32,000 nucleotides of DNA from Bellilinea caldifistulae. Its GTDB lineage: Bacteria; Chloroflexota; Anaerolineae; Anaerolineales; Anaerolineaceae. The position numbers and the translations under genes were made by a program. The notes under the pieces are model-generated. The model had not been told where the DNA came from. It ran no database searches and saw only the letters and a program-made list of their open reading frames with translations. Shown here piece after piece: positions 1-32,000 of this stretch (positions are counted from its first letter, which is position 1; each line of letters starts with the position of its first letter). The DNA lies in contig NZ_LGHJ01000012.1 in assembly GCF_001306055.1 (NCBI RefSeq), positions 180,001-212,000 of the forward strand, in the 5' to 3' direction.

Positions 1-10
1 CATTCAAGCC

Positions 11-790
11 GTGGCGGCTGAGGATACCCAACCGTTGCGGCTGCCTGCCTCCGCCCGCCCGCCAGCAGTCACCCCGCCCACGGTCAAAGCTGCCGCCTCC
101 ATTTTCCGCAGCATTCCCACGCTGGCGTGGATCAGTCTGCTATCGGCAATCGTCGTGATCTGCGTGGCGATTTTGCTCTGGCTGGTGCTGCCGGACCTGC
201 AAACGGCGCTTGCCGAAAGTCCCTCGGCGGCCCGTCCGGTGGGAGCGCTGTTCAAACCATCGCTGACACCGACCTTCACCGCCACCTTCACCCCCACTGC
301 CACTGCCACCGCAACCCCCACCGAAACCTCCACACCAACCCCCACCGACACGCCAACACCCACGCCCACCGATACACCTCAGCCAACCGCCACCCCGCTC
401 TTGATCAGCGGCGGTATGGAGGTTGAAGTAGCCGAGGACGAGCCGTGGATAGATGTGGATTTGAGCGATCAAATGGTCTATGCCTATGTCGGTAGGGAAC
501 TGGTCAATAGTTTTCTGGTGTCCACCGGCACGTGGCGCACACCAACCGTCACCGGACAGTATCGCATCTATGTCAAATACCGTTACACCGACATGGCCGG
601 CCCGGGTTATTACCTTCCCGATGTACCCTACACCATGTATTTTTACAAAGGATACGGTTTGCACGGAACTTACTGGCACAATAATTTTGGTACGCCCATG
701 AGCCACGGCTGCATCAATTTACGCACCGAAGATGCCGCCTGGCTGTTCGATTTTGCCTCGGTTGGCACGCTGGTCAACATCCATGATTGA
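11..790 (+). CDS. L,D-transpeptidase (YkuD domain) with N-terminal membrane anchor and Pro/Thr-rich linker; 5' end possibly truncated by the window edge
   Basis: ORF 11..790 (GTG at 11; the same frame has no stop back to nt 2). Hydrophobic anchor LAWISLLSAIVVICVAILLWLVL. C-terminal YkuD catalytic signature GLHGTYWHNNFGTPMSHGCINLR. Confidence 0.85.
   Translation: MAAEDTQPLRLPASARPPAVTPPTVKAAASIFRSIPTLAWISLLSAIVVICVAILLWLVLPDLQTALAESPSAARPVGALFKPSLTPTFTATFTPTATATATPTETSTPTPTDTPTPTPTDTPQPTATPLLISGGMEVEVAEDEPWIDVDLSDQMVYAYVGRELVNSFLVSTGTWRTPTVTGQYRIYVKYRYTDMAGPGYYLPDVPYTMYFYKGYGLHGTYWHNNFGTPMSHGCINLRTEDAAWLFDFASVGTLVNIHD
266..396 (+). repeat. Low-complexity ACC/CCC-rich imperfect repeats encoding the PT linker (TPTFTATFTPTATATATPTETSTPTPTDTPTPTPTDTPQPTATP)
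   Basis: Visible reiteration of cccaccga(c/t)ac(g/a)cc-type units. The antisense frame reads GVGVGV..., which explains shadow ORF 4..369. Confidence 0.6.
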
Positions 791-802
791 TCCCTGGGTT
801 TG

Positions 803-1886
803 ATGTTTAGCCTGTTTTCTTCCCATCTTGCCCAAATTTCCCGCCGCGAATTTCTCAAACTCTCCGGCATCGGTGCGCTGGCATTTTTCAGCCTGCCCCT
901 GCGCCTGGATCGGCTGCTTTCTACCAGACTGCCGGAAACCGAAGTGTCGCTGCCCCGCCTTGGGCGCGTAACTGCCCCCAAAATTGATGGCTATCAACGA
1001 CCCTCTTTCAATGCCGAGCTCAAAAAAACTTACTGGCGGGATTTGGTGCTGTCCATCACCGAAGTGACCCTCGGCGGGGAAGATTCGGGCCACAATCGCA
1101 TCTGGTATGGGGTTGAGGATGGCGTTTATGTCCATTCCGGCGATATTCAACCGGTGAATCTGCAAAAGCAATCTCCGGTGGCCAGCCTGCCGGAAGGCGG
1201 AGCCCTGGCCGAGGTCAGTGTACCGTTCACCGACACCCTGTGGGATTTACGCCGCCAGGACTGGTTTTCTTATCGCCTGTACTACGGAACTACCTACTGG
1301 GTGGACCAAATCCAGCAGGATCAAAACGGGAAATTCTGGTACCGCATCCGCGATGACAAGTGGAAAATCTTTTATTACGCGGACGCCACCCACCTGCGGA
1401 TTGTCAAGGAGGAGGATGTCGCCCCCCTCTCGGCAGATGTGCCGCCGAACGAAAAACTCATCGAAATTCATCTGCCTGAACAAATCGTCATCGCCTACGA
1501 GCGAGAGCAGGCAGTTTTCATGGCGCGCACTTCCACCGGCGCCCGCTTTATAGATGGCGATTACCGCACCCCCCCCGGGAATTTACATCACCAACCGCAA
1601 ACGCCCCTCCCGCCACATGGCAGCCGGCGACCGGGCCGCCCCCAACAGTTACGATTTACCGGGTGTGCCGTGGGTGTGCTACCTGATGGACAACGGCATC
1701 TCTTTTCACGGCACCTACTGGCACAACAATTTCGGCAGGCCGCGCAGTCATGGCTGCATCAACCTGTCCATCCCCGACTCGCGTTGGGTATACCGCTGGA
1801 CTCACCCGCCTGTCCCTCTACAAAAGGTGACTCTCATCGAAAAAACCGGTACAATGGTTAAAGTAATAGACAAGCCGATGGCTTGA
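803..1886 (+). pseudogene. Second YkuD L,D-transpeptidase with Tat-type signal peptide, interrupted by a +1 frameshift in a C8 homopolymer (true pseudogene or assembly error)
   Basis: ORF 800..1861 carries the N-terminus (SRREFLKLSGIGALAFF twin-arginine motif). It loses sense after ...DGDYRTPPG. ORF 1554..1886, one frame over, carries ...PPGIYITNRKRPSRHMAAGD...HGTYWHNNFGRPRSHGCINL. The frames meet at C run 1569-1576. Deleting one C gives a continuous DGDYRTPPGIYITNRK. Confidence 0.75.
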
Positions 1887-1923
1887 CCCGATTTCCATTA
1901 AGCCTGCCCCGGAGGAGATAGCC

Positions 1924-2349
1924 ATGCCACAACCGCTTTTTGCAGGTTTGGTTGTTGACGAAAACGATCAAGTGGTGGAAACCACAATGGTTGGCTCCGA
2001 GCCGATGTACGTCGTCAATGATGCCGGTTTCCGCCGCCATATCCCCGCTGAGTATGTGGATCGGCAGGTGTTAAATTTCCTCAAAGAACAAATCAGCGGA
2101 CACGAAGACCTGCTCACCGAACAGACGGCGAAAATGCTCGGCCAGGATGACATTTTTTCTAAAGCCATCATCGAAAAACAGTTTCGCAACATTGATCAGC
2201 AGTTCGAACAGCTGCTCAAAACCGGCATTCCGGAGGAAGGACGTGCCTATATGGGGATGATGGGCTTTCGGATCGTGATCAACTTTCACGGCGATGTGAT
2301 CCGCATTGACCAGCCCGGCCTGATCAGCGGCGAGGACGAAGGAGAATGA
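1924..2349 (+). CDS. Hypothetical protein (141 aa), no recognisable motif
   Basis: ATG 1924 preceded by GGAGGAG (1911-1917). Clean ORF with host-like high-GC codon usage. Confidence 0.7.
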   Translation: MPQPLFAGLVVDENDQVVETTMVGSEPMYVVNDAGFRRHIPAEYVDRQVLNFLKEQISGHEDLLTEQTAKMLGQDDIFSKAIIEKQFRNIDQQFEQLLKTGIPEEGRAYMGMMGFRIVINFHGDVIRIDQPGLISGEDEGE

Positions 2350-2460
2350 TTCTGAAAAAATGTTTACAGACCACTCCACTTTTCCGATAAAACTCTAATA
2401 AGAATTGGGTAAAATGGACATGCTGGGAGAGTTTACCGGCTTTTTGGATGGAGGAGTGAC

Positions 2461-3291
2461 ATGACGCCTGACAACATTATTGATGTTAGCGAAGCCGATT
2501 TCGAATACGAGGTGATCGAATATTCTCAAAACACCCCGGTAGTGGTGGATTTTTGGGCTGCCTGGTGCCAGCCCTGCAAAGTGCTGGCACCCATGCTGGA
2601 AAAACTGGTCAAGGAAACCGCCGGTGCAATCCGCCTGGCACGGGTCAATGTGGATGAAAACCCCAACCTTGCCATCCGCTTTGGCGTGCGCAGCATACCG
2701 GCGGTCAAAGCGTTTAGTGGTGGTCAAATTGTCGGCGAATTTACCGGTGTTCAACCCGAATCACGTTTGCGCGAATTTCTCAGCCGCATTCAGCCGCCCA
2801 GCCCGGCCGGTTTGGCACTCGAACATGCCCTTAGCCTGCTCAATCAGGAGCAGTGGGCCGAAGCCGAACCGATTTTACGCGAGGTGTTGGAGCAAATGCC
2901 CGGCAACCCGCCTGCCCTGCTGGGGCTGGCACGCGCGCTGCTGGCGCAGGGTAAAGCCCGCGAAGCCCATAACATTCTCAGCGCCTTCCCCGCCAGTCGT
3001 GAGTTTGCCAACGCGCAAACCCTTCTGCCATTGGCAAAGGCGATGGAAGACCTGCGCCATCATCAGCCGGGTGAAGAACCGGATGAACAGAGTGCGGCTT
3101 ACTGGAACGCCATTCGGCTGGCTGCCCGCGGACGCATTCCGCTGGCACTGGACGGTTTGCTGGACTTACTACGGCAGGATCGCCGCAACGATCCCGTGCG
3201 GTTGACCATCCTCGGTCTGCTGGAAGTGCTGGGGGACGACAACCCGCAAACCCGCAGTTACCGCCGCGAATTGGCAAGCATTCTGTTCTGA
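2461..3291 (+). CDS. Thioredoxin-domain protein with C-terminal TPR-like domain (YbbN/CnoX-type architecture) with intact CxxC
   Basis: ATG 2461 preceded by GGAGGAG. Trx active site FWAAWCQPCK. Helical C-terminal half ending ...YRRELASILF, as in YbbN-type proteins (recognised from memory). Confidence 0.85.
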   Translation: MTPDNIIDVSEADFEYEVIEYSQNTPVVVDFWAAWCQPCKVLAPMLEKLVKETAGAIRLARVNVDENPNLAIRFGVRSIPAVKAFSGGQIVGEFTGVQPESRLREFLSRIQPPSPAGLALEHALSLLNQEQWAEAEPILREVLEQMPGNPPALLGLARALLAQGKAREAHNILSAFPASREFANAQTLLPLAKAMEDLRHHQPGEEPDEQSAAYWNAIRLAARGRIPLALDGLLDLLRQDRRNDPVRLTILGLLEVLGDDNPQTRSYRRELASILF

Positions 3292-3298
3292 ATCGACT

Positions 3299-4249
3299 TT
3301 ACCTTCTCAACACCAGCACCGCCCAGGTGGTCGGATCGGTCAGGCGGCGGTTAGGAGCCATCGAAACCATGCTCTGCTGGACGTTTTCGCCTTCCTTGTC
3401 ATTATCCGAGACCGAGACGGCAAAACCGTAACGCTGACCGTCGGCCGGGGTGATGCCAAACAAACTCCATGGAACGGCAGCCTCAACCCGGTACAGCCCG
3501 GAACCACCTTCTGAGGCAATTTTTACGTCCGAGCGGCTGCCCGCCTTTCCGGCGGGGTAGTACAGATAGGCTTCTTTATCACCACTGACCGATCCCTTGC
3601 CGGGCGAGATGACCAGCTGATAATCATCACCGCTCAACTCGCGCGAATTGAGATCGCCCAACAGGTCAACATCCAGCAGCAGTTCGATCGTATCGCCTTT
3701 GTACAGGTCAATTCCGCTGGCGTTCTGGACGTATTGATCATCAATCACCTTGACTGCCAGATAAAGGTAGGTATTATCCCAGCCGATTCGGAAAGACCCC
3801 TCCAGGTCTTCTTTGCCGGTGTGATTCTCCTTGCCAAAAACCACCGGCTTGATCGGATAAGCGGTGGTTTTCCACTCATCCCAAACGCCGTCCAGTTTGG
3901 GCGCTTCGCTCAGATAAGGCGCCGTATAACTCCCTGCCGAGCGCAGTGCTGCCGTTTGGGTCACAGTGGGGGAGGCCGGCGGTTGGGTTGGCTGCACAGC
4001 GGTACTGGTCGGCAGCGGCGAAGGCGCGGGCGGGGGCGTATTGGTGCTGATGACCGGCTCACTGGTAGCCGAAGGCAGCGGCGAGGGAATACCCACCTGC
4101 GTTTGCACCAGTTCAAACAAAGCCGTCATCGTCCGGTTGGGGGTAGGTTCTGACAGAGTGGGTGCAGCCTGACGGCCGGGCAAATTACACGCCAGCGTTA
4201 GCGCCAGCAGCAGCATCACGGCCGAGCCAATCGAAAGCTTTCTTTTCAT
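3299..4249 (-). CDS. Secreted lipoprotein with S/T/P-rich linker and C-terminal CBM9/DOMON-like carbohydrate-binding-type domain (function tentative)
   Basis: ORF 3299..4291. Preferred start is ATG at 4249 with AAGGAG 6 nt upstream, giving MKRKLSIGSAVMLLLALTLAC (lipobox-like LTLAC). The C-terminal motifs YLYLAVKVIDD and GFAVSVSDND resemble family-9-like binding domains. Confidence 0.7.
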   Translation of the reverse strand: MKRKLSIGSAVMLLLALTLACNLPGRQAAPTLSEPTPNRTMTALFELVQTQVGIPSPLPSATSEPVISTNTPPPAPSPLPTSTAVQPTQPPASPTVTQTAALRSAGSYTAPYLSEAPKLDGVWDEWKTTAYPIKPVVFGKENHTGKEDLEGSFRIGWDNTYLYLAVKVIDDQYVQNASGIDLYKGDTIELLLDVDLLGDLNSRELSGDDYQLVISPGKGSVSGDKEAYLYYPAGKAGSRSDVKIASEGGSGLYRVEAAVPWSLFGITPADGQRYGFAVSVSDNDKEGENVQQSMVSMAPNRRLTDPTTWAVLVLRR

Positions 4250-4365
4250 ACGGAACTCCTTTCTCCTCCAGAGCGACCAATCCAACTTCAAATACTATGG
4301 CTGTTAATATTCTACGCTATAATTGATTTGTACCTCAATAAATACCTTCTTGGAAAGACCCCAAA

Positions 4366-5037
4366 TTGAGTGATTCGGCTGTTTCTCCGCCTCATCTCGA
4401 AATTTGCGTGGTGGTTTTTACCCTGCAGGAAAGCCGCCTGAAAGTTTTATTGATTCCTTCTAAAGACCCCATCTTCGCGGATATGTGGATGCTTCCCGCC
4501 GCCCCCGTTCTCGACTGCGCCCTCGAAAAAGCCGCCGCCAGGCAGATCGAGCAGCTCACCGGTGTGGGAGAAGTTTATCTGGAACAACTTTACACCTACG
4601 GCGACCCGGGCCGGCATCCGACCTGCCGCCTGATTTCAATTGTGTATTTTGCTCTCATCCCGGCGGATAGTCTCCTGCCGGCCGCCGAACAAAAAAGCGG
4701 CAGCCACTGGTTTGCCCTGGAAGAACTGCCGCGGCTGGCGATGGACCATGCCGACATTCTGGCATATGCCCTGCGCCGTTTGCGCTACAAACTGGAATAT
4801 ACCGCAGTAGGTTTTGAACTTTTGCCGGAATTTTTCACCCTCAGCGAATTGCAGCACACCTACGAGTTGATTCTGGGCGAAAAGCTGGATAAGCGCAACT
4901 TTCGCCGCCGCATTCTGGAAGCCGGGATTATTGAAGCTACCCCGCATCGCCGCAGTGGAGAAGGCCGGCCGGCGCTGCTCTACCGCTACCGCCCGGATGC
5001 CGTTGCCGAAGTCAAAGCCCGCCGCTTATTCCCCTAA
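4366..5037 (+). CDS. nrtR: NrtR-family regulator: Nudix-fold N-domain with degenerate Nudix box plus C-terminal winged-helix domain
   Basis: TTG start at 4366. The Nudix-box position reads RQIEQLTGV instead of REUxEExGU. The C-terminal ...LPEFFTLSELQHTYELILGEKLDKRNFRRRILEAG... is typical of the NrtR wHTH domain. Confidence 0.7.
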   Translation: MSDSAVSPPHLEICVVVFTLQESRLKVLLIPSKDPIFADMWMLPAAPVLDCALEKAAARQIEQLTGVGEVYLEQLYTYGDPGRHPTCRLISIVYFALIPADSLLPAAEQKSGSHWFALEELPRLAMDHADILAYALRRLRYKLEYTAVGFELLPEFFTLSELQHTYELILGEKLDKRNFRRRILEAGIIEATPHRRSGEGRPALLYRYRPDAVAEVKARRLFP

Positions 5038-6278
5038 GCGGTGCGGCGCAACAGGCTGATGCTTTCGATATGATAGGTTTGGGGGAATAAATCGAAGGGT
5101 TTGATCTTTTCCAGCCGGTAACCCTTTTCAAGCAGTCGTTTGAGATCGCGCGCCAGGGTTGCCGGGTCACACGAAACATAAGCGATCCACCCCGGCTGCA
5201 AGGCAACCAGCGCATCCAGCGCCCGGCGGTCCAATCCGGCACGCGGCGGGTCAATCACAGCCGCCACCTTACCGCTCAACCGCAGGCCCGGCAGCACTTC
5301 TTCTGCCGCACCCATGTAAAGCTCCACTCCATCAAATTCATCCAGATTCACCGCGTAATCATCACAGGCGGATGGGGACACCTCCACGCCGATACAGCGG
5401 GCAGCCCGCTCGGCCAGGAATGCCGAAAACAGCCCCACCCCGCAATAGACATCCAGCAAAGTCGTCTGCTGGTCGAGAGGTAGCCCTTCCTGGAGGTACT
5501 CTACCATTGCCCCCGCCTGAGCCGTGTTAACCTGAAAGAACGACCCCGCCGAAACGCGGAAAAGCCGGCCATTCACTTCCATTGGCAGCCAGTCCTCCCC
5601 AGCCAGCACAATGCTGCCGGCCGGGCTGAGGTGTACGGCTGAGATGGGCAAATCCACTTCCAAAGCCGGCAATTCAACCGGCTGACCCTCCAGGATCAGC
5701 AGCACTTCCTCATCGGCTCCAACCCGCAAACCAACCCGCTCGATGCCCAATCCCGCTTCAAAATCCAGTTGCCGCCAGATTTCATCCAGCGGCGGTTGGG
5801 GTAAGAAGCATTCCTCGATGGCAACCACGCGGTTGCTGTTCATTTCTTCATAACCAAGCCGGCCTCGTTCATCCAGATGAAACTGGACGGTATTGCGGTA
5901 GAGCCACGCCTGCGGCGATGGCTGAATAGCTTCCAACGGTGGGTCGCTCAAACCAGCAATTCGCTGCAGTTGCTCACGCAGCACTTCGTTTTTGACTTTC
6001 AGCTGATCGGCATAGGCAAGATGTTGATAGTGACAGCCGCCGCACACCCCAAAATGACGGCAGCGCGGGATGATTCGCTGCGGTGCGGATTCAAGCACCT
6101 CCACCAGTCGCGCCCGCGCAAAACCGCGCTTTTCCTCGGTCAGCTCAACCCGAACGCGCTCGCCCGGCAAGGCGTAGGGAACAAACACCGCCCTGCCATC
6201 CGCCAGCCGCCCCATGCTGCTACCGCCAAAGGTATGGCGGAGGAGTTCTACTTCAATCAGCCCGGAAGTTGCCGGCAT
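5034..6278 (-). CDS. rlmD: TRAM-domain, Fe-S-containing RNA (uracil-5-)-methyltransferase, RlmD/RumA family
   Basis: N-terminal TRAM-like segment. Cys cluster CRHFGVCGGCHYQHL. SAM-MTase motifs LLDVYCGVGLFS, VIDPPRAGL and VSCDPATLARDL. The start ATG overlaps the upstream CBS gene stop (TAATG). Confidence 0.85.
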   Translation of the reverse strand: MPATSGLIEVELLRHTFGGSSMGRLADGRAVFVPYALPGERVRVELTEEKRGFARARLVEVLESAPQRIIPRCRHFGVCGGCHYQHLAYADQLKVKNEVLREQLQRIAGLSDPPLEAIQPSPQAWLYRNTVQFHLDERGRLGYEEMNSNRVVAIEECFLPQPPLDEIWRQLDFEAGLGIERVGLRVGADEEVLLILEGQPVELPALEVDLPISAVHLSPAGSIVLAGEDWLPMEVNGRLFRVSAGSFFQVNTAQAGAMVEYLQEGLPLDQQTTLLDVYCGVGLFSAFLAERAARCIGVEVSPSACDDYAVNLDEFDGVELYMGAAEEVLPGLRLSGKVAAVIDPPRAGLDRRALDALVALQPGWIAYVSCDPATLARDLKRLLEKGYRLEKIKPFDLFPQTYHIESISLLRRTA

Positions 6279-6712
6279 TAGATCATGTGTACCCAGATAT
6301 AGTCTTCCAGGCTCTGAATGGTCATGTCCTTTTCAAGCATTAACTGCTTGACCACATCTCCAATTGAAATGACACCGACCAGTTTATCGCCGTCCAGCAC
6401 CGGTAAATGGCGGAAGCGCTTGGCGGTCATCAGCGCCATGCAGGATTCAACCGATTGCTCAGGGGTCACATAATAAACCGCCCCGACCATGCAATCATTG
6501 ACCGGAGATTGCAGCGAGACCTTTCCGCTGGCCGCCTGCCGGGCAAAATCCCGCTCGGAGAAGATGCCTACAATCTTGCCGGCTTCCACCACCAGCACAG
6601 CTCCAATTTTCTGCTCCGCCATCAACTTGAGCGCATCCAGGACGGTGGAAGAGGGGGTTACGTACCACACCTGTGTGTATTTATCTTTCAGCAAATCCTT
6701 TACTGTCGCCAT
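6278..6712 (-). CDS. CBS-pair domain protein (paralog 1)
   Basis: ORF 6278..6721. Start taken at MATVKDLL (6712) by analogy with the neighbour and an AAGGA 8 nt upstream. Typical CBS motifs GIFSERD and HLPVLD. Confidence 0.8.
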   Translation of the reverse strand: MATVKDLLKDKYTQVWYVTPSSTVLDALKLMAEQKIGAVLVVEAGKIVGIFSERDFARQAASGKVSLQSPVNDCMVGAVYYVTPEQSVESCMALMTAKRFRHLPVLDGDKLVGVISIGDVVKQLMLEKDMTIQSLEDYIWVHMI

Positions 6713-6744
6713 TGGCAGCATCCTTTCCGCTTTTCTGGTTGTAC

Positions 6745-7191
6745 CTATCCGCTGTAACCACGCCCAAGGATGTAATTTTCCAACCCCTGAATGGTGGTCT
6801 CTTTTTCCTCTAAAACCTGCTTGACCACATCGCCAATACTGATCAAACCAACCAGTTTGTGATTCTCATCCAGAACCGGCAGGTGGCGGATGTGCTTGGA
6901 GGTCATCAGCGCCATGCACTCTTCCACGGTTTGGGTGGGGCTGACATAATAAACCGCACGGGTCATCAAATCGCTGACCGGCTCATCCAGCAGCAGCGAT
7001 TCGCGTTGAGCCGCAAAGCGCGCATAATCCCGCTCCGAAAAGATGCCGGCAATTTTCTCTCCCTCCATCACCAGCACCGCGCCAATGTTCTTTTCGGCCA
7101 TTAACTTCAGCGTTTCGCGCACGGTAGCCGTCACCGGCACGCTCCAAACATCCGTTCCTTTAATCTTCAACAGGTTTTTCACAGTCGCCAT
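6745..7191 (-). CDS. CBS-pair domain protein (paralog 2)
   Basis: ORF 6745..7242. ATG at 7191 (MATVKNLL) with AAGGAG 9 nt upstream. Roughly 60% identical by eye to the downstream paralog. Confidence 0.8.
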   Translation of the reverse strand: MATVKNLLKIKGTDVWSVPVTATVRETLKLMAEKNIGAVLVMEGEKIAGIFSERDYARFAAQRESLLLDEPVSDLMTRAVYYVSPTQTVEECMALMTSKHIRHLPVLDENHKLVGLISIGDVVKQVLEEKETTIQGLENYILGRGYSG

Positions 7192-7278
7192 CAGGAAATC
7201 TCCTTTCGTCAAACACGGGTTGGGTGTCAGGGAAAATAACAAACAAAATCACAGGAAAAAACTCCAATTGGTAACTTT

Positions 7279-7307
7279 ATTATATAAGAATTCAAACCTG
7301 CCTTCAA
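7279..7307 (-). promoter_or_regulatory. Putative sigma70-type promoter for the CBS-CBS-rlmD operon (TTGAAG-17-TATAAT)
   Basis: Minus strand: -35 TTGAAG (7302-7307), 17-nt spacer, -10 TATAAT (7279-7284), about 80 nt upstream of the CBS start. Confidence 0.5.
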
Positions 7308-7430
7308 ACACCAAACGCAACTCTTAATTTGATTATGATAAGAACGGTGCAAGAGTCAAGTTGGCGGAGTAAGGTGGTTGGGTTATTTAAAAATCACCCG
7401 CATTAATCTGGTTTTTAATTTAACCAATAT

Positions 7431-7438
7431 TGTATAAT
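7431..7438 (+). promoter_or_regulatory. Possible -10 element (TGTATAAT) for the cytochrome c / ACIII operon
   Basis: TATAAT at 7433-7438 with TG immediately upstream, inside a 330-nt AT-rich divergent intergenic region. No convincing -35. Confidence 0.35.
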
Positions 7439-7571
7439 TTATAACAAATACCCTAAGGATCACCAGACGAATTCTTCGGAGCATATTTCATTCTTTTTTG
7501 AAAGAGCCGGGGCGGGAAAAAAGATTGCGGCTTGTTTTTGAAATGTGGCTTTAGAAATCAGGAGACTGGCA

Positions 7572-8546
7572 ATGAGCAAACCCATCCTTATTACTCTGAT
7601 AGCAATCCTGATGCTGGTAACCGGTCTGATCGCTTTTCAATTTCAACCTGTGCTGGCTTTCAACACCATTTTCCAGCAAGATGAGCCGCTGGTGCGTGGC
7701 GCGCAATTATACGACGACTGGACGCAAGTCACCGGCCAGGCTCCGCCGCAGGGCAATCACCCCATCTGGTCGCGCCAGACCACCAATACCCGCAGCGGGG
7801 TGGATACCTGGCGCTGTGTTTCCTGCCACGGCTGGGACTATCAGGGCAAAGACGGTGCCTTTGCTGCCGGGGCAAATTACACCGGTTTTCCCGGCGTTTA
7901 CGACGCCCAGAGCCTGCCGTTGGAGGACTTGAAAGCCATCTTGAGCGGTCAGAAAGACCCCCAGCATGATTTCTCCGCCTACTTGAGCGATGCCGACCTG
8001 GAAGCGCTGGCGGTCTTCATCCGGCAGGGGGTGATTGACGATAATCGCTTCATTGACCGCATCAGCCTTAAACCCATCGGCGGAGACCTGCAAAGCGGCA
8101 AAACCCTGTACGAGCAGGGCTGCGCTTCCTGCCACGGCAGTGATGGACAGACGATTACCTTCCGCTATGAAGGCCAGACGGTCAGTCTGGGAACGCTGGC
8201 CGTTCAGGACCCGTGGCGCTTTTTGCACCGCACCCGTTTCGGTACGGCCCGCGCCCCACAAATGACCATCGGTTTGAACCTCGGCTGGAGTCCACAGGAA
8301 GGACGCGATGTTCTGCTGTACGCCCAATCTTTTGCCACCGGCCTGGAACAACCGGTTAGCCCCTCGCTGGGAGAGCAGCCGGGCGGCAGCGTCAGCCAGC
8401 CGGGCGGCCCGGCCAATAACCTCATCACCGGCATTCTCACCGCTTTGGGCGCCATGGCGGCCAGTTTGGGCTTTGCTGTGGTGCTGGGTAGTTTACTGGT
8501 AGGTATTCTCTTGCTGGTTGTGTGGTCCATTCGCAACCGCAAATAA
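7572..8546 (+). CDS. Membrane-anchored dihaem c-type cytochrome (N-terminal signal/anchor, C-terminal hydrophobic anchor)
   Basis: ATG 7572 with GGAG 7 nt upstream (the ORF track starts at 7545). Two CxxCH motifs (CVSCHG, CASCHG). C-terminal hydrophobic stretch ITGILTALGAMAASLGFAVVLGSLLVGILLLVVW. Lies 38 nt upstream of actA. Confidence 0.85.
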   Translation: MSKPILITLIAILMLVTGLIAFQFQPVLAFNTIFQQDEPLVRGAQLYDDWTQVTGQAPPQGNHPIWSRQTTNTRSGVDTWRCVSCHGWDYQGKDGAFAAGANYTGFPGVYDAQSLPLEDLKAILSGQKDPQHDFSAYLSDADLEALAVFIRQGVIDDNRFIDRISLKPIGGDLQSGKTLYEQGCASCHGSDGQTITFRYEGQTVSLGTLAVQDPWRFLHRTRFGTARAPQMTIGLNLGWSPQEGRDVLLYAQSFATGLEQPVSPSLGEQPGGSVSQPGGPANNLITGILTALGAMAASLGFAVVLGSLLVGILLLVVWSIRNRK

Positions 8547-8584
8547 ATCCGTACAAAGATCGCACATCGAGAAAGGAGACGAGC

Positions 8585-9121
8585 ATGAAGCAACCCAAAC
8601 CCTGGTGGCAACAACCCGGTTTCCGGGTCGGCATTGCACTGGTGTTGCTGATTTTGCTTGGCGGAGCAGTCAGCGCGGTGTATCTCACCCAGATTCCACC
8701 CGAACAGCCAATCGCCTTCCCGCACAATCGGCACGTCGGATTGGGTGCGCCCTGCGCCTACTGTCACCCCGGCACCGCCTGGGGACCCAACGCCGGCCTG
8801 CCGGGTATTGACAAATGCTGGGGCTGCCACCAGCAAGTCCAGAAAAAGTCACCCGAACTGGAAAAACTGGCTGCCTACGTGGCAAACAACCAGCCAATTC
8901 CATGGGTGCCGGTTGCCATTCAACCGGAATTCGTCCACTTCAATCATCAGCCGCATGTCAGCGCCGGAATTGCCTGTGAGACCTGTCACGGGGATATGAC
9001 CAAAATGACCGTTGCCGAGCCGCAGCCGCGTCAGAACATGGGCTGGTGCCTTTCCTGTCATCAAAAGATGGCCCCGGAACAGTGGACCAAACTTTCCGAC
9101 TGCGCAACCTGCCATTATTGA
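8585..9121 (+). CDS. actA: ACIII subunit ActA, pentahaem cytochrome c
   Basis: ATG 8585 after GAAAGGAG. One TM helix. Five CxxCH motifs (CAYCH, CWGCH, CETCH, CLSCH, CATCH). Position upstream of a MopB/FeS/NrfD trio. Confidence 0.85.
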   Translation: MKQPKPWWQQPGFRVGIALVLLILLGGAVSAVYLTQIPPEQPIAFPHNRHVGLGAPCAYCHPGTAWGPNAGLPGIDKCWGCHQQVQKKSPELEKLAAYVANNQPIPWVPVAIQPEFVHFNHQPHVSAGIACETCHGDMTKMTVAEPQPRQNMGWCLSCHQKMAPEQWTKLSDCATCHY

Positions 9122-9140
9122 TTTGGAGCGAGGAAACAGC

Positions 9141-11294
9141 ATGAGCAATACCCTATCACGAAGAGATTTCCTGAAACTGAGCGGGCTGGGGGCGGCTGTT
9201 TCGGCAGTGCTGACCGGCTGCGGGCCAATGGCGCGCTACATCGTCCGCAAGCCATACACCAGCATGCCCGAATACAACCAGACCGGGCTGAGTACCTACT
9301 ACGCTTCCACCTGCCGTGAATGCCCGGCCGGATGCGGCATCATCGTTCGCACCAAGGAAGGCCGGGCGATCACCATCGAGGGCAATCCGCAACACCCCGT
9401 CAACCGCGGGCGGCTCTGCTCGCGCGGGGTAACCGCCCAGCAAGGTCTTTACAACCCCGACCGCATCCGCGGCCCGGTTTTTCAGGCACGCGGAGATGCC
9501 GGCCGTGCCAAAGCAATTACCTGGGACGAAGCCTTGAATGTCGTCCAGCAAGCCCTTGCCAGCTCACCTGACCAGATCGCCTTCCTGCTGGGGGCAGCCC
9601 CCGATCACCTGTTCGATCTGGTCAGCGAAATGACCGCCACGCTGGGCGCCCCTGCCCCCGTGCGTTACAACGCTTTGACCACCTTTGAGGGACGCACAAC
9701 CCTGCTCGAAGCAGCCCGGCTAACTTTTGGCGAGGAAACCCTGCCTTACTTCGACCTTGCCAACGCCGATGTGACTTTCGCCTTTGGCGCAAACTTCCTG
9801 GAAAACTGGCTTTCACCGGTGGCTTACACGCGCGCCTACGGCGAATTCCGTCAAGGACGCCCGACCCGGCGCGGTTATCTGGTCGTCTTTGAAGCCCGCC
9901 AGTCCCTCACCGCCGGCAATGCGGATGAGTGGATACCCATCCGGCCCGGCAGCGAGGCGATTCTGGCGGCTGTATTCAACCGGCTGGTGGCCGAAGCGCG
10001 CGGCAAGCCGGTTTCACCGGCTTTCAGCACGGTGACGGTCAGCGCCGCTGCAGCCGCCAGCGGAGTCAGCGAAGAGAAAATCCGCCAGCTGGCGCAACTC
10101 TTCGCCGCTGCCAGTCATCCACTCGCCATCCCCGGCGGCAGCGCCCTGGCTCAGGCTGACGGGTTGATGACGGCCCGCTCCTTGCTTTACCTGAACGCCG
10201 TGGTGGAAAACCTCGGCCAGCCCGGCGGCGTCTTCCTGACCCCGGCACAAGTCGCCGCCACCGATTTTGCAGCGGTCAAAGAGCTGGTGCGACGGATGAC
10301 CGACAGCAAAGTCAAGGTACTCTTCATTCACGGGGTCAACCCCCTGTTTGAACTGCCCGGTGCGCTGGGCTTTGGCGAGGCCCTCGCCAAAGTGCCACTG
10401 GTGATCTCCTTTGCTTCTTTCCCGGATGAAACCGCCCTGGCCAGCGATTACATCCTGCCCGACCATACGCCCCTGGAGTCGTTTGGCTACCAACGGGTGT
10501 TGGCGGGCAGCGACCGCCCGGCCTACTCCTCCTTCCAGCCGGTGGTGGTGCCGCTGTACGATACCCGCGCAACCGCCGATGTTCTGCTGGCAGCCGTCAA
10601 ACAACTGGGAATGGCAGCCGCACAGGCTTTCCCGTACAAAGACGAGGTGGAATACATCCAGCAAAAACTGCTCCCGCTGATTGAAGCGGGTGGATTTTAC
10701 ACCGCGCCGGAGATTTTCACCTTCTGGTCACGCTGGCTGCAATACGGCGGCTGGTGGAAGCCGCAAGCCGAGCTTTCTGCGCCACGGCAAGCCGTCCCAC
10801 CGGAAGAAGCCTTCCCCTTCACCCCGCCGGTGGAGTTAGAAGAAGGCAAGCAATTTTATCTGATCACTTTCCCCAATCACTTCGGGGATGGCAGTGGGGC
10901 GAATCGCCCATGGCTGCAAGAACTGCCCGATTGGATGACCACCGTCACCTGGAATTCGTGGGTTGAAATTCACCCCAAGACGGCCGAAGAACTCGGCCTG
11001 CACGATGATGATGTGGTGCGCATCAGCACCCCCTTCGGATTTGTGGAAGCCAGCGTCTATCGCTATCCCGCCATCCGGCCGGATACAATTGCCATACCCT
11101 TTGGGCAAGGGCACACTGCCCTGGGACGCTGGGCAGAAGGCCGCGGCTGCAATCCGGCTCAGGTACTGCCCACCACCACCAACGCCGCCGGTGACCTGAC
11201 TTTTGGCAGTGTTGTGGCCACCATCCTGCCGACCGGCAAACGCCGCCCGCTTGCTCGTGTGGAGAGCAAAGAAGGCATTTACGGCGAACATTAA
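9141..11294 (+). CDS. actB: ACIII subunit ActB, molybdopterin-oxidoreductase-like part (B1), Tat-exported
   Basis: ATG 9141 after GGAGCGAGGA. Twin-arginine signal SRRDFLKLSGLGAA. MopB-like N-terminal CX2CX3CX27C motif (9312-9419). Large MopB-type body. Confidence 0.85.
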   Translation: MSNTLSRRDFLKLSGLGAAVSAVLTGCGPMARYIVRKPYTSMPEYNQTGLSTYYASTCRECPAGCGIIVRTKEGRAITIEGNPQHPVNRGRLCSRGVTAQQGLYNPDRIRGPVFQARGDAGRAKAITWDEALNVVQQALASSPDQIAFLLGAAPDHLFDLVSEMTATLGAPAPVRYNALTTFEGRTTLLEAARLTFGEETLPYFDLANADVTFAFGANFLENWLSPVAYTRAYGEFRQGRPTRRGYLVVFEARQSLTAGNADEWIPIRPGSEAILAAVFNRLVAEARGKPVSPAFSTVTVSAAAAASGVSEEKIRQLAQLFAAASHPLAIPGGSALAQADGLMTARSLLYLNAVVENLGQPGGVFLTPAQVAATDFAAVKELVRRMTDSKVKVLFIHGVNPLFELPGALGFGEALAKVPLVISFASFPDETALASDYILPDHTPLESFGYQRVLAGSDRPAYSSFQPVVVPLYDTRATADVLLAAVKQLGMAAAQAFPYKDEVEYIQQKLLPLIEAGGFYTAPEIFTFWSRWLQYGGWWKPQAELSAPRQAVPPEEAFPFTPPVELEEGKQFYLITFPNHFGDGSGANRPWLQELPDWMTTVTWNSWVEIHPKTAEELGLHDDDVVRISTPFGFVEASVYRYPAIRPDTIAIPFGQGHTALGRWAEGRGCNPAQVLPTTTNAAGDLTFGSVVATILPTGKRRPLARVESKEGIYGEH

Positions 11295-11327
11295 TGTTAG
11301 CGATGAAATAACCAAGGAGAGAGACTC

Positions 11328-12044
11328 ATGGCTGAACAAAAAGCACCTCAAAAATGGGGACTGGTGGTTGATCTCGACCGTTGTACGGGCTGCAATGCCT
11401 GCATCGCCGCCTGCTCGATGGAAAATAACATCCCCTTCGTCGGTGAGGACGAAGTGGCTTACGGACGCGGGTTGTACTGGCTCTACAACAAACGGGAATG
11501 GCGCGGCGAATATCCCGAAATCAAGCCGGCCTTTGAACCGGTCATGTGCCAGCAGTGCGGCAACGCCCCCTGTGAACCGGTCTGCCCGGTCTTCGCCTCG
11601 GTGCATAGCGAGGAAGAGCAAATCAATCTGGCCGTCTACAACCGCTGCGTTGGCACCCGTTACTGCGCCAATAACTGCCCCTATCACGCCCGTCAGTTCA
11701 ACTACTTCGATTACGAGCTGCCCGAACCGATGAATTCCTACCTCAACCCGGATGTGACCGTTCGGCGCCGTGGCGTGATGGAAAAATGCACCTTCTGCGT
11801 CCAGCGAATTGTGCGCGGACGACAGAAAGCCGCTGCCGAGGGACGGGAAGTGGAAGACGGCGAGATTCAACCCGCCTGCGTTCAGGCCTGCCCGGCCGGT
11901 GCGCTGGTGTTTGGGGATGTGAGCAATCCCGAAAGCAAAGCCAGTCAGATGGCGCGCAATCAGCGCCGCTATCAACTGCTGGAAGAATTGGGCACGCTAC
12001 CCCGGGTAACCTATCTCAAAGGAGGAGGACGCTATGGCGGCTGA
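11328..12044 (+). CDS. actB: ACIII subunit ActB, iron-sulfur part (B2; PsrB/NrfC-like ferredoxin), encoded as a separate gene
   Basis: AAGGAGAG RBS. Cys clusters CTGCNACIAAC, CQQCGNAPCEPVCP, CVGTRYCANNCP, CTFC...CVQACP. Confidence 0.85.
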   Translation: MAEQKAPQKWGLVVDLDRCTGCNACIAACSMENNIPFVGEDEVAYGRGLYWLYNKREWRGEYPEIKPAFEPVMCQQCGNAPCEPVCPVFASVHSEEEQINLAVYNRCVGTRYCANNCPYHARQFNYFDYELPEPMNSYLNPDVTVRRRGVMEKCTFCVQRIVRGRQKAAAEGREVEDGEIQPACVQACPAGALVFGDVSNPESKASQMARNQRRYQLLEELGTLPRVTYLKGGGRYGG

Positions 12045-13476
12045 GACCAATTTGCTGCAAGCCGTAAAGCCAGCCGAACACGCGGAAGAAGACCCCCGCG
12101 AACATTTGATGTTCGACCCGCGCCCGCGCGAGGAAATGAACCGCATGGTCATGGAGGCGATGACCACCACCACCCGCCGCTACTGGATCTGGCTGATCGC
12201 CCTTGGGCTGGGTGTGGCGGTCTTGTTGTTTGGCGCCTGGGGCAACATGATTTTGACCGGCATCGGGGTTGCCGGTGTCCGCCGCCCCATCTTTTGGGGT
12301 GTGTTCATCGTCACCTTTGTCTTCTGGATCGGCATCAGCCATGCCGGAACGTTTGTGTCGGCCATCCTGCGAGTCTTCAAGGCTGAATTCCGCCGCCCCT
12401 TCACCCGGGCAGCCGAGTTGATGACCACCTTCGGGCTGGCAGCCGGTGCGCTTTACCCCCTAATCCATCTTGGGCGGGTGTGGGTGTTCTACTGGATGAT
12501 TCCCTATCCCAACGCTCGCTGGTTGTGGCCAAACTTCCGTTCCCCCCTGGTGTGGGACTTTCTCGCCATCACCACGTACCTGCTTTCCAGCACCATTTAC
12601 CTCTACCTGCCGCTGGTTCCCGACCTGGCCATGGCGCGTGACCGTACCAAAGGTTGGCGTCATACGATTTATAAGCTGCTGGCTCTGGGCTGGCGCGGCA
12701 CCGAGGCCGAGTGGTACCGCCTGCGTAAAGCCATCAACATCTTTGCCTTTGCCATCATCCCGGTCATGTTCTCGGTGCACACCATCGTTTCGTGGGACTT
12801 TGCGGTAGGCATGGTGGCCGGCTGGCATTCGACCATCTTCGGCCCGTATTTCATCGTTGGCGCAATCCTTTCGGGTGTAGCAGCCGTGGTGACCATTCTG
12901 TTTGTCCTGCGCAACACCATGAAACACTTCGACTACTTCATCCGCGTCGAGCATTTTGATGCGCTGGGTAAACTGCTGCTGGTCTTTTCAATGGCATGGG
13001 CTTACTTCTTCTTCAACGAGTACCTGCTTTCGTGGTACGGTGGCGATGCTGCCGTCAAACAGGTGCTGACCCTGCACGCTACCGGCCCGGCGGCGTGGGT
13101 CTGGTACACCATGCTGATCTGCAATGTCGCCATCCCCTGGCTGACGCTGTGGAATAAGACCATCCGCCGCACACCCTGGGCGATGTTCATCATCACCCTG
13201 CTGATCAATGTGGGCATGTACGCCGAACGCTACACCATCATCCCCCTCACCCTCGGCCATCAACGCAGCCCGTTTGATTGGGGTGTGTATAACCCACAGT
13301 GGACCGAAATCAGCATTGCGTTAGGCACATTGTGTTTGTTCATGTTCCTGTATCTGGCTGCCTCACGCCTCATCCCGCTGGTGCCGGTCTGGGAAGTACA
13401 GGAAGGTCAAATGGCGCACACTCTCCGCAAAGTCGGCAAAGCCGAGGTACCCTCGGTGACCGAACTGGAAGAGTAA
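12034..13476 (+). CDS. actC: ACIII subunit ActC, NrfD/PsrC-like polytopic quinol-interacting membrane subunit
   Basis: ATG 12034 after AGGAGGAGGA, overlapping the actB2 stop by 11 nt. 480 aa with many hydrophobic helices, NrfD-like. Confidence 0.85.
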   Translation: MAAETNLLQAVKPAEHAEEDPREHLMFDPRPREEMNRMVMEAMTTTTRRYWIWLIALGLGVAVLLFGAWGNMILTGIGVAGVRRPIFWGVFIVTFVFWIGISHAGTFVSAILRVFKAEFRRPFTRAAELMTTFGLAAGALYPLIHLGRVWVFYWMIPYPNARWLWPNFRSPLVWDFLAITTYLLSSTIYLYLPLVPDLAMARDRTKGWRHTIYKLLALGWRGTEAEWYRLRKAINIFAFAIIPVMFSVHTIVSWDFAVGMVAGWHSTIFGPYFIVGAILSGVAAVVTILFVLRNTMKHFDYFIRVEHFDALGKLLLVFSMAWAYFFFNEYLLSWYGGDAAVKQVLTLHATGPAAWVWYTMLICNVAIPWLTLWNKTIRRTPWAMFIITLLINVGMYAERYTIIPLTLGHQRSPFDWGVYNPQWTEISIALGTLCLFMFLYLAASRLIPLVPVWEVQEGQMAHTLRKVGKAEVPSVTELEE

Positions 13477-13491
13477 TCAAGGAGCAAACGT

Positions 13492-14028
13492 ATGGCTGCA
13501 AAAGTCGTTCATCTGGCACTTTTCAAAGAAGAACAAATTGATCACGCCGCCGAAGCCATCTCCCGCCTGCACGAACTGGGCATCAGCGATCGCGATATTT
13601 CGGTCATCTCCGGCATCCCATACTCCGAGCGCATCCTCGGAAGGCCAATGTCATGGACGAACATCGGCCGGATTGGGCTGGCTGGGGCAGTACTGGGCTT
13701 TCTGGTGGCAACGTTTTTGAACTTTGGTACTCCCTTGCTGTATCCCATTCGCGTGGCCGCCATGGGACTGACTCCCATCCCAACCTCGATTGTGGTTACC
13801 TTTGAACTGACCATGCTGGGTCTGTTGATCAGCACCTTCATCGGCGTATTCGTGGAAACCATCTCACCGTCGTTTGGGCCGAAAGGCTACCACCCCAAGA
13901 TCAGTGACGGACACATCGGCATCCTGTTCAGCGGCCCGGCTCAACTGGATGAAAAAATTCACACCGCCCTCAGCGAATTGGGCGCCGAAGTGGTACATGA
14001 GGTAGAGGAGGAGAAGTTATGGCCGTAG
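13492..14028 (+). CDS. actD: ACIII subunit ActD (DUF3341-like)
   Basis: AAGGAG RBS. N-terminal soluble segment VHLALFKEEQIDHAAEAISRLHELG followed by two TM helices. Conserved position after actC. Confidence 0.75.
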   Translation: MAAKVVHLALFKEEQIDHAAEAISRLHELGISDRDISVISGIPYSERILGRPMSWTNIGRIGLAGAVLGFLVATFLNFGTPLLYPIRVAAMGLTPIPTSIVVTFELTMLGLLISTFIGVFVETISPSFGPKGYHPKISDGHIGILFSGPAQLDEKIHTALSELGAEVVHEVEEEKLWP

Positions 14029-14546
14029 CCAAACGTTTGATCCTTGTTCTGGTGGTGCTGGCCAGCCCGTTGCTGATCGGCTTGCTTTTCACCTACGACA
14101 TCATCAAAATCGAGTGGATTTCCTTCATGGAAATTCAGCCCTCTTACCGTTCGATGGAAGCACCCCTGCCGCTGCCGCCTCGCTCAGTGCCGGTACAGGG
14201 AGCGGCTTACATCCCCGAACTGGGCGCACCGGCAAACCCCGTTCCGGCAACCGAGGAGTCGATTCAGCGCGGCAAGGAGTACTATGACAATGCCTGCGCT
14301 CTCTGCCACGGGGCAACCGGCAACGGCGGCGGGGCTTTCTCCGGTTTTCTGGTGCAGTACCCGCCCGCCAACCTGGTCAAGCCCGACGCCAACGCCCGTC
14401 AAATCAGCGATGGGGCAATTTTCCTGACCATCACCAACGGCATTGAAGGGCGTATGCCGGCGCTGATCGAAAACCTCCCAACCCCCGAAATGCGCTGGGA
14501 CGTGGTCAACTATGTGCGCCACCTGCAGCAACAGGCCACCCCCTGA
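14019..14546 (+). CDS. actE: ACIII subunit ActE, membrane-anchored monohaem cytochrome c
   Basis: ATG 14019 after GAGGAGGAG, overlapping the actD stop. N-terminal TM helix. Single CALCHG motif with distal Met region (GRMPAL). Confidence 0.8.
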   Translation: MAVAKRLILVLVVLASPLLIGLLFTYDIIKIEWISFMEIQPSYRSMEAPLPLPPRSVPVQGAAYIPELGAPANPVPATEESIQRGKEYYDNACALCHGATGNGGGAFSGFLVQYPPANLVKPDANARQISDGAIFLTITNGIEGRMPALIENLPTPEMRWDVVNYVRHLQQQATP

Positions 14547-14570
14547 GCATCTTTCTCGATTGTCCACGCA

Positions 14571-14607
14571 AAAAGAGCCGCCGGATTGCAACCGGTGGCT
14601 CTTTTTC
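14571..14607. terminator. Rho-independent (bidirectional-looking) terminator after actE
   Basis: AGAGCCGCCGG (14574-14584) pairs with CCGGTGGCTCT (14592-14602) with one G-U pair. A-tract upstream and TTTTT downstream. Confidence 0.75.
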
Positions 14608-14660
14608 TAATGAAACTCTAATGTTTGAGTGGCTTTTAGGCCTTTTTATTTTCAAAAATG

Positions 14661-14669
14661 TGTTACAAT
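14661..14669 (+). promoter_or_regulatory. Extended -10 promoter element (TGtTACAAT) upstream of the cold-shock gene leader
   Basis: TG-n-TACAAT at 14661-14669. No good -35. Would give a 5' UTR of about 135 nt. Confidence 0.45.
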
Positions 14670-14723
14670 CAATTCCGTTGAGTGTGAAACGCTCAATGGT
14701 TACAGAGATCGCGTCATGGTTGT

Positions 14724-14757
14724 ATCGCCTTCCGATTTCGGTAAAGGCGATTTTTTT
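14724..14757 (+). promoter_or_regulatory. Intrinsic-terminator-like hairpin plus U-tract inside the csp leader (candidate attenuator/thermosensor)
   Basis: ATCGCCTT (14724-14731) pairs perfectly with AAGGCGAT (14744-14751). Inner CCGA/TCGG pairing. Followed by T7 (14751-14757), 55 nt before the csp ATG. Confidence 0.55.
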
Positions 14758-14811
14758 ATGACCCGATCGAAAAATCATCAAATCTTTTTAGTAACAAATG
14801 GAGTATCTCAA

Positions 14812-15021
14812 ATGTCTGATCGTGTAGTTGGTAATGTCAAGTGGTTCAATAGTGAAAAGGGCTACGGTTTTATTTCTCAGGAAAACGGCCCGGATGTCTT
14901 CGTCCATCACACTGCCATTCAGGCGGAAGGCTTCCGCACATTGAACGAAGGGCAAAAAGTTGAATTTTCCATCGAAAAGGGTCCCAAAGGCTTGCAGGCT
15001 GCCCGCTTGACCATTCTGTAA
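14812..15021 (+). CDS. csp: Cold-shock protein (CspA family, 69 aa)
   Basis: ATG 14812 with GGAG 8 nt upstream. RNP1/RNP2 motifs KGYGFI and VFVHH. The ORF-track extension to 14629 is not credible. Confidence 0.95.
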
Positions 15022-15040
15022 AATTCTCAACTCAAAAGCC

Positions 15041-15074
15041 AAAACACCCCTGTTCCAAACAGGGGTGTTTTTTA
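15041..15074 (+). terminator. Rho-independent terminator after csp
   Basis: ACACCCCTGT (15044-15053), loop TCCAA, ACAGGGGTGT (15059-15068), followed by TTTTT. Confidence 0.85.
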
Positions 15075-15092
15075 TTTGGAAAGCGCTTTTTA

Positions 15093-15101
15093 TGGTATAA
15101 T
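15093..15101 (+). promoter_or_regulatory. Extended -10 promoter (TGgTATAAT) for tRNA-Ser
   Basis: TGGTATAAT at 15093-15101, 28 nt upstream of the tRNA 5' end. Confidence 0.5.
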
Positions 15102-15129
15102 CACCGCGCCCGGTAAACTATACCGCTTT

Positions 15130-15219
<90 letters not shown>

Positions 15220-15226
15220 GAATTTT

Positions 15227-15249
15227 CCGGCCTCAGGGCCGGTTTTTTT
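15227..15249 (+). terminator. Rho-independent terminator after tRNA-Ser
   Basis: CCGGCC-TCAG-GGCCGG followed by T7. Confidence 0.8.
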
Positions 15250-15250
15250 C

Positions 15251-15279
15251 TTGCACTTTCAAAGGCGTTCGATTATAAT
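15251..15279 (+). promoter_or_regulatory. Sigma70-type promoter for tRNA-Val (TTGCAC-17-TATAAT)
   Basis: -35 TTGCAC (15251-15256), 17-nt spacer, -10 TATAAT (15274-15279), 13 nt before the tRNA 5' end. Confidence 0.7.
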
Positions 15280-15292
15280 TGGGGTTGCAAAC

Positions 15293-15369
15293 GGGCGGTT
15301 AGCTCAGTTGGTTAGAGCGTTGCGTTGACATCGCAGAGGTCGTAGGTTCGAGTCCTATACCGCCCACCA
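15293..15369 (+). tRNA. tRNA-Val (anticodon GAC), CCA encoded
   Basis: Manual fold. Acceptor GGGCGGT/ACCGCCC. D arm GCTC-AGTTGGTTA-GAGC. Anticodon stem TTGCG/CGCAG with loop TTGACAT. T arm GTAGG-TTCGAGT-CCTAT. Discriminator A then CCA. Confidence 0.92.
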
Positions 15370-15374
15370 GAGTC

Positions 15375-15401
15375 AAAAAGCCGCGTTGAAGCGGCTTTTT
15401 T
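15375..15401. terminator. Bidirectional rho-independent terminator (after tRNA-Val on + and after the island operon on -)
   Basis: AAAAA-GCCGC-GTTGAA-GCGGC-TTTTTT, with A- and T-tracts on both sides. Confidence 0.8.
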
Positions 15402-15528
15402 CTTGGAATTGTGCGCTAATGTCCCCGTCAGCGGAATTGAAACGCTCCGACTTGAAGAAATTGACGAAAAATGATGGGGGACTTTTCCTTGATCTACCCA
15501 AACACCTCACCAATCCACCGCAGAGCCT

Positions 15529-16245
15529 CTAACACTCCAAAAAATTTACCTCGCTCTTATATTTTATACTTGTAATCGTTCCATCATGGAGGTTAATCAC
15601 ACAATCAGATTCTTCAGCAACACGCAAATCATGAGTGACGAGCAAGACGGATAGCGCTTTATCTTCTACCAGCGTGCGAAACAACTTAACAATTTCCATA
15701 CCCGTCTTTGAATCCAGGTTTCCCGTAGGTTCATCGGCCAAGAGAAGGGACGGTTCATGGATCAAAGCGCGTGCAATAACCACCCGTTGCTGTTCACCCC
15801 CCGATAACTCAGCCGGTAAATGATTGATCCGATTTCCAAGTCCTACCCATTCAATCAGGTGCATTGCCTTTTCTTTCAAGTTAAAACCCAATGAATGTTG
15901 ATAAGGCAGCAAGGGCAGCATCACATTTTCAATCACGGTCAGTACAGGCAAGAGGTGATAGAGTTGAAATACAAAACCGATATTCTTTCGGCGGAATGCC
16001 GTTATTTGATCTTCCGAAAGATTGGAATAGTTTACATCACCAACGATAATATGCCCTGATGTAGGTTTATCTATCCCCGCAATCAGGTTCAGCAAAGTGG
16101 TTTTTCCACTACCCGATGGTCCAATGATTGTGGTGAGTTGAGTTTTCTTTACTTCCAGGTCTAAATTATGTAGGGCTGTGACTTTATTAAAGCCGGTATC
16201 ATACACCTTGGATACGCCAGAACAAATCACGATTGAATTTTTCAT
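15529..16245 (-). CDS. ABC transporter ATP-binding protein, MacB/LolD/FtsE-type
   Basis: Walker [10 protein letters not shown], signature LSGGEQQR, Walker [10 protein letters not shown]-loop VTHD. The start overlaps the permease stop (ATGA). Confidence 0.95.
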
Positions 16246-19200
16246 TTCATTTCATCCATCAGGTTTTGAAGCGCAACATAGGAAAAAGAGGTAAATTGGG
16301 AAAGTTTGTCCATTTCAATCGTGGAAATATCATCAAAAAGCGAGCCGATAAATTCATTGCCTGCCCCACAAAGACCAACAGATGGTAAATTCGCTGAAAG
16401 TAAGATAGATAACGATAGTGGACAGGTGTAATTCGTTGATTTGATAGAAACGCCGAATGATTCGCCTGTTTTTAAGATTGAATTCCGTAATATCTCAGGA
16501 CTTTCACTAAGGCCCATCTTCTTTTCCAACAATCCATTTAGCCAATCCATTAAGTTTGGATCATCCAGATTGATGCTCATCATCCAATTTTCTCTTACCC
16601 TTGCAATATCTATTTCCTGATTATTGATATCCGATGAACTCAAGTCATTGTCCACAGCGATATATTGCCAGTTACCCGTCTGTGAAATATCTATTACCCC
16701 CACAACACTTGGAATTTCTGTTAAATGATTCTGAATATATGCTATCAGCCCACTATATTGGCTGGCCAGTCCCGGCAACCAGATAAAACGAAGCGTATAA
16801 GGCGTTCCGGATTCAGCAAATTGTCGAGCCAGCTCCAATAGCGTAACCGTCCCTGTAAGGCTTAAATCTGCCGCAGGAGTACCTTCTCTGGCATCGTAAT
16901 GAGTGGTGACCCAAATTTCTTTTTCCGGATATACGCTACCCCGAATGGTTGCTCCCAAAACCTTTGCTTGATAAAACTTTATTTCAACATTTTTCTCCAT
17001 AACTTGTTTTACATCTGAAGAAATTCCTGCAGGGTCTTGAAGCGCAACACCCACAATACCCATGGGAAGAGCACATTTTTTTTCAAGCAGCTCCACCACG
17101 GGATGAATGAAATGGACAGGCTCACGGCTATGACCAGCCAGCATTAACCATCTTTGATCCAAGGAATCACAGACCTCTATCACTTGGTCAATTGGGCTAT
17201 AAATTAACGGTGTTCTTTGGTTCAGAAGATTTGAAGCAAGCTTAAAGTGGGTCGCAGAAGTTACCAGCGACATTGGATTCCCTTCATTGCGATAAGGCAG
17301 TAATTGAAACACAAGATTTTGCTGTTGATCAAAGATATCTGCGGTTTGGTAAGGGACCCACTCTTCATAAACATTCACCCCCATTAAGGATAATTTTTGA
17401 AGCAATATCCGGACAATGATCTCGTTTCGGTCATTCAAGGAAGAAGCGGATTCCATTACCCCATTCAATTCTTTCATAACTTCATTGATTTGATTTTCGT
17501 CTATTGTCAGGTCTCCATTACCTTTGGTGGAAAGCGGAGTTTGCACTGTCGGCAAAGAAGTGATGCGGATAAGATTTCCAGCCAGATAATTAACAAGACC
17601 AATGAAAAGTAAAAGCAGTAACAGAATTTGCCCAAACTTGAAACGATGTGTAGATGAGCGTACGCCCGGAAGATGAAGATACGCCAACGATTTTGAAGTG
17701 CCAACCCAACAAGCGATTAAGATCAGCGCCAAGGCAACTCCAAGGATAGAGAGGTTTAATCCTAGAAAATTTGCAGGGATACCTTTCCAAAATGAAACCG
17801 CTATCATGCCCAATAAAACACCCATAACACCAAAAATCCCCCCCCGCATGAAACTTTCATAAAAGACCATTCTAAAGAGTTGTTTCTTATCCCAACCTAT
17901 GTACACCAAAGTTCTGAATTCAGTTTCTCTTTGTGCCACATTCAGCACAACATTTTGGACGAGAATCAATATCCCTATTAGCAATGAACAAGCGGTCAGG
18001 AGTAAATAATAGGGCGAAAGACTGATCATTAAGTGTTTCCCAAGCAAATTTAGATTCACATCTCCTTTATTAACAGACCAGATATAAATCATTGATACAA
18101 AGGTGAAAGTAATTAAGCCAATAGAAATTCCATTGACGAGATACCGTCTCGGCCGTCGTCTTATTTGATAAAGAACCAATTTACTAAATGTAAAATCAGT
18201 AGAGCAATTTCTTCTTTTTATTGAAGTTTCGCCAAAATGTAGAAGGTGGTAGCTTCTCTTTCTCACCTCATTCATGAACAACGGGAGACTGGACACGATA
18301 GAAACCCCTCCGACAACGCTACCGATGGTCACAATTTCACGAATAGAAATATTCAGATCCAACAAAATGGAGAGAAAAAGGATTAAAACCGTAAGCGGGA
18401 CAATCCCCCAAACGGTGATCCATGAAATATACTTTACCAGCCTTCGAAGAATATAACGATTCTCCCATCCTAGCGCCTTCAACAAACCAATTTCAGGCAG
18501 TGTAGAGAGAACAAATAAATTAGTATTTGTAATAATCAACAAAATAGAGCCGATTAACAAAAGAAGCAATAGAATTAGGTTTATTAAGTTAACACCGCTC
18601 TCAATATATTGGGTAGATCCCAAGGAAGTCCAATTTTCTTCAACGTACCCTATCCCCGGAACATATAAAAGAATTTTTTGGGGAGATGCACCAGCCACAA
18701 TGTCAACATGAAGACCGGTTTTTTCTTGAATTTCGGTGGCAATTCTTTCAATTTTATGAACATTTTCGGATGAATACCCCGATATATCGCGTATTCGCAC
18801 TCTGATCGCATCAATATAGTCAGGCCGTCCCACCAAGTACTGAGCAGCCTCAAGGGTTGTTAAACCTAATGGTGGTCGGGGATTAAAACTACCCGGATTC
18901 AAGCCCGGAGAAAGCAACTTAGGTTCTAGAATGGAACCGTTTTCGTCATATACCAGTACTTCTTGCGGCGGTTCATAAATTCCGAGGGGAACGTAAGATA
19001 GCGGGTCTAATCGCTGGATAATTGACCCAATATTATATACGCCTTTTACATCAGGAATAAATGGCAGCGGCTTAATTGCTTCCAATGAGCGAAAAACAGT
19101 TTGCTCACCATTAAGTAACGGCAAGTTCTTCAAAAATTGGGGGTCAAATTTTGATCTCGCTTCTGCATCCAATTCATTCCGAACAATTTCCTCCCAATTA

Positions 19201-20318
19201 CCATATGGTTTGATACTAAAGTGAGATGGAAAATCTTCCGAACCTTCATGAAATTCATACTTAAAAATGCCGGGACGAAGAATTATATTTGAGTCAAGAG
19301 GTATATAACCTCCTTCTGCCTCCAATCGGGGTGGTTTATTGGTTGAAAAAACTACAGACTGAAGGACAAGCGGACGGAGGGCGCTTGATAAATCATATCT
19401 TTGACGAATTAATACTTCCCCCTTTTGGTCCAATTCCACCATTTTTTCACGCAATACTTCATTCGACTCATCCTCCTTTAACTTCTCGACATCCTCAGAT
19501 TGGATAGGCAGCTTTCGTAATAATATTTCAACACCCAAGTTGATAAAACTTTGACGATTGACCAACAGGGGTATTTTTACTGCCTTTTGTTTAACCCCAT
19601 CTAAACCTACTTTAAGCTCTTCGTTTTGGAGATAGTCCCCCTCTTCAATCGCCTCGTCTAATCCGATTAACTTGGCTTCGGCTTCGGGATCAATCCCTGC
19701 CACCAGTATCCATTGAGGAGGCAAAGAACCAATATTAAGAGAAGCCCAATCTCCTACCATCCCGGCACCGCTAAAAGACAGATCGCCTTTCAAAAAATCA
19801 TTAAATAGAAAATTATCATCGCTTTCAGCAAAATAAGCGCTGGGCGTTGGAAATTCCTGGACGACAGCCTCATCGCCATACCATCCTATTTTCATTTCAT
19901 ATAAATTATTAGGTAGATAGGGCTCAATTCTGACCGCGATGCTCCCCAAATTATTCATCATAAACCCAACCACCGAAATCGGAGCAGCGACTTCCACATC
20001 CGGCATGCTTTTTATCCACTCATATTGTTCTTCCGTGATTCCACCTTGTGATGCTCCAAGGTAATTTCCTTCTACTATGCCATGTTCTTTTTCTACCTGA
20101 GTGATTGCCGTTTGAGGCCGGAGAAGTAAATCATACGCTCCACGCCAATGTTGGGAAAGTTGTGCGGTCGTTTTTATTTCGATTGTGTGAAGGATGATTA
20201 CGAAAACCAATAGACCAACATATAAAATCCCCAGACCAATGATTGTAATCGGAATCTGACTTTCCAAACCCCTTATCAGTTTGATTTGGATTTTTTTGAC
20301 TTTGGCAGAAATATTCAT
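16242..20318 (-). CDS. Giant (about 1358 aa) FtsX/MacB-type ABC permease: TM1, ~530-aa extracytoplasmic domain, FtsX module 1, TM5, short loop, FtsX module 2, TM9, and a ~440-aa C-terminal extracytoplasmic PA/M28-like domain
   Basis: Uninterrupted ORF 16242..20333. ATG at 20318 preferred: GGGGAG 7 nt upstream and a TAATG overlap with the upstream small ORF. FtsX-like helices (e.g. LLKALGWENRYILRRL, FRTLVYIGWDKKQLFRMV). C-terminal motifs WVTTHYDA, PAADLSLTGTVTLLELARQF and VVGVIDIS resemble M28 aminopeptidases. Confidence 0.85.
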   Translation of the reverse strand: MNISAKVKKIQIKLIRGLESQIPITIIGLGILYVGLLVFVIILHTIEIKTTAQLSQHWRGAYDLLLRPQTAITQVEKEHGIVEGNYLGASQGGITEEQYEWIKSMPDVEVAAPISVVGFMMNNLGSIAVRIEPYLPNNLYEMKIGWYGDEAVVQEFPTPSAYFAESDDNFLFNDFLKGDLSFSGAGMVGDWASLNIGSLPPQWILVAGIDPEAEAKLIGLDEAIEEGDYLQNEELKVGLDGVKQKAVKIPLLVNRQSFINLGVEILLRKLPIQSEDVEKLKEDESNEVLREKMVELDQKGEVLIRQRYDLSSALRPLVLQSVVFSTNKPPRLEAEGGYIPLDSNIILRPGIFKYEFHEGSEDFPSHFSIKPYGNWEEIVRNELDAEARSKFDPQFLKNLPLLNGEQTVFRSLEAIKPLPFIPDVKGVYNIGSIIQRLDPLSYVPLGIYEPPQEVLVYDENGSILEPKLLSPGLNPGSFNPRPPLGLTTLEAAQYLVGRPDYIDAIRVRIRDISGYSSENVHKIERIATEIQEKTGLHVDIVAGASPQKILLYVPGIGYVEENWTSLGSTQYIESGVNLINLILLLLLLIGSILLIITNTNLFVLSTLPEIGLLKALGWENRYILRRLVKYISWITVWGIVPLTVLILFLSILLDLNISIREIVTIGSVVGGVSIVSSLPLFMNEVRKRSYHLLHFGETSIKRRNCSTDFTFSKLVLYQIRRRPRRYLVNGISIGLITFTFVSMIYIWSVNKGDVNLNLLGKHLMISLSPYYLLLTACSLLIGILILVQNVVLNVAQRETEFRTLVYIGWDKKQLFRMVFYESFMRGGIFGVMGVLLGMIAVSFWKGIPANFLGLNLSILGVALALILIACWVGTSKSLAYLHLPGVRSSTHRFKFGQILLLLLLFIGLVNYLAGNLIRITSLPTVQTPLSTKGNGDLTIDENQINEVMKELNGVMESASSLNDRNEIIVRILLQKLSLMGVNVYEEWVPYQTADIFDQQQNLVFQLLPYRNEGNPMSLVTSATHFKLASNLLNQRTPLIYSPIDQVIEVCDSLDQRWLMLAGHSREPVHFIHPVVELLEKKCALPMGIVGVALQDPAGISSDVKQVMEKNVEIKFYQAKVLGATIRGSVYPEKEIWVTTHYDAREGTPAADLSLTGTVTLLELARQFAESGTPYTLRFIWLPGLASQYSGLIAYIQNHLTEIPSVVGVIDISQTGNWQYIAVDNDLSSSDINNQEIDIARVRENWMMSINLDDPNLMDWLNGLLEKKMGLSESPEILRNSILKTGESFGVSIKSTNYTCPLSLSILLSANLPSVGLCGAGNEFIGSLFDDISTIEMDKLSQFTSFSYVALQNLMDEMK

Positions 20319-20560
20319 TAAGAATCTCCCCAATTAACCTGAATACAATAACTACTTCCTTCACCCTCGATATAGACATTCCACACTGCTCTGTATTGCG
20401 GAGAAAAAACGGTTTGGGCAGATGGCGATACAGATATCTCTGCTGGTATATAATTCGGCTGAGGGGGTGTTTGCGGGTATCCTAATACATTTGTACTGCC
20501 AATAGCAAGAAACATCATCAATCCTACGAAGAAAATGACAAGTGACTTCTTGAACGTCAT
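20318..20560 (-). CDS. Small secreted protein (80 aa; signal peptide plus ~53-aa mature part), first gene of the island operon
   Basis: ATG 20560 with GGAG 5 nt upstream. Signal peptide MTFKKSLVIFFVGLMMFLAIGSTNVLG. The stop TAA overlaps the permease ATG. Low-GC codon usage like its neighbours. Confidence 0.65.
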   Translation of the reverse strand: MTFKKSLVIFFVGLMMFLAIGSTNVLGYPQTPPQPNYIPAEISVSPSAQTVFSPQYRAVWNVYIEGEGSSYCIQVNWGDS

Positions 20561-20604
20561 TTTTTCTCCGTTTCCAAAAAAGTTCAGAGATGCTCCTGAA
20601 AAAA

Positions 20605-20632
20605 ATTATAATAAAAAACTTACTTCTGTCAA
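20605..20632 (-). promoter_or_regulatory. Consensus sigma70 promoter of the island operon (TTGACA-16-TATAAT)
   Basis: Minus strand: TTGACA (20627-20632), 16-nt spacer, TATAAT (20605-20610), about 45 nt upstream of the small-ORF ATG. Confidence 0.75.
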
Positions 20633-20798
20633 TAATCAGAACCAATTTCTAACCGTAAAGATGGATATTTTTACTTACCTTCTAAACCCCAATGAAAATC
20701 ACAGGACTTTGATGGTTAAGAATTGTTTAGAAAATTAAGATTTGCCCGTTTTTTAGACTTGTTTTTCAAAGAAGGGGCTAATAAGTTATACTTTTGTT

Positions 20799-22004
20799 TT
20801 ACTGCAAAAAATTCAGCGGATCCACCTTGCCGTACACATCGCTGCGCATTTCAAAGTGGAGGTGCGGGCCGGTCGAACGACCGGTGGAACCCATCAAACC
20901 GATCAGATCGCCCTGATAGACACTCTGTCCGCAGACCACATTGATCTGGGAGAGATGGGCGTAGTAAGTCTGCCACCCGTTGCCGTGATCAATCACAATC
21001 AGGTTGCCGTAGCCAAAGTCGTTCCAGCCGGCATAGACAATCACGCCGTTATCGGATGCGTAAATGCCCACACCGGTCGAACCGCCAATATCAATGCCGA
21101 AGTGGTTAATTTCCGGCTGATAGCGGTAACCGGAGATGTAGCGCGTGGCCGCCGGCCAGACGAATGTACTGGTACCCACCGCCCCGTCATACACCGTACC
21201 GCAGTAACCCGGACCAACCGTTTTGGCAACCGCCGGATTATCACGTGTAATACGCGGCATGTTCCAGGTGATGAATTGGCCTTCGCCGCCGGGGATAAAC
21301 AAAACCGTGCCGGGTTGGATATTGGGAGCAGCAAAATCACCCACACTCTCCAGCGTCAGGTTGTTACTGGGCCAGTTGATGATGTCCTCGGGAGTCACTT
21401 TGAAGAAGCGCGAGACAGCATTCAAACCATCCCCCGCATGCCACTCATAAACCGCCCCGTCGGTTGGCGGAATTTTGATCACCTGTCCGGGGGTGATCCA
21501 GTGCGGGTCACCCAGTTCTTTGGGATTGGTCCACATCAGCGATTGGGGCTTGAGGCCAAAACGCTCGGCAATGGTAAACAGGGTATCGCCGGGTTGAATT
21601 TCGTATTCCACAAAATCGAAACGCGGGCGGCTTGGCAGGGTGGTATGCAGCAATGCCAGCCGGAAAATACCATGCACCATGTTGTTTGCGGCCGGGTCAA
21701 AGCGAGGCGGTTCAATGGTCGGGGTAGCCGTGGGCAACGAAGCAGCAACTGCCGCAGTTTGAGGTGTTGCCACCTGACCTTTGAGGTAGAAGTTGCTCAT
21801 CACCCAAACCACCATCAGCACCAGCGCCAGCGAAGCCAAACCGCTACCAATCCGCATGGCGGCCTCTCCCAGCCCCATTTCCACCACGGTTTGCCATAAA
21901 TCGCCTATCCCGCCGGCTTTGAGTGACGGACTGACTGGATCGCTCTGTTTGGTTGAGTCAAGATCGGCACGGAACGGATCGTTCGGTGGCGATGTTTCGG
22001 TCAT
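20799..22004 (-). CDS. Membrane-anchored LysM-domain M23 (LytM-type) peptidoglycan endopeptidase
   Basis: TM anchor LASLALVLMVVWVM. LysM motif YEIQPGDTLFTIAERFGL...GQVIKIP. M23 motifs HFGIDIG and GSTGRSTGPHLHFEMR. Confidence 0.92.
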   Translation of the reverse strand: MTETSPPNDPFRADLDSTKQSDPVSPSLKAGGIGDLWQTVVEMGLGEAAMRIGSGLASLALVLMVVWVMSNFYLKGQVATPQTAAVAASLPTATPTIEPPRFDPAANNMVHGIFRLALLHTTLPSRPRFDFVEYEIQPGDTLFTIAERFGLKPQSLMWTNPKELGDPHWITPGQVIKIPPTDGAVYEWHAGDGLNAVSRFFKVTPEDIINWPSNNLTLESVGDFAAPNIQPGTVLFIPGGEGQFITWNMPRITRDNPAVAKTVGPGYCGTVYDGAVGTSTFVWPAATRYISGYRYQPEINHFGIDIGGSTGVGIYASDNGVIVYAGWNDFGYGNLIVIDHGNGWQTYYAHLSQINVVCGQSVYQGDLIGLMGSTGRSTGPHLHFEMRSDVYGKVDPLNFLQ

Positions 22005-22026
22005 GAATCAGGTTCCTTCTGGTGAC

Positions 22027-22055
22027 AATATAACATATCTAAAACGGATGGTCAA
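22027..22055 (-). promoter_or_regulatory. Sigma70-type promoter for the M23 peptidase gene (TTGACC-17-TGtTATATT)
   Basis: Minus strand: TTGACC (22050-22055), 17-nt spacer, TATATT (22027-22032) with an upstream TG. Confidence 0.6.
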
Positions 22056-22093
22056 GCAACGCTTTACCTACGCACATTCTACGCACCCCCGGC

Positions 22094-22588
22094 TTAACTT
22101 TTCCGACGATCTCCAAACGGAATCAGCATCAAGAAACCAATGGCAATGATGATTTGACCAATTTCAACCCCGCGCGCCTGCCACGGGCCAAAGTACGGCA
22201 CACCCGGCAGGGGATGACTACCCGCCCCGAACACATCCGCCATGCCGGCAAACACGGCAATCACATAACCGGTTGCCACCATGCGCAGGCCGATATCGGC
22301 CAGGATGCTGGGTTGACGTTTTTTCCAAAGCGACATCAGGCTGATATAACCGCCAATGCAGATGAAAGCCAGCCCCACCAGAAACACCGCAATCTGCACA
22401 AAACCAATCACCGGGCTGCGGTCAAGCCCGAACAGGCTGGGGCGTGCCCCCAGCAGGAAGATGACAAAACCCAGCAAAGTCAGGGCTAACCCAACCCGCA
22501 CACGCCGCAGGGAGAAAATCTGATTAGGGCGGCTTTCAACCGGCTGTGAGGCCGACGCAGAGGGAGAAGATCCGGATAGTGAGGTCAT
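22094..22588 (-). CDS. Hypothetical integral membrane protein (about 4 TM helices)
   Basis: The ATG overlaps the dipeptidase stop (ATGA). Hydrophobic helices throughout. No recognisable motif. Confidence 0.7.
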   Translation of the reverse strand: MTSLSGSSPSASASQPVESRPNQIFSLRRVRVGLALTLLGFVIFLLGARPSLFGLDRSPVIGFVQIAVFLVGLAFICIGGYISLMSLWKKRQPSILADIGLRMVATGYVIAVFAGMADVFGAGSHPLPGVPYFGPWQARGVEIGQIIIAIGFLMLIPFGDRRKS

Positions 22589-23691
22589 GCGGGCAGGGTT
22601 TGCTCCAGAATGCGGGTCCAGTTGGCATGCGCAATGGCATGCAAGTCTTGTTCCGAAAAACCGCGCTCCATCAGCTGGTCGGCCAGTTTCGGCAAATCTG
22701 CAATGGTATCCATTTCCAGTGGCACAGCCGGAAAGCCAAATCCACCGTCAAAATCTGTGCCGATACCCACGTGACGCACACTGCCGGTCACCTGACAGAT
22801 GTGATCCACGTGATCGGCAAGATGGCTGAGGGTGACCCATTCGCGCGGTTCACCATTTTTCCATCCGCTGCGCAAAAAACGGTTGAACGGCACCACACCG
22901 ATCACCCCGTCCCGTTCAGCCAGCCGGCGAATAACCCGGTCCGAAAGATGGCGGGCACGCGCCGAGTCATCCTTCAACAGCGCAGCTGCATTGCAGTGGC
23001 TGGCTATGACGGCGCCCTCGTAACGGTCCAGCGCCTGTAGGGCTGATATTTCATTCATGTGGGCAATATCCAGAGTATAGCCGATTTCTGCCATCTGTTC
23101 CAGAAGACGGTAACCCTCCGGGGTAAAGCCTTCGCCCTCGTACATGCCGCCGCAATAACGCGTTCCCGCCCAAACCGGCCCAATCAGGCGCAATCCTTCC
23201 TGCCACCATTCTTCCAGCTCGTGCTGATCGCGCACCCCTTCAGCACCTTCCATGCTCAAAACCATTCCAACCGGTTGAGTTTGCTGTGGGAAGAGCGGCG
23301 GTGCGGTCAGCCAGCGCTCCACATGCGCGCGCAGCTCGGCACGGGTGCGAATCAGGCAAAACTGATCGGGCGACCGGTCGCACAGATTCAGGTAGTAATC
23401 GAACTGCGCCCGGGTCAGACGGTAGGCTTCTTCATAAGTGGCAAAGTCCAGTTTTTCCCAGGCGCCGGTTTTATAACGACGCGGCATGACAAACAGCGTG
23501 GCAATGATCAGCCCAATGCCCCCGCGTTGATACTCCTCCCATCCGCAGAGCGCCTCGCCGTTCACCGCCACGGTGGAACTGCCCGCCTCGCCCCGGCGGG
23601 TTTCGTAAGCCGAAAGGCGAATATCCCGGCCAAAAGTCAGGGCATTGTAGGCAATATCCTGATGAGCATCAATCCACATGAGAGGTTTCAT
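22585..23691 (-). CDS. Membrane (renal-type) dipeptidase, peptidase family M19
   Basis: Motifs IDAHQDIAYN, DIAHMN, ASHCNA and GIGTDFDGGFG are characteristic of the M19 family. Confidence 0.85.
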   Translation of the reverse strand: MKPLMWIDAHQDIAYNALTFGRDIRLSAYETRRGEAGSSTVAVNGEALCGWEEYQRGGIGLIIATLFVMPRRYKTGAWEKLDFATYEEAYRLTRAQFDYYLNLCDRSPDQFCLIRTRAELRAHVERWLTAPPLFPQQTQPVGMVLSMEGAEGVRDQHELEEWWQEGLRLIGPVWAGTRYCGGMYEGEGFTPEGYRLLEQMAEIGYTLDIAHMNEISALQALDRYEGAVIASHCNAAALLKDDSARARHLSDRVIRRLAERDGVIGVVPFNRFLRSGWKNGEPREWVTLSHLADHVDHICQVTGSVRHVGIGTDFDGGFGFPAVPLEMDTIADLPKLADQLMERGFSEQDLHAIAHANWTRILEQTLPA

Positions 23692-23706
23692 ATCGGCGGG
23701 GGAGTG

Positions 23707-23735
23707 AAAGAGACGCCCTGAAACGGCGTCTCTTT
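23707..23735 (-). terminator. Hairpin downstream of rpsA (weak U-tract terminator)
   Basis: AAAGAGACGCC / GGCGTCTCTTT stem (23707-23717 / 23725-23735) with a 7-nt loop. Only a short T-rich tail. Confidence 0.5.
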
Positions 23736-23768
23736 AATCTTACACCTGTTTTTCAACAGACAACTCGC

Positions 23769-25013
23769 TTATTCAGCGGGTTTGTCCGATGACTGCTCAC
23801 TTTCTTCTTCGGTATCGTCCTCTTCGAGGACTTCTTCCAGCGCCATCCAGTCTAAATCGGCATACGCCATGGATTCAACCCGCCGGATGCTCAAACCAAT
23901 CCGGTGGTTTTCCGCATCCACCTTGATGACCCGCAGGGTGACCACATCCCCTTCCTTCAACACCTCTTTGGGGTGCTCAATCCGTTTTTCGCTGATTTCG
24001 GAAATGTGGATCAAGCCCTCAACATCGTCATCAATGCGCGCAAACGCGCCGAACTTCGTCAGACGGGTGATGGTGCCCTCAATCAACTGCCCCACCTGGT
24101 AACGGGAGGCTTTTTCCAGCCAGGGGTCTTTCTGCAATTGACGGATGGAAAGGCCAATGCGCTTTTTCTCGCGGTCAATCGAGATAATTTTTACTTTGAC
24201 TTCCTGCCCGACTTTAAGCACCTCGGAGGGGTGCTGAATGCGATCCCACGAAATTTCGGAAAGATGCACCAGACCGTCGGCACCGCTGATGTTGACGAAT
24301 GCCCCAAAATCGGCCAGGCTGGTCACTTTGCCGGTGCGTACTTCGCCTTCCTGGAGGCTGTCAATCACCCGTTCCTTGATCGTTTCGCGGGTTTCGGTAT
24401 TGGCGGCTCGCTCCGAAAGGATTAATCGCCGTCGTTCGCGGTCCACTTCGATCACGCACACGTCAATTTCCTCACCGATCATCTTGCTCCAGCGCTGCTC
24501 CGGGGTTTCGCCGCTGCTTTCGGCGCGCCGCGAAAGACTGACCTGCGAAGCCGGGACAAAACCGCGCAGCCCGCCAACCGGTACAATCAGCCCACCTTTG
24601 TTGTAACCGATGATCTTGCTGTGGTAGGTTTCTTTGGATGCCAGTAGTTGTTCGGCTTCTTTCCAGCTGGCCTCTTCCCGGGCGCGCACATATGAAAGCA
24701 CCACATTTCCGCTGGAATCTTCCGGGTTGACCACGTAAACCGGGATCTCCATCCCGACTTTCAACTCATCCAATTCCTCACGCGGGATGGCCTCATATTC
24801 CTTCCCGCTGATGACACCTTCGGACTTCGTACCCACGCTCACCAAAATCTGACCGGGGGCAATACTGGCAATCATACCAGTGCGAATTTCCCCTTGTTGC
24901 GGGAAGTCAATCATTGCACCTTCCTGCTCTAAAAGGGAAGCCATGTTATTGTTTTCTGTCTGATGATTCTCGGGCTGGGTTTCCTGCTCGAGAGGTGCGT
25001 GGTTTTGGTCCAT
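23769..25013 (-). CDS. rpsA: 30S ribosomal protein S1 (four S1 domains)
   Basis: Repeated S1/OB motifs (G.V..I...G..V..G...G.I). ORF to 25022 (TTG). ATG 25013 preferred, with GGAG 11 nt upstream. Confidence 0.9.
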   Translation of the reverse strand: MDQNHAPLEQETQPENHQTENNNMASLLEQEGAMIDFPQQGEIRTGMIASIAPGQILVSVGTKSEGVISGKEYEAIPREELDELKVGMEIPVYVVNPEDSSGNVVLSYVRAREEASWKEAEQLLASKETYHSKIIGYNKGGLIVPVGGLRGFVPASQVSLSRRAESSGETPEQRWSKMIGEEIDVCVIEVDRERRRLILSERAANTETRETIKERVIDSLQEGEVRTGKVTSLADFGAFVNISGADGLVHLSEISWDRIQHPSEVLKVGQEVKVKIISIDREKKRIGLSIRQLQKDPWLEKASRYQVGQLIEGTITRLTKFGAFARIDDDVEGLIHISEISEKRIEHPKEVLKEGDVVTLRVIKVDAENHRIGLSIRRVESMAYADLDWMALEEVLEEDDTEEESEQSSDKPAE

Positions 25014-25048
25014 ACGATCCAATACTCCAATGAAAAAAGTTACTGCCC

Positions 25049-25077
25049 ATTATAAAGGCGATTAAGCATCTTGACAA
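25049..25077 (-). promoter_or_regulatory. Sigma70-type promoter for rpsA (TTGTCA-17-TATAAT)
   Basis: Minus strand: TTGTCA (25072-25077), 17-nt spacer, TATAAT (25049-25054). Confidence 0.65.
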
Positions 25078-25084
25078 CCCCGCA

Positions 25085-28000
25085 TTAATGCCGTCGGCGT
25101 TTCTTCTTGCGAGCCGAACGGGAGGCTTCGTCCTTGCGTTCGACTGCTCCGGCCACCACATTTTCGGGCCTGGCTGCCGTCTCCACGCTGCTGCGGTCGC
25201 GTTCAACCTGCACCGTTGCACTGCGGCTGGGCTGGTAGGTGAACATCCGCGCCACCACGCCGCCGCGAATATCCTTGAGCAATTGCGAGAATAACTCCGT
25301 TGCCCGGCTCTTGTACTGCACCAGCGGATCACGCTGAGCATAGGCTTCCAGCCCAATTGAAACACGCAGGGCATCCACCCGTGTCAGGTAATCCACCCAC
25401 AATTGGGAGATCACCCCCAGCAGAATTTCGCGGTAGATTTGATTTTGTAAGCGCTCGCCCAACACACGCGCAATTTCCTGCAAGTCTTCGGCAGGCAATT
25501 CTTTCAAGTCACTTTCGGCAATTTCTTCAAAGCGTTCGTTGCCCAGCACGGCACGCAGGCGTTCCTGCAAGGGTTGACTCAGACGCGAAAGCGGCGTTTC
25601 GGTCTGAATCAGACGGCGCAATTCATAATTGCCCCACACCCGTTGCAATGCCAGCCGCGCGCCTTCGAGATGTTCCAGAATCTCCTCGCTGAGTTCCTCC
25701 GCATCACGGCCTTCCAGCAAACCAGCTGCCAAAAAGATGTAGGTCATGCGGATGACTTGCTGCCGTCCCCGCCGATGCGTGCGGCGGTCGAACGTCAGGC
25801 GAGTGCCTTGCGTCATGATCCCCAGCAGCCCCAGCAAAGCTGCCTGATTTTGCGCAAGCAGGATTTTCCCGTCCCCCACCCGTTCGAGGGCGGCATCCAG
25901 ATCCCGGGCGATCGGACCATCCGGGCTGGAAAGCCGTTCAACCCGCTCGTTGAGCAATCGTTCAACCTCACCGTACAACATCCGGGCTGCCTCGTCCCAG
26001 TCGCTGCCCATGTACTGAGCCGGACGGGCATCCAGTTCCTCAATGCGCCGTTGAATCGCCCCAATCACCCGGTTTAGCGTTACCGACATCAGCGCAGCCT
26101 CAACCTGCTCCTTTACCCGCTCGGCCAGATGATCGCCCCCCTGCGCCAGGGCGCGCATCTCTTCACTGCTCAAACGCAGCGGTACGCGCACCAGCCCGGA
26201 GAGTTCTTCCACCAGTTCCTGCGGGCGCAAACTGCCGCCGGACTCCTCCAGCCGGTCCGGCAATCCTTCAAAAAAGGTGTCCACAGTTTCCAGCCGCTCG
26301 GCCAGTTGCTGCTGGATAGCCTCTTCGCTGCGCTCCAGCAAACTTTCAATCGCCCGCAGCAGATGATTGCGCTCGGCTTCCAGCGCCCGGCGGGCTAACT
26401 CCAACAGCGCCCTCCGCAGTTGATCGGCGGTGATGGCTTCCTCGCCAAATTGCTCCTCAATTTCGTCCATCATCAGGCGTAAGGTGTAGGAGGGATAGGC
26501 CACCCCCTCAAAAGTGATTGGCGGCTGAATGTCTTCCAGATACGCCAGCAATTTCCACGGCCCTTCTTCATCGGTCAAAGCCGTTTCAACCCGGTTTTTC
26601 AGTTCGTTTTGCAGCATTTCGCGGACATCCTCGCTCAGGTCTTCTTTGGTAAAGACCCGGTCACGCTGCTCGTAGATGCGCTTGCGCTGCATGTTCAGCA
26701 CATCATCGTACTCAAGCAGGTGCTTGCGGATGTCGAAGTTATTGCCTTCCACCCGCGCCTGGGATTGCTCCACCAGTTTGGCAACCAGATTATTCTCAAT
26801 CGGCAGACTTTCGTCAATATTCAACCGCGCCATCAGGTTTTCCACCTGCGCGCCGCCAAACAGACGCATCAGGTCATCCTCCATGGAGAGATAAAAGCGG
26901 GAAGAACCGGGGTCACCCTGACGGGCAGCCCGTCCGCGCAACTGATTGTCTATCCGGCGGGCTTCGTGGCGTTCCGAGCCAATCACATGCAGACCGCCCA
27001 GTTCCCGCACCTTTTCCATCTCATCCATGTACTGCAAAAAGGCACGCACCGATTCTTCATAAATCCCGTAATCGGCCGGATTCATTTCCAAAAGCAGTTT
27101 TCGGCGCTGCTCGTTGGTCATCTCGTAGGGGTCGTCGCCGGCGCTTCTCAACACCCGGTTGACATCCGCCAGAATATCCTCGTCGAGTTCACCGCCCAGT
27201 TTGATATCCACACCGCGCCCCGCCATGTTGGTGGCAATCGTAACCGCACCGAAGGCGCCGGCGCGCGCAATAATCAGAGACTCTTCATCGTGTTTGCGGG
27301 CATTCAAAACCTGATGCGGCACACCGCCCTGCAACACCCTGACCAGTCGCGGACGGTCTTCTTCTCTCAAATTGAGCAAATTCAGTAACCGCTCCACATT
27401 TTCCGGGTCTTCCGGGTTGATGGAGGTCATCCCGACCGAGCGGGCAAAATTGCGCAATTCGGCGGTGTTCAGGTCGGGCAACGGTTTGTACAAAAACTGC
27501 AATTCGGGAATGGCGGTCTCACTTTCCTGCCGGTTGTGCTTGCGCAGCCAGGCATCTCGAATCAACATCACCTGCATTAAACGACGCAGCAATTCGGGCT
27601 GCAGGCGCAGCGAAAGCCGCTCCGAATGCTCCACCGATGTGGTACCCACCAATTGCGGCCGGCCGCGCACATGGTAGTGGATGATTTCCTGCACAATGGC
27701 ACGGATTTTCGCCTCTTCGGTGCGATAAATCACATCCGGGTAGTCTTTGCGTTTCCAGAACACTGGCGCTTTGAGCGGGTCATCCCGCCGGGCGTAATAG
27801 GTGTATTTATAGCCGTATTCGTCCTTGCCTTGCACTTCCACCAGTGTCGGGTTGGGTTGTATCGCCTTATATTCCAGATTGGTGGGAATGGGCAGCACTT
27901 CCAGTTTGTAAATTTTGGCGAATTCTTCCGCCTCGGTCAGCGCCGTTCCGGTCATACCGGCCAGTTTTTCGTACATGCGGAAGTAATTTTGAATGGTGAT

Positions 28001-29206
28001 GGTGGCGTAGGTGATATTTTCCGGCTCGACCTTAACACCTTCTTTAGCCTCGACAGCCTGATGCAGCCCCTCCGACCAGCGCCGTCCGGGCATCAGTCGG
28101 CCGGTAAATTCATCAATGATGATCACCTTGCCGCCCTGTACCAGATAGTCCTTATTGCGTTTGAAGAGGAATTGCGCTTTGAGAGCTTGTTCCAGATAAC
28201 CCAGCAAGCGGGCCTGTTCGGGATTGATATCCTCCGGACGTTCCGGATCCACCAGCGGCATATCCAGCAATTCCTCGACATGCGCCATCCCCACTTCGGT
28301 CAGGGTGACAGTGCGGTCGCGCTCGTTGATTTCGTAGTCTTCTTCGCGCAGGGCGCGCACCACCTGAGCCATCTTGATGTACCATTCGGCTTCATCGGCT
28401 GCCGGACCGGAGATGATCAACGGGGTACGGGCTTCATCAATCAAAATGTTGTCCACCTCGTCCACAATGGCGTAGTAATGCCCGCGCTGTGATCGTTCTT
28501 CCAGCCGGTAAGCAAGATTGTCGCGCAGATAGTCAAAACCGAACTCGCTGTTGGTACCGTAGGTAATATCGGCGCGGTAGGCTTCAGCCCGATCCACCAT
28601 GCGCAGTTGATGCTGGTCCTCGAACGGTGAGGTTTTTTCCAGATCCACCAGAAAAGCCTTGCGCCCGTTTTCGGTGCGGCTGGCCATTTGCAGCACGCCG
28701 ACTTTCAGGCCCAAAAAGTCGTAAATTGGCCCCATCCAGCGCGCATCCCGGCGGGCAAGGTAGTCGTTGACCGTGACCAGATGCACGCCCCGTCCGGTCA
28801 GGGCATTCAGGTAGAGCGGCAAGGTGGCGACCAGGGTCTTGCCTTCACCGGTGCGCATTTCGGCAATTTTGCCTTCATGGAGCACCATACCGCCGATCAA
28901 TTGCACTTCGTAATGACGCAGACCAATGGTGCGCTTGCTGGCTTCACGCACGGCGGCAAAAGCCTGCGGCAGAATTTCATCCAGTGCGACTTTTTCAGCC
29001 TGCCGGCGTTCGGCCTCGTTTTCGATACCGGCGGTTGCCTGCCGGATGTAGGCGCGAAATTCATCGGTTTTGGCGCGTAATGCATCATCCGATAATTTTT
29101 CAAATTCGGCTTCCAGCGCGTTAATCTGCTCGGCGCGCGCCGCCAGCCGTTGTATTTCTCGTTTATTCGGGTCAACGCCCAAGATGTTGACGATCTTTTT
29201 GAACAT
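25085..29206 (-). CDS. secA: Preprotein translocase ATPase SecA, unusually long (about 1373 aa) with large insertions and no C-terminal zinc-binding motif
   Basis: ATG 29206 with GAGGTG 7 nt upstream. Motifs [47 protein letters not shown] and [31 protein letters not shown]. The C-terminus ends KKKRRRH without Cys. Confidence 0.95.
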
Positions 29207-29227
29207 AAACAATCACCTCTCTGCGGG

Positions 29228-29236
29228 TGGATTATA
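29228..29236 (-). promoter_or_regulatory. Extended -10 element (TGcTATAAT) upstream of secA
   Basis: Minus strand: TATAAT at 29231-29236 with TGc upstream. Poor T-rich -35. Confidence 0.45.
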
Positions 29237-29251
29237 GCATAGACAACCCCC

Positions 29252-29298
29252 GTAAAAAATAGGCACGGGTCAAATGATAAAAGTTCATTTGACCCGTG
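29252..29298 (-). terminator. Rho-independent terminator after lpdA
   Basis: Perfect 14-bp stem CACGGGTCAAATGA (29264-29277) / TCATTTGACCCGTG (29285-29298) with a 7-nt loop. On the minus strand it is followed by CCTATTTTTTAC. Confidence 0.85.
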
Positions 29299-29352
29299 GT
29301 TAATCATCCGCCATGTGAATTGGATGGGGAGCACGAATCTCCCCGGCGCAAA

Positions 29353-30750
29353 TCAAATGTGAATGGCGTGCCCCGTGGCTGCATGGGCTGCTTCCATGAT
29401 CACCTCACTCAGGGTGGGGTGGGCATGCACATTCCGGGCAATTTCTTCTACGGTCAATTCCATGCTTTGCGCCAAAGTCAATTCTGGCAGCAGTTCGGTC
29501 ACTTCCGGGCCAATCATGTGAGCGCCGAGAATTTCGCCGTACTTCGCATCCGTCACAATTTTTACGAAACCGGCGTAATCCCCCAAACCGAGTGCTTTAC
29601 CGTTGGGCTGGAAGGGGAAGCGCCCAATTTTGACCTCATAACCCTGTTCCTTTGCCTGCGCCTCGGTCAGGCCAAAGGAGGCTACCTGTGGCTGACAGTA
29701 AGTCGCTCGTGGCATCATCCGGTAATCCAGTTTGACGGTTGGAACGCCGGCAATGTTCTCCGCCGCAACAATGCCCATGGCGGAGGCGACATGGGCAAGC
29801 AGCAGTTGACCGGTCACATCACCAATCGCCCAGATTCCCGGCACATTGGTCGCCATGCGCTCGTCAATTTTGATGAAGCCGCGTTCGGTCAATTCCACAC
29901 CAGCAGCTTCCAGCCCAATATCCTGGGTATTGGGTTTGAAGCCGATTGCAACCAGGGCTTGTTCGGCTTCGAGTACTTTTTGATTCGAACCATCCGAAAC
30001 GGTCACGCGCACGCCCTTTTCGGTGGTTTCCACCGACTGGACTTTGTGACTGGTCAACATTTGAATGCCGCGCTTTTGGAAGGCTTTGGCCAGTTCCGTG
30101 CTGACTTCTTCATCCTCCAACGGCACAATTCGCGGCAGCATTTCAACCAGTGTAACCTGCGTGCCGTAGGAATTCCAGATGGTAGCAAATTCCACCCCAA
30201 TCGCTCCCGCGCCAATAATCACCACCGACTCCGGGCGGCGGGTTTGCAAAATTGCCTCCCAGTAGGTCAGCACCTTTTCACCATCCGGCTTGACACCCGG
30301 AATCATCGCGGCATGCGCGCCGGTGGCAATGATGATATTCTTTGCCGTAAAGGTTTGGGTCTTACCTTCCGCATCGGTCACCTGAACCGAATCACGGGCT
30401 GTCAGCCGGGCGATCCCCATGTGAACATCAATTTTGTTCTTCTTCATTAAAAAGCCGACACCCTGAACCAGCCGCTTGGAAACCTTTCGGCTGCGGTCAA
30501 CCGCAACGGCATAATCCAGTTTCAGGTTATCAAAGGAGAAACCAAATTCGGCAGTACGCTCCCGCAAGATATGCGCCAGCTCGGCATTTCGGAGCAGCGA
30601 TTTGGAGGGAATGCAGCCCACATTCAGGCACACCCCGCCCAGAAATTCTTTTTCGACCACGGCGGTTTTCAAGCCCAACTGGGCAGCACGAATGGCTGCC
30701 ACATAGCCGCCCGGCCCGGCACCAATTACGATTACATCATAGTCACTCAT
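29353..30750 (-). CDS. lpdA: Dihydrolipoyl dehydrogenase (E3)
   Basis: FAD motif [14 protein letters not shown]. Redox-active disulfide [16 protein letters not shown] motif [13 protein letters not shown]-terminal HAHPTLSE. Confidence 0.95.
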
Positions 30751-30893
30751 CGTTCCATCCTCTTTGATCCAGTTTTTGGCTGAGCTGATTTATGCCAGCC
30801 CGATTTTCCTGTTTTATCACCCCTACGATTTTACCCGCAGGAAGCGAGTTAAGGGGCTTTGTGTACCACAAATCGAACATTTGTTAGAAGGGC

Positions 30894-32000
30894 TCAGACG
30901 CTCCAATTTTGCAGAGTTTCGACCACCTTGCCTAAGAAGCCGTCGGCAGATGCGCCGTCTAATATTCGATGATCGAAGGTAAAGGAAAGATACACCATTG
31001 GGCGCACCGCAATGGCATCCCCTTCCACAACCACCGCTCGCTTTTGAATGGCACCCACGCCCAGAATCCCGCACTGCGGCTGGTTGATGACCGGTGTGGC
31101 GAACAATGATCCGCCAATGCCGTGATTGGTGATTGAGAAGGTGCCACCCTTCACCTCATCCGGCAGCAGACGATGCGCCCGCGCTCGATGGGCCAGGTCG
31201 TTAATCGCCCGCGCCAGCCCCAGCAAGGAAAGACCATCCGCACGGCGAATCACCGGCACAATCAGTCCCTCCTCACCCAGCGAAACGGCAATGCCGAGAT
31301 GGATTTCCGAATGCAGGATCAACCCCTCCTCGCTCCATGAGGAATTGACCTGTGGAAAGGCTTTGAGCGCGGCAATGACAGCGGCAGCAAAGTAAGCCGT
31401 GTAGGTCAGGTTAACGCCGTCACGGGCAAACAGGGCTTTATTCGCCTCGCGGTGAGCCACCACCTGCTTGAGGTCAGCCTCCATCACCGTGGTCACGTGC
31501 GGGGCTGTCCGCTTGCTGAAGACCATGTGTTCGGCAATGCTGCGGCGCATTTTGGTATGCGGGATCAAACGGCTGCCGGGGGGAAGGTCTCCGGGCTGTT
31601 GAACCGGCGGAACTGGTTTGGTTTCCATCGCCGGCTGACTGCCGGGGAACATCAATTCGGTCGGGCGAAACAAATCGCCTTCACCCGGCGTTTCCCAAAT
31701 AGCCGGCTGCTCAGCCACGGGTTGTTGTTCTCGCTGTTCAAGGTAAGCCAGCACATCTTTCTTGGTAATCCGCCCGCCTTGCCCGCTGCCCCGAATCTGG
31801 CTCAGGTCAACCTGATATTCCTGCGCCAGCCGCGCCACCACCGGGGAGATAAATCCCAGATCGCGATCCCGCCCCGGTGCGGGGACGGCCACAGCCGATT
31901 CGGGCTGGGCTTGTTTCGGCTTTTCCGCTGCCGACGGGTGTACAGCGCCTACCTCATCCGGGATGCTTTCTCCCGGCTCACCGATCCACGCAATTACCGT
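30894..32000 (-). CDS. 2-oxoacid dehydrogenase E2 (dihydrolipoamide acyltransferase), 5'-truncated by the window edge
   Basis: Peripheral subunit-binding domain SPVVARLAQEYQVDLSQIRGSGQGGRITKKDV. Catalytic domain with DHRILDG. The frame stays open from 31892 to 32000 (…VIAWIGEPGESIPDE, the end of a lipoyl domain). Confidence 0.9.
   Translation of the reverse strand, partial: TVIAWIGEPGESIPDEVGAVHPSAAEKPKQAQPESAVAVPAPGRDRDLGFISPVVARLAQEYQVDLSQIRGSGQGGRITKKDVLAYLEQREQQPVAEQPAIWETPGEGDLFRPTELMFPGSQPAMETKPVPPVQQPGDLPPGSRLIPHTKMRRSIAEHMVFSKRTAPHVTTVMEADLKQVVAHREANKALFARDGVNLTYTAYFAAAVIAALKAFPQVNSSWSEEGLILHSEIHLGIAVSLGEEGLIVPVIRRADGLSLLGLARAINDLAHRARAHRLLPDEVKGGTFSITNHGIGGSLFATPVINQPQCGILGVGAIQKRAVVVEGDAIAVRPMVYLSFTFDHRILDGASADGFLGKVVETLQNWSV

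Follow-up and report, generated by a model that had tools for sequence, protein, structure and literature searches.

The window analysed here, a stretch of 32,000 nucleotides from Bellilinea caldifistulae (NZ_LGHJ01000012.1:180001-212000), carries an inserted islet between two tRNA genes and the gene of a cell-wall peptidase. All islet genes lie on the minus strand, with the ATPase gene nearest to the tRNA genes and the promoter nearest to the peptidase gene. The features are as follows.

15130..15219, plus strand: tRNA-Ser(GGA), core flank (ARAGORN, Rfam)
15293..15369, plus strand: tRNA-Val(GAC), core flank, neither interrupted nor duplicated (ARAGORN, Rfam)
15375..15401, no strand: bidirectional hairpin terminator, AAAAAGCCGC-loop-GCGGCTTTTTT (sequence, junction comparison)
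15401..20799, no strand: inserted islet, 5399 bp, GC 0.406 (alignments to the empty sites of L010 and L012-L014, composition)
15529..16245, minus strand: ABC ATPase of the LolD/MacB/FtsE type, 238 aa (Pfam ABC_tran, 8e-35)
16242..20318, minus strand: fused double-FtsX permease (type VII/MacB-like), 1358 aa (Pfam FtsX)
16245..17570, minus strand: C-terminal PA+M28 aminopeptidase-like domain of the permease, residues 917-1358, predicted extracytoplasmic (family profile against 2ek8 and YwaD 6hc6)
18588..20162, minus strand: permease domain between TM1 and TM2, residues 53-577, predicted extracytoplasmic (AF2 pLDDT 83.6, pTM 0.85)
20318..20560, minus strand: gene of a small Sec-secreted PKD-like protein, a truncated remnant of 79 codons (130 codons at full length in L001, L011 and L097)
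20319..20320, no strand: junction of a 359-bp deletion (blastn breakpoints, three-way alignment)
20605..20632, minus strand: sigma-70-type promoter TTGACA-16-TATAAT, 12/12 match, upstream of the small gene
20799..22004, minus strand: LysM+M23 peptidase gene, core, second flank (Pfam, mismatch map)

An integrase-free islet at a short intergenic site

The islet differs markedly in composition from its surroundings. GC content is 0.406 within 15401-20799 vs 0.564 in the remaining window, every other 5.4-kb window falls within 0.546-0.597, and the composition-normalised tetranucleotide deviation of the islet reaches z = 8.2. GC3 is 0.37-0.42 in the islet genes compared to 0.54-0.76 in the flanking genes. 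The abrupt break described in a preliminary description of this DNA is therefore sharp and real, although the 37% GC quoted for the inside was slightly low. Its borders, placed at 15402 and 20798, lie at most one base from the base-exact borders that we set by aligning the window to four empty-site relatives.

The islet occupies the short spacer that runs from the LysM/M23 stop codon to the tRNA-Val terminator. It had been asked previously whether tRNA-Val directly adjoins the M23 gene elsewhere; this is the case in four related Bellilinea (L010 and L012-L014), where the spacer, measured from the M23 stop codon to the terminator, is 13-34 bp vs 5399 bp in the window. L010 is as near to the window strain as one of the island-bearing lineages, while L012-L014 are more distant. 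The tRNA-Ser(GGA) gene is fully conserved in L001, L010, and L011 (100% identity) and nearly so in L012 (98.9%), and the hairpin terminator of tRNA-Val is also found in the empty-site relatives. Since the islet adjoins this terminator, it can serve the minus-strand ABC operon too.

Among the genomes compared, the same genes occupy the same site in L001-L005, L011, L094, and L097-L100. Some Bellilinea (Anaerolineaceae) lineages thus carry the islet and others lack it, and it is not the block shared by all relatives that had been named beforehand as the mark of an ancestral origin. In agreement with the preliminary description, an ORF search of the window found no integrase or transposase, and no second tRNA-Val 3' end was present in the window at up to three mismatches. 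Direct or inverted terminal repeats and target-site duplications were likewise absent from the insert ends. The region 15401-20799 is an accessory islet without an integrase.

Exchange of the islet between lineages

We compared the divergence of the island with that of its flanks. Between the window and L001, the island genes show a dS of 0.04-0.07 and the flanking genes a dS of 0.58-0.71, and the tract of high identity stops at the islet borders. The L097 island is 99.3% identical to that of the window, with flanks at ~86%; in this pair, the identity tract extends ~195 bp into the M23 gene. The mismatch map counts one mismatch to the window in L097 at 20800-20993, compared to 19 in L001 and 17 in L010, and the final ~195 bp of the LysM+M23 gene hence lie inside a recombination tract common to the window and L097. 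The L011 allele is two-fold more distant than its flanks (0.33 vs 0.15-0.18) and is old (dS ~1). The islet was recently exchanged between lineages as one unit. Empty sites, island/flank discordance, and composition together make it almost certain that the islet is a laterally acquired, foreign insert, as had been proposed in describing it as a horizontally acquired accessory cassette. No donor of ~40% GC was identified, the nearest homologues outside Bellilinea being only ~35% identical. Also in favor of acquisition, homologous operons in other Anaerolineae occupy unrelated loci and have a GC content near that of their hosts.

Vertical descent of an ancestral block of odd composition, lost in some Bellilinea lineages, would account for the shared genes and shared site of the carriers and for the age of the L011 allele. 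It is difficult to reconcile with an island dS ten times below the flank dS between the window and L001, or with the island and flank identities of L097. The empty-site spacers are as short as those of outgroups, so loss would need repeated base-precise excision, and GC3 in both old alleles is still ~0.25-0.3 under that of the host. The normal dS between the window and L011 alleles speaks against a low local mutation rate as the source of the low island dS. We consider an ancestral block extremely improbable.

The course of the L097 tract also bears on how the islet moves. Because this tract crosses into the M23 gene, it points to homologous recombination, rather than site-specific integration, as the vehicle. 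Such recombination is directly indicated for the L097 exchange only, the window-L001 pair being without flank co-transfer; that the islet spread by homologous recombination through its flanks is nonetheless likely. Recombination would proceed via the conserved flanks, namely the tRNA genes and, at the opposite border, the M23 3' end. The mechanism of acquisition, previously described as unclear, is thereby narrowed. A classical tRNA-targeting integrative element that has since lost its integrase would fit the proximity to tRNA-Ser and tRNA-Val, the foreign composition, and the presence/absence polymorphism. However, the insert begins past the tRNA-Val terminator, outside the tRNA 3' end, and has no tRNA-end direct repeat, terminal inverted repeats, or target-site duplication. 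No island allele contains an integrase remnant, the three genes filling the 5.4 kb, and the L097 tract passes the border into M23. Such an element is highly improbable as the origin of the islet. The tRNA genes emphasized in the preliminary description do adjoin the islet, but as neighbors rather than as an integration target.

The transporter and its small secreted partner

The module, comprising a strong promoter, small secreted protein, spacer, permease, and ATPase, was seen in Anaerolineae only, the taxonomic range of the trio having been marked earlier for checking. The promoter reported earlier was recovered as a 12/12 match at 20632..20605 and is the only perfect one in the window; promoter-like sites in total number 14 vs 13.8 expected, i.e., not above chance. 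It is conserved in L001 as TTGACA-16-TAGAAT.

The ATPase retains intact Walker A (GPSGSGKT, 42), signature (LSGGEQQR, 147), Walker B (LLLADEPT, 167), and H-loop (VTHD, 203) motifs. Its top NCBIfam models are LolD (238.6 bits), DevA, FtsE, and MacB, all with scores below their equivalog cutoffs. The ATGA overlap of the permease and ATPase genes, also proposed previously, is real: it spans 4 nt in L001-L006, L008/9, L090, L091, and L093, is reduced to 1 nt in L007, and is replaced by a 28-bp gap in L092. Judging from this sequence arrangement, the ATPase is translationally coupled to the permease through ATGA. The dN/dS ratios are 0.12 for the ATPase and 0.20 for the permease.

The permease matches Pfam FtsX (PF02687, 1.7e-11) in two stretches, and its profile matches the transmembrane domains of MacB, LolE, LolC, YtrF, and YbbP in the PDB. 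Hydropathy and the positive-inside rule predict nine TM segments with the N-terminus inside, placing both large domains outside. The domain between TM1 and TM2 comprises 525 aa, with a putative Porter/Sabre-like core, insertions of ~300 aa, and no Pfam family; the best PDB folds for its confident model are the periplasmic domains of LolE, MacB, and YknZ (probability 0.85-0.99, E ~0.01-0.15, TM ~0.5 on target). Pfam MacB_PCD was not detected in the permease.

The C-terminal domain is clearly related to PA-domain M28 aminopeptidases at the level of the family profile, which matches 2ek8 (E 1.9e-21) and 6hc6 (E 4e-20) across profile positions 923-1245; the window protein alone scores 19.9-22 bits against Pfam M28, around the cutoff of 21.3. 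The catalytic (general-base) Glu is absent from 24 of the 24 family members, with T, Q, L, N, or D instead, and the GAEE motif is likewise replaced in all 24 sequences (L-A in the window). Most members have also lost the second Glu, and Y or L stands in place of the His256 equivalent, while the equivalents of H1140, D1151, and D1210 are kept; of the five M28 metal ligands, only the equivalents of H97, D117, and D179 are kept. The missing general-base Glu and incomplete five-ligand metal set speak against an active M28 metallo-aminopeptidase. The domain is probably a non-catalytic binding module, by analogy with transferrin receptor or nicalin, and the transporter as a whole is very likely a type VII ABC machine whose M28 domain is non-catalytic. 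The window permease lacks eight residues, including a near-invariant GQ motif, and given this loss may be decaying.

In front of the permease, the window departs from its relatives. Compared to L001, L094, and L097, a 359-bp deletion has removed the last 51 codons of the small gene and the ~210-bp spacer, setting the stop codon onto the permease ATG; the permease now stands directly behind the promoter-proximal stub of the small gene. Hence, the TAATG overlap is a scar specific to this strain rather than a design, and is no evidence of the co-expression read from it. Similarly, of the three-gene ABC operon originally described, the permease and ABC ATPase stand, but the small ORF is a 79-codon remnant of a 130-codon gene. 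The spacer measures ~200-210 bp where intact and is rearranged in three lineages, i.e., by the deletion in the window, by IS66 in L011, and by a promoter duplication over a hairpin in L097.

Across 23 dereplicated loci with usable upstream sequence, the small gene immediately precedes the permease in 18, and a disrupted copy does so in three more. Its product has an ordinary type I signal peptide, no lipobox, and a conserved Pro-rich mature N-terminus. Searches of Pfam and NCBIfam (up to E 10) and PADLOC returned nothing, including no Pfam PKD match at gathering score for the small protein itself. Its profile reaches multi-repeat proteins (E down to 2e-48, 5-31 stretches each) in which the Pfam calls are PKD/PKD_4. 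Homology to PKD repeats at the profile level extends to the WxxGD(G) motif; W60, G78, and D79 are invariant. The predicted fold is a stand-alone eight-strand beta-sandwich, from a model with a pLDDT of only 68.6, and its PDB matches are generic beta-sandwiches (E 2e-3 or worse, TM ~0.4). No known bacteriocin or toxin matched the small protein in sequence or fold; PKD-like domains are usually binding modules rather than toxins. With a dN/dS of 0.027 in its mature part (at dS 0.96), the small protein, where intact, is under stronger constraint than any other component.

Nevertheless, the small gene was independently inactivated by clear lesions in five cases, each beside a transporter that remained intact. 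The lesions are the 359-bp deletion in the window; a TAT to TAA change at codon 71 in L094, from the same population as the window; a TGA at a conserved W/F position in L092; a frameshift in a G13 run in L091, where a sequencing error is possible; and reduction to the C-terminal half alone in L008/L009/L101. In L111/L112, no small gene is detectable. The loci were found via the permease, so the sample is biased to intact permeases and the contrast with the small gene is overstated; metagenome assemblies supply most of the data.

A candidate function of the module

By analogy with other type VII ABC systems, ATP hydrolysis in the cytoplasm would drive the outer domains through mechanical coupling; we infer such mechanotransmission without transmembrane transport from family membership only. 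The outer domains would act on a ligand at the outer face of the membrane instead of pumping a solute across, with the dead aminopeptidase acting as a binding module that may recognize a free N-terminus, e.g., that of the mature small protein, which is Pro-rich and conserved. The small gene is the most constrained component, yet is repeatedly lost beside an intact transporter, and this combination suggests that the pair may be a secreted effector plus ATP-driven protection of the producer itself, comparable to a bacteriocin with its immunity system. We put this effector/immunity function forward tentatively. If it holds, the window strain would be an immunity-only carrier.

The preservation of the transporter where the small gene is dead would equally be expected of a BceAB- or MacB-like system for resistance to, or detoxification of, external antimicrobial peptides or membrane-active compounds, with the small protein a dispensable accessory or sensor. 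The spacer rearrangements would in that case raise or uncouple transporter expression. Some distant relatives contain other outward-facing peptidase domains, such as an M1 domain in Rossellomorea whose HELAH motif is intact, and others are located on mobilizable plasmids. Nonetheless, resistance leaves the near-universal linkage and strong constraint of the small gene unexplained, no BceRS-type two-component system is adjacent, and the large outer domain lies between TM1 and TM2, not TM7 and TM8. On balance, we find a resistance function rather doubtful.

The conserved gene order also invites a LolCDE-like role, in which the transporter is dedicated to handling or releasing its own small protein by extracting, maturing, or anchoring a surface PKD-like protein. 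The Pro-rich mature N-terminus beside an N-terminus-binding fold, and the presence of LolE among the nearest outer-domain folds, are consistent with this. However, a transporter with a sole client should decay once the small gene is lost, and the ~4.8-kb target is intact in every such lineage; the ordinary type I signal peptide without a lipobox also argues against a LolCDE-like route. This role is unlikely. Control of the adjacent M23/LysM cell-wall peptidase by an FtsEX-like regulator is scarcely credible: FtsEX systems do control M23/LytM-type factors and the M23 gene is the immediate neighbor, but it is a core gene also present in empty-site relatives without the islet, it neighbors none of the homologous operons elsewhere, and no coiled-coil partner is encoded. 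Returning to the effector/immunity function, we hold the overall account, i.e., islet, exchange, transporter module, and a function layer that stays conditional, with moderate confidence.

Comparison with known systems

As a locus, the islet resembles the integrase-less capsule/O-antigen-type loci that are swapped by flanking homology: a foreign cassette sits amid conserved core genes, there are several divergent alleles per site as well as empty sites, and breakpoints fall in the flanks. In contrast to those replacement loci, it consists of just one small transcription unit, 5.4 kb long, in a Chloroflexota host.

With the type VII ABC systems MacB, LolCDE, and FtsEX, the module shares an FtsX-type four-helix module, a putative Porter/Sabre-like domain between TM1 and TM2, and a separate LolD/MacB/FtsE-type ATPase gene beside the permease; mechanotransmission would be expected by analogy. 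Unlike them, it has two FtsX modules fused in one 1358-aa chain, the first with an outer domain enlarged to 525 aa and the second with just a 13-residue loop, an additional ninth helix, and a PA-M28 region covalently attached outside, and the islet module has no adaptor, TolC, LolA, or EnvC partner. In the PA-domain M28 aminopeptidases Bacillus subtilis YwaD (6hc6) and the Aneurinibacillus enzyme (2ek8), the counterpart of the C-terminal 440 residues likewise spans a propeptide-like region, PA domain, and M28 core, and the islet domain largely retains the H-x-D, G-A-D-x-S-G, and D179-equivalent motifs but differs in being tethered to a membrane transporter.

BceAB-type transporters protect the target at the outer face of the membrane instead of acting by transport; BceB has 10 TM helices, carries its outer domain between TM7 and TM8, and is paired with a cognate BceRS two-component system. 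The islet system is similar in its fused FtsX-type permease with one ATPase gene (e.g., PsdB, 9ugg), to which the permease profile has a weak match (E 0.007). Assignment to this type was rejected on the nine predicted helices and the TM1-TM2 position of the outer domain. Neither the islet nor the islets of relatives encode a kinase or regulator.

Escherichia coli YbbAP-TesA combines a fused double-FtsX permease and ATPase with an extracytoplasmic hydrolase partner that receives membrane-extracted material (PMC12646458). The permease architecture, ATPase, and extracytoplasmic hydrolase fold are common to both. TesA is a separate, active esterase, whereas the hydrolase fold of the islet is a fused M28 domain without the catalytic Glu; furthermore, the islet co-encodes a small PKD-like protein, and the similarity to YbbP is marginal (E 0.033).

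The lactococcin 972 operon encodes a small bacteriocin that is Sec-dependent and folds as a beta-sandwich, along with a large membrane protein and an ABC ATPase for immunity (PMC4055356). Membership of the islet in this type of cluster was rejected: the small protein has no PF09683/TIGR01653 match (E up to 10) and Lcn972 is not among its folds, the permease has no NCBIfam match (TIGR01654), and the ATPase is below the family cutoff, matching TIGR03608 at 8.8e-55 but with 185.4 bits vs a cutoff of 254.85. Lcn972 systems also lack PA-M28 and belong to another phylum. What the two have in common is the three-gene architecture and its order, a small all-beta protein with a Sec signal peptide, and location on transferable DNA.

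Composition, borders and contents of the islet

The preliminary description of the window had claimed an abrupt change of composition at the tRNA-Val terminator and at the end of the M23 gene, and the computed profiles confirm it. GC falls from approximately 0.55-0.62 to 0.38-0.45 over positions 15500-21000 in a sliding window; it is 0.406 for 15401-20799 compared to 0.564 for the rest of the window, and every other 5.4-kb window lies within 0.546-0.597. The composition-normalised tetranucleotide deviation of this block is 8.2 sd above that of the other windows. GC3 is 0.37-0.42 in the three islet ORFs, compared to 0.63-0.76 for the flanking genes and 0.54 for the cold-shock gene. The three ORFs, all on the minus strand, fill the block, and the promoter described as textbook is a perfect match.

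Features of the islet and the adjacent tRNA genes (window coordinates)
15130-15219, tRNA-Ser(GGA)
15293-15369, tRNA-Val(GAC)
16245..15529, minus strand, ATPase, 238 aa
20318..16242, minus strand, permease, 1358 aa from ATG
20560..20318, minus strand, small ORF with signal peptide, 79 codons
20632..20605, promoter TTGACA-16-TATAAT, 12/12 match

With the flanking M23/LysM protein as query, a scan of a single genome from each species yielded 80 Anaerolineaceae loci, the closest of which belong to Bellilinea MAGs. Gene order in the window is SecA, S1, M19, a 164-aa protein, M23, the islet, tRNA-Val, tRNA-Ser, the cold-shock gene, and alternative complex III. The same order, with the islet present, was observed in L011 (Bellilinea sp. 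H69_726; flanks 84-86.5% identical to the window at the nucleotide level). The islet is absent from L010 (MAG175; flanks 84.5% identical) and from L012, L013, and L014 (flanks approximately 76% identical). In these four empty loci, M23 lies directly beside tRNA-Val, the arrangement that the preliminary description had proposed looking for in relatives, with 13-34 bp from the M23 stop codon to the tRNA-Val terminator. Alignments to the empty-site relatives stop at 20800/20799 and 15400/15401. The insert therefore runs from 15401 to 20799 and lies clear of both the tRNA and its terminator.

As previously described, no integrase, transposase, or second tRNA 3' end was found in the window, and neither was a terminal repeat. 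The islet ends carry no convincing direct or inverted repeats (a 28-nt inverted pair has one arm outside, in the tRNA spacer), and comparison of the junctions with the empty sites revealed no target-site duplication. Transposon or integrative ends were rejected on these grounds. No Rfam families were detected inside the islet.

Several neighbouring features were also recorded. At 14730-15072 on the plus strand, an Rfam match that exceeds the gathering score (RF01766, 82 bits) identifies a cspA-type thermoregulator RNA, which covers the 5' UTR and the cold-shock-domain gene beside the tRNAs. The complete alternative complex III-like operon (approximately 7545-14546, plus strand) encodes cytochromes c, a molybdopterin subunit, Fer4, NrfD, ActD, and cytochrome c, and is kept in all Bellilinea relatives. 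Two tandem CBS-domain genes (6278-7242, minus strand) share approximately 70% DNA identity and cross-match in every blastn comparison. The SecA ORF (25085-29212, minus strand) is 1375 aa, compared to 1373 aa in relatives, and is long relative to typical bacterial SecA.

Exchange of the islet between Bellilinea genomes

The nearest database relatives of the permease occupy the same site in other assemblies (loci L001-L004 and L005/L006). We compared the window with the islet-carrying locus L001 using our own Nei-Gojobori implementation for dS and dN/dS. Across eight flanking genes, dS was 0.58-0.71 (86-89% nucleotide identity), whereas the three islet genes differed by a dS of only 0.04-0.07 (96.6-98.3% identity); in 100-bp bins, identity changes at the islet borders. 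In the flank segments that touch the islet, the window is no closer to L001 than to the empty-site locus L010. Flank distances gave ((window, L001), L011, L010), with the trichotomy unresolved.

A breakpoint was located in L097, a carrier recovered from a metagenome scan. Its islet is 99.3% identical to that of the window, and its flank beyond position 21000 is approximately 86% identical. Near-identity reaches into the M23 gene, with one mismatch to the window in 20800-20993 compared to 19 for L001 and 17 for L010, and baseline divergence returns from approximately 20994. Such a tract crossing into M23 is the mark left by homologous recombination with a crossover in the flank. The islet allele of L011, in turn, lies at a JC distance of 0.33 from the window, approximately twice its flank distance (0.15-0.18), and further alleles at 92% identity occur in L098 and L100. 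The mismatches between islet and flank divergence in L001, L097, and L011 show an allele series at this site with a history decoupled from that of the chromosome.

Horizontal transfer of the islet, as first proposed from composition, is thus strongly supported by the empty sites, the low islet dS relative to the flanks, and the crossover in L097, and the mechanism of acquisition, previously described as unclear, is narrowed to flank recombination. Carriers and donors were searched for more widely. No tblastn match was obtained in 50,697 phage records, and the sole plasmid matches were 25%-identity relatives on Exiguobacterium MOBP plasmids. Outside Bellilinea, no homologue exceeded approximately 35% identity, so the search yielded no 40%-GC source. 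An intrinsically AT-rich gene family was rejected as the explanation of the composition, since distant operons are at or near host GC and deviate both ways.

Full-length permeases with FtsX modules and a PA-M28 domain (1360-1390 aa) were found only in Anaerolineae/Chloroflexota assemblies, at 29-37% identity, and their operons occupy unrelated genomic contexts. The GC of these operons departs from that of their flanks in both directions (0.52 against 0.59-0.62 in L105, 0.33 against 0.25-0.27 in L106, and 0.51 against 0.40 in L114), which suggests that the module is generally mobile. A functional link to the adjacent M23 peptidase, which the islet's position would invite, is unlikely, since the empty sites also have M23, a core gene, and no M23 gene lies at any other locus with a homologous operon.

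More distant permease relatives lack the M28 domain. One in Rossellomorea aquimaris (L095, 5001-9584) instead has a C-terminal M1 peptidase that, with HELAH intact and WLDEG, is apparently active. Two relatives lie on Exiguobacterium mobilizable plasmids, including a 1075-aa version beside an IS3 element on the MOBP plasmid pEYLC1.1 (L096); the ATPase comes first in gene order in both L095 and L096. In L118, the permease tblastn match (96-5339) spans 5.2 kb for 1281 residues, suggesting an internal insertion or frameshift.

With empty sites, several alleles at one site, a flank breakpoint, and an islet divergence ten-fold younger than that of the flank, the islet cleanly documents, at base resolution, the movement of a cassette without an integrase between species of an uncultured genus of Chloroflexota.

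The small secreted protein and its recurrent loss

The preliminary description had joined the three genes by TAATG and ATGA overlaps. Both overlaps exist, but the first gene is truncated and its TAATG is a deletion scar. The small gene has 130 codons in L001, L011, L097, and L100; the window lacks 359 bp comprising its last 51 codons and the spacer, and this deletion gave rise to the TAA that overlaps the permease ATG. Locus L094 belongs to the window's own lineage (flank identity 99.5%, islet identity 99.9%). Its small gene (1430-1819) keeps the spacer and has TAT changed to TAA at codon 71, where the window retains TAT, indicating that the gene was knocked out twice, independently, within one population.

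A type I signal peptide and a conserved Pro-rich mature N-terminus (PPQPNYIPAEISVSP...) characterise the small protein, which also shows an invariant W...GD motif; Bellilinea-type alleles have four cysteines in addition. Pfam, NCBIfam, and PADLOC returned no family for it. An exhaustive profile search retrieved approximately 60 stand-alone proteins of 110-175 aa, and the same profile also matches many giant multi-repeat proteins assigned by Pfam to PKD/PKD_4, pointing to a divergent single PKD-like domain. The structural model is an eight-strand beta-sandwich (pLDDT 68.6) with no specific PDB neighbour.

Linkage and constraint are both strong. Among 23 dereplicated loci whose upstream sequence was usable, a family HMM detected the small gene in 21, at 80-430 bp before the permease, and it is intact in 18; the L011-type allele breaks this spacing, an IS66 element splitting the spacer. 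Between two old Bellilinea alleles, dN/dS is 0.027 for the mature small protein (dS 0.96), compared to 0.20 for the permease and 0.12 for the ATPase. The gene is nonetheless lost recurrently, and the permease and ATPase ORFs are complete in all lineages with a disrupted small gene, in a sample that is biased toward intact permeases because loci were retrieved via the permease.

Lesions of the small gene in the compared loci
Window: 359-bp deletion
L094: nonsense at codon 71
L092: TGA at a conserved W/F position
L091, approximately 5615-5630: frameshift within a G13 run
L008/L009/L101: C-terminal third alone remains
L111/L112: undetectable

The L091 frameshift could be a sequencing error or slipped-strand phase variation. 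For L111 and L112, the PKD-like gene was not detectable in the approximately 600 bp of AT-rich upstream region; the permease is full-length and the ATPase is present.

The spacer that follows the small gene, approximately 210 bp long and approximately 290 bp in L097, is a rearrangement hot spot: it is deleted in the window, split by IS66 in L005/L011, and carries a duplication in L097. This direct duplication of approximately 106 bp (L097 3832-3937) copies the islet promoter, 5' UTR, and start region, and takes the place of the left half of the terminator-like hairpin that L001 has at 9916-9931; with it, the permease would have a strong promoter of its own. The IS66-family transposase gene (L005 8428-9834; L011 approximately 5280-6790) has a host-like GC of 0.57, sits between the small gene and the permease of a 65%-identity islet allele, and is the sole mobility gene found in any islet allele. 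In every host checked (L101-L116), GC within the operon is lowest in the 600 bp upstream of the permease, where the small gene and promoter lie; it is 2-14 points lower there than in the permease, and 8-14 points lower in the unrelated Anaerolineae hosts.

Transporter architecture and candidate functions

The cargo belongs to a known class of transporters, as an uncharacterised variant whose function we infer. The ATPase, whose motifs are all intact, is an ordinary nucleotide-binding protein of the LolD/MacB/FtsE type and scores below every equivalog cutoff. The permease contains two FtsX modules, and its family profile matches the PDB membrane domains of MacB, LolE/LolC, YtrF, and YbbP; the pair has the architecture of a type VII ABC system. 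From hydropathy and the positive-inside rule, nine helices are predicted, with the N-terminus inside and residues 53-577 and 917-1358 outside.

No Pfam family covers the first outer domain. Its model is confident (pLDDT 83.6, pTM 0.85). In structure it comes closest to the Porter/Sabre domains that LolE, MacB, and YknZ have in the periplasm, with weak statistics (E approximately 0.01-0.15, probability 0.85-0.99); these matches cover the model with approximately 300 inserted residues. The C-terminal domain aligns to PA-domain M28 aminopeptidases (2ek8, E 2e-21; YwaD, 4e-20). The general-base glutamate of GAEE is substituted in 24/24 full-length homologues and the His256 equivalent is also lost, while the H97, D117, and D179 equivalents are mostly kept. 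From these residues we conclude that the domain is a predicted non-catalytic, ligand-binding aminopeptidase fold.

Two local differences from L001 were observed in the permease gene. Positions 17300-17600, which encode residues 907-1007 (the ninth helix together with the linker that leads to the PA-M28 domain), are just 87-90% identical, compared to approximately 97% for the rest of the islet, and may be a mosaic or diversifying segment. At approximately 16593-16598 (residue 1241/1242), a 24-nt in-frame deletion takes out eight residues, among them a GQ motif that at least 90% of the family share. It is probably common to the window and L094, whose permease gene is also called at 1358 aa but runs off the locus.

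ATP hydrolysis would drive conformational changes in the outer domains of the permease, as described for MacB, LolCDE, FtsEX, and YbbAP-TesA (PMC12646458), and the ligand on which these domains work would lie at the membrane's outer face. Anti-phage defence was rejected, since PADLOC gave generic ATPase matches only and none for the permease or small protein. A literature search for FtsX with M28 in Anaerolineae returned nothing relevant. Strong conservation of the small gene together with its recurrent knock-out, with the transporter retained, predicts a social (effector/immunity) function. If confirmed, such a function would give filamentous Anaerolineae, which are dominant in many digesters and sediments, an antagonism system of a new kind. 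We favour the trio being an effector and self-protection pair, because the transporter appears to keep its value once the small gene is lost, and because the cassette has a patchy distribution and moves among close relatives. Two other readings remain alongside it: a peptide-resistance machine with the small protein as an accessory, and a dedicated handling system for the small protein. The nearest architectural analogue of the trio is the Lcn972 operon (PMC4055356). Membership of that family was rejected, with Pfam, NCBIfam, and fold searches negative for both the small protein and the permease, so the proposed effector and self-protection pairing concerns the working mode rather than the family.

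A more specific version, in which the module would be a previously unrecognised effector/immunity system of Chloroflexota, is unlikely. The Sec-secreted, stand-alone PKD-like protein would be a diffusible effector against kin; the dead aminopeptidase domain of the type VII ABC mechanotransducer would capture the free N-terminus of the effector; ATP would then be used to strip the effector from its envelope target; and flank recombination would spread the cassette between species, with 'immunity-only' cheaters, such as the window strain, recurring.

This cargo extends a type VII theme known from FtsEX-EnvC and YbbAP-TesA, in which a machine powered by ATP presents material to an extracytoplasmic hydrolase-fold partner. 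In the islet, the partner is covalently fused to the permease and predicted to be catalytically dead, and a dedicated small secreted protein is co-encoded with it.

Follow-up and report, generated by a model that had tools for sequence, protein, structure and literature searches.

The window is the whole stretch of 32,000 nucleotides from Bellilinea caldifistulae that was analyzed, and all positions are counted from its first letter. It contains a cassette of three genes on the minus strand, embedded in a block of low GC content:

15130-15369, plus strand: tRNA-Ser(GGA) and tRNA-Val(GAC), which abut the right-hand boundary of the low-GC block
15400-20800, no strand: low-GC block (about 40% GC, against about 57% in the flanks) that holds exactly the three-gene cassette
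15529-16245, minus strand: gene for an ABC ATPase of 238 aa (Pfam ABC_tran, E 8e-35), the start of which overlaps the permease stop (ATGA)
16242-20318, minus strand: gene for a giant permease of 1358 aa plus stop, with two FtsX modules (4 + 4 transmembrane, TM, helices), TM9, and two large ectodomains
20318-20560, minus strand: truncated gene (80 aa, by alignment with relatives) for a small protein, predicted to be secreted by a Sec-type route
20605-20632, minus strand: candidate promoter TTGACA-16 nt-TATAAT, matching the consensus at 12 of 12 positions, upstream of the small ORF in a spacer of 27.5% GC

The permease frame starts with the ATG at position 20318 and stops at 16242-16244. A TTG at position 20333 is an alternative start codon; a 94%-identical homologue, P0001, begins at the methionine of the ATG at 20318. 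More than 25 proteins from independent assemblies, 28 to 94% identical and 1330 to 1430 aa long, possess the same architecture. This excludes a chimeric misassembly, and the frame of 1358 aa is genuine.

All motifs of the adjacent ATPase are intact (Walker A, Q-loop, LSGGE signature, Walker B as LLLADEP, and H-loop), and its nearest NCBIfam models were LolD, DevA, FtsE, YbbA, and MacB, with scores below the respective cut-offs in each case. A search of NCBIfam with the permease gave no match, including none to an FtsX equivalog or to an immunity model. Pfam FtsX recognized two stretches of the permease with an E value of 1.7e-11, above the gathering score, and a profile of the family matched in the TM region the PDB entries of MacB (5nik, E 5e-12 over profile positions 773-899), LolE, LolC, YtrF, FtsX, and YbbP. 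These matches and the MacB/LolD-like ATPase next to the gene support the assignment of the permease to the Type VII ABC (MacB/FtsX) superfamily, which had been proposed in an earlier reading of this DNA from its sequence only.

The cassette is a horizontally exchanged low-GC island, as indicated by its GC content and by its dS of 0.07 in comparison to L001, against 0.6 to 0.7 in the flanks. Its dN of 0.2 exceeded that of the flanks (0.02 to 0.08), and its dN/dS of 0.2 to 0.34 was 3 to 10 times the flank value; compared to L001 it was 0.34, against 0.03 to 0.07. Integrase-type boundaries were rejected because neither att-like direct repeats nor a duplicated tRNA fragment were found around 15.4 to 20.8 kb, nor an integrase in the window. 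More likely, it seems, the conserved flanks mediated the exchange of the cassette by homologous recombination. An IS66 transposase was located inside the cassette only in L006/L008. The only hits of an Rfam scan over the cassette were the two tRNAs at its boundary and a cspA thermoregulator outside it. A role in anti-phage defence was rejected because PADLOC matched neither the permease nor the small protein and recognized the ATPase by generic P-loop hits only.

Directly upstream of the cassette, in the window as well as in L001 and L006, resides a gene for a LysM-M23 peptidase (20799-22004). FtsEX systems control LytM/M23-type factors, with FtsEX-EnvC as an example of pairing with a partner in trans (PMC7668044). 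An FtsEX-like regulator of cell-wall hydrolysis that acts on this neighbouring peptidase is nevertheless highly improbable. The adjacency is not kept in L004, L009, L010, L013, L014, and L039, and the M23 gene is part of the flank of high GC content, with a dS of 0.70, against 0.07 for the island, so that a functional link to it was rejected. Moreover, the ATPase scored 199 bits on the FtsE model, below the cut-off of 264.85, and the permease, with 1358 aa in place of the roughly 300 aa of a 4-TM FtsX, was without a match to the FtsX equivalog.

A Kyte-Doolittle analysis of the permease revealed nine TM segments, at about aa 24-46, 575-600, 627-650, 657-680, 726-749, 765-795, 822-845, 850-878, and 893-918. 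The last one, TM9, is the helix FGQILLLLLLFIGLVNYLAGNLI, already noticed as an extra ninth helix in the sequence-only reading. In the mean over 25 family members, the number of K plus R near the membrane was 2.5 to 7.4 in loops assigned to the cytoplasm but 0.1 to 1.2 in loops assigned to the outside, with the exception of the membrane-proximal ends of the large ectodomain (2.4). The loop charges and the nine hydropathy peaks support an N-in, C-out orientation. By hydropathy and the positive-inside rule, the permease is thus predicted to contain nine TM helices, and its last 440 aa should be located outside the cell, as had been supposed, and not in the cytoplasm. From the N to the C terminus, the chain is composed as follows:

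20181-20249, minus strand: TM1, aa 24-46 (hydropathy, charge statistics), after a basic cytoplasmic N terminus (aa 1-23, 5 K/R)
18597-20180, minus strand: ectodomain 1, aa 47-574, 528 aa (AF2 model with pLDDT 88.3, Foldseek, regional conservation)
18279-18596, minus strand: FtsX module 1, TM2-TM4, aa 575-680 (Pfam FtsX, hydropathy, profile matches to the FtsX chains 8tzj/8idb over 578-675)
18144-18278, minus strand: basic cytoplasmic linker, aa 681-725, 45 aa with 12 K/R (charge statistics)
17685-18143, minus strand: TM5, a 15-aa outside loop, and FtsX module 2 (TM6-TM8), aa 726-878 (Pfam, with the best FtsX stretch at 774-874; profile; hydropathy)
17565-17684, minus strand: short basic cytoplasmic loop and TM9, aa 879-918, returning the chain to the outside (hydropathy, charge statistics)
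16245-17564, minus strand: C-terminal ectodomain, aa 919-1358, 440 aa, with a predicted PA + M28 aminopeptidase fold and a degenerate active site
16590-16601, minus strand: site of a 27-bp in-frame deletion relative to P0001, between aa 1241 and 1242, which removes KTEGQYLAR

The first half fits fully to the 4-TM unit with the N terminus inside and an ectodomain between TM1 and TM2, whereas the second half has no ectodomain but the 15-aa TM5-TM6 loop in its place. Both halves are joined directly by the basic linker, without interceding TM helices. This linker, the short loop, and a first ectodomain of about 530 aa (nt about 18597-20186) had been recognized correctly before; the description as a three-ectodomain protein has to be given up because there are only two large ectodomains and the other outside loops comprise 4 to 15 residues. 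TM9 was present in all fused relatives and absent from the 8-TM base forms, which stop 12 to 21 residues past TM8.

This layout of 4+4+1 helices can be compared with that of known permeases. In BceAB-type systems (BceB, PsdB, VraG), a single chain also contains both FtsX halves, only one of them with a large ectodomain, and the ATPase is likewise a separate MacB-type protein. BceAB permeases are defined, however, by a total of 10 TM helices and a large ectodomain inserted between TM7 and TM8 (PMC5985334), a 4+2+4 arrangement without a C-terminal ectodomain, instead of 9 TM helices, an ectodomain between TM1 and TM2, and a second one at the C terminus. A co-evolved BceRS-type two-component system is encoded near BceAB, but no histidine kinase or response regulator was among the neighbours of the cassette in the window or in L001-L006, and the similarity to the BceB-like PsdB was limited to the FtsX helices (profile E 0.011). 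YbbP-type permeases have 10 TM helices, two of which lie between the permease units and connect them, and a pair of periplasmic domains (PMC5985334), in contrast to the 45-aa cytoplasmic linker and the single putative Porter-type ectodomain here; the similarity of YbbP to the family profile was marginal (E 0.067). FtsEX-EnvC, MacAB, and LolCDE share the FtsX fold, an ATPase of the MacB/LolD/FtsE kind, and a putative Porter-like ectodomain core with the cassette, but their 4-TM units form homo- or heterodimers, their ectodomains measure about 100 to 200 aa instead of 528 aa, and their partners act in trans instead of being part of a single chain. Peptidase-containing ABC transporters (PCATs) belong to the classical exporters with six TM helices; their C39 cysteine peptidase is located at the N terminus in the cytoplasm and cuts off leader peptides. 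They also carry a peptidase-fold domain fused to the ABC transporter chain (PMC10986499), but are unrelated to a Type VII fold with an extracytoplasmic C-terminal metallopeptidase fold. The 4+2+4 fusions listed in the 2018 review of the MacB family possess one ectodomain or two; the type 4+4+1 with a C-terminal ectodomain is missing from that list.

Ectodomain 1 consists of a conserved core (aa 47-130, 196-232, and 433-574) and of variable insertions of about 265 aa without a counterpart among solved structures. No part of the permease is more conserved than this core: its mean pairwise identity is 56 to 64%, compared to 37 to 40% for the TM modules and 25 to 39% for the C-terminal domain as the least conserved module. 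The best Foldseek match of the AF2 model was the periplasmic domain of LolE (5udf; probability 1.0, TMt 0.53), with a marginal E value of 2.6e-3, followed by LolCDE and MacB; these periplasmic domains were the sole significant structural relatives and covered about 200 residues. Pfam MacB_PCD did not match the permease. A Porter subdomain in the ectodomain is said to be common to all Type VII members (PMC5985334), and the marginal structural match may point to a Porter-like core in ectodomain 1 as well.

The C-terminal domain could be assigned with much lower E values. Its profile matched the PDB entries 2ek8 (E 9.5e-23) and 6hc6 of YwaD (E 4.7e-20), and its AF2 model (pLDDT 86.3) was aligned by Foldseek to 6hc6 (E 7.8e-21), then to PaAP, TfR1, and GCPII, in a range from 1e-21 to 1e-13. 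The Pfam Peptidase_M28 score of the window protein was 19.9 bits, below the gathering score of 21.3, which is passed by relatives. The whole-domain fold is that of the PA-M28 aminopeptidases (YwaD/BSAP, 6HC6; Aneurinibacillus AP, 2EK8; P. aeruginosa PaAP), of TfR1, and of nicalin. The order N-lobe, PA insert, and M28 core agrees with that of the aminopeptidases, and the HYDS and PGAD..SG motifs are kept; different are an insert specific to the family (aa 1226-1295, about 70 aa) and the tether to an ABC permease, in place of secretion or of an anchor formed by a single TM helix. A pair of cysteine residues, C1299/C1317, is conserved in 23 of 25 members, and PA-M28 homologues are secreted; both fit an outside location of the domain.

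A domain with this fold may be an active enzyme. The permease would then be part of an extract-and-hydrolyse machine, lifting a membrane-associated peptide or lipopeptide to the fused aminopeptidase. Precedent is YbbAP-TesA, a Type VII ABC transporter that works with a hydrolase partner in trans (PMC12646458) and resembles the cassette in its permease of two fused units and an extracytoplasmic hydrolase-fold protein, and the first His, the Asp of HxD, and the bridging Asp are retained in most M28-fused members. The other positions of the active site, however, argue against catalysis. Active M28 enzymes have a co-catalytic zinc site (His, Asp, Glu, Asp, His) and a general-base Glu, part of the EE motif. 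Where these canonical enzymes have H, D, D, E, E, D, H, the window protein has H, D, D, L, A, S, G: the general-base position is a Leu, and the ligand positions read H, D (bridge), A, S, G. Apart from the bridging Asp, which is kept, the first His is thus the sole survivor of four metal ligands. Among the 25 members of the family table, none has the general-base Glu or the last His ligand, and the ligand Glu and the Asp of the fourth ligand occur in 7 members each. TfR1 and nicalin, both non-catalytic and both among the matches, have lost the same residues. On the basis of the family table and of a residue-by-residue comparison with YwaD and 2EK8, an active aminopeptidase was rejected for the M28-fused family, and hydrolysis as the task of the cassette is very unlikely. 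In the transferrin receptor and in nicalin, this scaffold, likewise dead, acts as a non-catalytic binding module. The C-terminal domain is therefore predicted to be a PA + M28 fold without the catalytic machinery, a pseudo-peptidase across the family. A hydrolase-like, partner-like module fused in cis, as seen in the earlier reading, is indeed there; being degenerate, it should not be an active partner. This is also the difference to TesA, a separate and active SGNH esterase, as opposed to an M28/PA domain attached in cis by an extra TM helix. EnvC provides a precedent for a catalytically dead hydrolase-fold (LytM) partner.

On the other hand, P0011 and P0012 are among the members that keep a possible mono-zinc site (H, D, D), and these may have a non-canonical activity.

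The small gene upstream of the permease encodes a third conserved component of the system, which had not been noticed in the earlier reading. It has relatives of 128 to 147 aa with about 100 mature residues and common motifs such as PPQPxYIPAEI, QTW, and VYK. No match was obtained in Pfam (E <= 1) or among the PDB sequences. In Bellilinea-like, Anaerolinea, Humimicrobiia, and other lineages, the gene (33 to 86% identity) precedes that of the fused permease; UBA7929 has a remnant of it, and none of the loci without the C-terminal domain contains it. In the reverse search, the small-protein relatives P0050 and P0056 were each followed by a giant FtsX-M28 gene. No giant permease gene followed P0057, the weakest match (E 2e-6), which may not be a true homologue. 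As far as gene neighbourhoods show, the putative small secreted protein is encoded together with the fused form of the permease and only with it. It is missing or decayed in the window, in UBA7929, and in L013, which indicates that it is not strictly required.

This gene order, a small secreted protein followed by a large FtsX-type protein and an ATPase, is that of lcn972-orf2-orf3 (PMC4055356). The small protein may alternatively be a bacteriocin-like antagonist in a lactococcin 972 layout, with permease and ATPase for self-immunity or export and with the dead peptidase domain capturing the peptide; lineages that lost the small gene would keep an orphan immunity system. Decay of the small gene at least twice beside an intact transporter, the location in an exchanged low-GC island that evolves faster than its flanks, and the match of the ATPase to the L_ocin_972_ABC model (8.8e-55) agree with this. 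That score of 185 bits (TIGR03608), however, was below the cut-off of 254.85 and also below the LolD and FtsE scores of the same protein, so that only the gene order is shared. The small protein matched neither Lactococcin_972 nor any other Pfam model, the giant protein no NCBIfam immunity model, and the Cys residues of the small protein are not conserved. In L009 and L010, the small protein is even more conserved than the permease (54 to 55% versus 35%), unlike a toxin in an arms race. A bacteriocin system is thus an unlikely explanation.

In comparison to L002, a deletion of about 360 bp in the window truncated the small gene and removed the native spacer, and the 27-bp deletion took a nearly invariant G-Q pair out of the C-terminal domain. 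With the small gene truncated and 9 aa lost from the C-terminal domain, the copy in the window shows early decay. Together with the dN/dS of 0.34, these lesions could mean that an acquired island is decaying in this genome and that the cassette is a remnant without function. This is rather improbable since neither the frame of 1358 codons nor the ATPase is damaged, purifying selection is still indicated by a dN/dS of 0.34, and the deletion spared the candidate promoter, likely the promoter of the operon by its consensus match, and left a GGAG resembling a Shine-Dalgarno sequence 7 nt ahead of the permease ATG. Such a fate would in any case concern the window copy and not the role of the family. 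The dN/dS values and the low identity of the C-terminal domain may reflect relaxed constraint instead of a finely tuned interaction.

By analogy with characterized systems, the cassette would be a Type VII ABC mechanotransducer composed of a single permease chain with its partner fused in cis, an inferred function that has an even chance of being correct. The two 4-TM FtsX units, arranged head to tail through the basic linker, form an intramolecular pseudo-dimer, which would be served by two copies of the adjacent ATPase as in BceAB, for which a 2:1 ATPase-to-permease stoichiometry has been proposed (PMC5985334). Binding and hydrolysis of ATP would move the stalk helices and ectodomain 1, and the latter would operate against the pseudo-peptidase tethered in cis, a module that would bind peptides or proteins without cleaving them. 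The ligand or partner of the system would be either extracytoplasmic or associated with the membrane; the most likely candidate is the small secreted protein. Of the earlier suggestion of mechanotransmission to a fused domain, the partner-like domain with its PA + M28 fold has been recovered, while the transmission itself is drawn from this analogy.

The fused family is small, with roughly 20 clusters at 50% identity, and its M28-fused relatives are metagenome-derived sequences, nearly all from Chloroflexota. About 25 proteins of 1360 to 1430 aa possess this layout, and in that comparison the fusion was confined to Chloroflexota; a close homologue that has been characterized was not found. Among 1.84 billion cluster representatives, the whole C-terminal domain was found only in the fused context. 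A literature search did not yield any description of an FtsX + M28 or another fused-peptidase permease, in agreement with the previous impression of an undescribed arrangement and not with a common, characterized family; it is not unique to this ORF, however, but belongs to a small Chloroflexota family that already carries precomputed FtsX + Peptidase_M28 labels in databases. Relatives in Firmicutes share the core and TM9 but have different C-terminal ectodomains, including a Peptidase_M1 with intact HEXXH-X18-E and GxME(Y) motifs, for which extraction and hydrolysis would be plausible. Their neighbourhoods are housekeeping-like, with the ATPase gene first and without the small secreted protein, and gave no hint of the function.

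As a tentative extension, the clade may represent an unrecognised Type VII subclass that has incorporated the partner into the permease and uses TM9 as an adaptor for swappable ecto-modules. These would be exchanged at TM9, where Anaerolineae carry a dead PA-M28 domain, Bacillaceae an M1 domain that is apparently active, and other lineages still other domains. In the form from Anaerolineae, the role of the dead aminopeptidase would be that of a receptor for the N terminus or a peptide of the small secreted protein, and cytoplasmic ATP hydrolysis would control capture, release, or assembly of this protein outside the cell.

The fused family is rare and its M28 form was found in metagenome-derived sequences only, so that the practical impact is limited for now. 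The architecture with 4+4+1 helices and a C-terminal ectodomain extends the list of permitted architectures in the 2018 review, and the fusion makes part of the permease chain what is otherwise a separate partner protein. The parallel fusion to an apparently active M1 domain in Bacillaceae suggests a wider, unstudied tie of this permease clade to extracellular peptide handling. Type VII ABC systems such as MacAB, LolCDE, FtsEX, BceAB, and YbbAP are understood as motors that push separate partners outside, with the transfer of the force and the targets of the many orphan members as the chief questions still to be solved. A single-chain version with a tethered partner-like pseudo-enzyme domain and a dedicated small secreted protein would be suited for studies of this coupling.

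The giant FtsX/MacB-type permease lies in the middle of a three-gene cassette, preceded by a promoter-like sequence and bordered upstream by a peptidase gene:

15529-16245, minus strand: ABC ATPase of 238 aa, its start overlapping the permease stop by ATGA
16242-20318, minus strand: permease ORF of 1358 codons, start ATG at 20318
20318-20560, minus strand: small ORF of 80 aa with a signal-peptide-like N terminus, ending at the permease start codon
20632-20605, minus strand: perfect promoter-like TTGACA-16-TATAAT directly upstream of the small ORF
20799-22004, minus strand: LysM and M23 peptidase gene directly upstream of the island

The homolog P0001, 94% identical to the permease, begins at the same methionine. 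No NCBIfam model matched the permease. The ATPase, with intact Walker A, Q-loop, LSGGE signature, Walker B, and H-loop motifs, was nearest to the models for LolD, DevA, FtsE, YbbA, and MacB but remained below every equivalog cutoff. Two FtsX stretches were found in the permease with Pfam (E = 1.7e-11), and a profile of 25 full-length relatives matched the TM regions of MacB in the PDB (5e-12) as well as those of LolE, LolC, YtrF, PsdB, FtsX, and YbbP. Permease and ATPase are a Type VII ABC system outside every named subfamily.

Hydropathy according to Kyte-Doolittle gave nine TM segments. Among 25 family members, the membrane-near K+R count was 2.5 to 7.4 in the loops assigned to the cytoplasm versus 0.1 to 1.2 in those outside, with the exception of the membrane-proximal ends of the large ectodomain, which reached 2.4. 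The nine segments and this bias supported the topology and confirmed the order in which the sequence-only reading had placed the parts: TM1 is followed by an ectodomain of 528 aa (aa 47 to 574), FtsX module 1, a linker that is indeed basic (45 aa, 12 K/R), TM5 with a loop of 15 aa, FtsX module 2, and, after a short basic loop, TM9, which places the last 440 residues outside the cell. Its only descriptive error was the term "three-ectodomain"; the large ectodomains number two. Known fused forms possess two permease units with two extra TM helices between them and a single periplasmic domain in BceB or two in YbbP, as summarized in a 2018 review of the MacB family (PMC5985334). In contrast, the units of the window permease are joined directly via the cytoplasmic linker (4+4) without these two helices, a ninth helix is added, and a single large ectodomain resides in the first unit. 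The protein is a new architectural variant within a known system type, not a new type. No paper describing an FtsX-M28-type fusion was found, and the database labels of the family are only "FtsX-like permease" or hypothetical.

The AlphaFold2 model of ectodomain 1, calculated from 43 sequences, had a pLDDT of 88.3 and a pTM of 0.89. Its sole significant relatives among the solved structures were the periplasmic domains of LolE, LolCDE, and MacB, with LolE 5udf as the best match (E = 2.6e-3, prob 1.0, target TM-score 0.53). These matches spanned about 200 of the 526 residues, and the rest had no counterpart among solved structures. Segments 47-130, 196-232, and 433-574 of the permease displayed the highest mean pairwise identity of the protein (56 to 64%), compared to 22 to 29% for 131-195 and 233-432. 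This conservation pattern agrees with the structural matches, and we read ectodomain 1 as a conserved Porter/LolE-like mechanical core with large lineage-specific insertions. Support for calling the core a Porter domain is moderate.

For the C-terminal domain, the window protein alone matched Peptidase_M28 below the Pfam threshold. A profile of 17 such domains, however, matched M28 aminopeptidases with a PA insert, 2EK8 (9.5e-23) and YwaD/BSAP 6HC6 (4.7e-20), over nearly its entire length, and more weakly PaAP, the Vibrio aminopeptidase, nicalin, glutaminyl cyclases, the transferrin receptor, and GCPII. Fold comparison with the AF2 model (pLDDT 86.3) ranked the relatives alike, with BSAP (7.8e-21) ahead of 2EK8, PaAP, TfR1, and GCPII. 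The catalytic positions were read directly from the HMMER alignment:

YwaD motifs, in order: AHYDS ... PGANDNGSG ... FGAEELGLLGS ... NLDMVG ... HTPED
Window motifs, in order: THYDA ... TPAADLSLTG ... LPGLASQYSGL ... VIDISQTG ... GSLFDD
First His: canonical residue kept in 16 of 25 relatives
Fourth-ligand Asp: kept in 7 of 25
General-base Glu: kept in none of 25
Ligand Glu: kept in 7 of 25
Last His ligand: kept in none of 25, Gly in 20

Judged from these residues, the domain is a catalytically degenerate pseudo-peptidase family-wide, as are TfR1 and nicalin. An active machine that extracts and hydrolyzes its substrate in the manner of YbbAP-TesA is quite improbable for the M28-fused family, which misses the catalytic residues, but would be plausible for the M1-fused relatives in the Firmicutes described below. 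A cysteine pair (C1299/C1317), conserved in 23 of the 25 members, would fit the extracytoplasmic location of the pseudo-peptidase.

Homologs with the same C-terminal fusion were searched and mapped. The whole architecture is common to about 25 proteins of 1360 to 1430 aa with 28 to 94% identity and, among species-representative genomes, occurs in full length only in Chloroflexota; the carriers are Bellilinea, Anaerolinea, Longilinea, Anaerolineales, Ardenticatenales, and one "Ca. Humimicrobiia" MAG. A permease form without the C-terminal domain is present in Chloroflexia and Ktedonobacteria. When 1.84 billion cluster representatives were searched, the full C-terminal domain appeared only in fused-type proteins or their fragments (about 20 clusters), and matches below E ~1e-6 were ordinary M28 peptidases matched only in the core. 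Distant Firmicutes relatives (24 to 26% identity) kept the core and the ninth helix but ended in other ectodomains of 180 to 640 aa. In P0033, P0034, and P0037 from Bacillaceae (locus L037:7001-11584), for example, Rossellomorea aquimaris (1527 aa), the ectodomain following TM9 is a Peptidase_M1 domain with intact HEXXH-X18-E and GxMEY motifs, possibly an active permease-peptidase fusion, for which no description was found either. The 8-TM base forms terminate 12 to 21 residues past TM8. A ninth helix followed by an exchangeable ectodomain (M28, M1, or another) thus recurs within this permease clade.

The small secreted protein is co-inherited with the fused permease. A gene for 128 to 147 aa is located upstream of it in the relatives' loci L002, L006/L008, L009, L010, L014, L015, and L016, and a 36-aa remnant in L004, L005, and L011, whereas the gene is absent beside permeases without the C-terminal domain. 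The products share a Sec-type signal peptide and motifs including PPQPxYIPAEI, QTW, and VYK. In a reverse search from independent homologs of the small protein, the genes for P0050 and P0056 were each followed directly by a giant FtsX-M28 gene, but that for P0057, the weakest match, was not. The protein had no match in Pfam or PDB and formed only 10 clusters among 5.8 billion proteins. Its identity in L009 and L010 was 54 to 55%, versus 35% for the permease, making it the more conserved of the two. In L006:8428-9834 (also in L008), from a Bellilinea sp. relative, an IS66-family transposase is situated between both genes. A cassette of a lactococcin-972-like bacteriocin and its immunity system would match the gene order and the evolutionary behavior, but homology is absent and the small protein is conserved too strongly, which leaves this explanation rather unlikely.

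The cassette is horizontally mobile. It forms a block of 40% GC within a genome of 57% GC and lies between the tRNA-Ser/tRNA-Val pair and the stop codon of the LysM-M23 peptidase gene. The GC contrast to the flanks recurs in L001 (a locus syntenic with the window), L006, and L010 but not in L004, L009, L014, and L025, where the gene is of local composition. Between the window and L001, dS was 0.60 to 0.73 for four flanking genes and 0.07 for permease and ATPase (block 15400-20800). Compared to L006, the cassette had a dS of 1.1 to 1.6; its silent sites thus do not evolve slowly in themselves. The low dS therefore points to a recent exchange between lineages; by this measure, the cassette was exchanged between those of the window and L001 well after their split. 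Neither att-like repeats nor an integrase could be found for it.

The LysM-M23 gene was also considered as a partner of the FtsX-type system, but its adjacency is lost in other lineages, and its composition and divergence are those of the flank. An FtsEX-like control of this peptidase is accordingly most improbable, given the unconserved adjacency and the different evolutionary histories. Farther upstream, a 1375-aa ORF (25085-29212, minus strand) is syntenic with an L001 gene bearing SecA Pfam domains. SecA usually comprises about 800 to 950 aa, so this ORF probably carries a large insertion or extension. On the other side, just before the tRNA genes, an Rfam cspA thermoregulator match (14730-15072, plus strand; 82 bits, E = 4e-20) spans the leader and coding region of a cold-shock gene. 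An Alternative Complex III-type operon also flanks the island (11328-14546, plus strand: Fe-S protein, NrfD-like protein, ActD, cytochrome c); it probably starts near 9012, with a molybdopterin-family subunit upstream in the syntenic L001, and is consistent with a Chloroflexota origin.

Whether the window's own copy is beginning to decay is a separate question. Compared to its closest relative, L002 (9640-10000), a deletion of about 360 bp (window junction 20318-20335) removed the last 50 codons of the small gene and the spacer before the permease, shortening the product from 130 to 80 aa and leaving GGAG 7 nt ahead of the permease ATG. In comparison with P0001, the permease gene has also lost 27 bp in frame at window ~16595/16596 (between aa 1241 and 1242), and with them KTEGQYLAR, 9 aa that contain a G-Q pair nearly invariant family-wide. 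The dN/dS of the cassette was raised to 0.2 to 0.34, versus 0.03 to 0.10 in the flanks. These changes are the grounds for considering an incipient decay, to which a low probability is given.

By analogy to the proposal for BceAB, two ATPase copies may serve one pseudo-dimeric permease. ATP binding and hydrolysis would move ectodomain 1, which would work with or on the tethered pseudo-peptidase as a binding module, with the small secreted protein as the likeliest ligand or partner. This mechanism as a whole has about an even chance of being right. The family is small, its M28-fused members are known only from metagenome-derived sequences, and its function is inferred, which limits the importance of the finding. 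For the field of Type VII ABC transporters, its appeal should lie in having a pseudo-enzyme as partner, fused in cis.

Follow-up and report, generated by a model that had tools for sequence, protein, structure and literature searches.

A degenerate M28 aminopeptidase-like domain, predicted to be noncatalytic, at the C terminus of a putative type VII ABC permease from Bellilinea caldifistulae

The domain described here has its closest relatives among the PA-domain-containing M28 zinc aminopeptidases YwaD/BSAP from Bacillus subtilis (6hc6), that of Aneurinibacillus sp. AM-1 (2ek8), and PaAP from Pseudomonas aeruginosa (8ac7-8acr), which are free, secreted enzymes. The fold also occurs without catalysis. 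Nicalin and transferrin receptor 1 (TfR1) have noncatalytic M28-fold ectodomains with a PA-type insertion, which serve membrane complexes in binding or as receptors. Both are single-pass eukaryotic proteins with known ligands and with no ATPase-driven transporter attached. Nicastrin is a fold-level analogue of a noncatalytic M28-like ectodomain. The LytM domain of EnvC is catalytically dead. FtsEX-EnvC is a type VII ABC system that acts on an extracytoplasmic partner (PMC7668044, PMC12505981), and YbbAP-TesA from E. coli (PDB 9ge6), also of type VII, works through a periplasmic hydrolase (PMC12646458). EnvC, a separate protein, binds the FtsX extracytoplasmic domain (ECD) via a coiled coil and activates amidases, and TesA is an active SGNH esterase, likewise separate.

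We analyzed a window of 32,000 nucleotides from B. caldifistulae in which an apparently dead aminopeptidase domain is fused to an ABC permease (Table 1). This fusion was previously undescribed; related arrangements are known. The genes for a small PKD-like protein, a double-FtsX permease, and an ABC ATPase form a cassette that is a conserved unit. The permease has 1,358 codons counted from an ATG at 20316-20318, the start used in sister loci. The mechanically called open reading frame (ORF; 16242..20333, minus strand) opens at a TTG at 20333, 5 codons before this ATG, and we follow its residue numbering (1-1363). All peptide strings quoted by the first-pass annotation were present and correctly placed in this ORF.

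Table 1. Coordinates of features in the window (residues in TTG-based ORF numbering)
Feature	Position	Strand	Basis
ABC ATPase, LolD/FtsE/MacB type	15529..16245	-	Pfam ABC_tran 8e-35
Permease gene, two fused FtsX modules plus C-terminal M28-like domain	16242..20318	-	ORF, Pfam FtsX
C-terminal PA-M28-fold domain, predicted extracytoplasmic, catalytically degenerate	16245..17561	-	Profile vs PDB, AF2, Foldseek, catalytic-residue table
Gly1330 at last His ligand position (H-x-x-x-D)	16344..16346	-	Alignments
Family-specific conserved Cys pair, Cys1304 (16422-16424) and Cys1322 (16368-16370)	16368..16424	-	Family alignment
Val1246/Arg1247, junction of in-frame 8-residue deletion	16593..16598	-	Family alignment, L093/L087/L006 comparison
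Ser1217 at ligand Asp of N-x-D-x-x-G	16683..16685	-	Alignments
Asp1215, aligned with canonical Asn	16689-16691	-	Alignments
Leu1189-Ala1190 at general-base Glu and ligand Glu (E-E motif)	16764..16769	-	Alignments
Leu1157 at metal-bridging Asp position (GA-x-D)	16863..16865	-	Alignments
Asp1156, the Asp noted in the first-pass annotation, one residue upstream of Leu1157	16866-16868	-	Alignments
His1145, sole surviving metal-ligand equivalent, first His of H-x-D	16899..16901	-	Alignments
PA-like alpha/beta insertion, ~residues 1002-1115, contains RWLMLAG (17133-17153)	16989..17330	-	AF2 model, profile alignment
Ninth transmembrane helix	17568..17636	-	Hydropathy, positive-inside analysis; AF2 helix 900-922
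Large (~520 aa) beta-rich domain, predicted extracytoplasmic, between TM1 and TM2 of first FtsX module	18609..20162	-	Hydropathy, AF2
Truncated first gene of the cassette (80 codons left), small Sec-signal-bearing PKD-like protein	20318..20560	-	Comparison with sister loci
LysM plus Peptidase_M23 gene adjoining cassette, HxxxD and HxH intact	20799-22004	-	

Pfam FtsX matched the permease in two stretches (E=1.8e-11), and orthologues of 94.8% and 99.6% identity exist. Nine transmembrane (TM) helices were predicted by hydropathy with positive-inside analysis and by the AlphaFold2 (AF2) helices. Pfam, hydropathy, AF2, and Foldseek all pointed to the FtsX-type module of four TM helices with an external domain between TM1 and TM2, although the second module has only a 13-residue loop where the first has its 520-residue domain. 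Foldseek searches with the permease model matched MacB, LolC/LolE (LolCDE), YbbP (YbbAP), HrtB (HrtBA), FtsX (FtsEX), YtrF (YtrEF), and BceB (BceAB), with low TM-scores because the external domain is large and novel. YbbP was one of few matches spanning the whole model. However, the permease described here differs from YbbP in having 9 TM helices rather than 10 and one giant ECD rather than two external domains. The permease had no significant NCBIfam match and is not an FtsX orthologue. The ninth helix, which is missing from relatives without a C-terminal domain, returns the chain across the membrane. Thus, the M28-like domain is predicted to be extracytoplasmic, tethered by this helix beside the 520-residue external domain.

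The start codon of the ATPase gene and the stop codon of the permease gene overlap in ATGA, and the ATPase has intact Walker A, signature, Walker B, and H-loop motifs. Its best NCBIfam matches were LolD, DevA, FtsE, YbbA, and MacB, all under the equivalog cut-offs. On TIGR03608 (“putative bacteriocin export ABC transporter”) it scored 185.4 bits against a cut-off of 254.85. The ATPase gene lies downstream of the permease in all loci, while the flanks vary. Profiles and models place the permease and ATPase among the type VII (“mechanotransmission”) ABC systems, together with MacB, LolCDE, FtsEX, and YbbAP. Paralogues from Bacillota have the N-terminal 900 residues of the permease in common with it (58-67% of the query aligned at 24-28% identity), and after its extra TM helix they too have an external C-terminal module. 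This module is an M1 peptidase domain with HExxH-x18-E intact in the ~1,520-aa proteins of Rossellomorea, Planococcus, and Brevibacillus; other paralogues have one or two small beta domains (~1,080-1,280 aa) or no module (~880-990 aa). Their gene order is ATPase then permease, without a small upstream secreted-protein gene.

The M28-like domain comprises the C-terminal 439 residues of the permease (925-1363). The M28 resemblance claimed for it in the first-pass annotation was well above chance by Pfam, by our family profile, and by AF2 with Foldseek. Against Pfam PF04389 the window domain alone was marginal (21.9 bits, cut-off 21.3, E=1.6e-4) and spanned only profile positions 4-63 of 193, the N-terminal third, but all 20 aligned family members matched (best 3.6e-20). 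In the PDB, the family profile found 2ek8 (1e-22), 6hc6 (2e-20), PaAP (9e-15), nicalin (6e-9), and TfR1 (0.014), with glutaminyl cyclases among the distant matches. The AF2 model of the domain (pLDDT 85.8, pTM 0.88) gave top Foldseek matches to 6hc6, 2ek8, PaAP, TfR1 (2e-16), and GCPII, which identifies an M28/MH-clan alpha/beta fold. The best E value was 3e-19 (probability 1.0, TM about 0.5), and the closest PA-M28 relatives ranged from 3e-19 to 1e-16. Nicalin, the transferrin receptor, and GCPII thus turned up in profile or structure searches. Profile and model together show that the domain truly descends from the YwaD/BSAP type of PA-domain-containing M28 zinc aminopeptidase.

The elements of the domain follow one another as in the PA-M28 enzymes, with N-terminal helices, then a putative PA-like insertion, and then the H-x-D, GA-x-D, E-E, N-x-D, and H-x-x-x-D segments. 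In the AF2 model, the insertion comes after the first M28 strand and before the one preceding H-x-D, with alternating beta/alpha secondary structure at about domain-model residues 78-191. The family profile aligned to 2ek8 and 6hc6 without a break across their PA region, where the posterior was low, and Foldseek alignments were full-length (about 460 columns). These data support the PA-domain insertion that had been proposed from the sequence. However, Pfam PA (PF02225) had no match in the window at E<=1 and none among 20 members at E<=0.01, and the boundaries of the insertion are therefore approximate.

We read the catalytic positions from alignments to 16 canonical M28 sequences, HMMER alignments, and 32 family members. 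The first-pass annotation had matched three segments to M28 metal-binding motifs and called two other catalytic sites lost. WVTTHYDA is indeed the H-x-D motif, with His1145 and Asp1147. GTPAADLSLTG and VVGVIDISQTG are homologous to the GA-x-D and N-x-D segments, but neither retains its ligand. In the former, Asp1156 falls one residue before the ligand position, which Leu1157 occupies; in the latter, Asp1215 aligns with the canonical Asn and Ser1217 stands at the ligand Asp. Both losses were real, with Leu1189-Ala1190 in place of Glu-Glu at LRFIWLPGLASQYSGL and Gly1330 in place of the last His at GSLFDDISTI, where the structural Asp1334 is retained. The window domain keeps one of five metal ligands (His1145) rather than three, and is more degenerate than the first-pass annotation suggested.

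The pattern extends across the family. The bridging Asp, the ligand Glu, the ligand Asp of N-x-D, the last His, and the general-base Glu are each present in 16/16 canonical sequences, compared to 2/32, 8/32, 11/32, 0/32 (Gly in 26/32), and 0/32 family members, respectively. The first ligand, His in 16/16 canonical sequences, is kept by 20/32 members; the other 12 have P, R, Q, S, or A there. Neither the set of five co-catalytic zinc ligands nor the general base of family M28 is present in the window domain. With the general base and four of five metal ligands replaced, unlike in the PA-M28 enzymes, the alignments show a domain that should be unable to work as a co-catalytic zinc aminopeptidase.

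The domain is nonetheless conserved. Compared with L087, dN/dS was 0.32 for the domain and 0.35 for the rest of the protein; compared with L006, the values were 0.22 and 0.19. The domain is under purifying selection equal to that on the rest of the protein. The idea of a pseudo-enzyme is well supported by this selection and by the near or complete absence of the bridging Asp, last His, and general base from the family. Unlike the PA-M28 enzymes, the domain has ~40 extra residues between the fourth and fifth motifs, containing the family-specific conserved motifs GQY, NW, and GLSESP and a Cys pair. The Cys pair (C380 and C398 in alignment A2) hardly varies within the family and is missing from canonical M28 relatives. 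A Cys1304-Cys1322 disulfide is possible and would be compatible with an extracytoplasmic location. The invariant positions of the family are mostly Gly, Pro, Leu, and Tyr, together with Asp1334.

The small PKD-like protein, which the first-pass annotation had missed, is the only conserved extra partner of the cassette. Its gene directly precedes the permease in 11 of the 13 M28-type loci that were informative, and also in each of three homologues that had been found by sequence and whose loci were then inspected. It was undetected upstream in two M28-type lineages (L001/L009 and L012). Intact proteins at other loci have about 125-145 residues, and the mature protein begins with a proline-rich tail, PQPxYIPxEI. 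This tail is found in M28-type loci but not in those Chloroflexia loci where the permease stops after TM8 and has neither TM9 nor the domain. Two clades underlie this co-occurrence (about 12 loci versus 3-5), so it may reflect phylogeny rather than function. The small protein occurs also with permeases lacking the M28-like domain, so not every interaction with it can require the domain. No Pfam or NCBIfam family, bacteriocin families included, matched the small protein, and PADLOC matched neither it nor the permease.

In the window, a ~370-bp deletion took the 3' half of the small gene and the intergenic region. The TAA stop of the truncated gene overlaps the permease ATG. The window and L093 (99.6% identical) also share an in-frame deletion of “KTEGQYLA,” including the nearly invariant G-Q of the family, which is not seen in L087 or L006. 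In this sublineage the small gene was inactivated twice independently, by the deletion and by a TAT>TAA nonsense mutation; in the sister lineage the small gene and the EGQY-containing motif are both intact. The window permease gene differs from its nearest relative by 6 nonsynonymous and 1 synonymous changes, so the local copy may no longer function. Given the truncated small gene and the missing motif, the cassette looks partly disabled in this genome.

Taken together, a binding or regulatory use of the domain, as the first-pass annotation had suggested, is a reasonable inference. We have moderate confidence in a more specific reading, namely, that the domain is a noncatalytic binding module on a type VII ABC cassette and that its ligand is probably the tail of the small protein. 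Several of the observations above point this way, among them the following. Small-gene loss goes with loss of the EGQY-containing motif, which suggests linked decay; tail and domain co-occur; and type VII precedents use an external hydrolase (YbbAP-TesA, PMC12646458) or a dead one (FtsEX-EnvC, PMC7668044). Like YbbAP-TesA, the cassette would be a fused double-FtsX permease presenting material to a hydrolase-fold partner, here fused and inactive. ATP binding and hydrolysis in the cytoplasmic ATPase would drive the position or accessibility of the domain. The most likely ligand would be the free N-terminal tail of the mature small protein, with a putative vestigial aminopeptidase cleft reused to hold an N terminus without cutting it. 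The small protein might then be released, displayed, or neutralized by the machine.

Alternatively, the cassette could serve toxin export or immunity, which we regard as unlikely. The small Sec-secreted protein would be a bacteriocin-like or other harmful effector and the dead aminopeptidase a decoy or capture site, protecting the producer or aiding release. The conserved trio of small Sec-signal protein, FtsX-type permease, and ATPase can be likened to lactococcin-972 gene trios and to BceAB-type target protection, and the ATPase does score on TIGR03608. The cassette is counted as horizontally mobile, lying 15 GC points under its host in four lineages, and loss of the small gene twice with the long transporter ORF still open resembles an “orphan immunity” pattern. 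However, the TIGR03608 score is under its cut-off and weaker than the LolD, DevA, and FtsE matches, and the small protein matches no bacteriocin or other family in Pfam or NCBIfam; on neither count does the cassette match a lactococcin-972-type trio. Where the small gene was lost, constraint on the transporter also seems to have relaxed, which fits co-dependence better than retained immunity.

By analogy with EnvC, which the first-pass annotation had invoked, the dead domain would switch a separate cell wall or surface hydrolase, with ABC ATP hydrolysis gating activation. The hydrolase here would perhaps be the LysM-M23 endopeptidase, whose motifs are intact and whose gene adjoins the cassette in the window and in the Bellilinea relatives L006 and L086-88. 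FtsEX-EnvC and FtsEX-RipC/PcsB/CwlO offer precedents for a type VII ABC system working mechanically on an extracytoplasmic hydrolase-fold partner. We nevertheless consider this very unlikely, as the genomic context does not support it. The M23 gene lies in host DNA of 56% GC, as opposed to 41% for the cassette, and is not a neighbor in L001-L005 or L089-L091, and no cognate hydrolase conserved near the cassette was found across the loci compared. (In L090, a LysM-CAP protein lies upstream of the cassette, and no M23 gene is listed.) The only conserved partner is the small protein. Moreover, the domain belongs to peptidase clan MH, unlike the M23 domain of EnvC; it is fused through an extra TM helix to a permease that is not an FtsX orthologue, and its AF2 model has no coiled coil of the kind that serves as the FtsEX-EnvC adaptor.

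We also assign a very low probability to a mainly structural role, with the domain as a second “jaw” opposite the 520-residue ECD or as an oligomerization module without a specific ligand, here perhaps a decaying relic. The short external loop of the second FtsX module would leave room for such a jaw, the M28-like domain of the transferrin receptor mediates dimers, and this receptor, GCPII, and nicalin are among the matches. The window allele, with its missing motif and excess of nonsynonymous changes, would suit a relic. However, relatives work without a C-terminal domain or with different ones (M1, small beta domains), which argues for a specificity module over a generic jaw, and a family-wide dN/dS of about 0.2 with conserved family-specific surface motifs suggests a defined interaction.

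Finally, a single-metal or metal-free active site for hydrolysis or another reaction could have been remodeled from the residual cluster of His1145, Asp1147 (D in 25/32), Asp1156 (D/N in 28/32), and Asp1215 (D/E in 22/32), or from the GLSESP, GQY, and NW motifs; glutaminyl cyclases use a mono-zinc M28 fold, and the intact M1 modules of the Bacillota paralogues indicate that catalytic C-terminal modules do occur on this permease chassis. Such remodeled catalysis is highly improbable, however, as there is no invariant candidate residue (His1145 itself is replaced in 12/32, and most invariant positions are Gly, Pro, Leu, Tyr, or the structural Asp1334) and the domain lacks the glutaminyl-cyclase ligands, namely, Asp where the metal-bridging Asp would be, Glu at the ligand-Glu position, and His at that of the last His.

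Returning to the noncatalytic binding module, we tentatively extend it to a proposal that we hold to be possible and still rather doubtful. These cassettes may form an undescribed type VII class in which a tethered dead aminopeptidase is the receptor for the proline-rich N terminus of a co-encoded PKD-like protein, and ATP hydrolysis would grip, release, or reposition the small protein at the surface. Nicalin and TfR1 lost catalysis independently of the domain described here. If the proposal is true, this family would be a bacterial counterpart to the reuse of the aminopeptidase fold by nicastrin and nicalin in eukaryotic membrane complexes, and the permease chassis would serve as a modular platform for exchangeable external “heads,” be they dead M28, live M1, or beta-sandwich.

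The M28-like domain forms the C-terminal end of an FtsX permease. Translation of the permease almost certainly begins at the ATG at 20316-20318, because the same codon opens the gene in near-identical loci, and this start gives a protein of 1,358 amino acids. Residues are numbered here along the open reading frame from its TTG (1-1363); numbering from the ATG is lower by 5. Pfam placed FtsX permease modules in two stretches of the protein (E=1.8e-11). The ABC ATPase gene begins at an ATG that shares bases with the permease stop codon (ATGA), and its product keeps intact Walker A, signature, Walker B, and H-loop motifs.

Coordinates of the features (in the window or in the related locus named)
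Feature	Sequence	Positions	Strand	Remarks
M28-like domain	window	16245-17561	-	3' third of the long ORF 16242..20333
ABC ATPase gene, LolD/FtsE/MacB kind	window	15529-16245	-	next gene downstream of the permease; Pfam and NCBIfam
Truncated small gene, 80-codon remnant with signal peptide	window	20318-20560	-	compared with sister loci L086-L088
Eight-residue in-frame loss (KTEGQYLA), between Val1246 and Arg1247	window	16593-16598	-	family comparison
Low-GC island with the cassette	window	~15500-20800
LysM + Peptidase_M23 gene	window	20799-22004	-	immediately upstream of the cassette
SecA homologue	window	25085-29212	-	1,375 aa
Gene run resembling an alternative complex III operon	window	9012-14546	+
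Cold-shock protein gene	window	14842-15021		after the complex III-like run
Five consecutive genes (207-280-aa proteins)	L004	3454-7324	+	upstream of the cassette
Gene for a protein with an N-terminal hydrophobic, signal-like stretch	L004	6683-7324
Transposase-like ORF (468 aa)	L006	4545-5951	+	between the small gene and the permease

Hydropathy and the positive-inside rule predicted nine transmembrane helices with a cytoplasmic N terminus. By hydropathy, a 520-amino-acid external domain lies between TM1 and TM2, the external loop of the second FtsX module has just 13 residues, and the ninth helix (residues 900-922) carries the chain outside again. The AlphaFold2 model of residues 1-925 had the same helices (pLDDT 78) and, in Foldseek, resembled MacB, LolCDE, YbbAP, Spr0694-0695, HrtBA, FtsEX, YtrEF, and BceAB. 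Permeases without the C-terminal domain stop right after TM8. These three observations therefore place the M28-like domain outside the cytoplasm, tethered beside a single large extracellular domain. Judged by sequence and predicted topology, the permease and ATPase are a type VII ABC system. Such systems (MacB, LolCDE, FtsEX, YbbAP) are understood to be motors whose mechanical work is done outside the membrane and, to our knowledge, every newly characterized member has shown a different external task.

The first-pass annotation had likened the C-terminal domain to M28 peptidases, and the family-level data bear this out. On its own, the window domain gave a marginal Pfam match to Peptidase_M28 (21.9 bits against a cutoff of 21.3; residues 1128-1186 on profile positions 4-63 of 193), its best phmmer match in the PDB was not significant (E=0.063), and a word-indexed homologue search returned 2 proteins. 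Searching with the full-length permease found about 25 full-length homologues of 1,360-1,430 amino acids, mostly in Anaerolineae metagenome-assembled genomes. Homology thus became clear only through the full-length search and a family profile, which we built from an alignment of 20 homologous C-terminal domains (A2). This profile matched PA-containing M28 aminopeptidases (2ek8, 1e-22; YwaD/BSAP 6hc6, 2e-20; PaAP, 9e-15; Vibrio AAP 1amp, 3e-10) and two known nonpeptidase homologues of M28, nicalin (6e-9) and the transferrin receptor (0.014). PF04389 was matched by all 20 members of A2. A confident AlphaFold2 model of the window domain (pLDDT 85.8, pTM 0.88) retrieved 6hc6 (3e-19), 2ek8, PaAP, TfR1, and GCPII in Foldseek. 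When 1.84 billion cluster representatives were scanned exhaustively with HMMER, 1,933 proteins matched at E<=1e-3; only about 20 covered the whole domain, nearly all at the C terminus of 1,330-1,430-amino-acid proteins, and the remainder matched over the canonical core only. On this sequence evidence, the domain family is a small, distinct M28 subfamily, carried mostly by Chloroflexota genomes recovered from metagenomes.

The catalytic residues were read from an alignment of 32 family members and 16 canonical M28 proteins, the latter drawn from the scan and each with the motifs H-x-D, GA-x-D, E-E, N-x-D, and H-x-x-x-D. This alignment was in agreement with those made by HMMER to 2ek8 and 6hc6.

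Catalytic and metal-ligand positions in canonical M28 proteins, the window domain, and its family
Position	Canonical	Window	Family
First His	His 16/16	His1145	His 20/32
Bridging Asp	Asp 16/16	Leu1157	Asp 2/32
General-base Glu	Glu 16/16	Leu1189	Glu 0/32
Ligand Glu	Glu 16/16	Ala1190	Glu 8/32
Second Asp	Asp 16/16	Ser1217	Asp 11/32
Last His	His 16/16	Gly1330	His 0/32, Gly 26/32

Loss of the Glu-Glu pair and the last His, proposed from the sequence alone, held at Leu1189-Ala1190 and Gly1330. The segments earlier assigned to M28 motifs do correspond to them, but two had been read one and two residues off register: Asp1156 of "AAD" lies one before the ligand position, and Asp1215 of "VID" aligns with the canonical Asn. 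With these two motifs out of register, one of five metal ligands is left. HMMER and MAFFT alignments to canonical sequences ruled out both the Asp of "VID" as a fourth ligand and "YDT/FDD" as a His-to-Asp replacement at the last ligand. Since the loss runs through the family, it is old and not a defect of the window genome. More distant Clostridia versions on the same permease (L074, L078) keep Glu-Glu and have lost the other ligands, while Chloroflexia versions (L058, L073, L079) are still more degenerate.

Selection on the domain was examined by Nei-Gojobori dN/dS. Compared with the related locus L087 (94.8% amino acid identity), dN/dS was 0.32 in the domain and 0.35 in the rest of the protein; compared with L006 from Bellilinea sp. 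H69_726 (65%), the values were 0.22 and 0.19. Several features are conserved in the family and absent from canonical M28 proteins, namely GLSESP, (E)GQY(F), a G-N-W after the fourth motif, and the pair Cys1304/Cys1322. Constraint close to that on the rest of the protein, together with these family-only features, argues for a maintained pseudo-enzyme rather than debris, and the original pseudo-enzyme reading is upheld by catalytic-residue loss under purifying selection. Nicalin and the transferrin receptor are likewise nonpeptidase M28 homologues; the cassette domain arose independently of them.

Genes flanking the permease vary by lineage, and the ATPase alone is always present. At most loci (L003, L004, L006-L008, L010, L013, L020, L022, L074, L078), a gene for a small protein of 120-147 amino acids with a Sec-type signal peptide lies directly upstream on the same strand; none was seen in the M28-type lineages L001/L009 and L012. 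The mature protein opens with a proline-rich stretch (consensus PQPxYIPxEIxVSP), followed by W.V..G..Y..V.WGD and then H.F..G.S.F.QTW...Y...VYK. It had no significant Pfam or NCBIfam match. From motif resemblance (WGD..., H.F..G...Q.W..., V.V), we infer a PKD-like protein. PADLOC has no model for the permease or small protein and gave only generic ABC/AAA matches for the ATPase. With 12 clusters, the small-protein family matches the permease in rarity, and all three homologues looked up blind precede a 1,335-1,382-amino-acid FtsX(+M28) permease. Two of these have the ATPase annotated directly downstream; in L090, the third, an unannotated gene follows the permease and runs off the contig end. 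The blind look-ups, upstream small gene, and constant ATPase together define the unit as a three-gene cassette. In the Chloroflexia loci L015, L017, and L019, where the permease lacks TM9 and the domain, a related small protein is present without the proline-rich tail, its mature form beginning straight at "...SISP..Q". Thus, the tail and the M28-like domain co-occur, a correlation drawn from two clades only. None of the five genes upstream of the L004 cassette, the one at 6683-7324 among them, has a product with a Pfam match.

About 370 bp present in the sister loci L086-L088, whose flanks are the same, are deleted from the window. As a result, the small gene is cut off after codon 80, the intergenic region is gone, and the TAA of the remnant overlaps the permease ATG. 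Among the eight residues lost from the domain is the G-Q that is nearly invariant in the family; the loss is common to L093, an independent sequencing run with a 99.6% identical permease, and is not found in L087 or L006. In L093, the intergenic region is intact and the small gene has a TAT-to-TAA nonsense codon. The small gene was therefore knocked out twice independently in the sublineage that lost the motif, while the sister lineage retains both. Between the permeases of the window and L093 there are 6 nonsynonymous changes and 1 synonymous change, and two of the changes in L093 lie in GLSESP; these counts are tiny and fit relaxed constraint. The linked decay is the best evolutionary hint, albeit anecdotal, that domain and small protein work together, and the window copy may be only partly functional.

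In the window and in L087, L006, and L008, DNA of 56-58% GC surrounds a cassette of 41% GC; for the window island the contrast is 0.41 against 0.57 in the flanks. In other lineages, cassette and host match in GC. The cassette has therefore moved horizontally, including into Clostridia (L074, L078). The transposase-like insertion of L006 lies where the window has its deletion. Elsewhere in the window, the SecA homologue is far above the usual length, with large insertions within its DEAD and P-loop domains by Pfam coordinates. The complex III-like run encodes a TAT-signal molybdopterin-oxidoreductase-like subunit, an NrfD-like membrane subunit, ActD, and cytochrome c.

Scanning species-representative genomes with the permease alignment (A3) gave 80 loci. 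The shared N-terminal 900 residues are followed by a dead M28 head in Chloroflexota and two Clostridia, by an M1 peptidase head in Rossellomorea, Planococcus, Brevibacillus, and others, or by one or two small beta domains in many Bacillaceae; a fourth form has no head. The M1-headed Bacillota permeases (L024, L025, L028, L031, L033, L044, L055, L056, L062, L064, L066, L068, L069, L080) are paralogues of about 1,400-1,660 amino acids whose M1 domain, with an intact HExxH-x18-E zinc motif, replaces the dead M28 one. In Bacillota loci, the permease gene follows that of the ATPase, and no small gene lies upstream. Four forms on one chassis make the C-terminal module look like an exchangeable specificity head.

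Aminopeptidase folds are shaped to accommodate a free N terminus. Given the co-occurrence of tail and domain, the simplest hypothesis has the N-terminal proline-rich tail of the small protein bound in the dead cleft. We infer a noncatalytic binding role driven by the ATPase, with this tail as the putative ligand. By analogy, the cassette would work most like FtsEX-EnvC, where a dead hydrolase fold is the effector of the motor, and YbbAP-TesA, where a hydrolase-fold partner of a type VII motor is fed by it (PMC12646458). It is a member of neither, because its fold belongs to a different clan and is fused rather than docked, with no coiled coil and no hydrolase conserved nearby. Of the binding or regulatory use first suggested, binding is plausible; EnvC-like regulation is unsupported for the last three of these reasons. 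The LysM-Peptidase_M23 gene, with HxxxD and HxH intact, adjoins the cassette only in the Bellilinea-like lineage; its location in DNA of host GC and its absence from other lineages led us to reject it as a conserved partner.

We found no description of an FtsX-M28 fusion in the searchable open-access literature, which is itself no proof of novelty. As the family is rare and mostly from Chloroflexota metagenome genomes, the immediate impact would be on specialists rather than broad. The M28-like version could be approached in cultured Brassicibacter mesophilus DSM 24659, and the paralogues in cultured Rossellomorea, Halobacillus, and Exiguobacterium. If our reading is true, the external effector would be a dead aminopeptidase fused to its motor, with a plausible dedicated client encoded beside it. 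M28 pseudo-enzymes would gain a clear-cut bacterial case, and a single permease chassis would be seen to carry exchangeable heads, among them an M1 peptidase that looks live.
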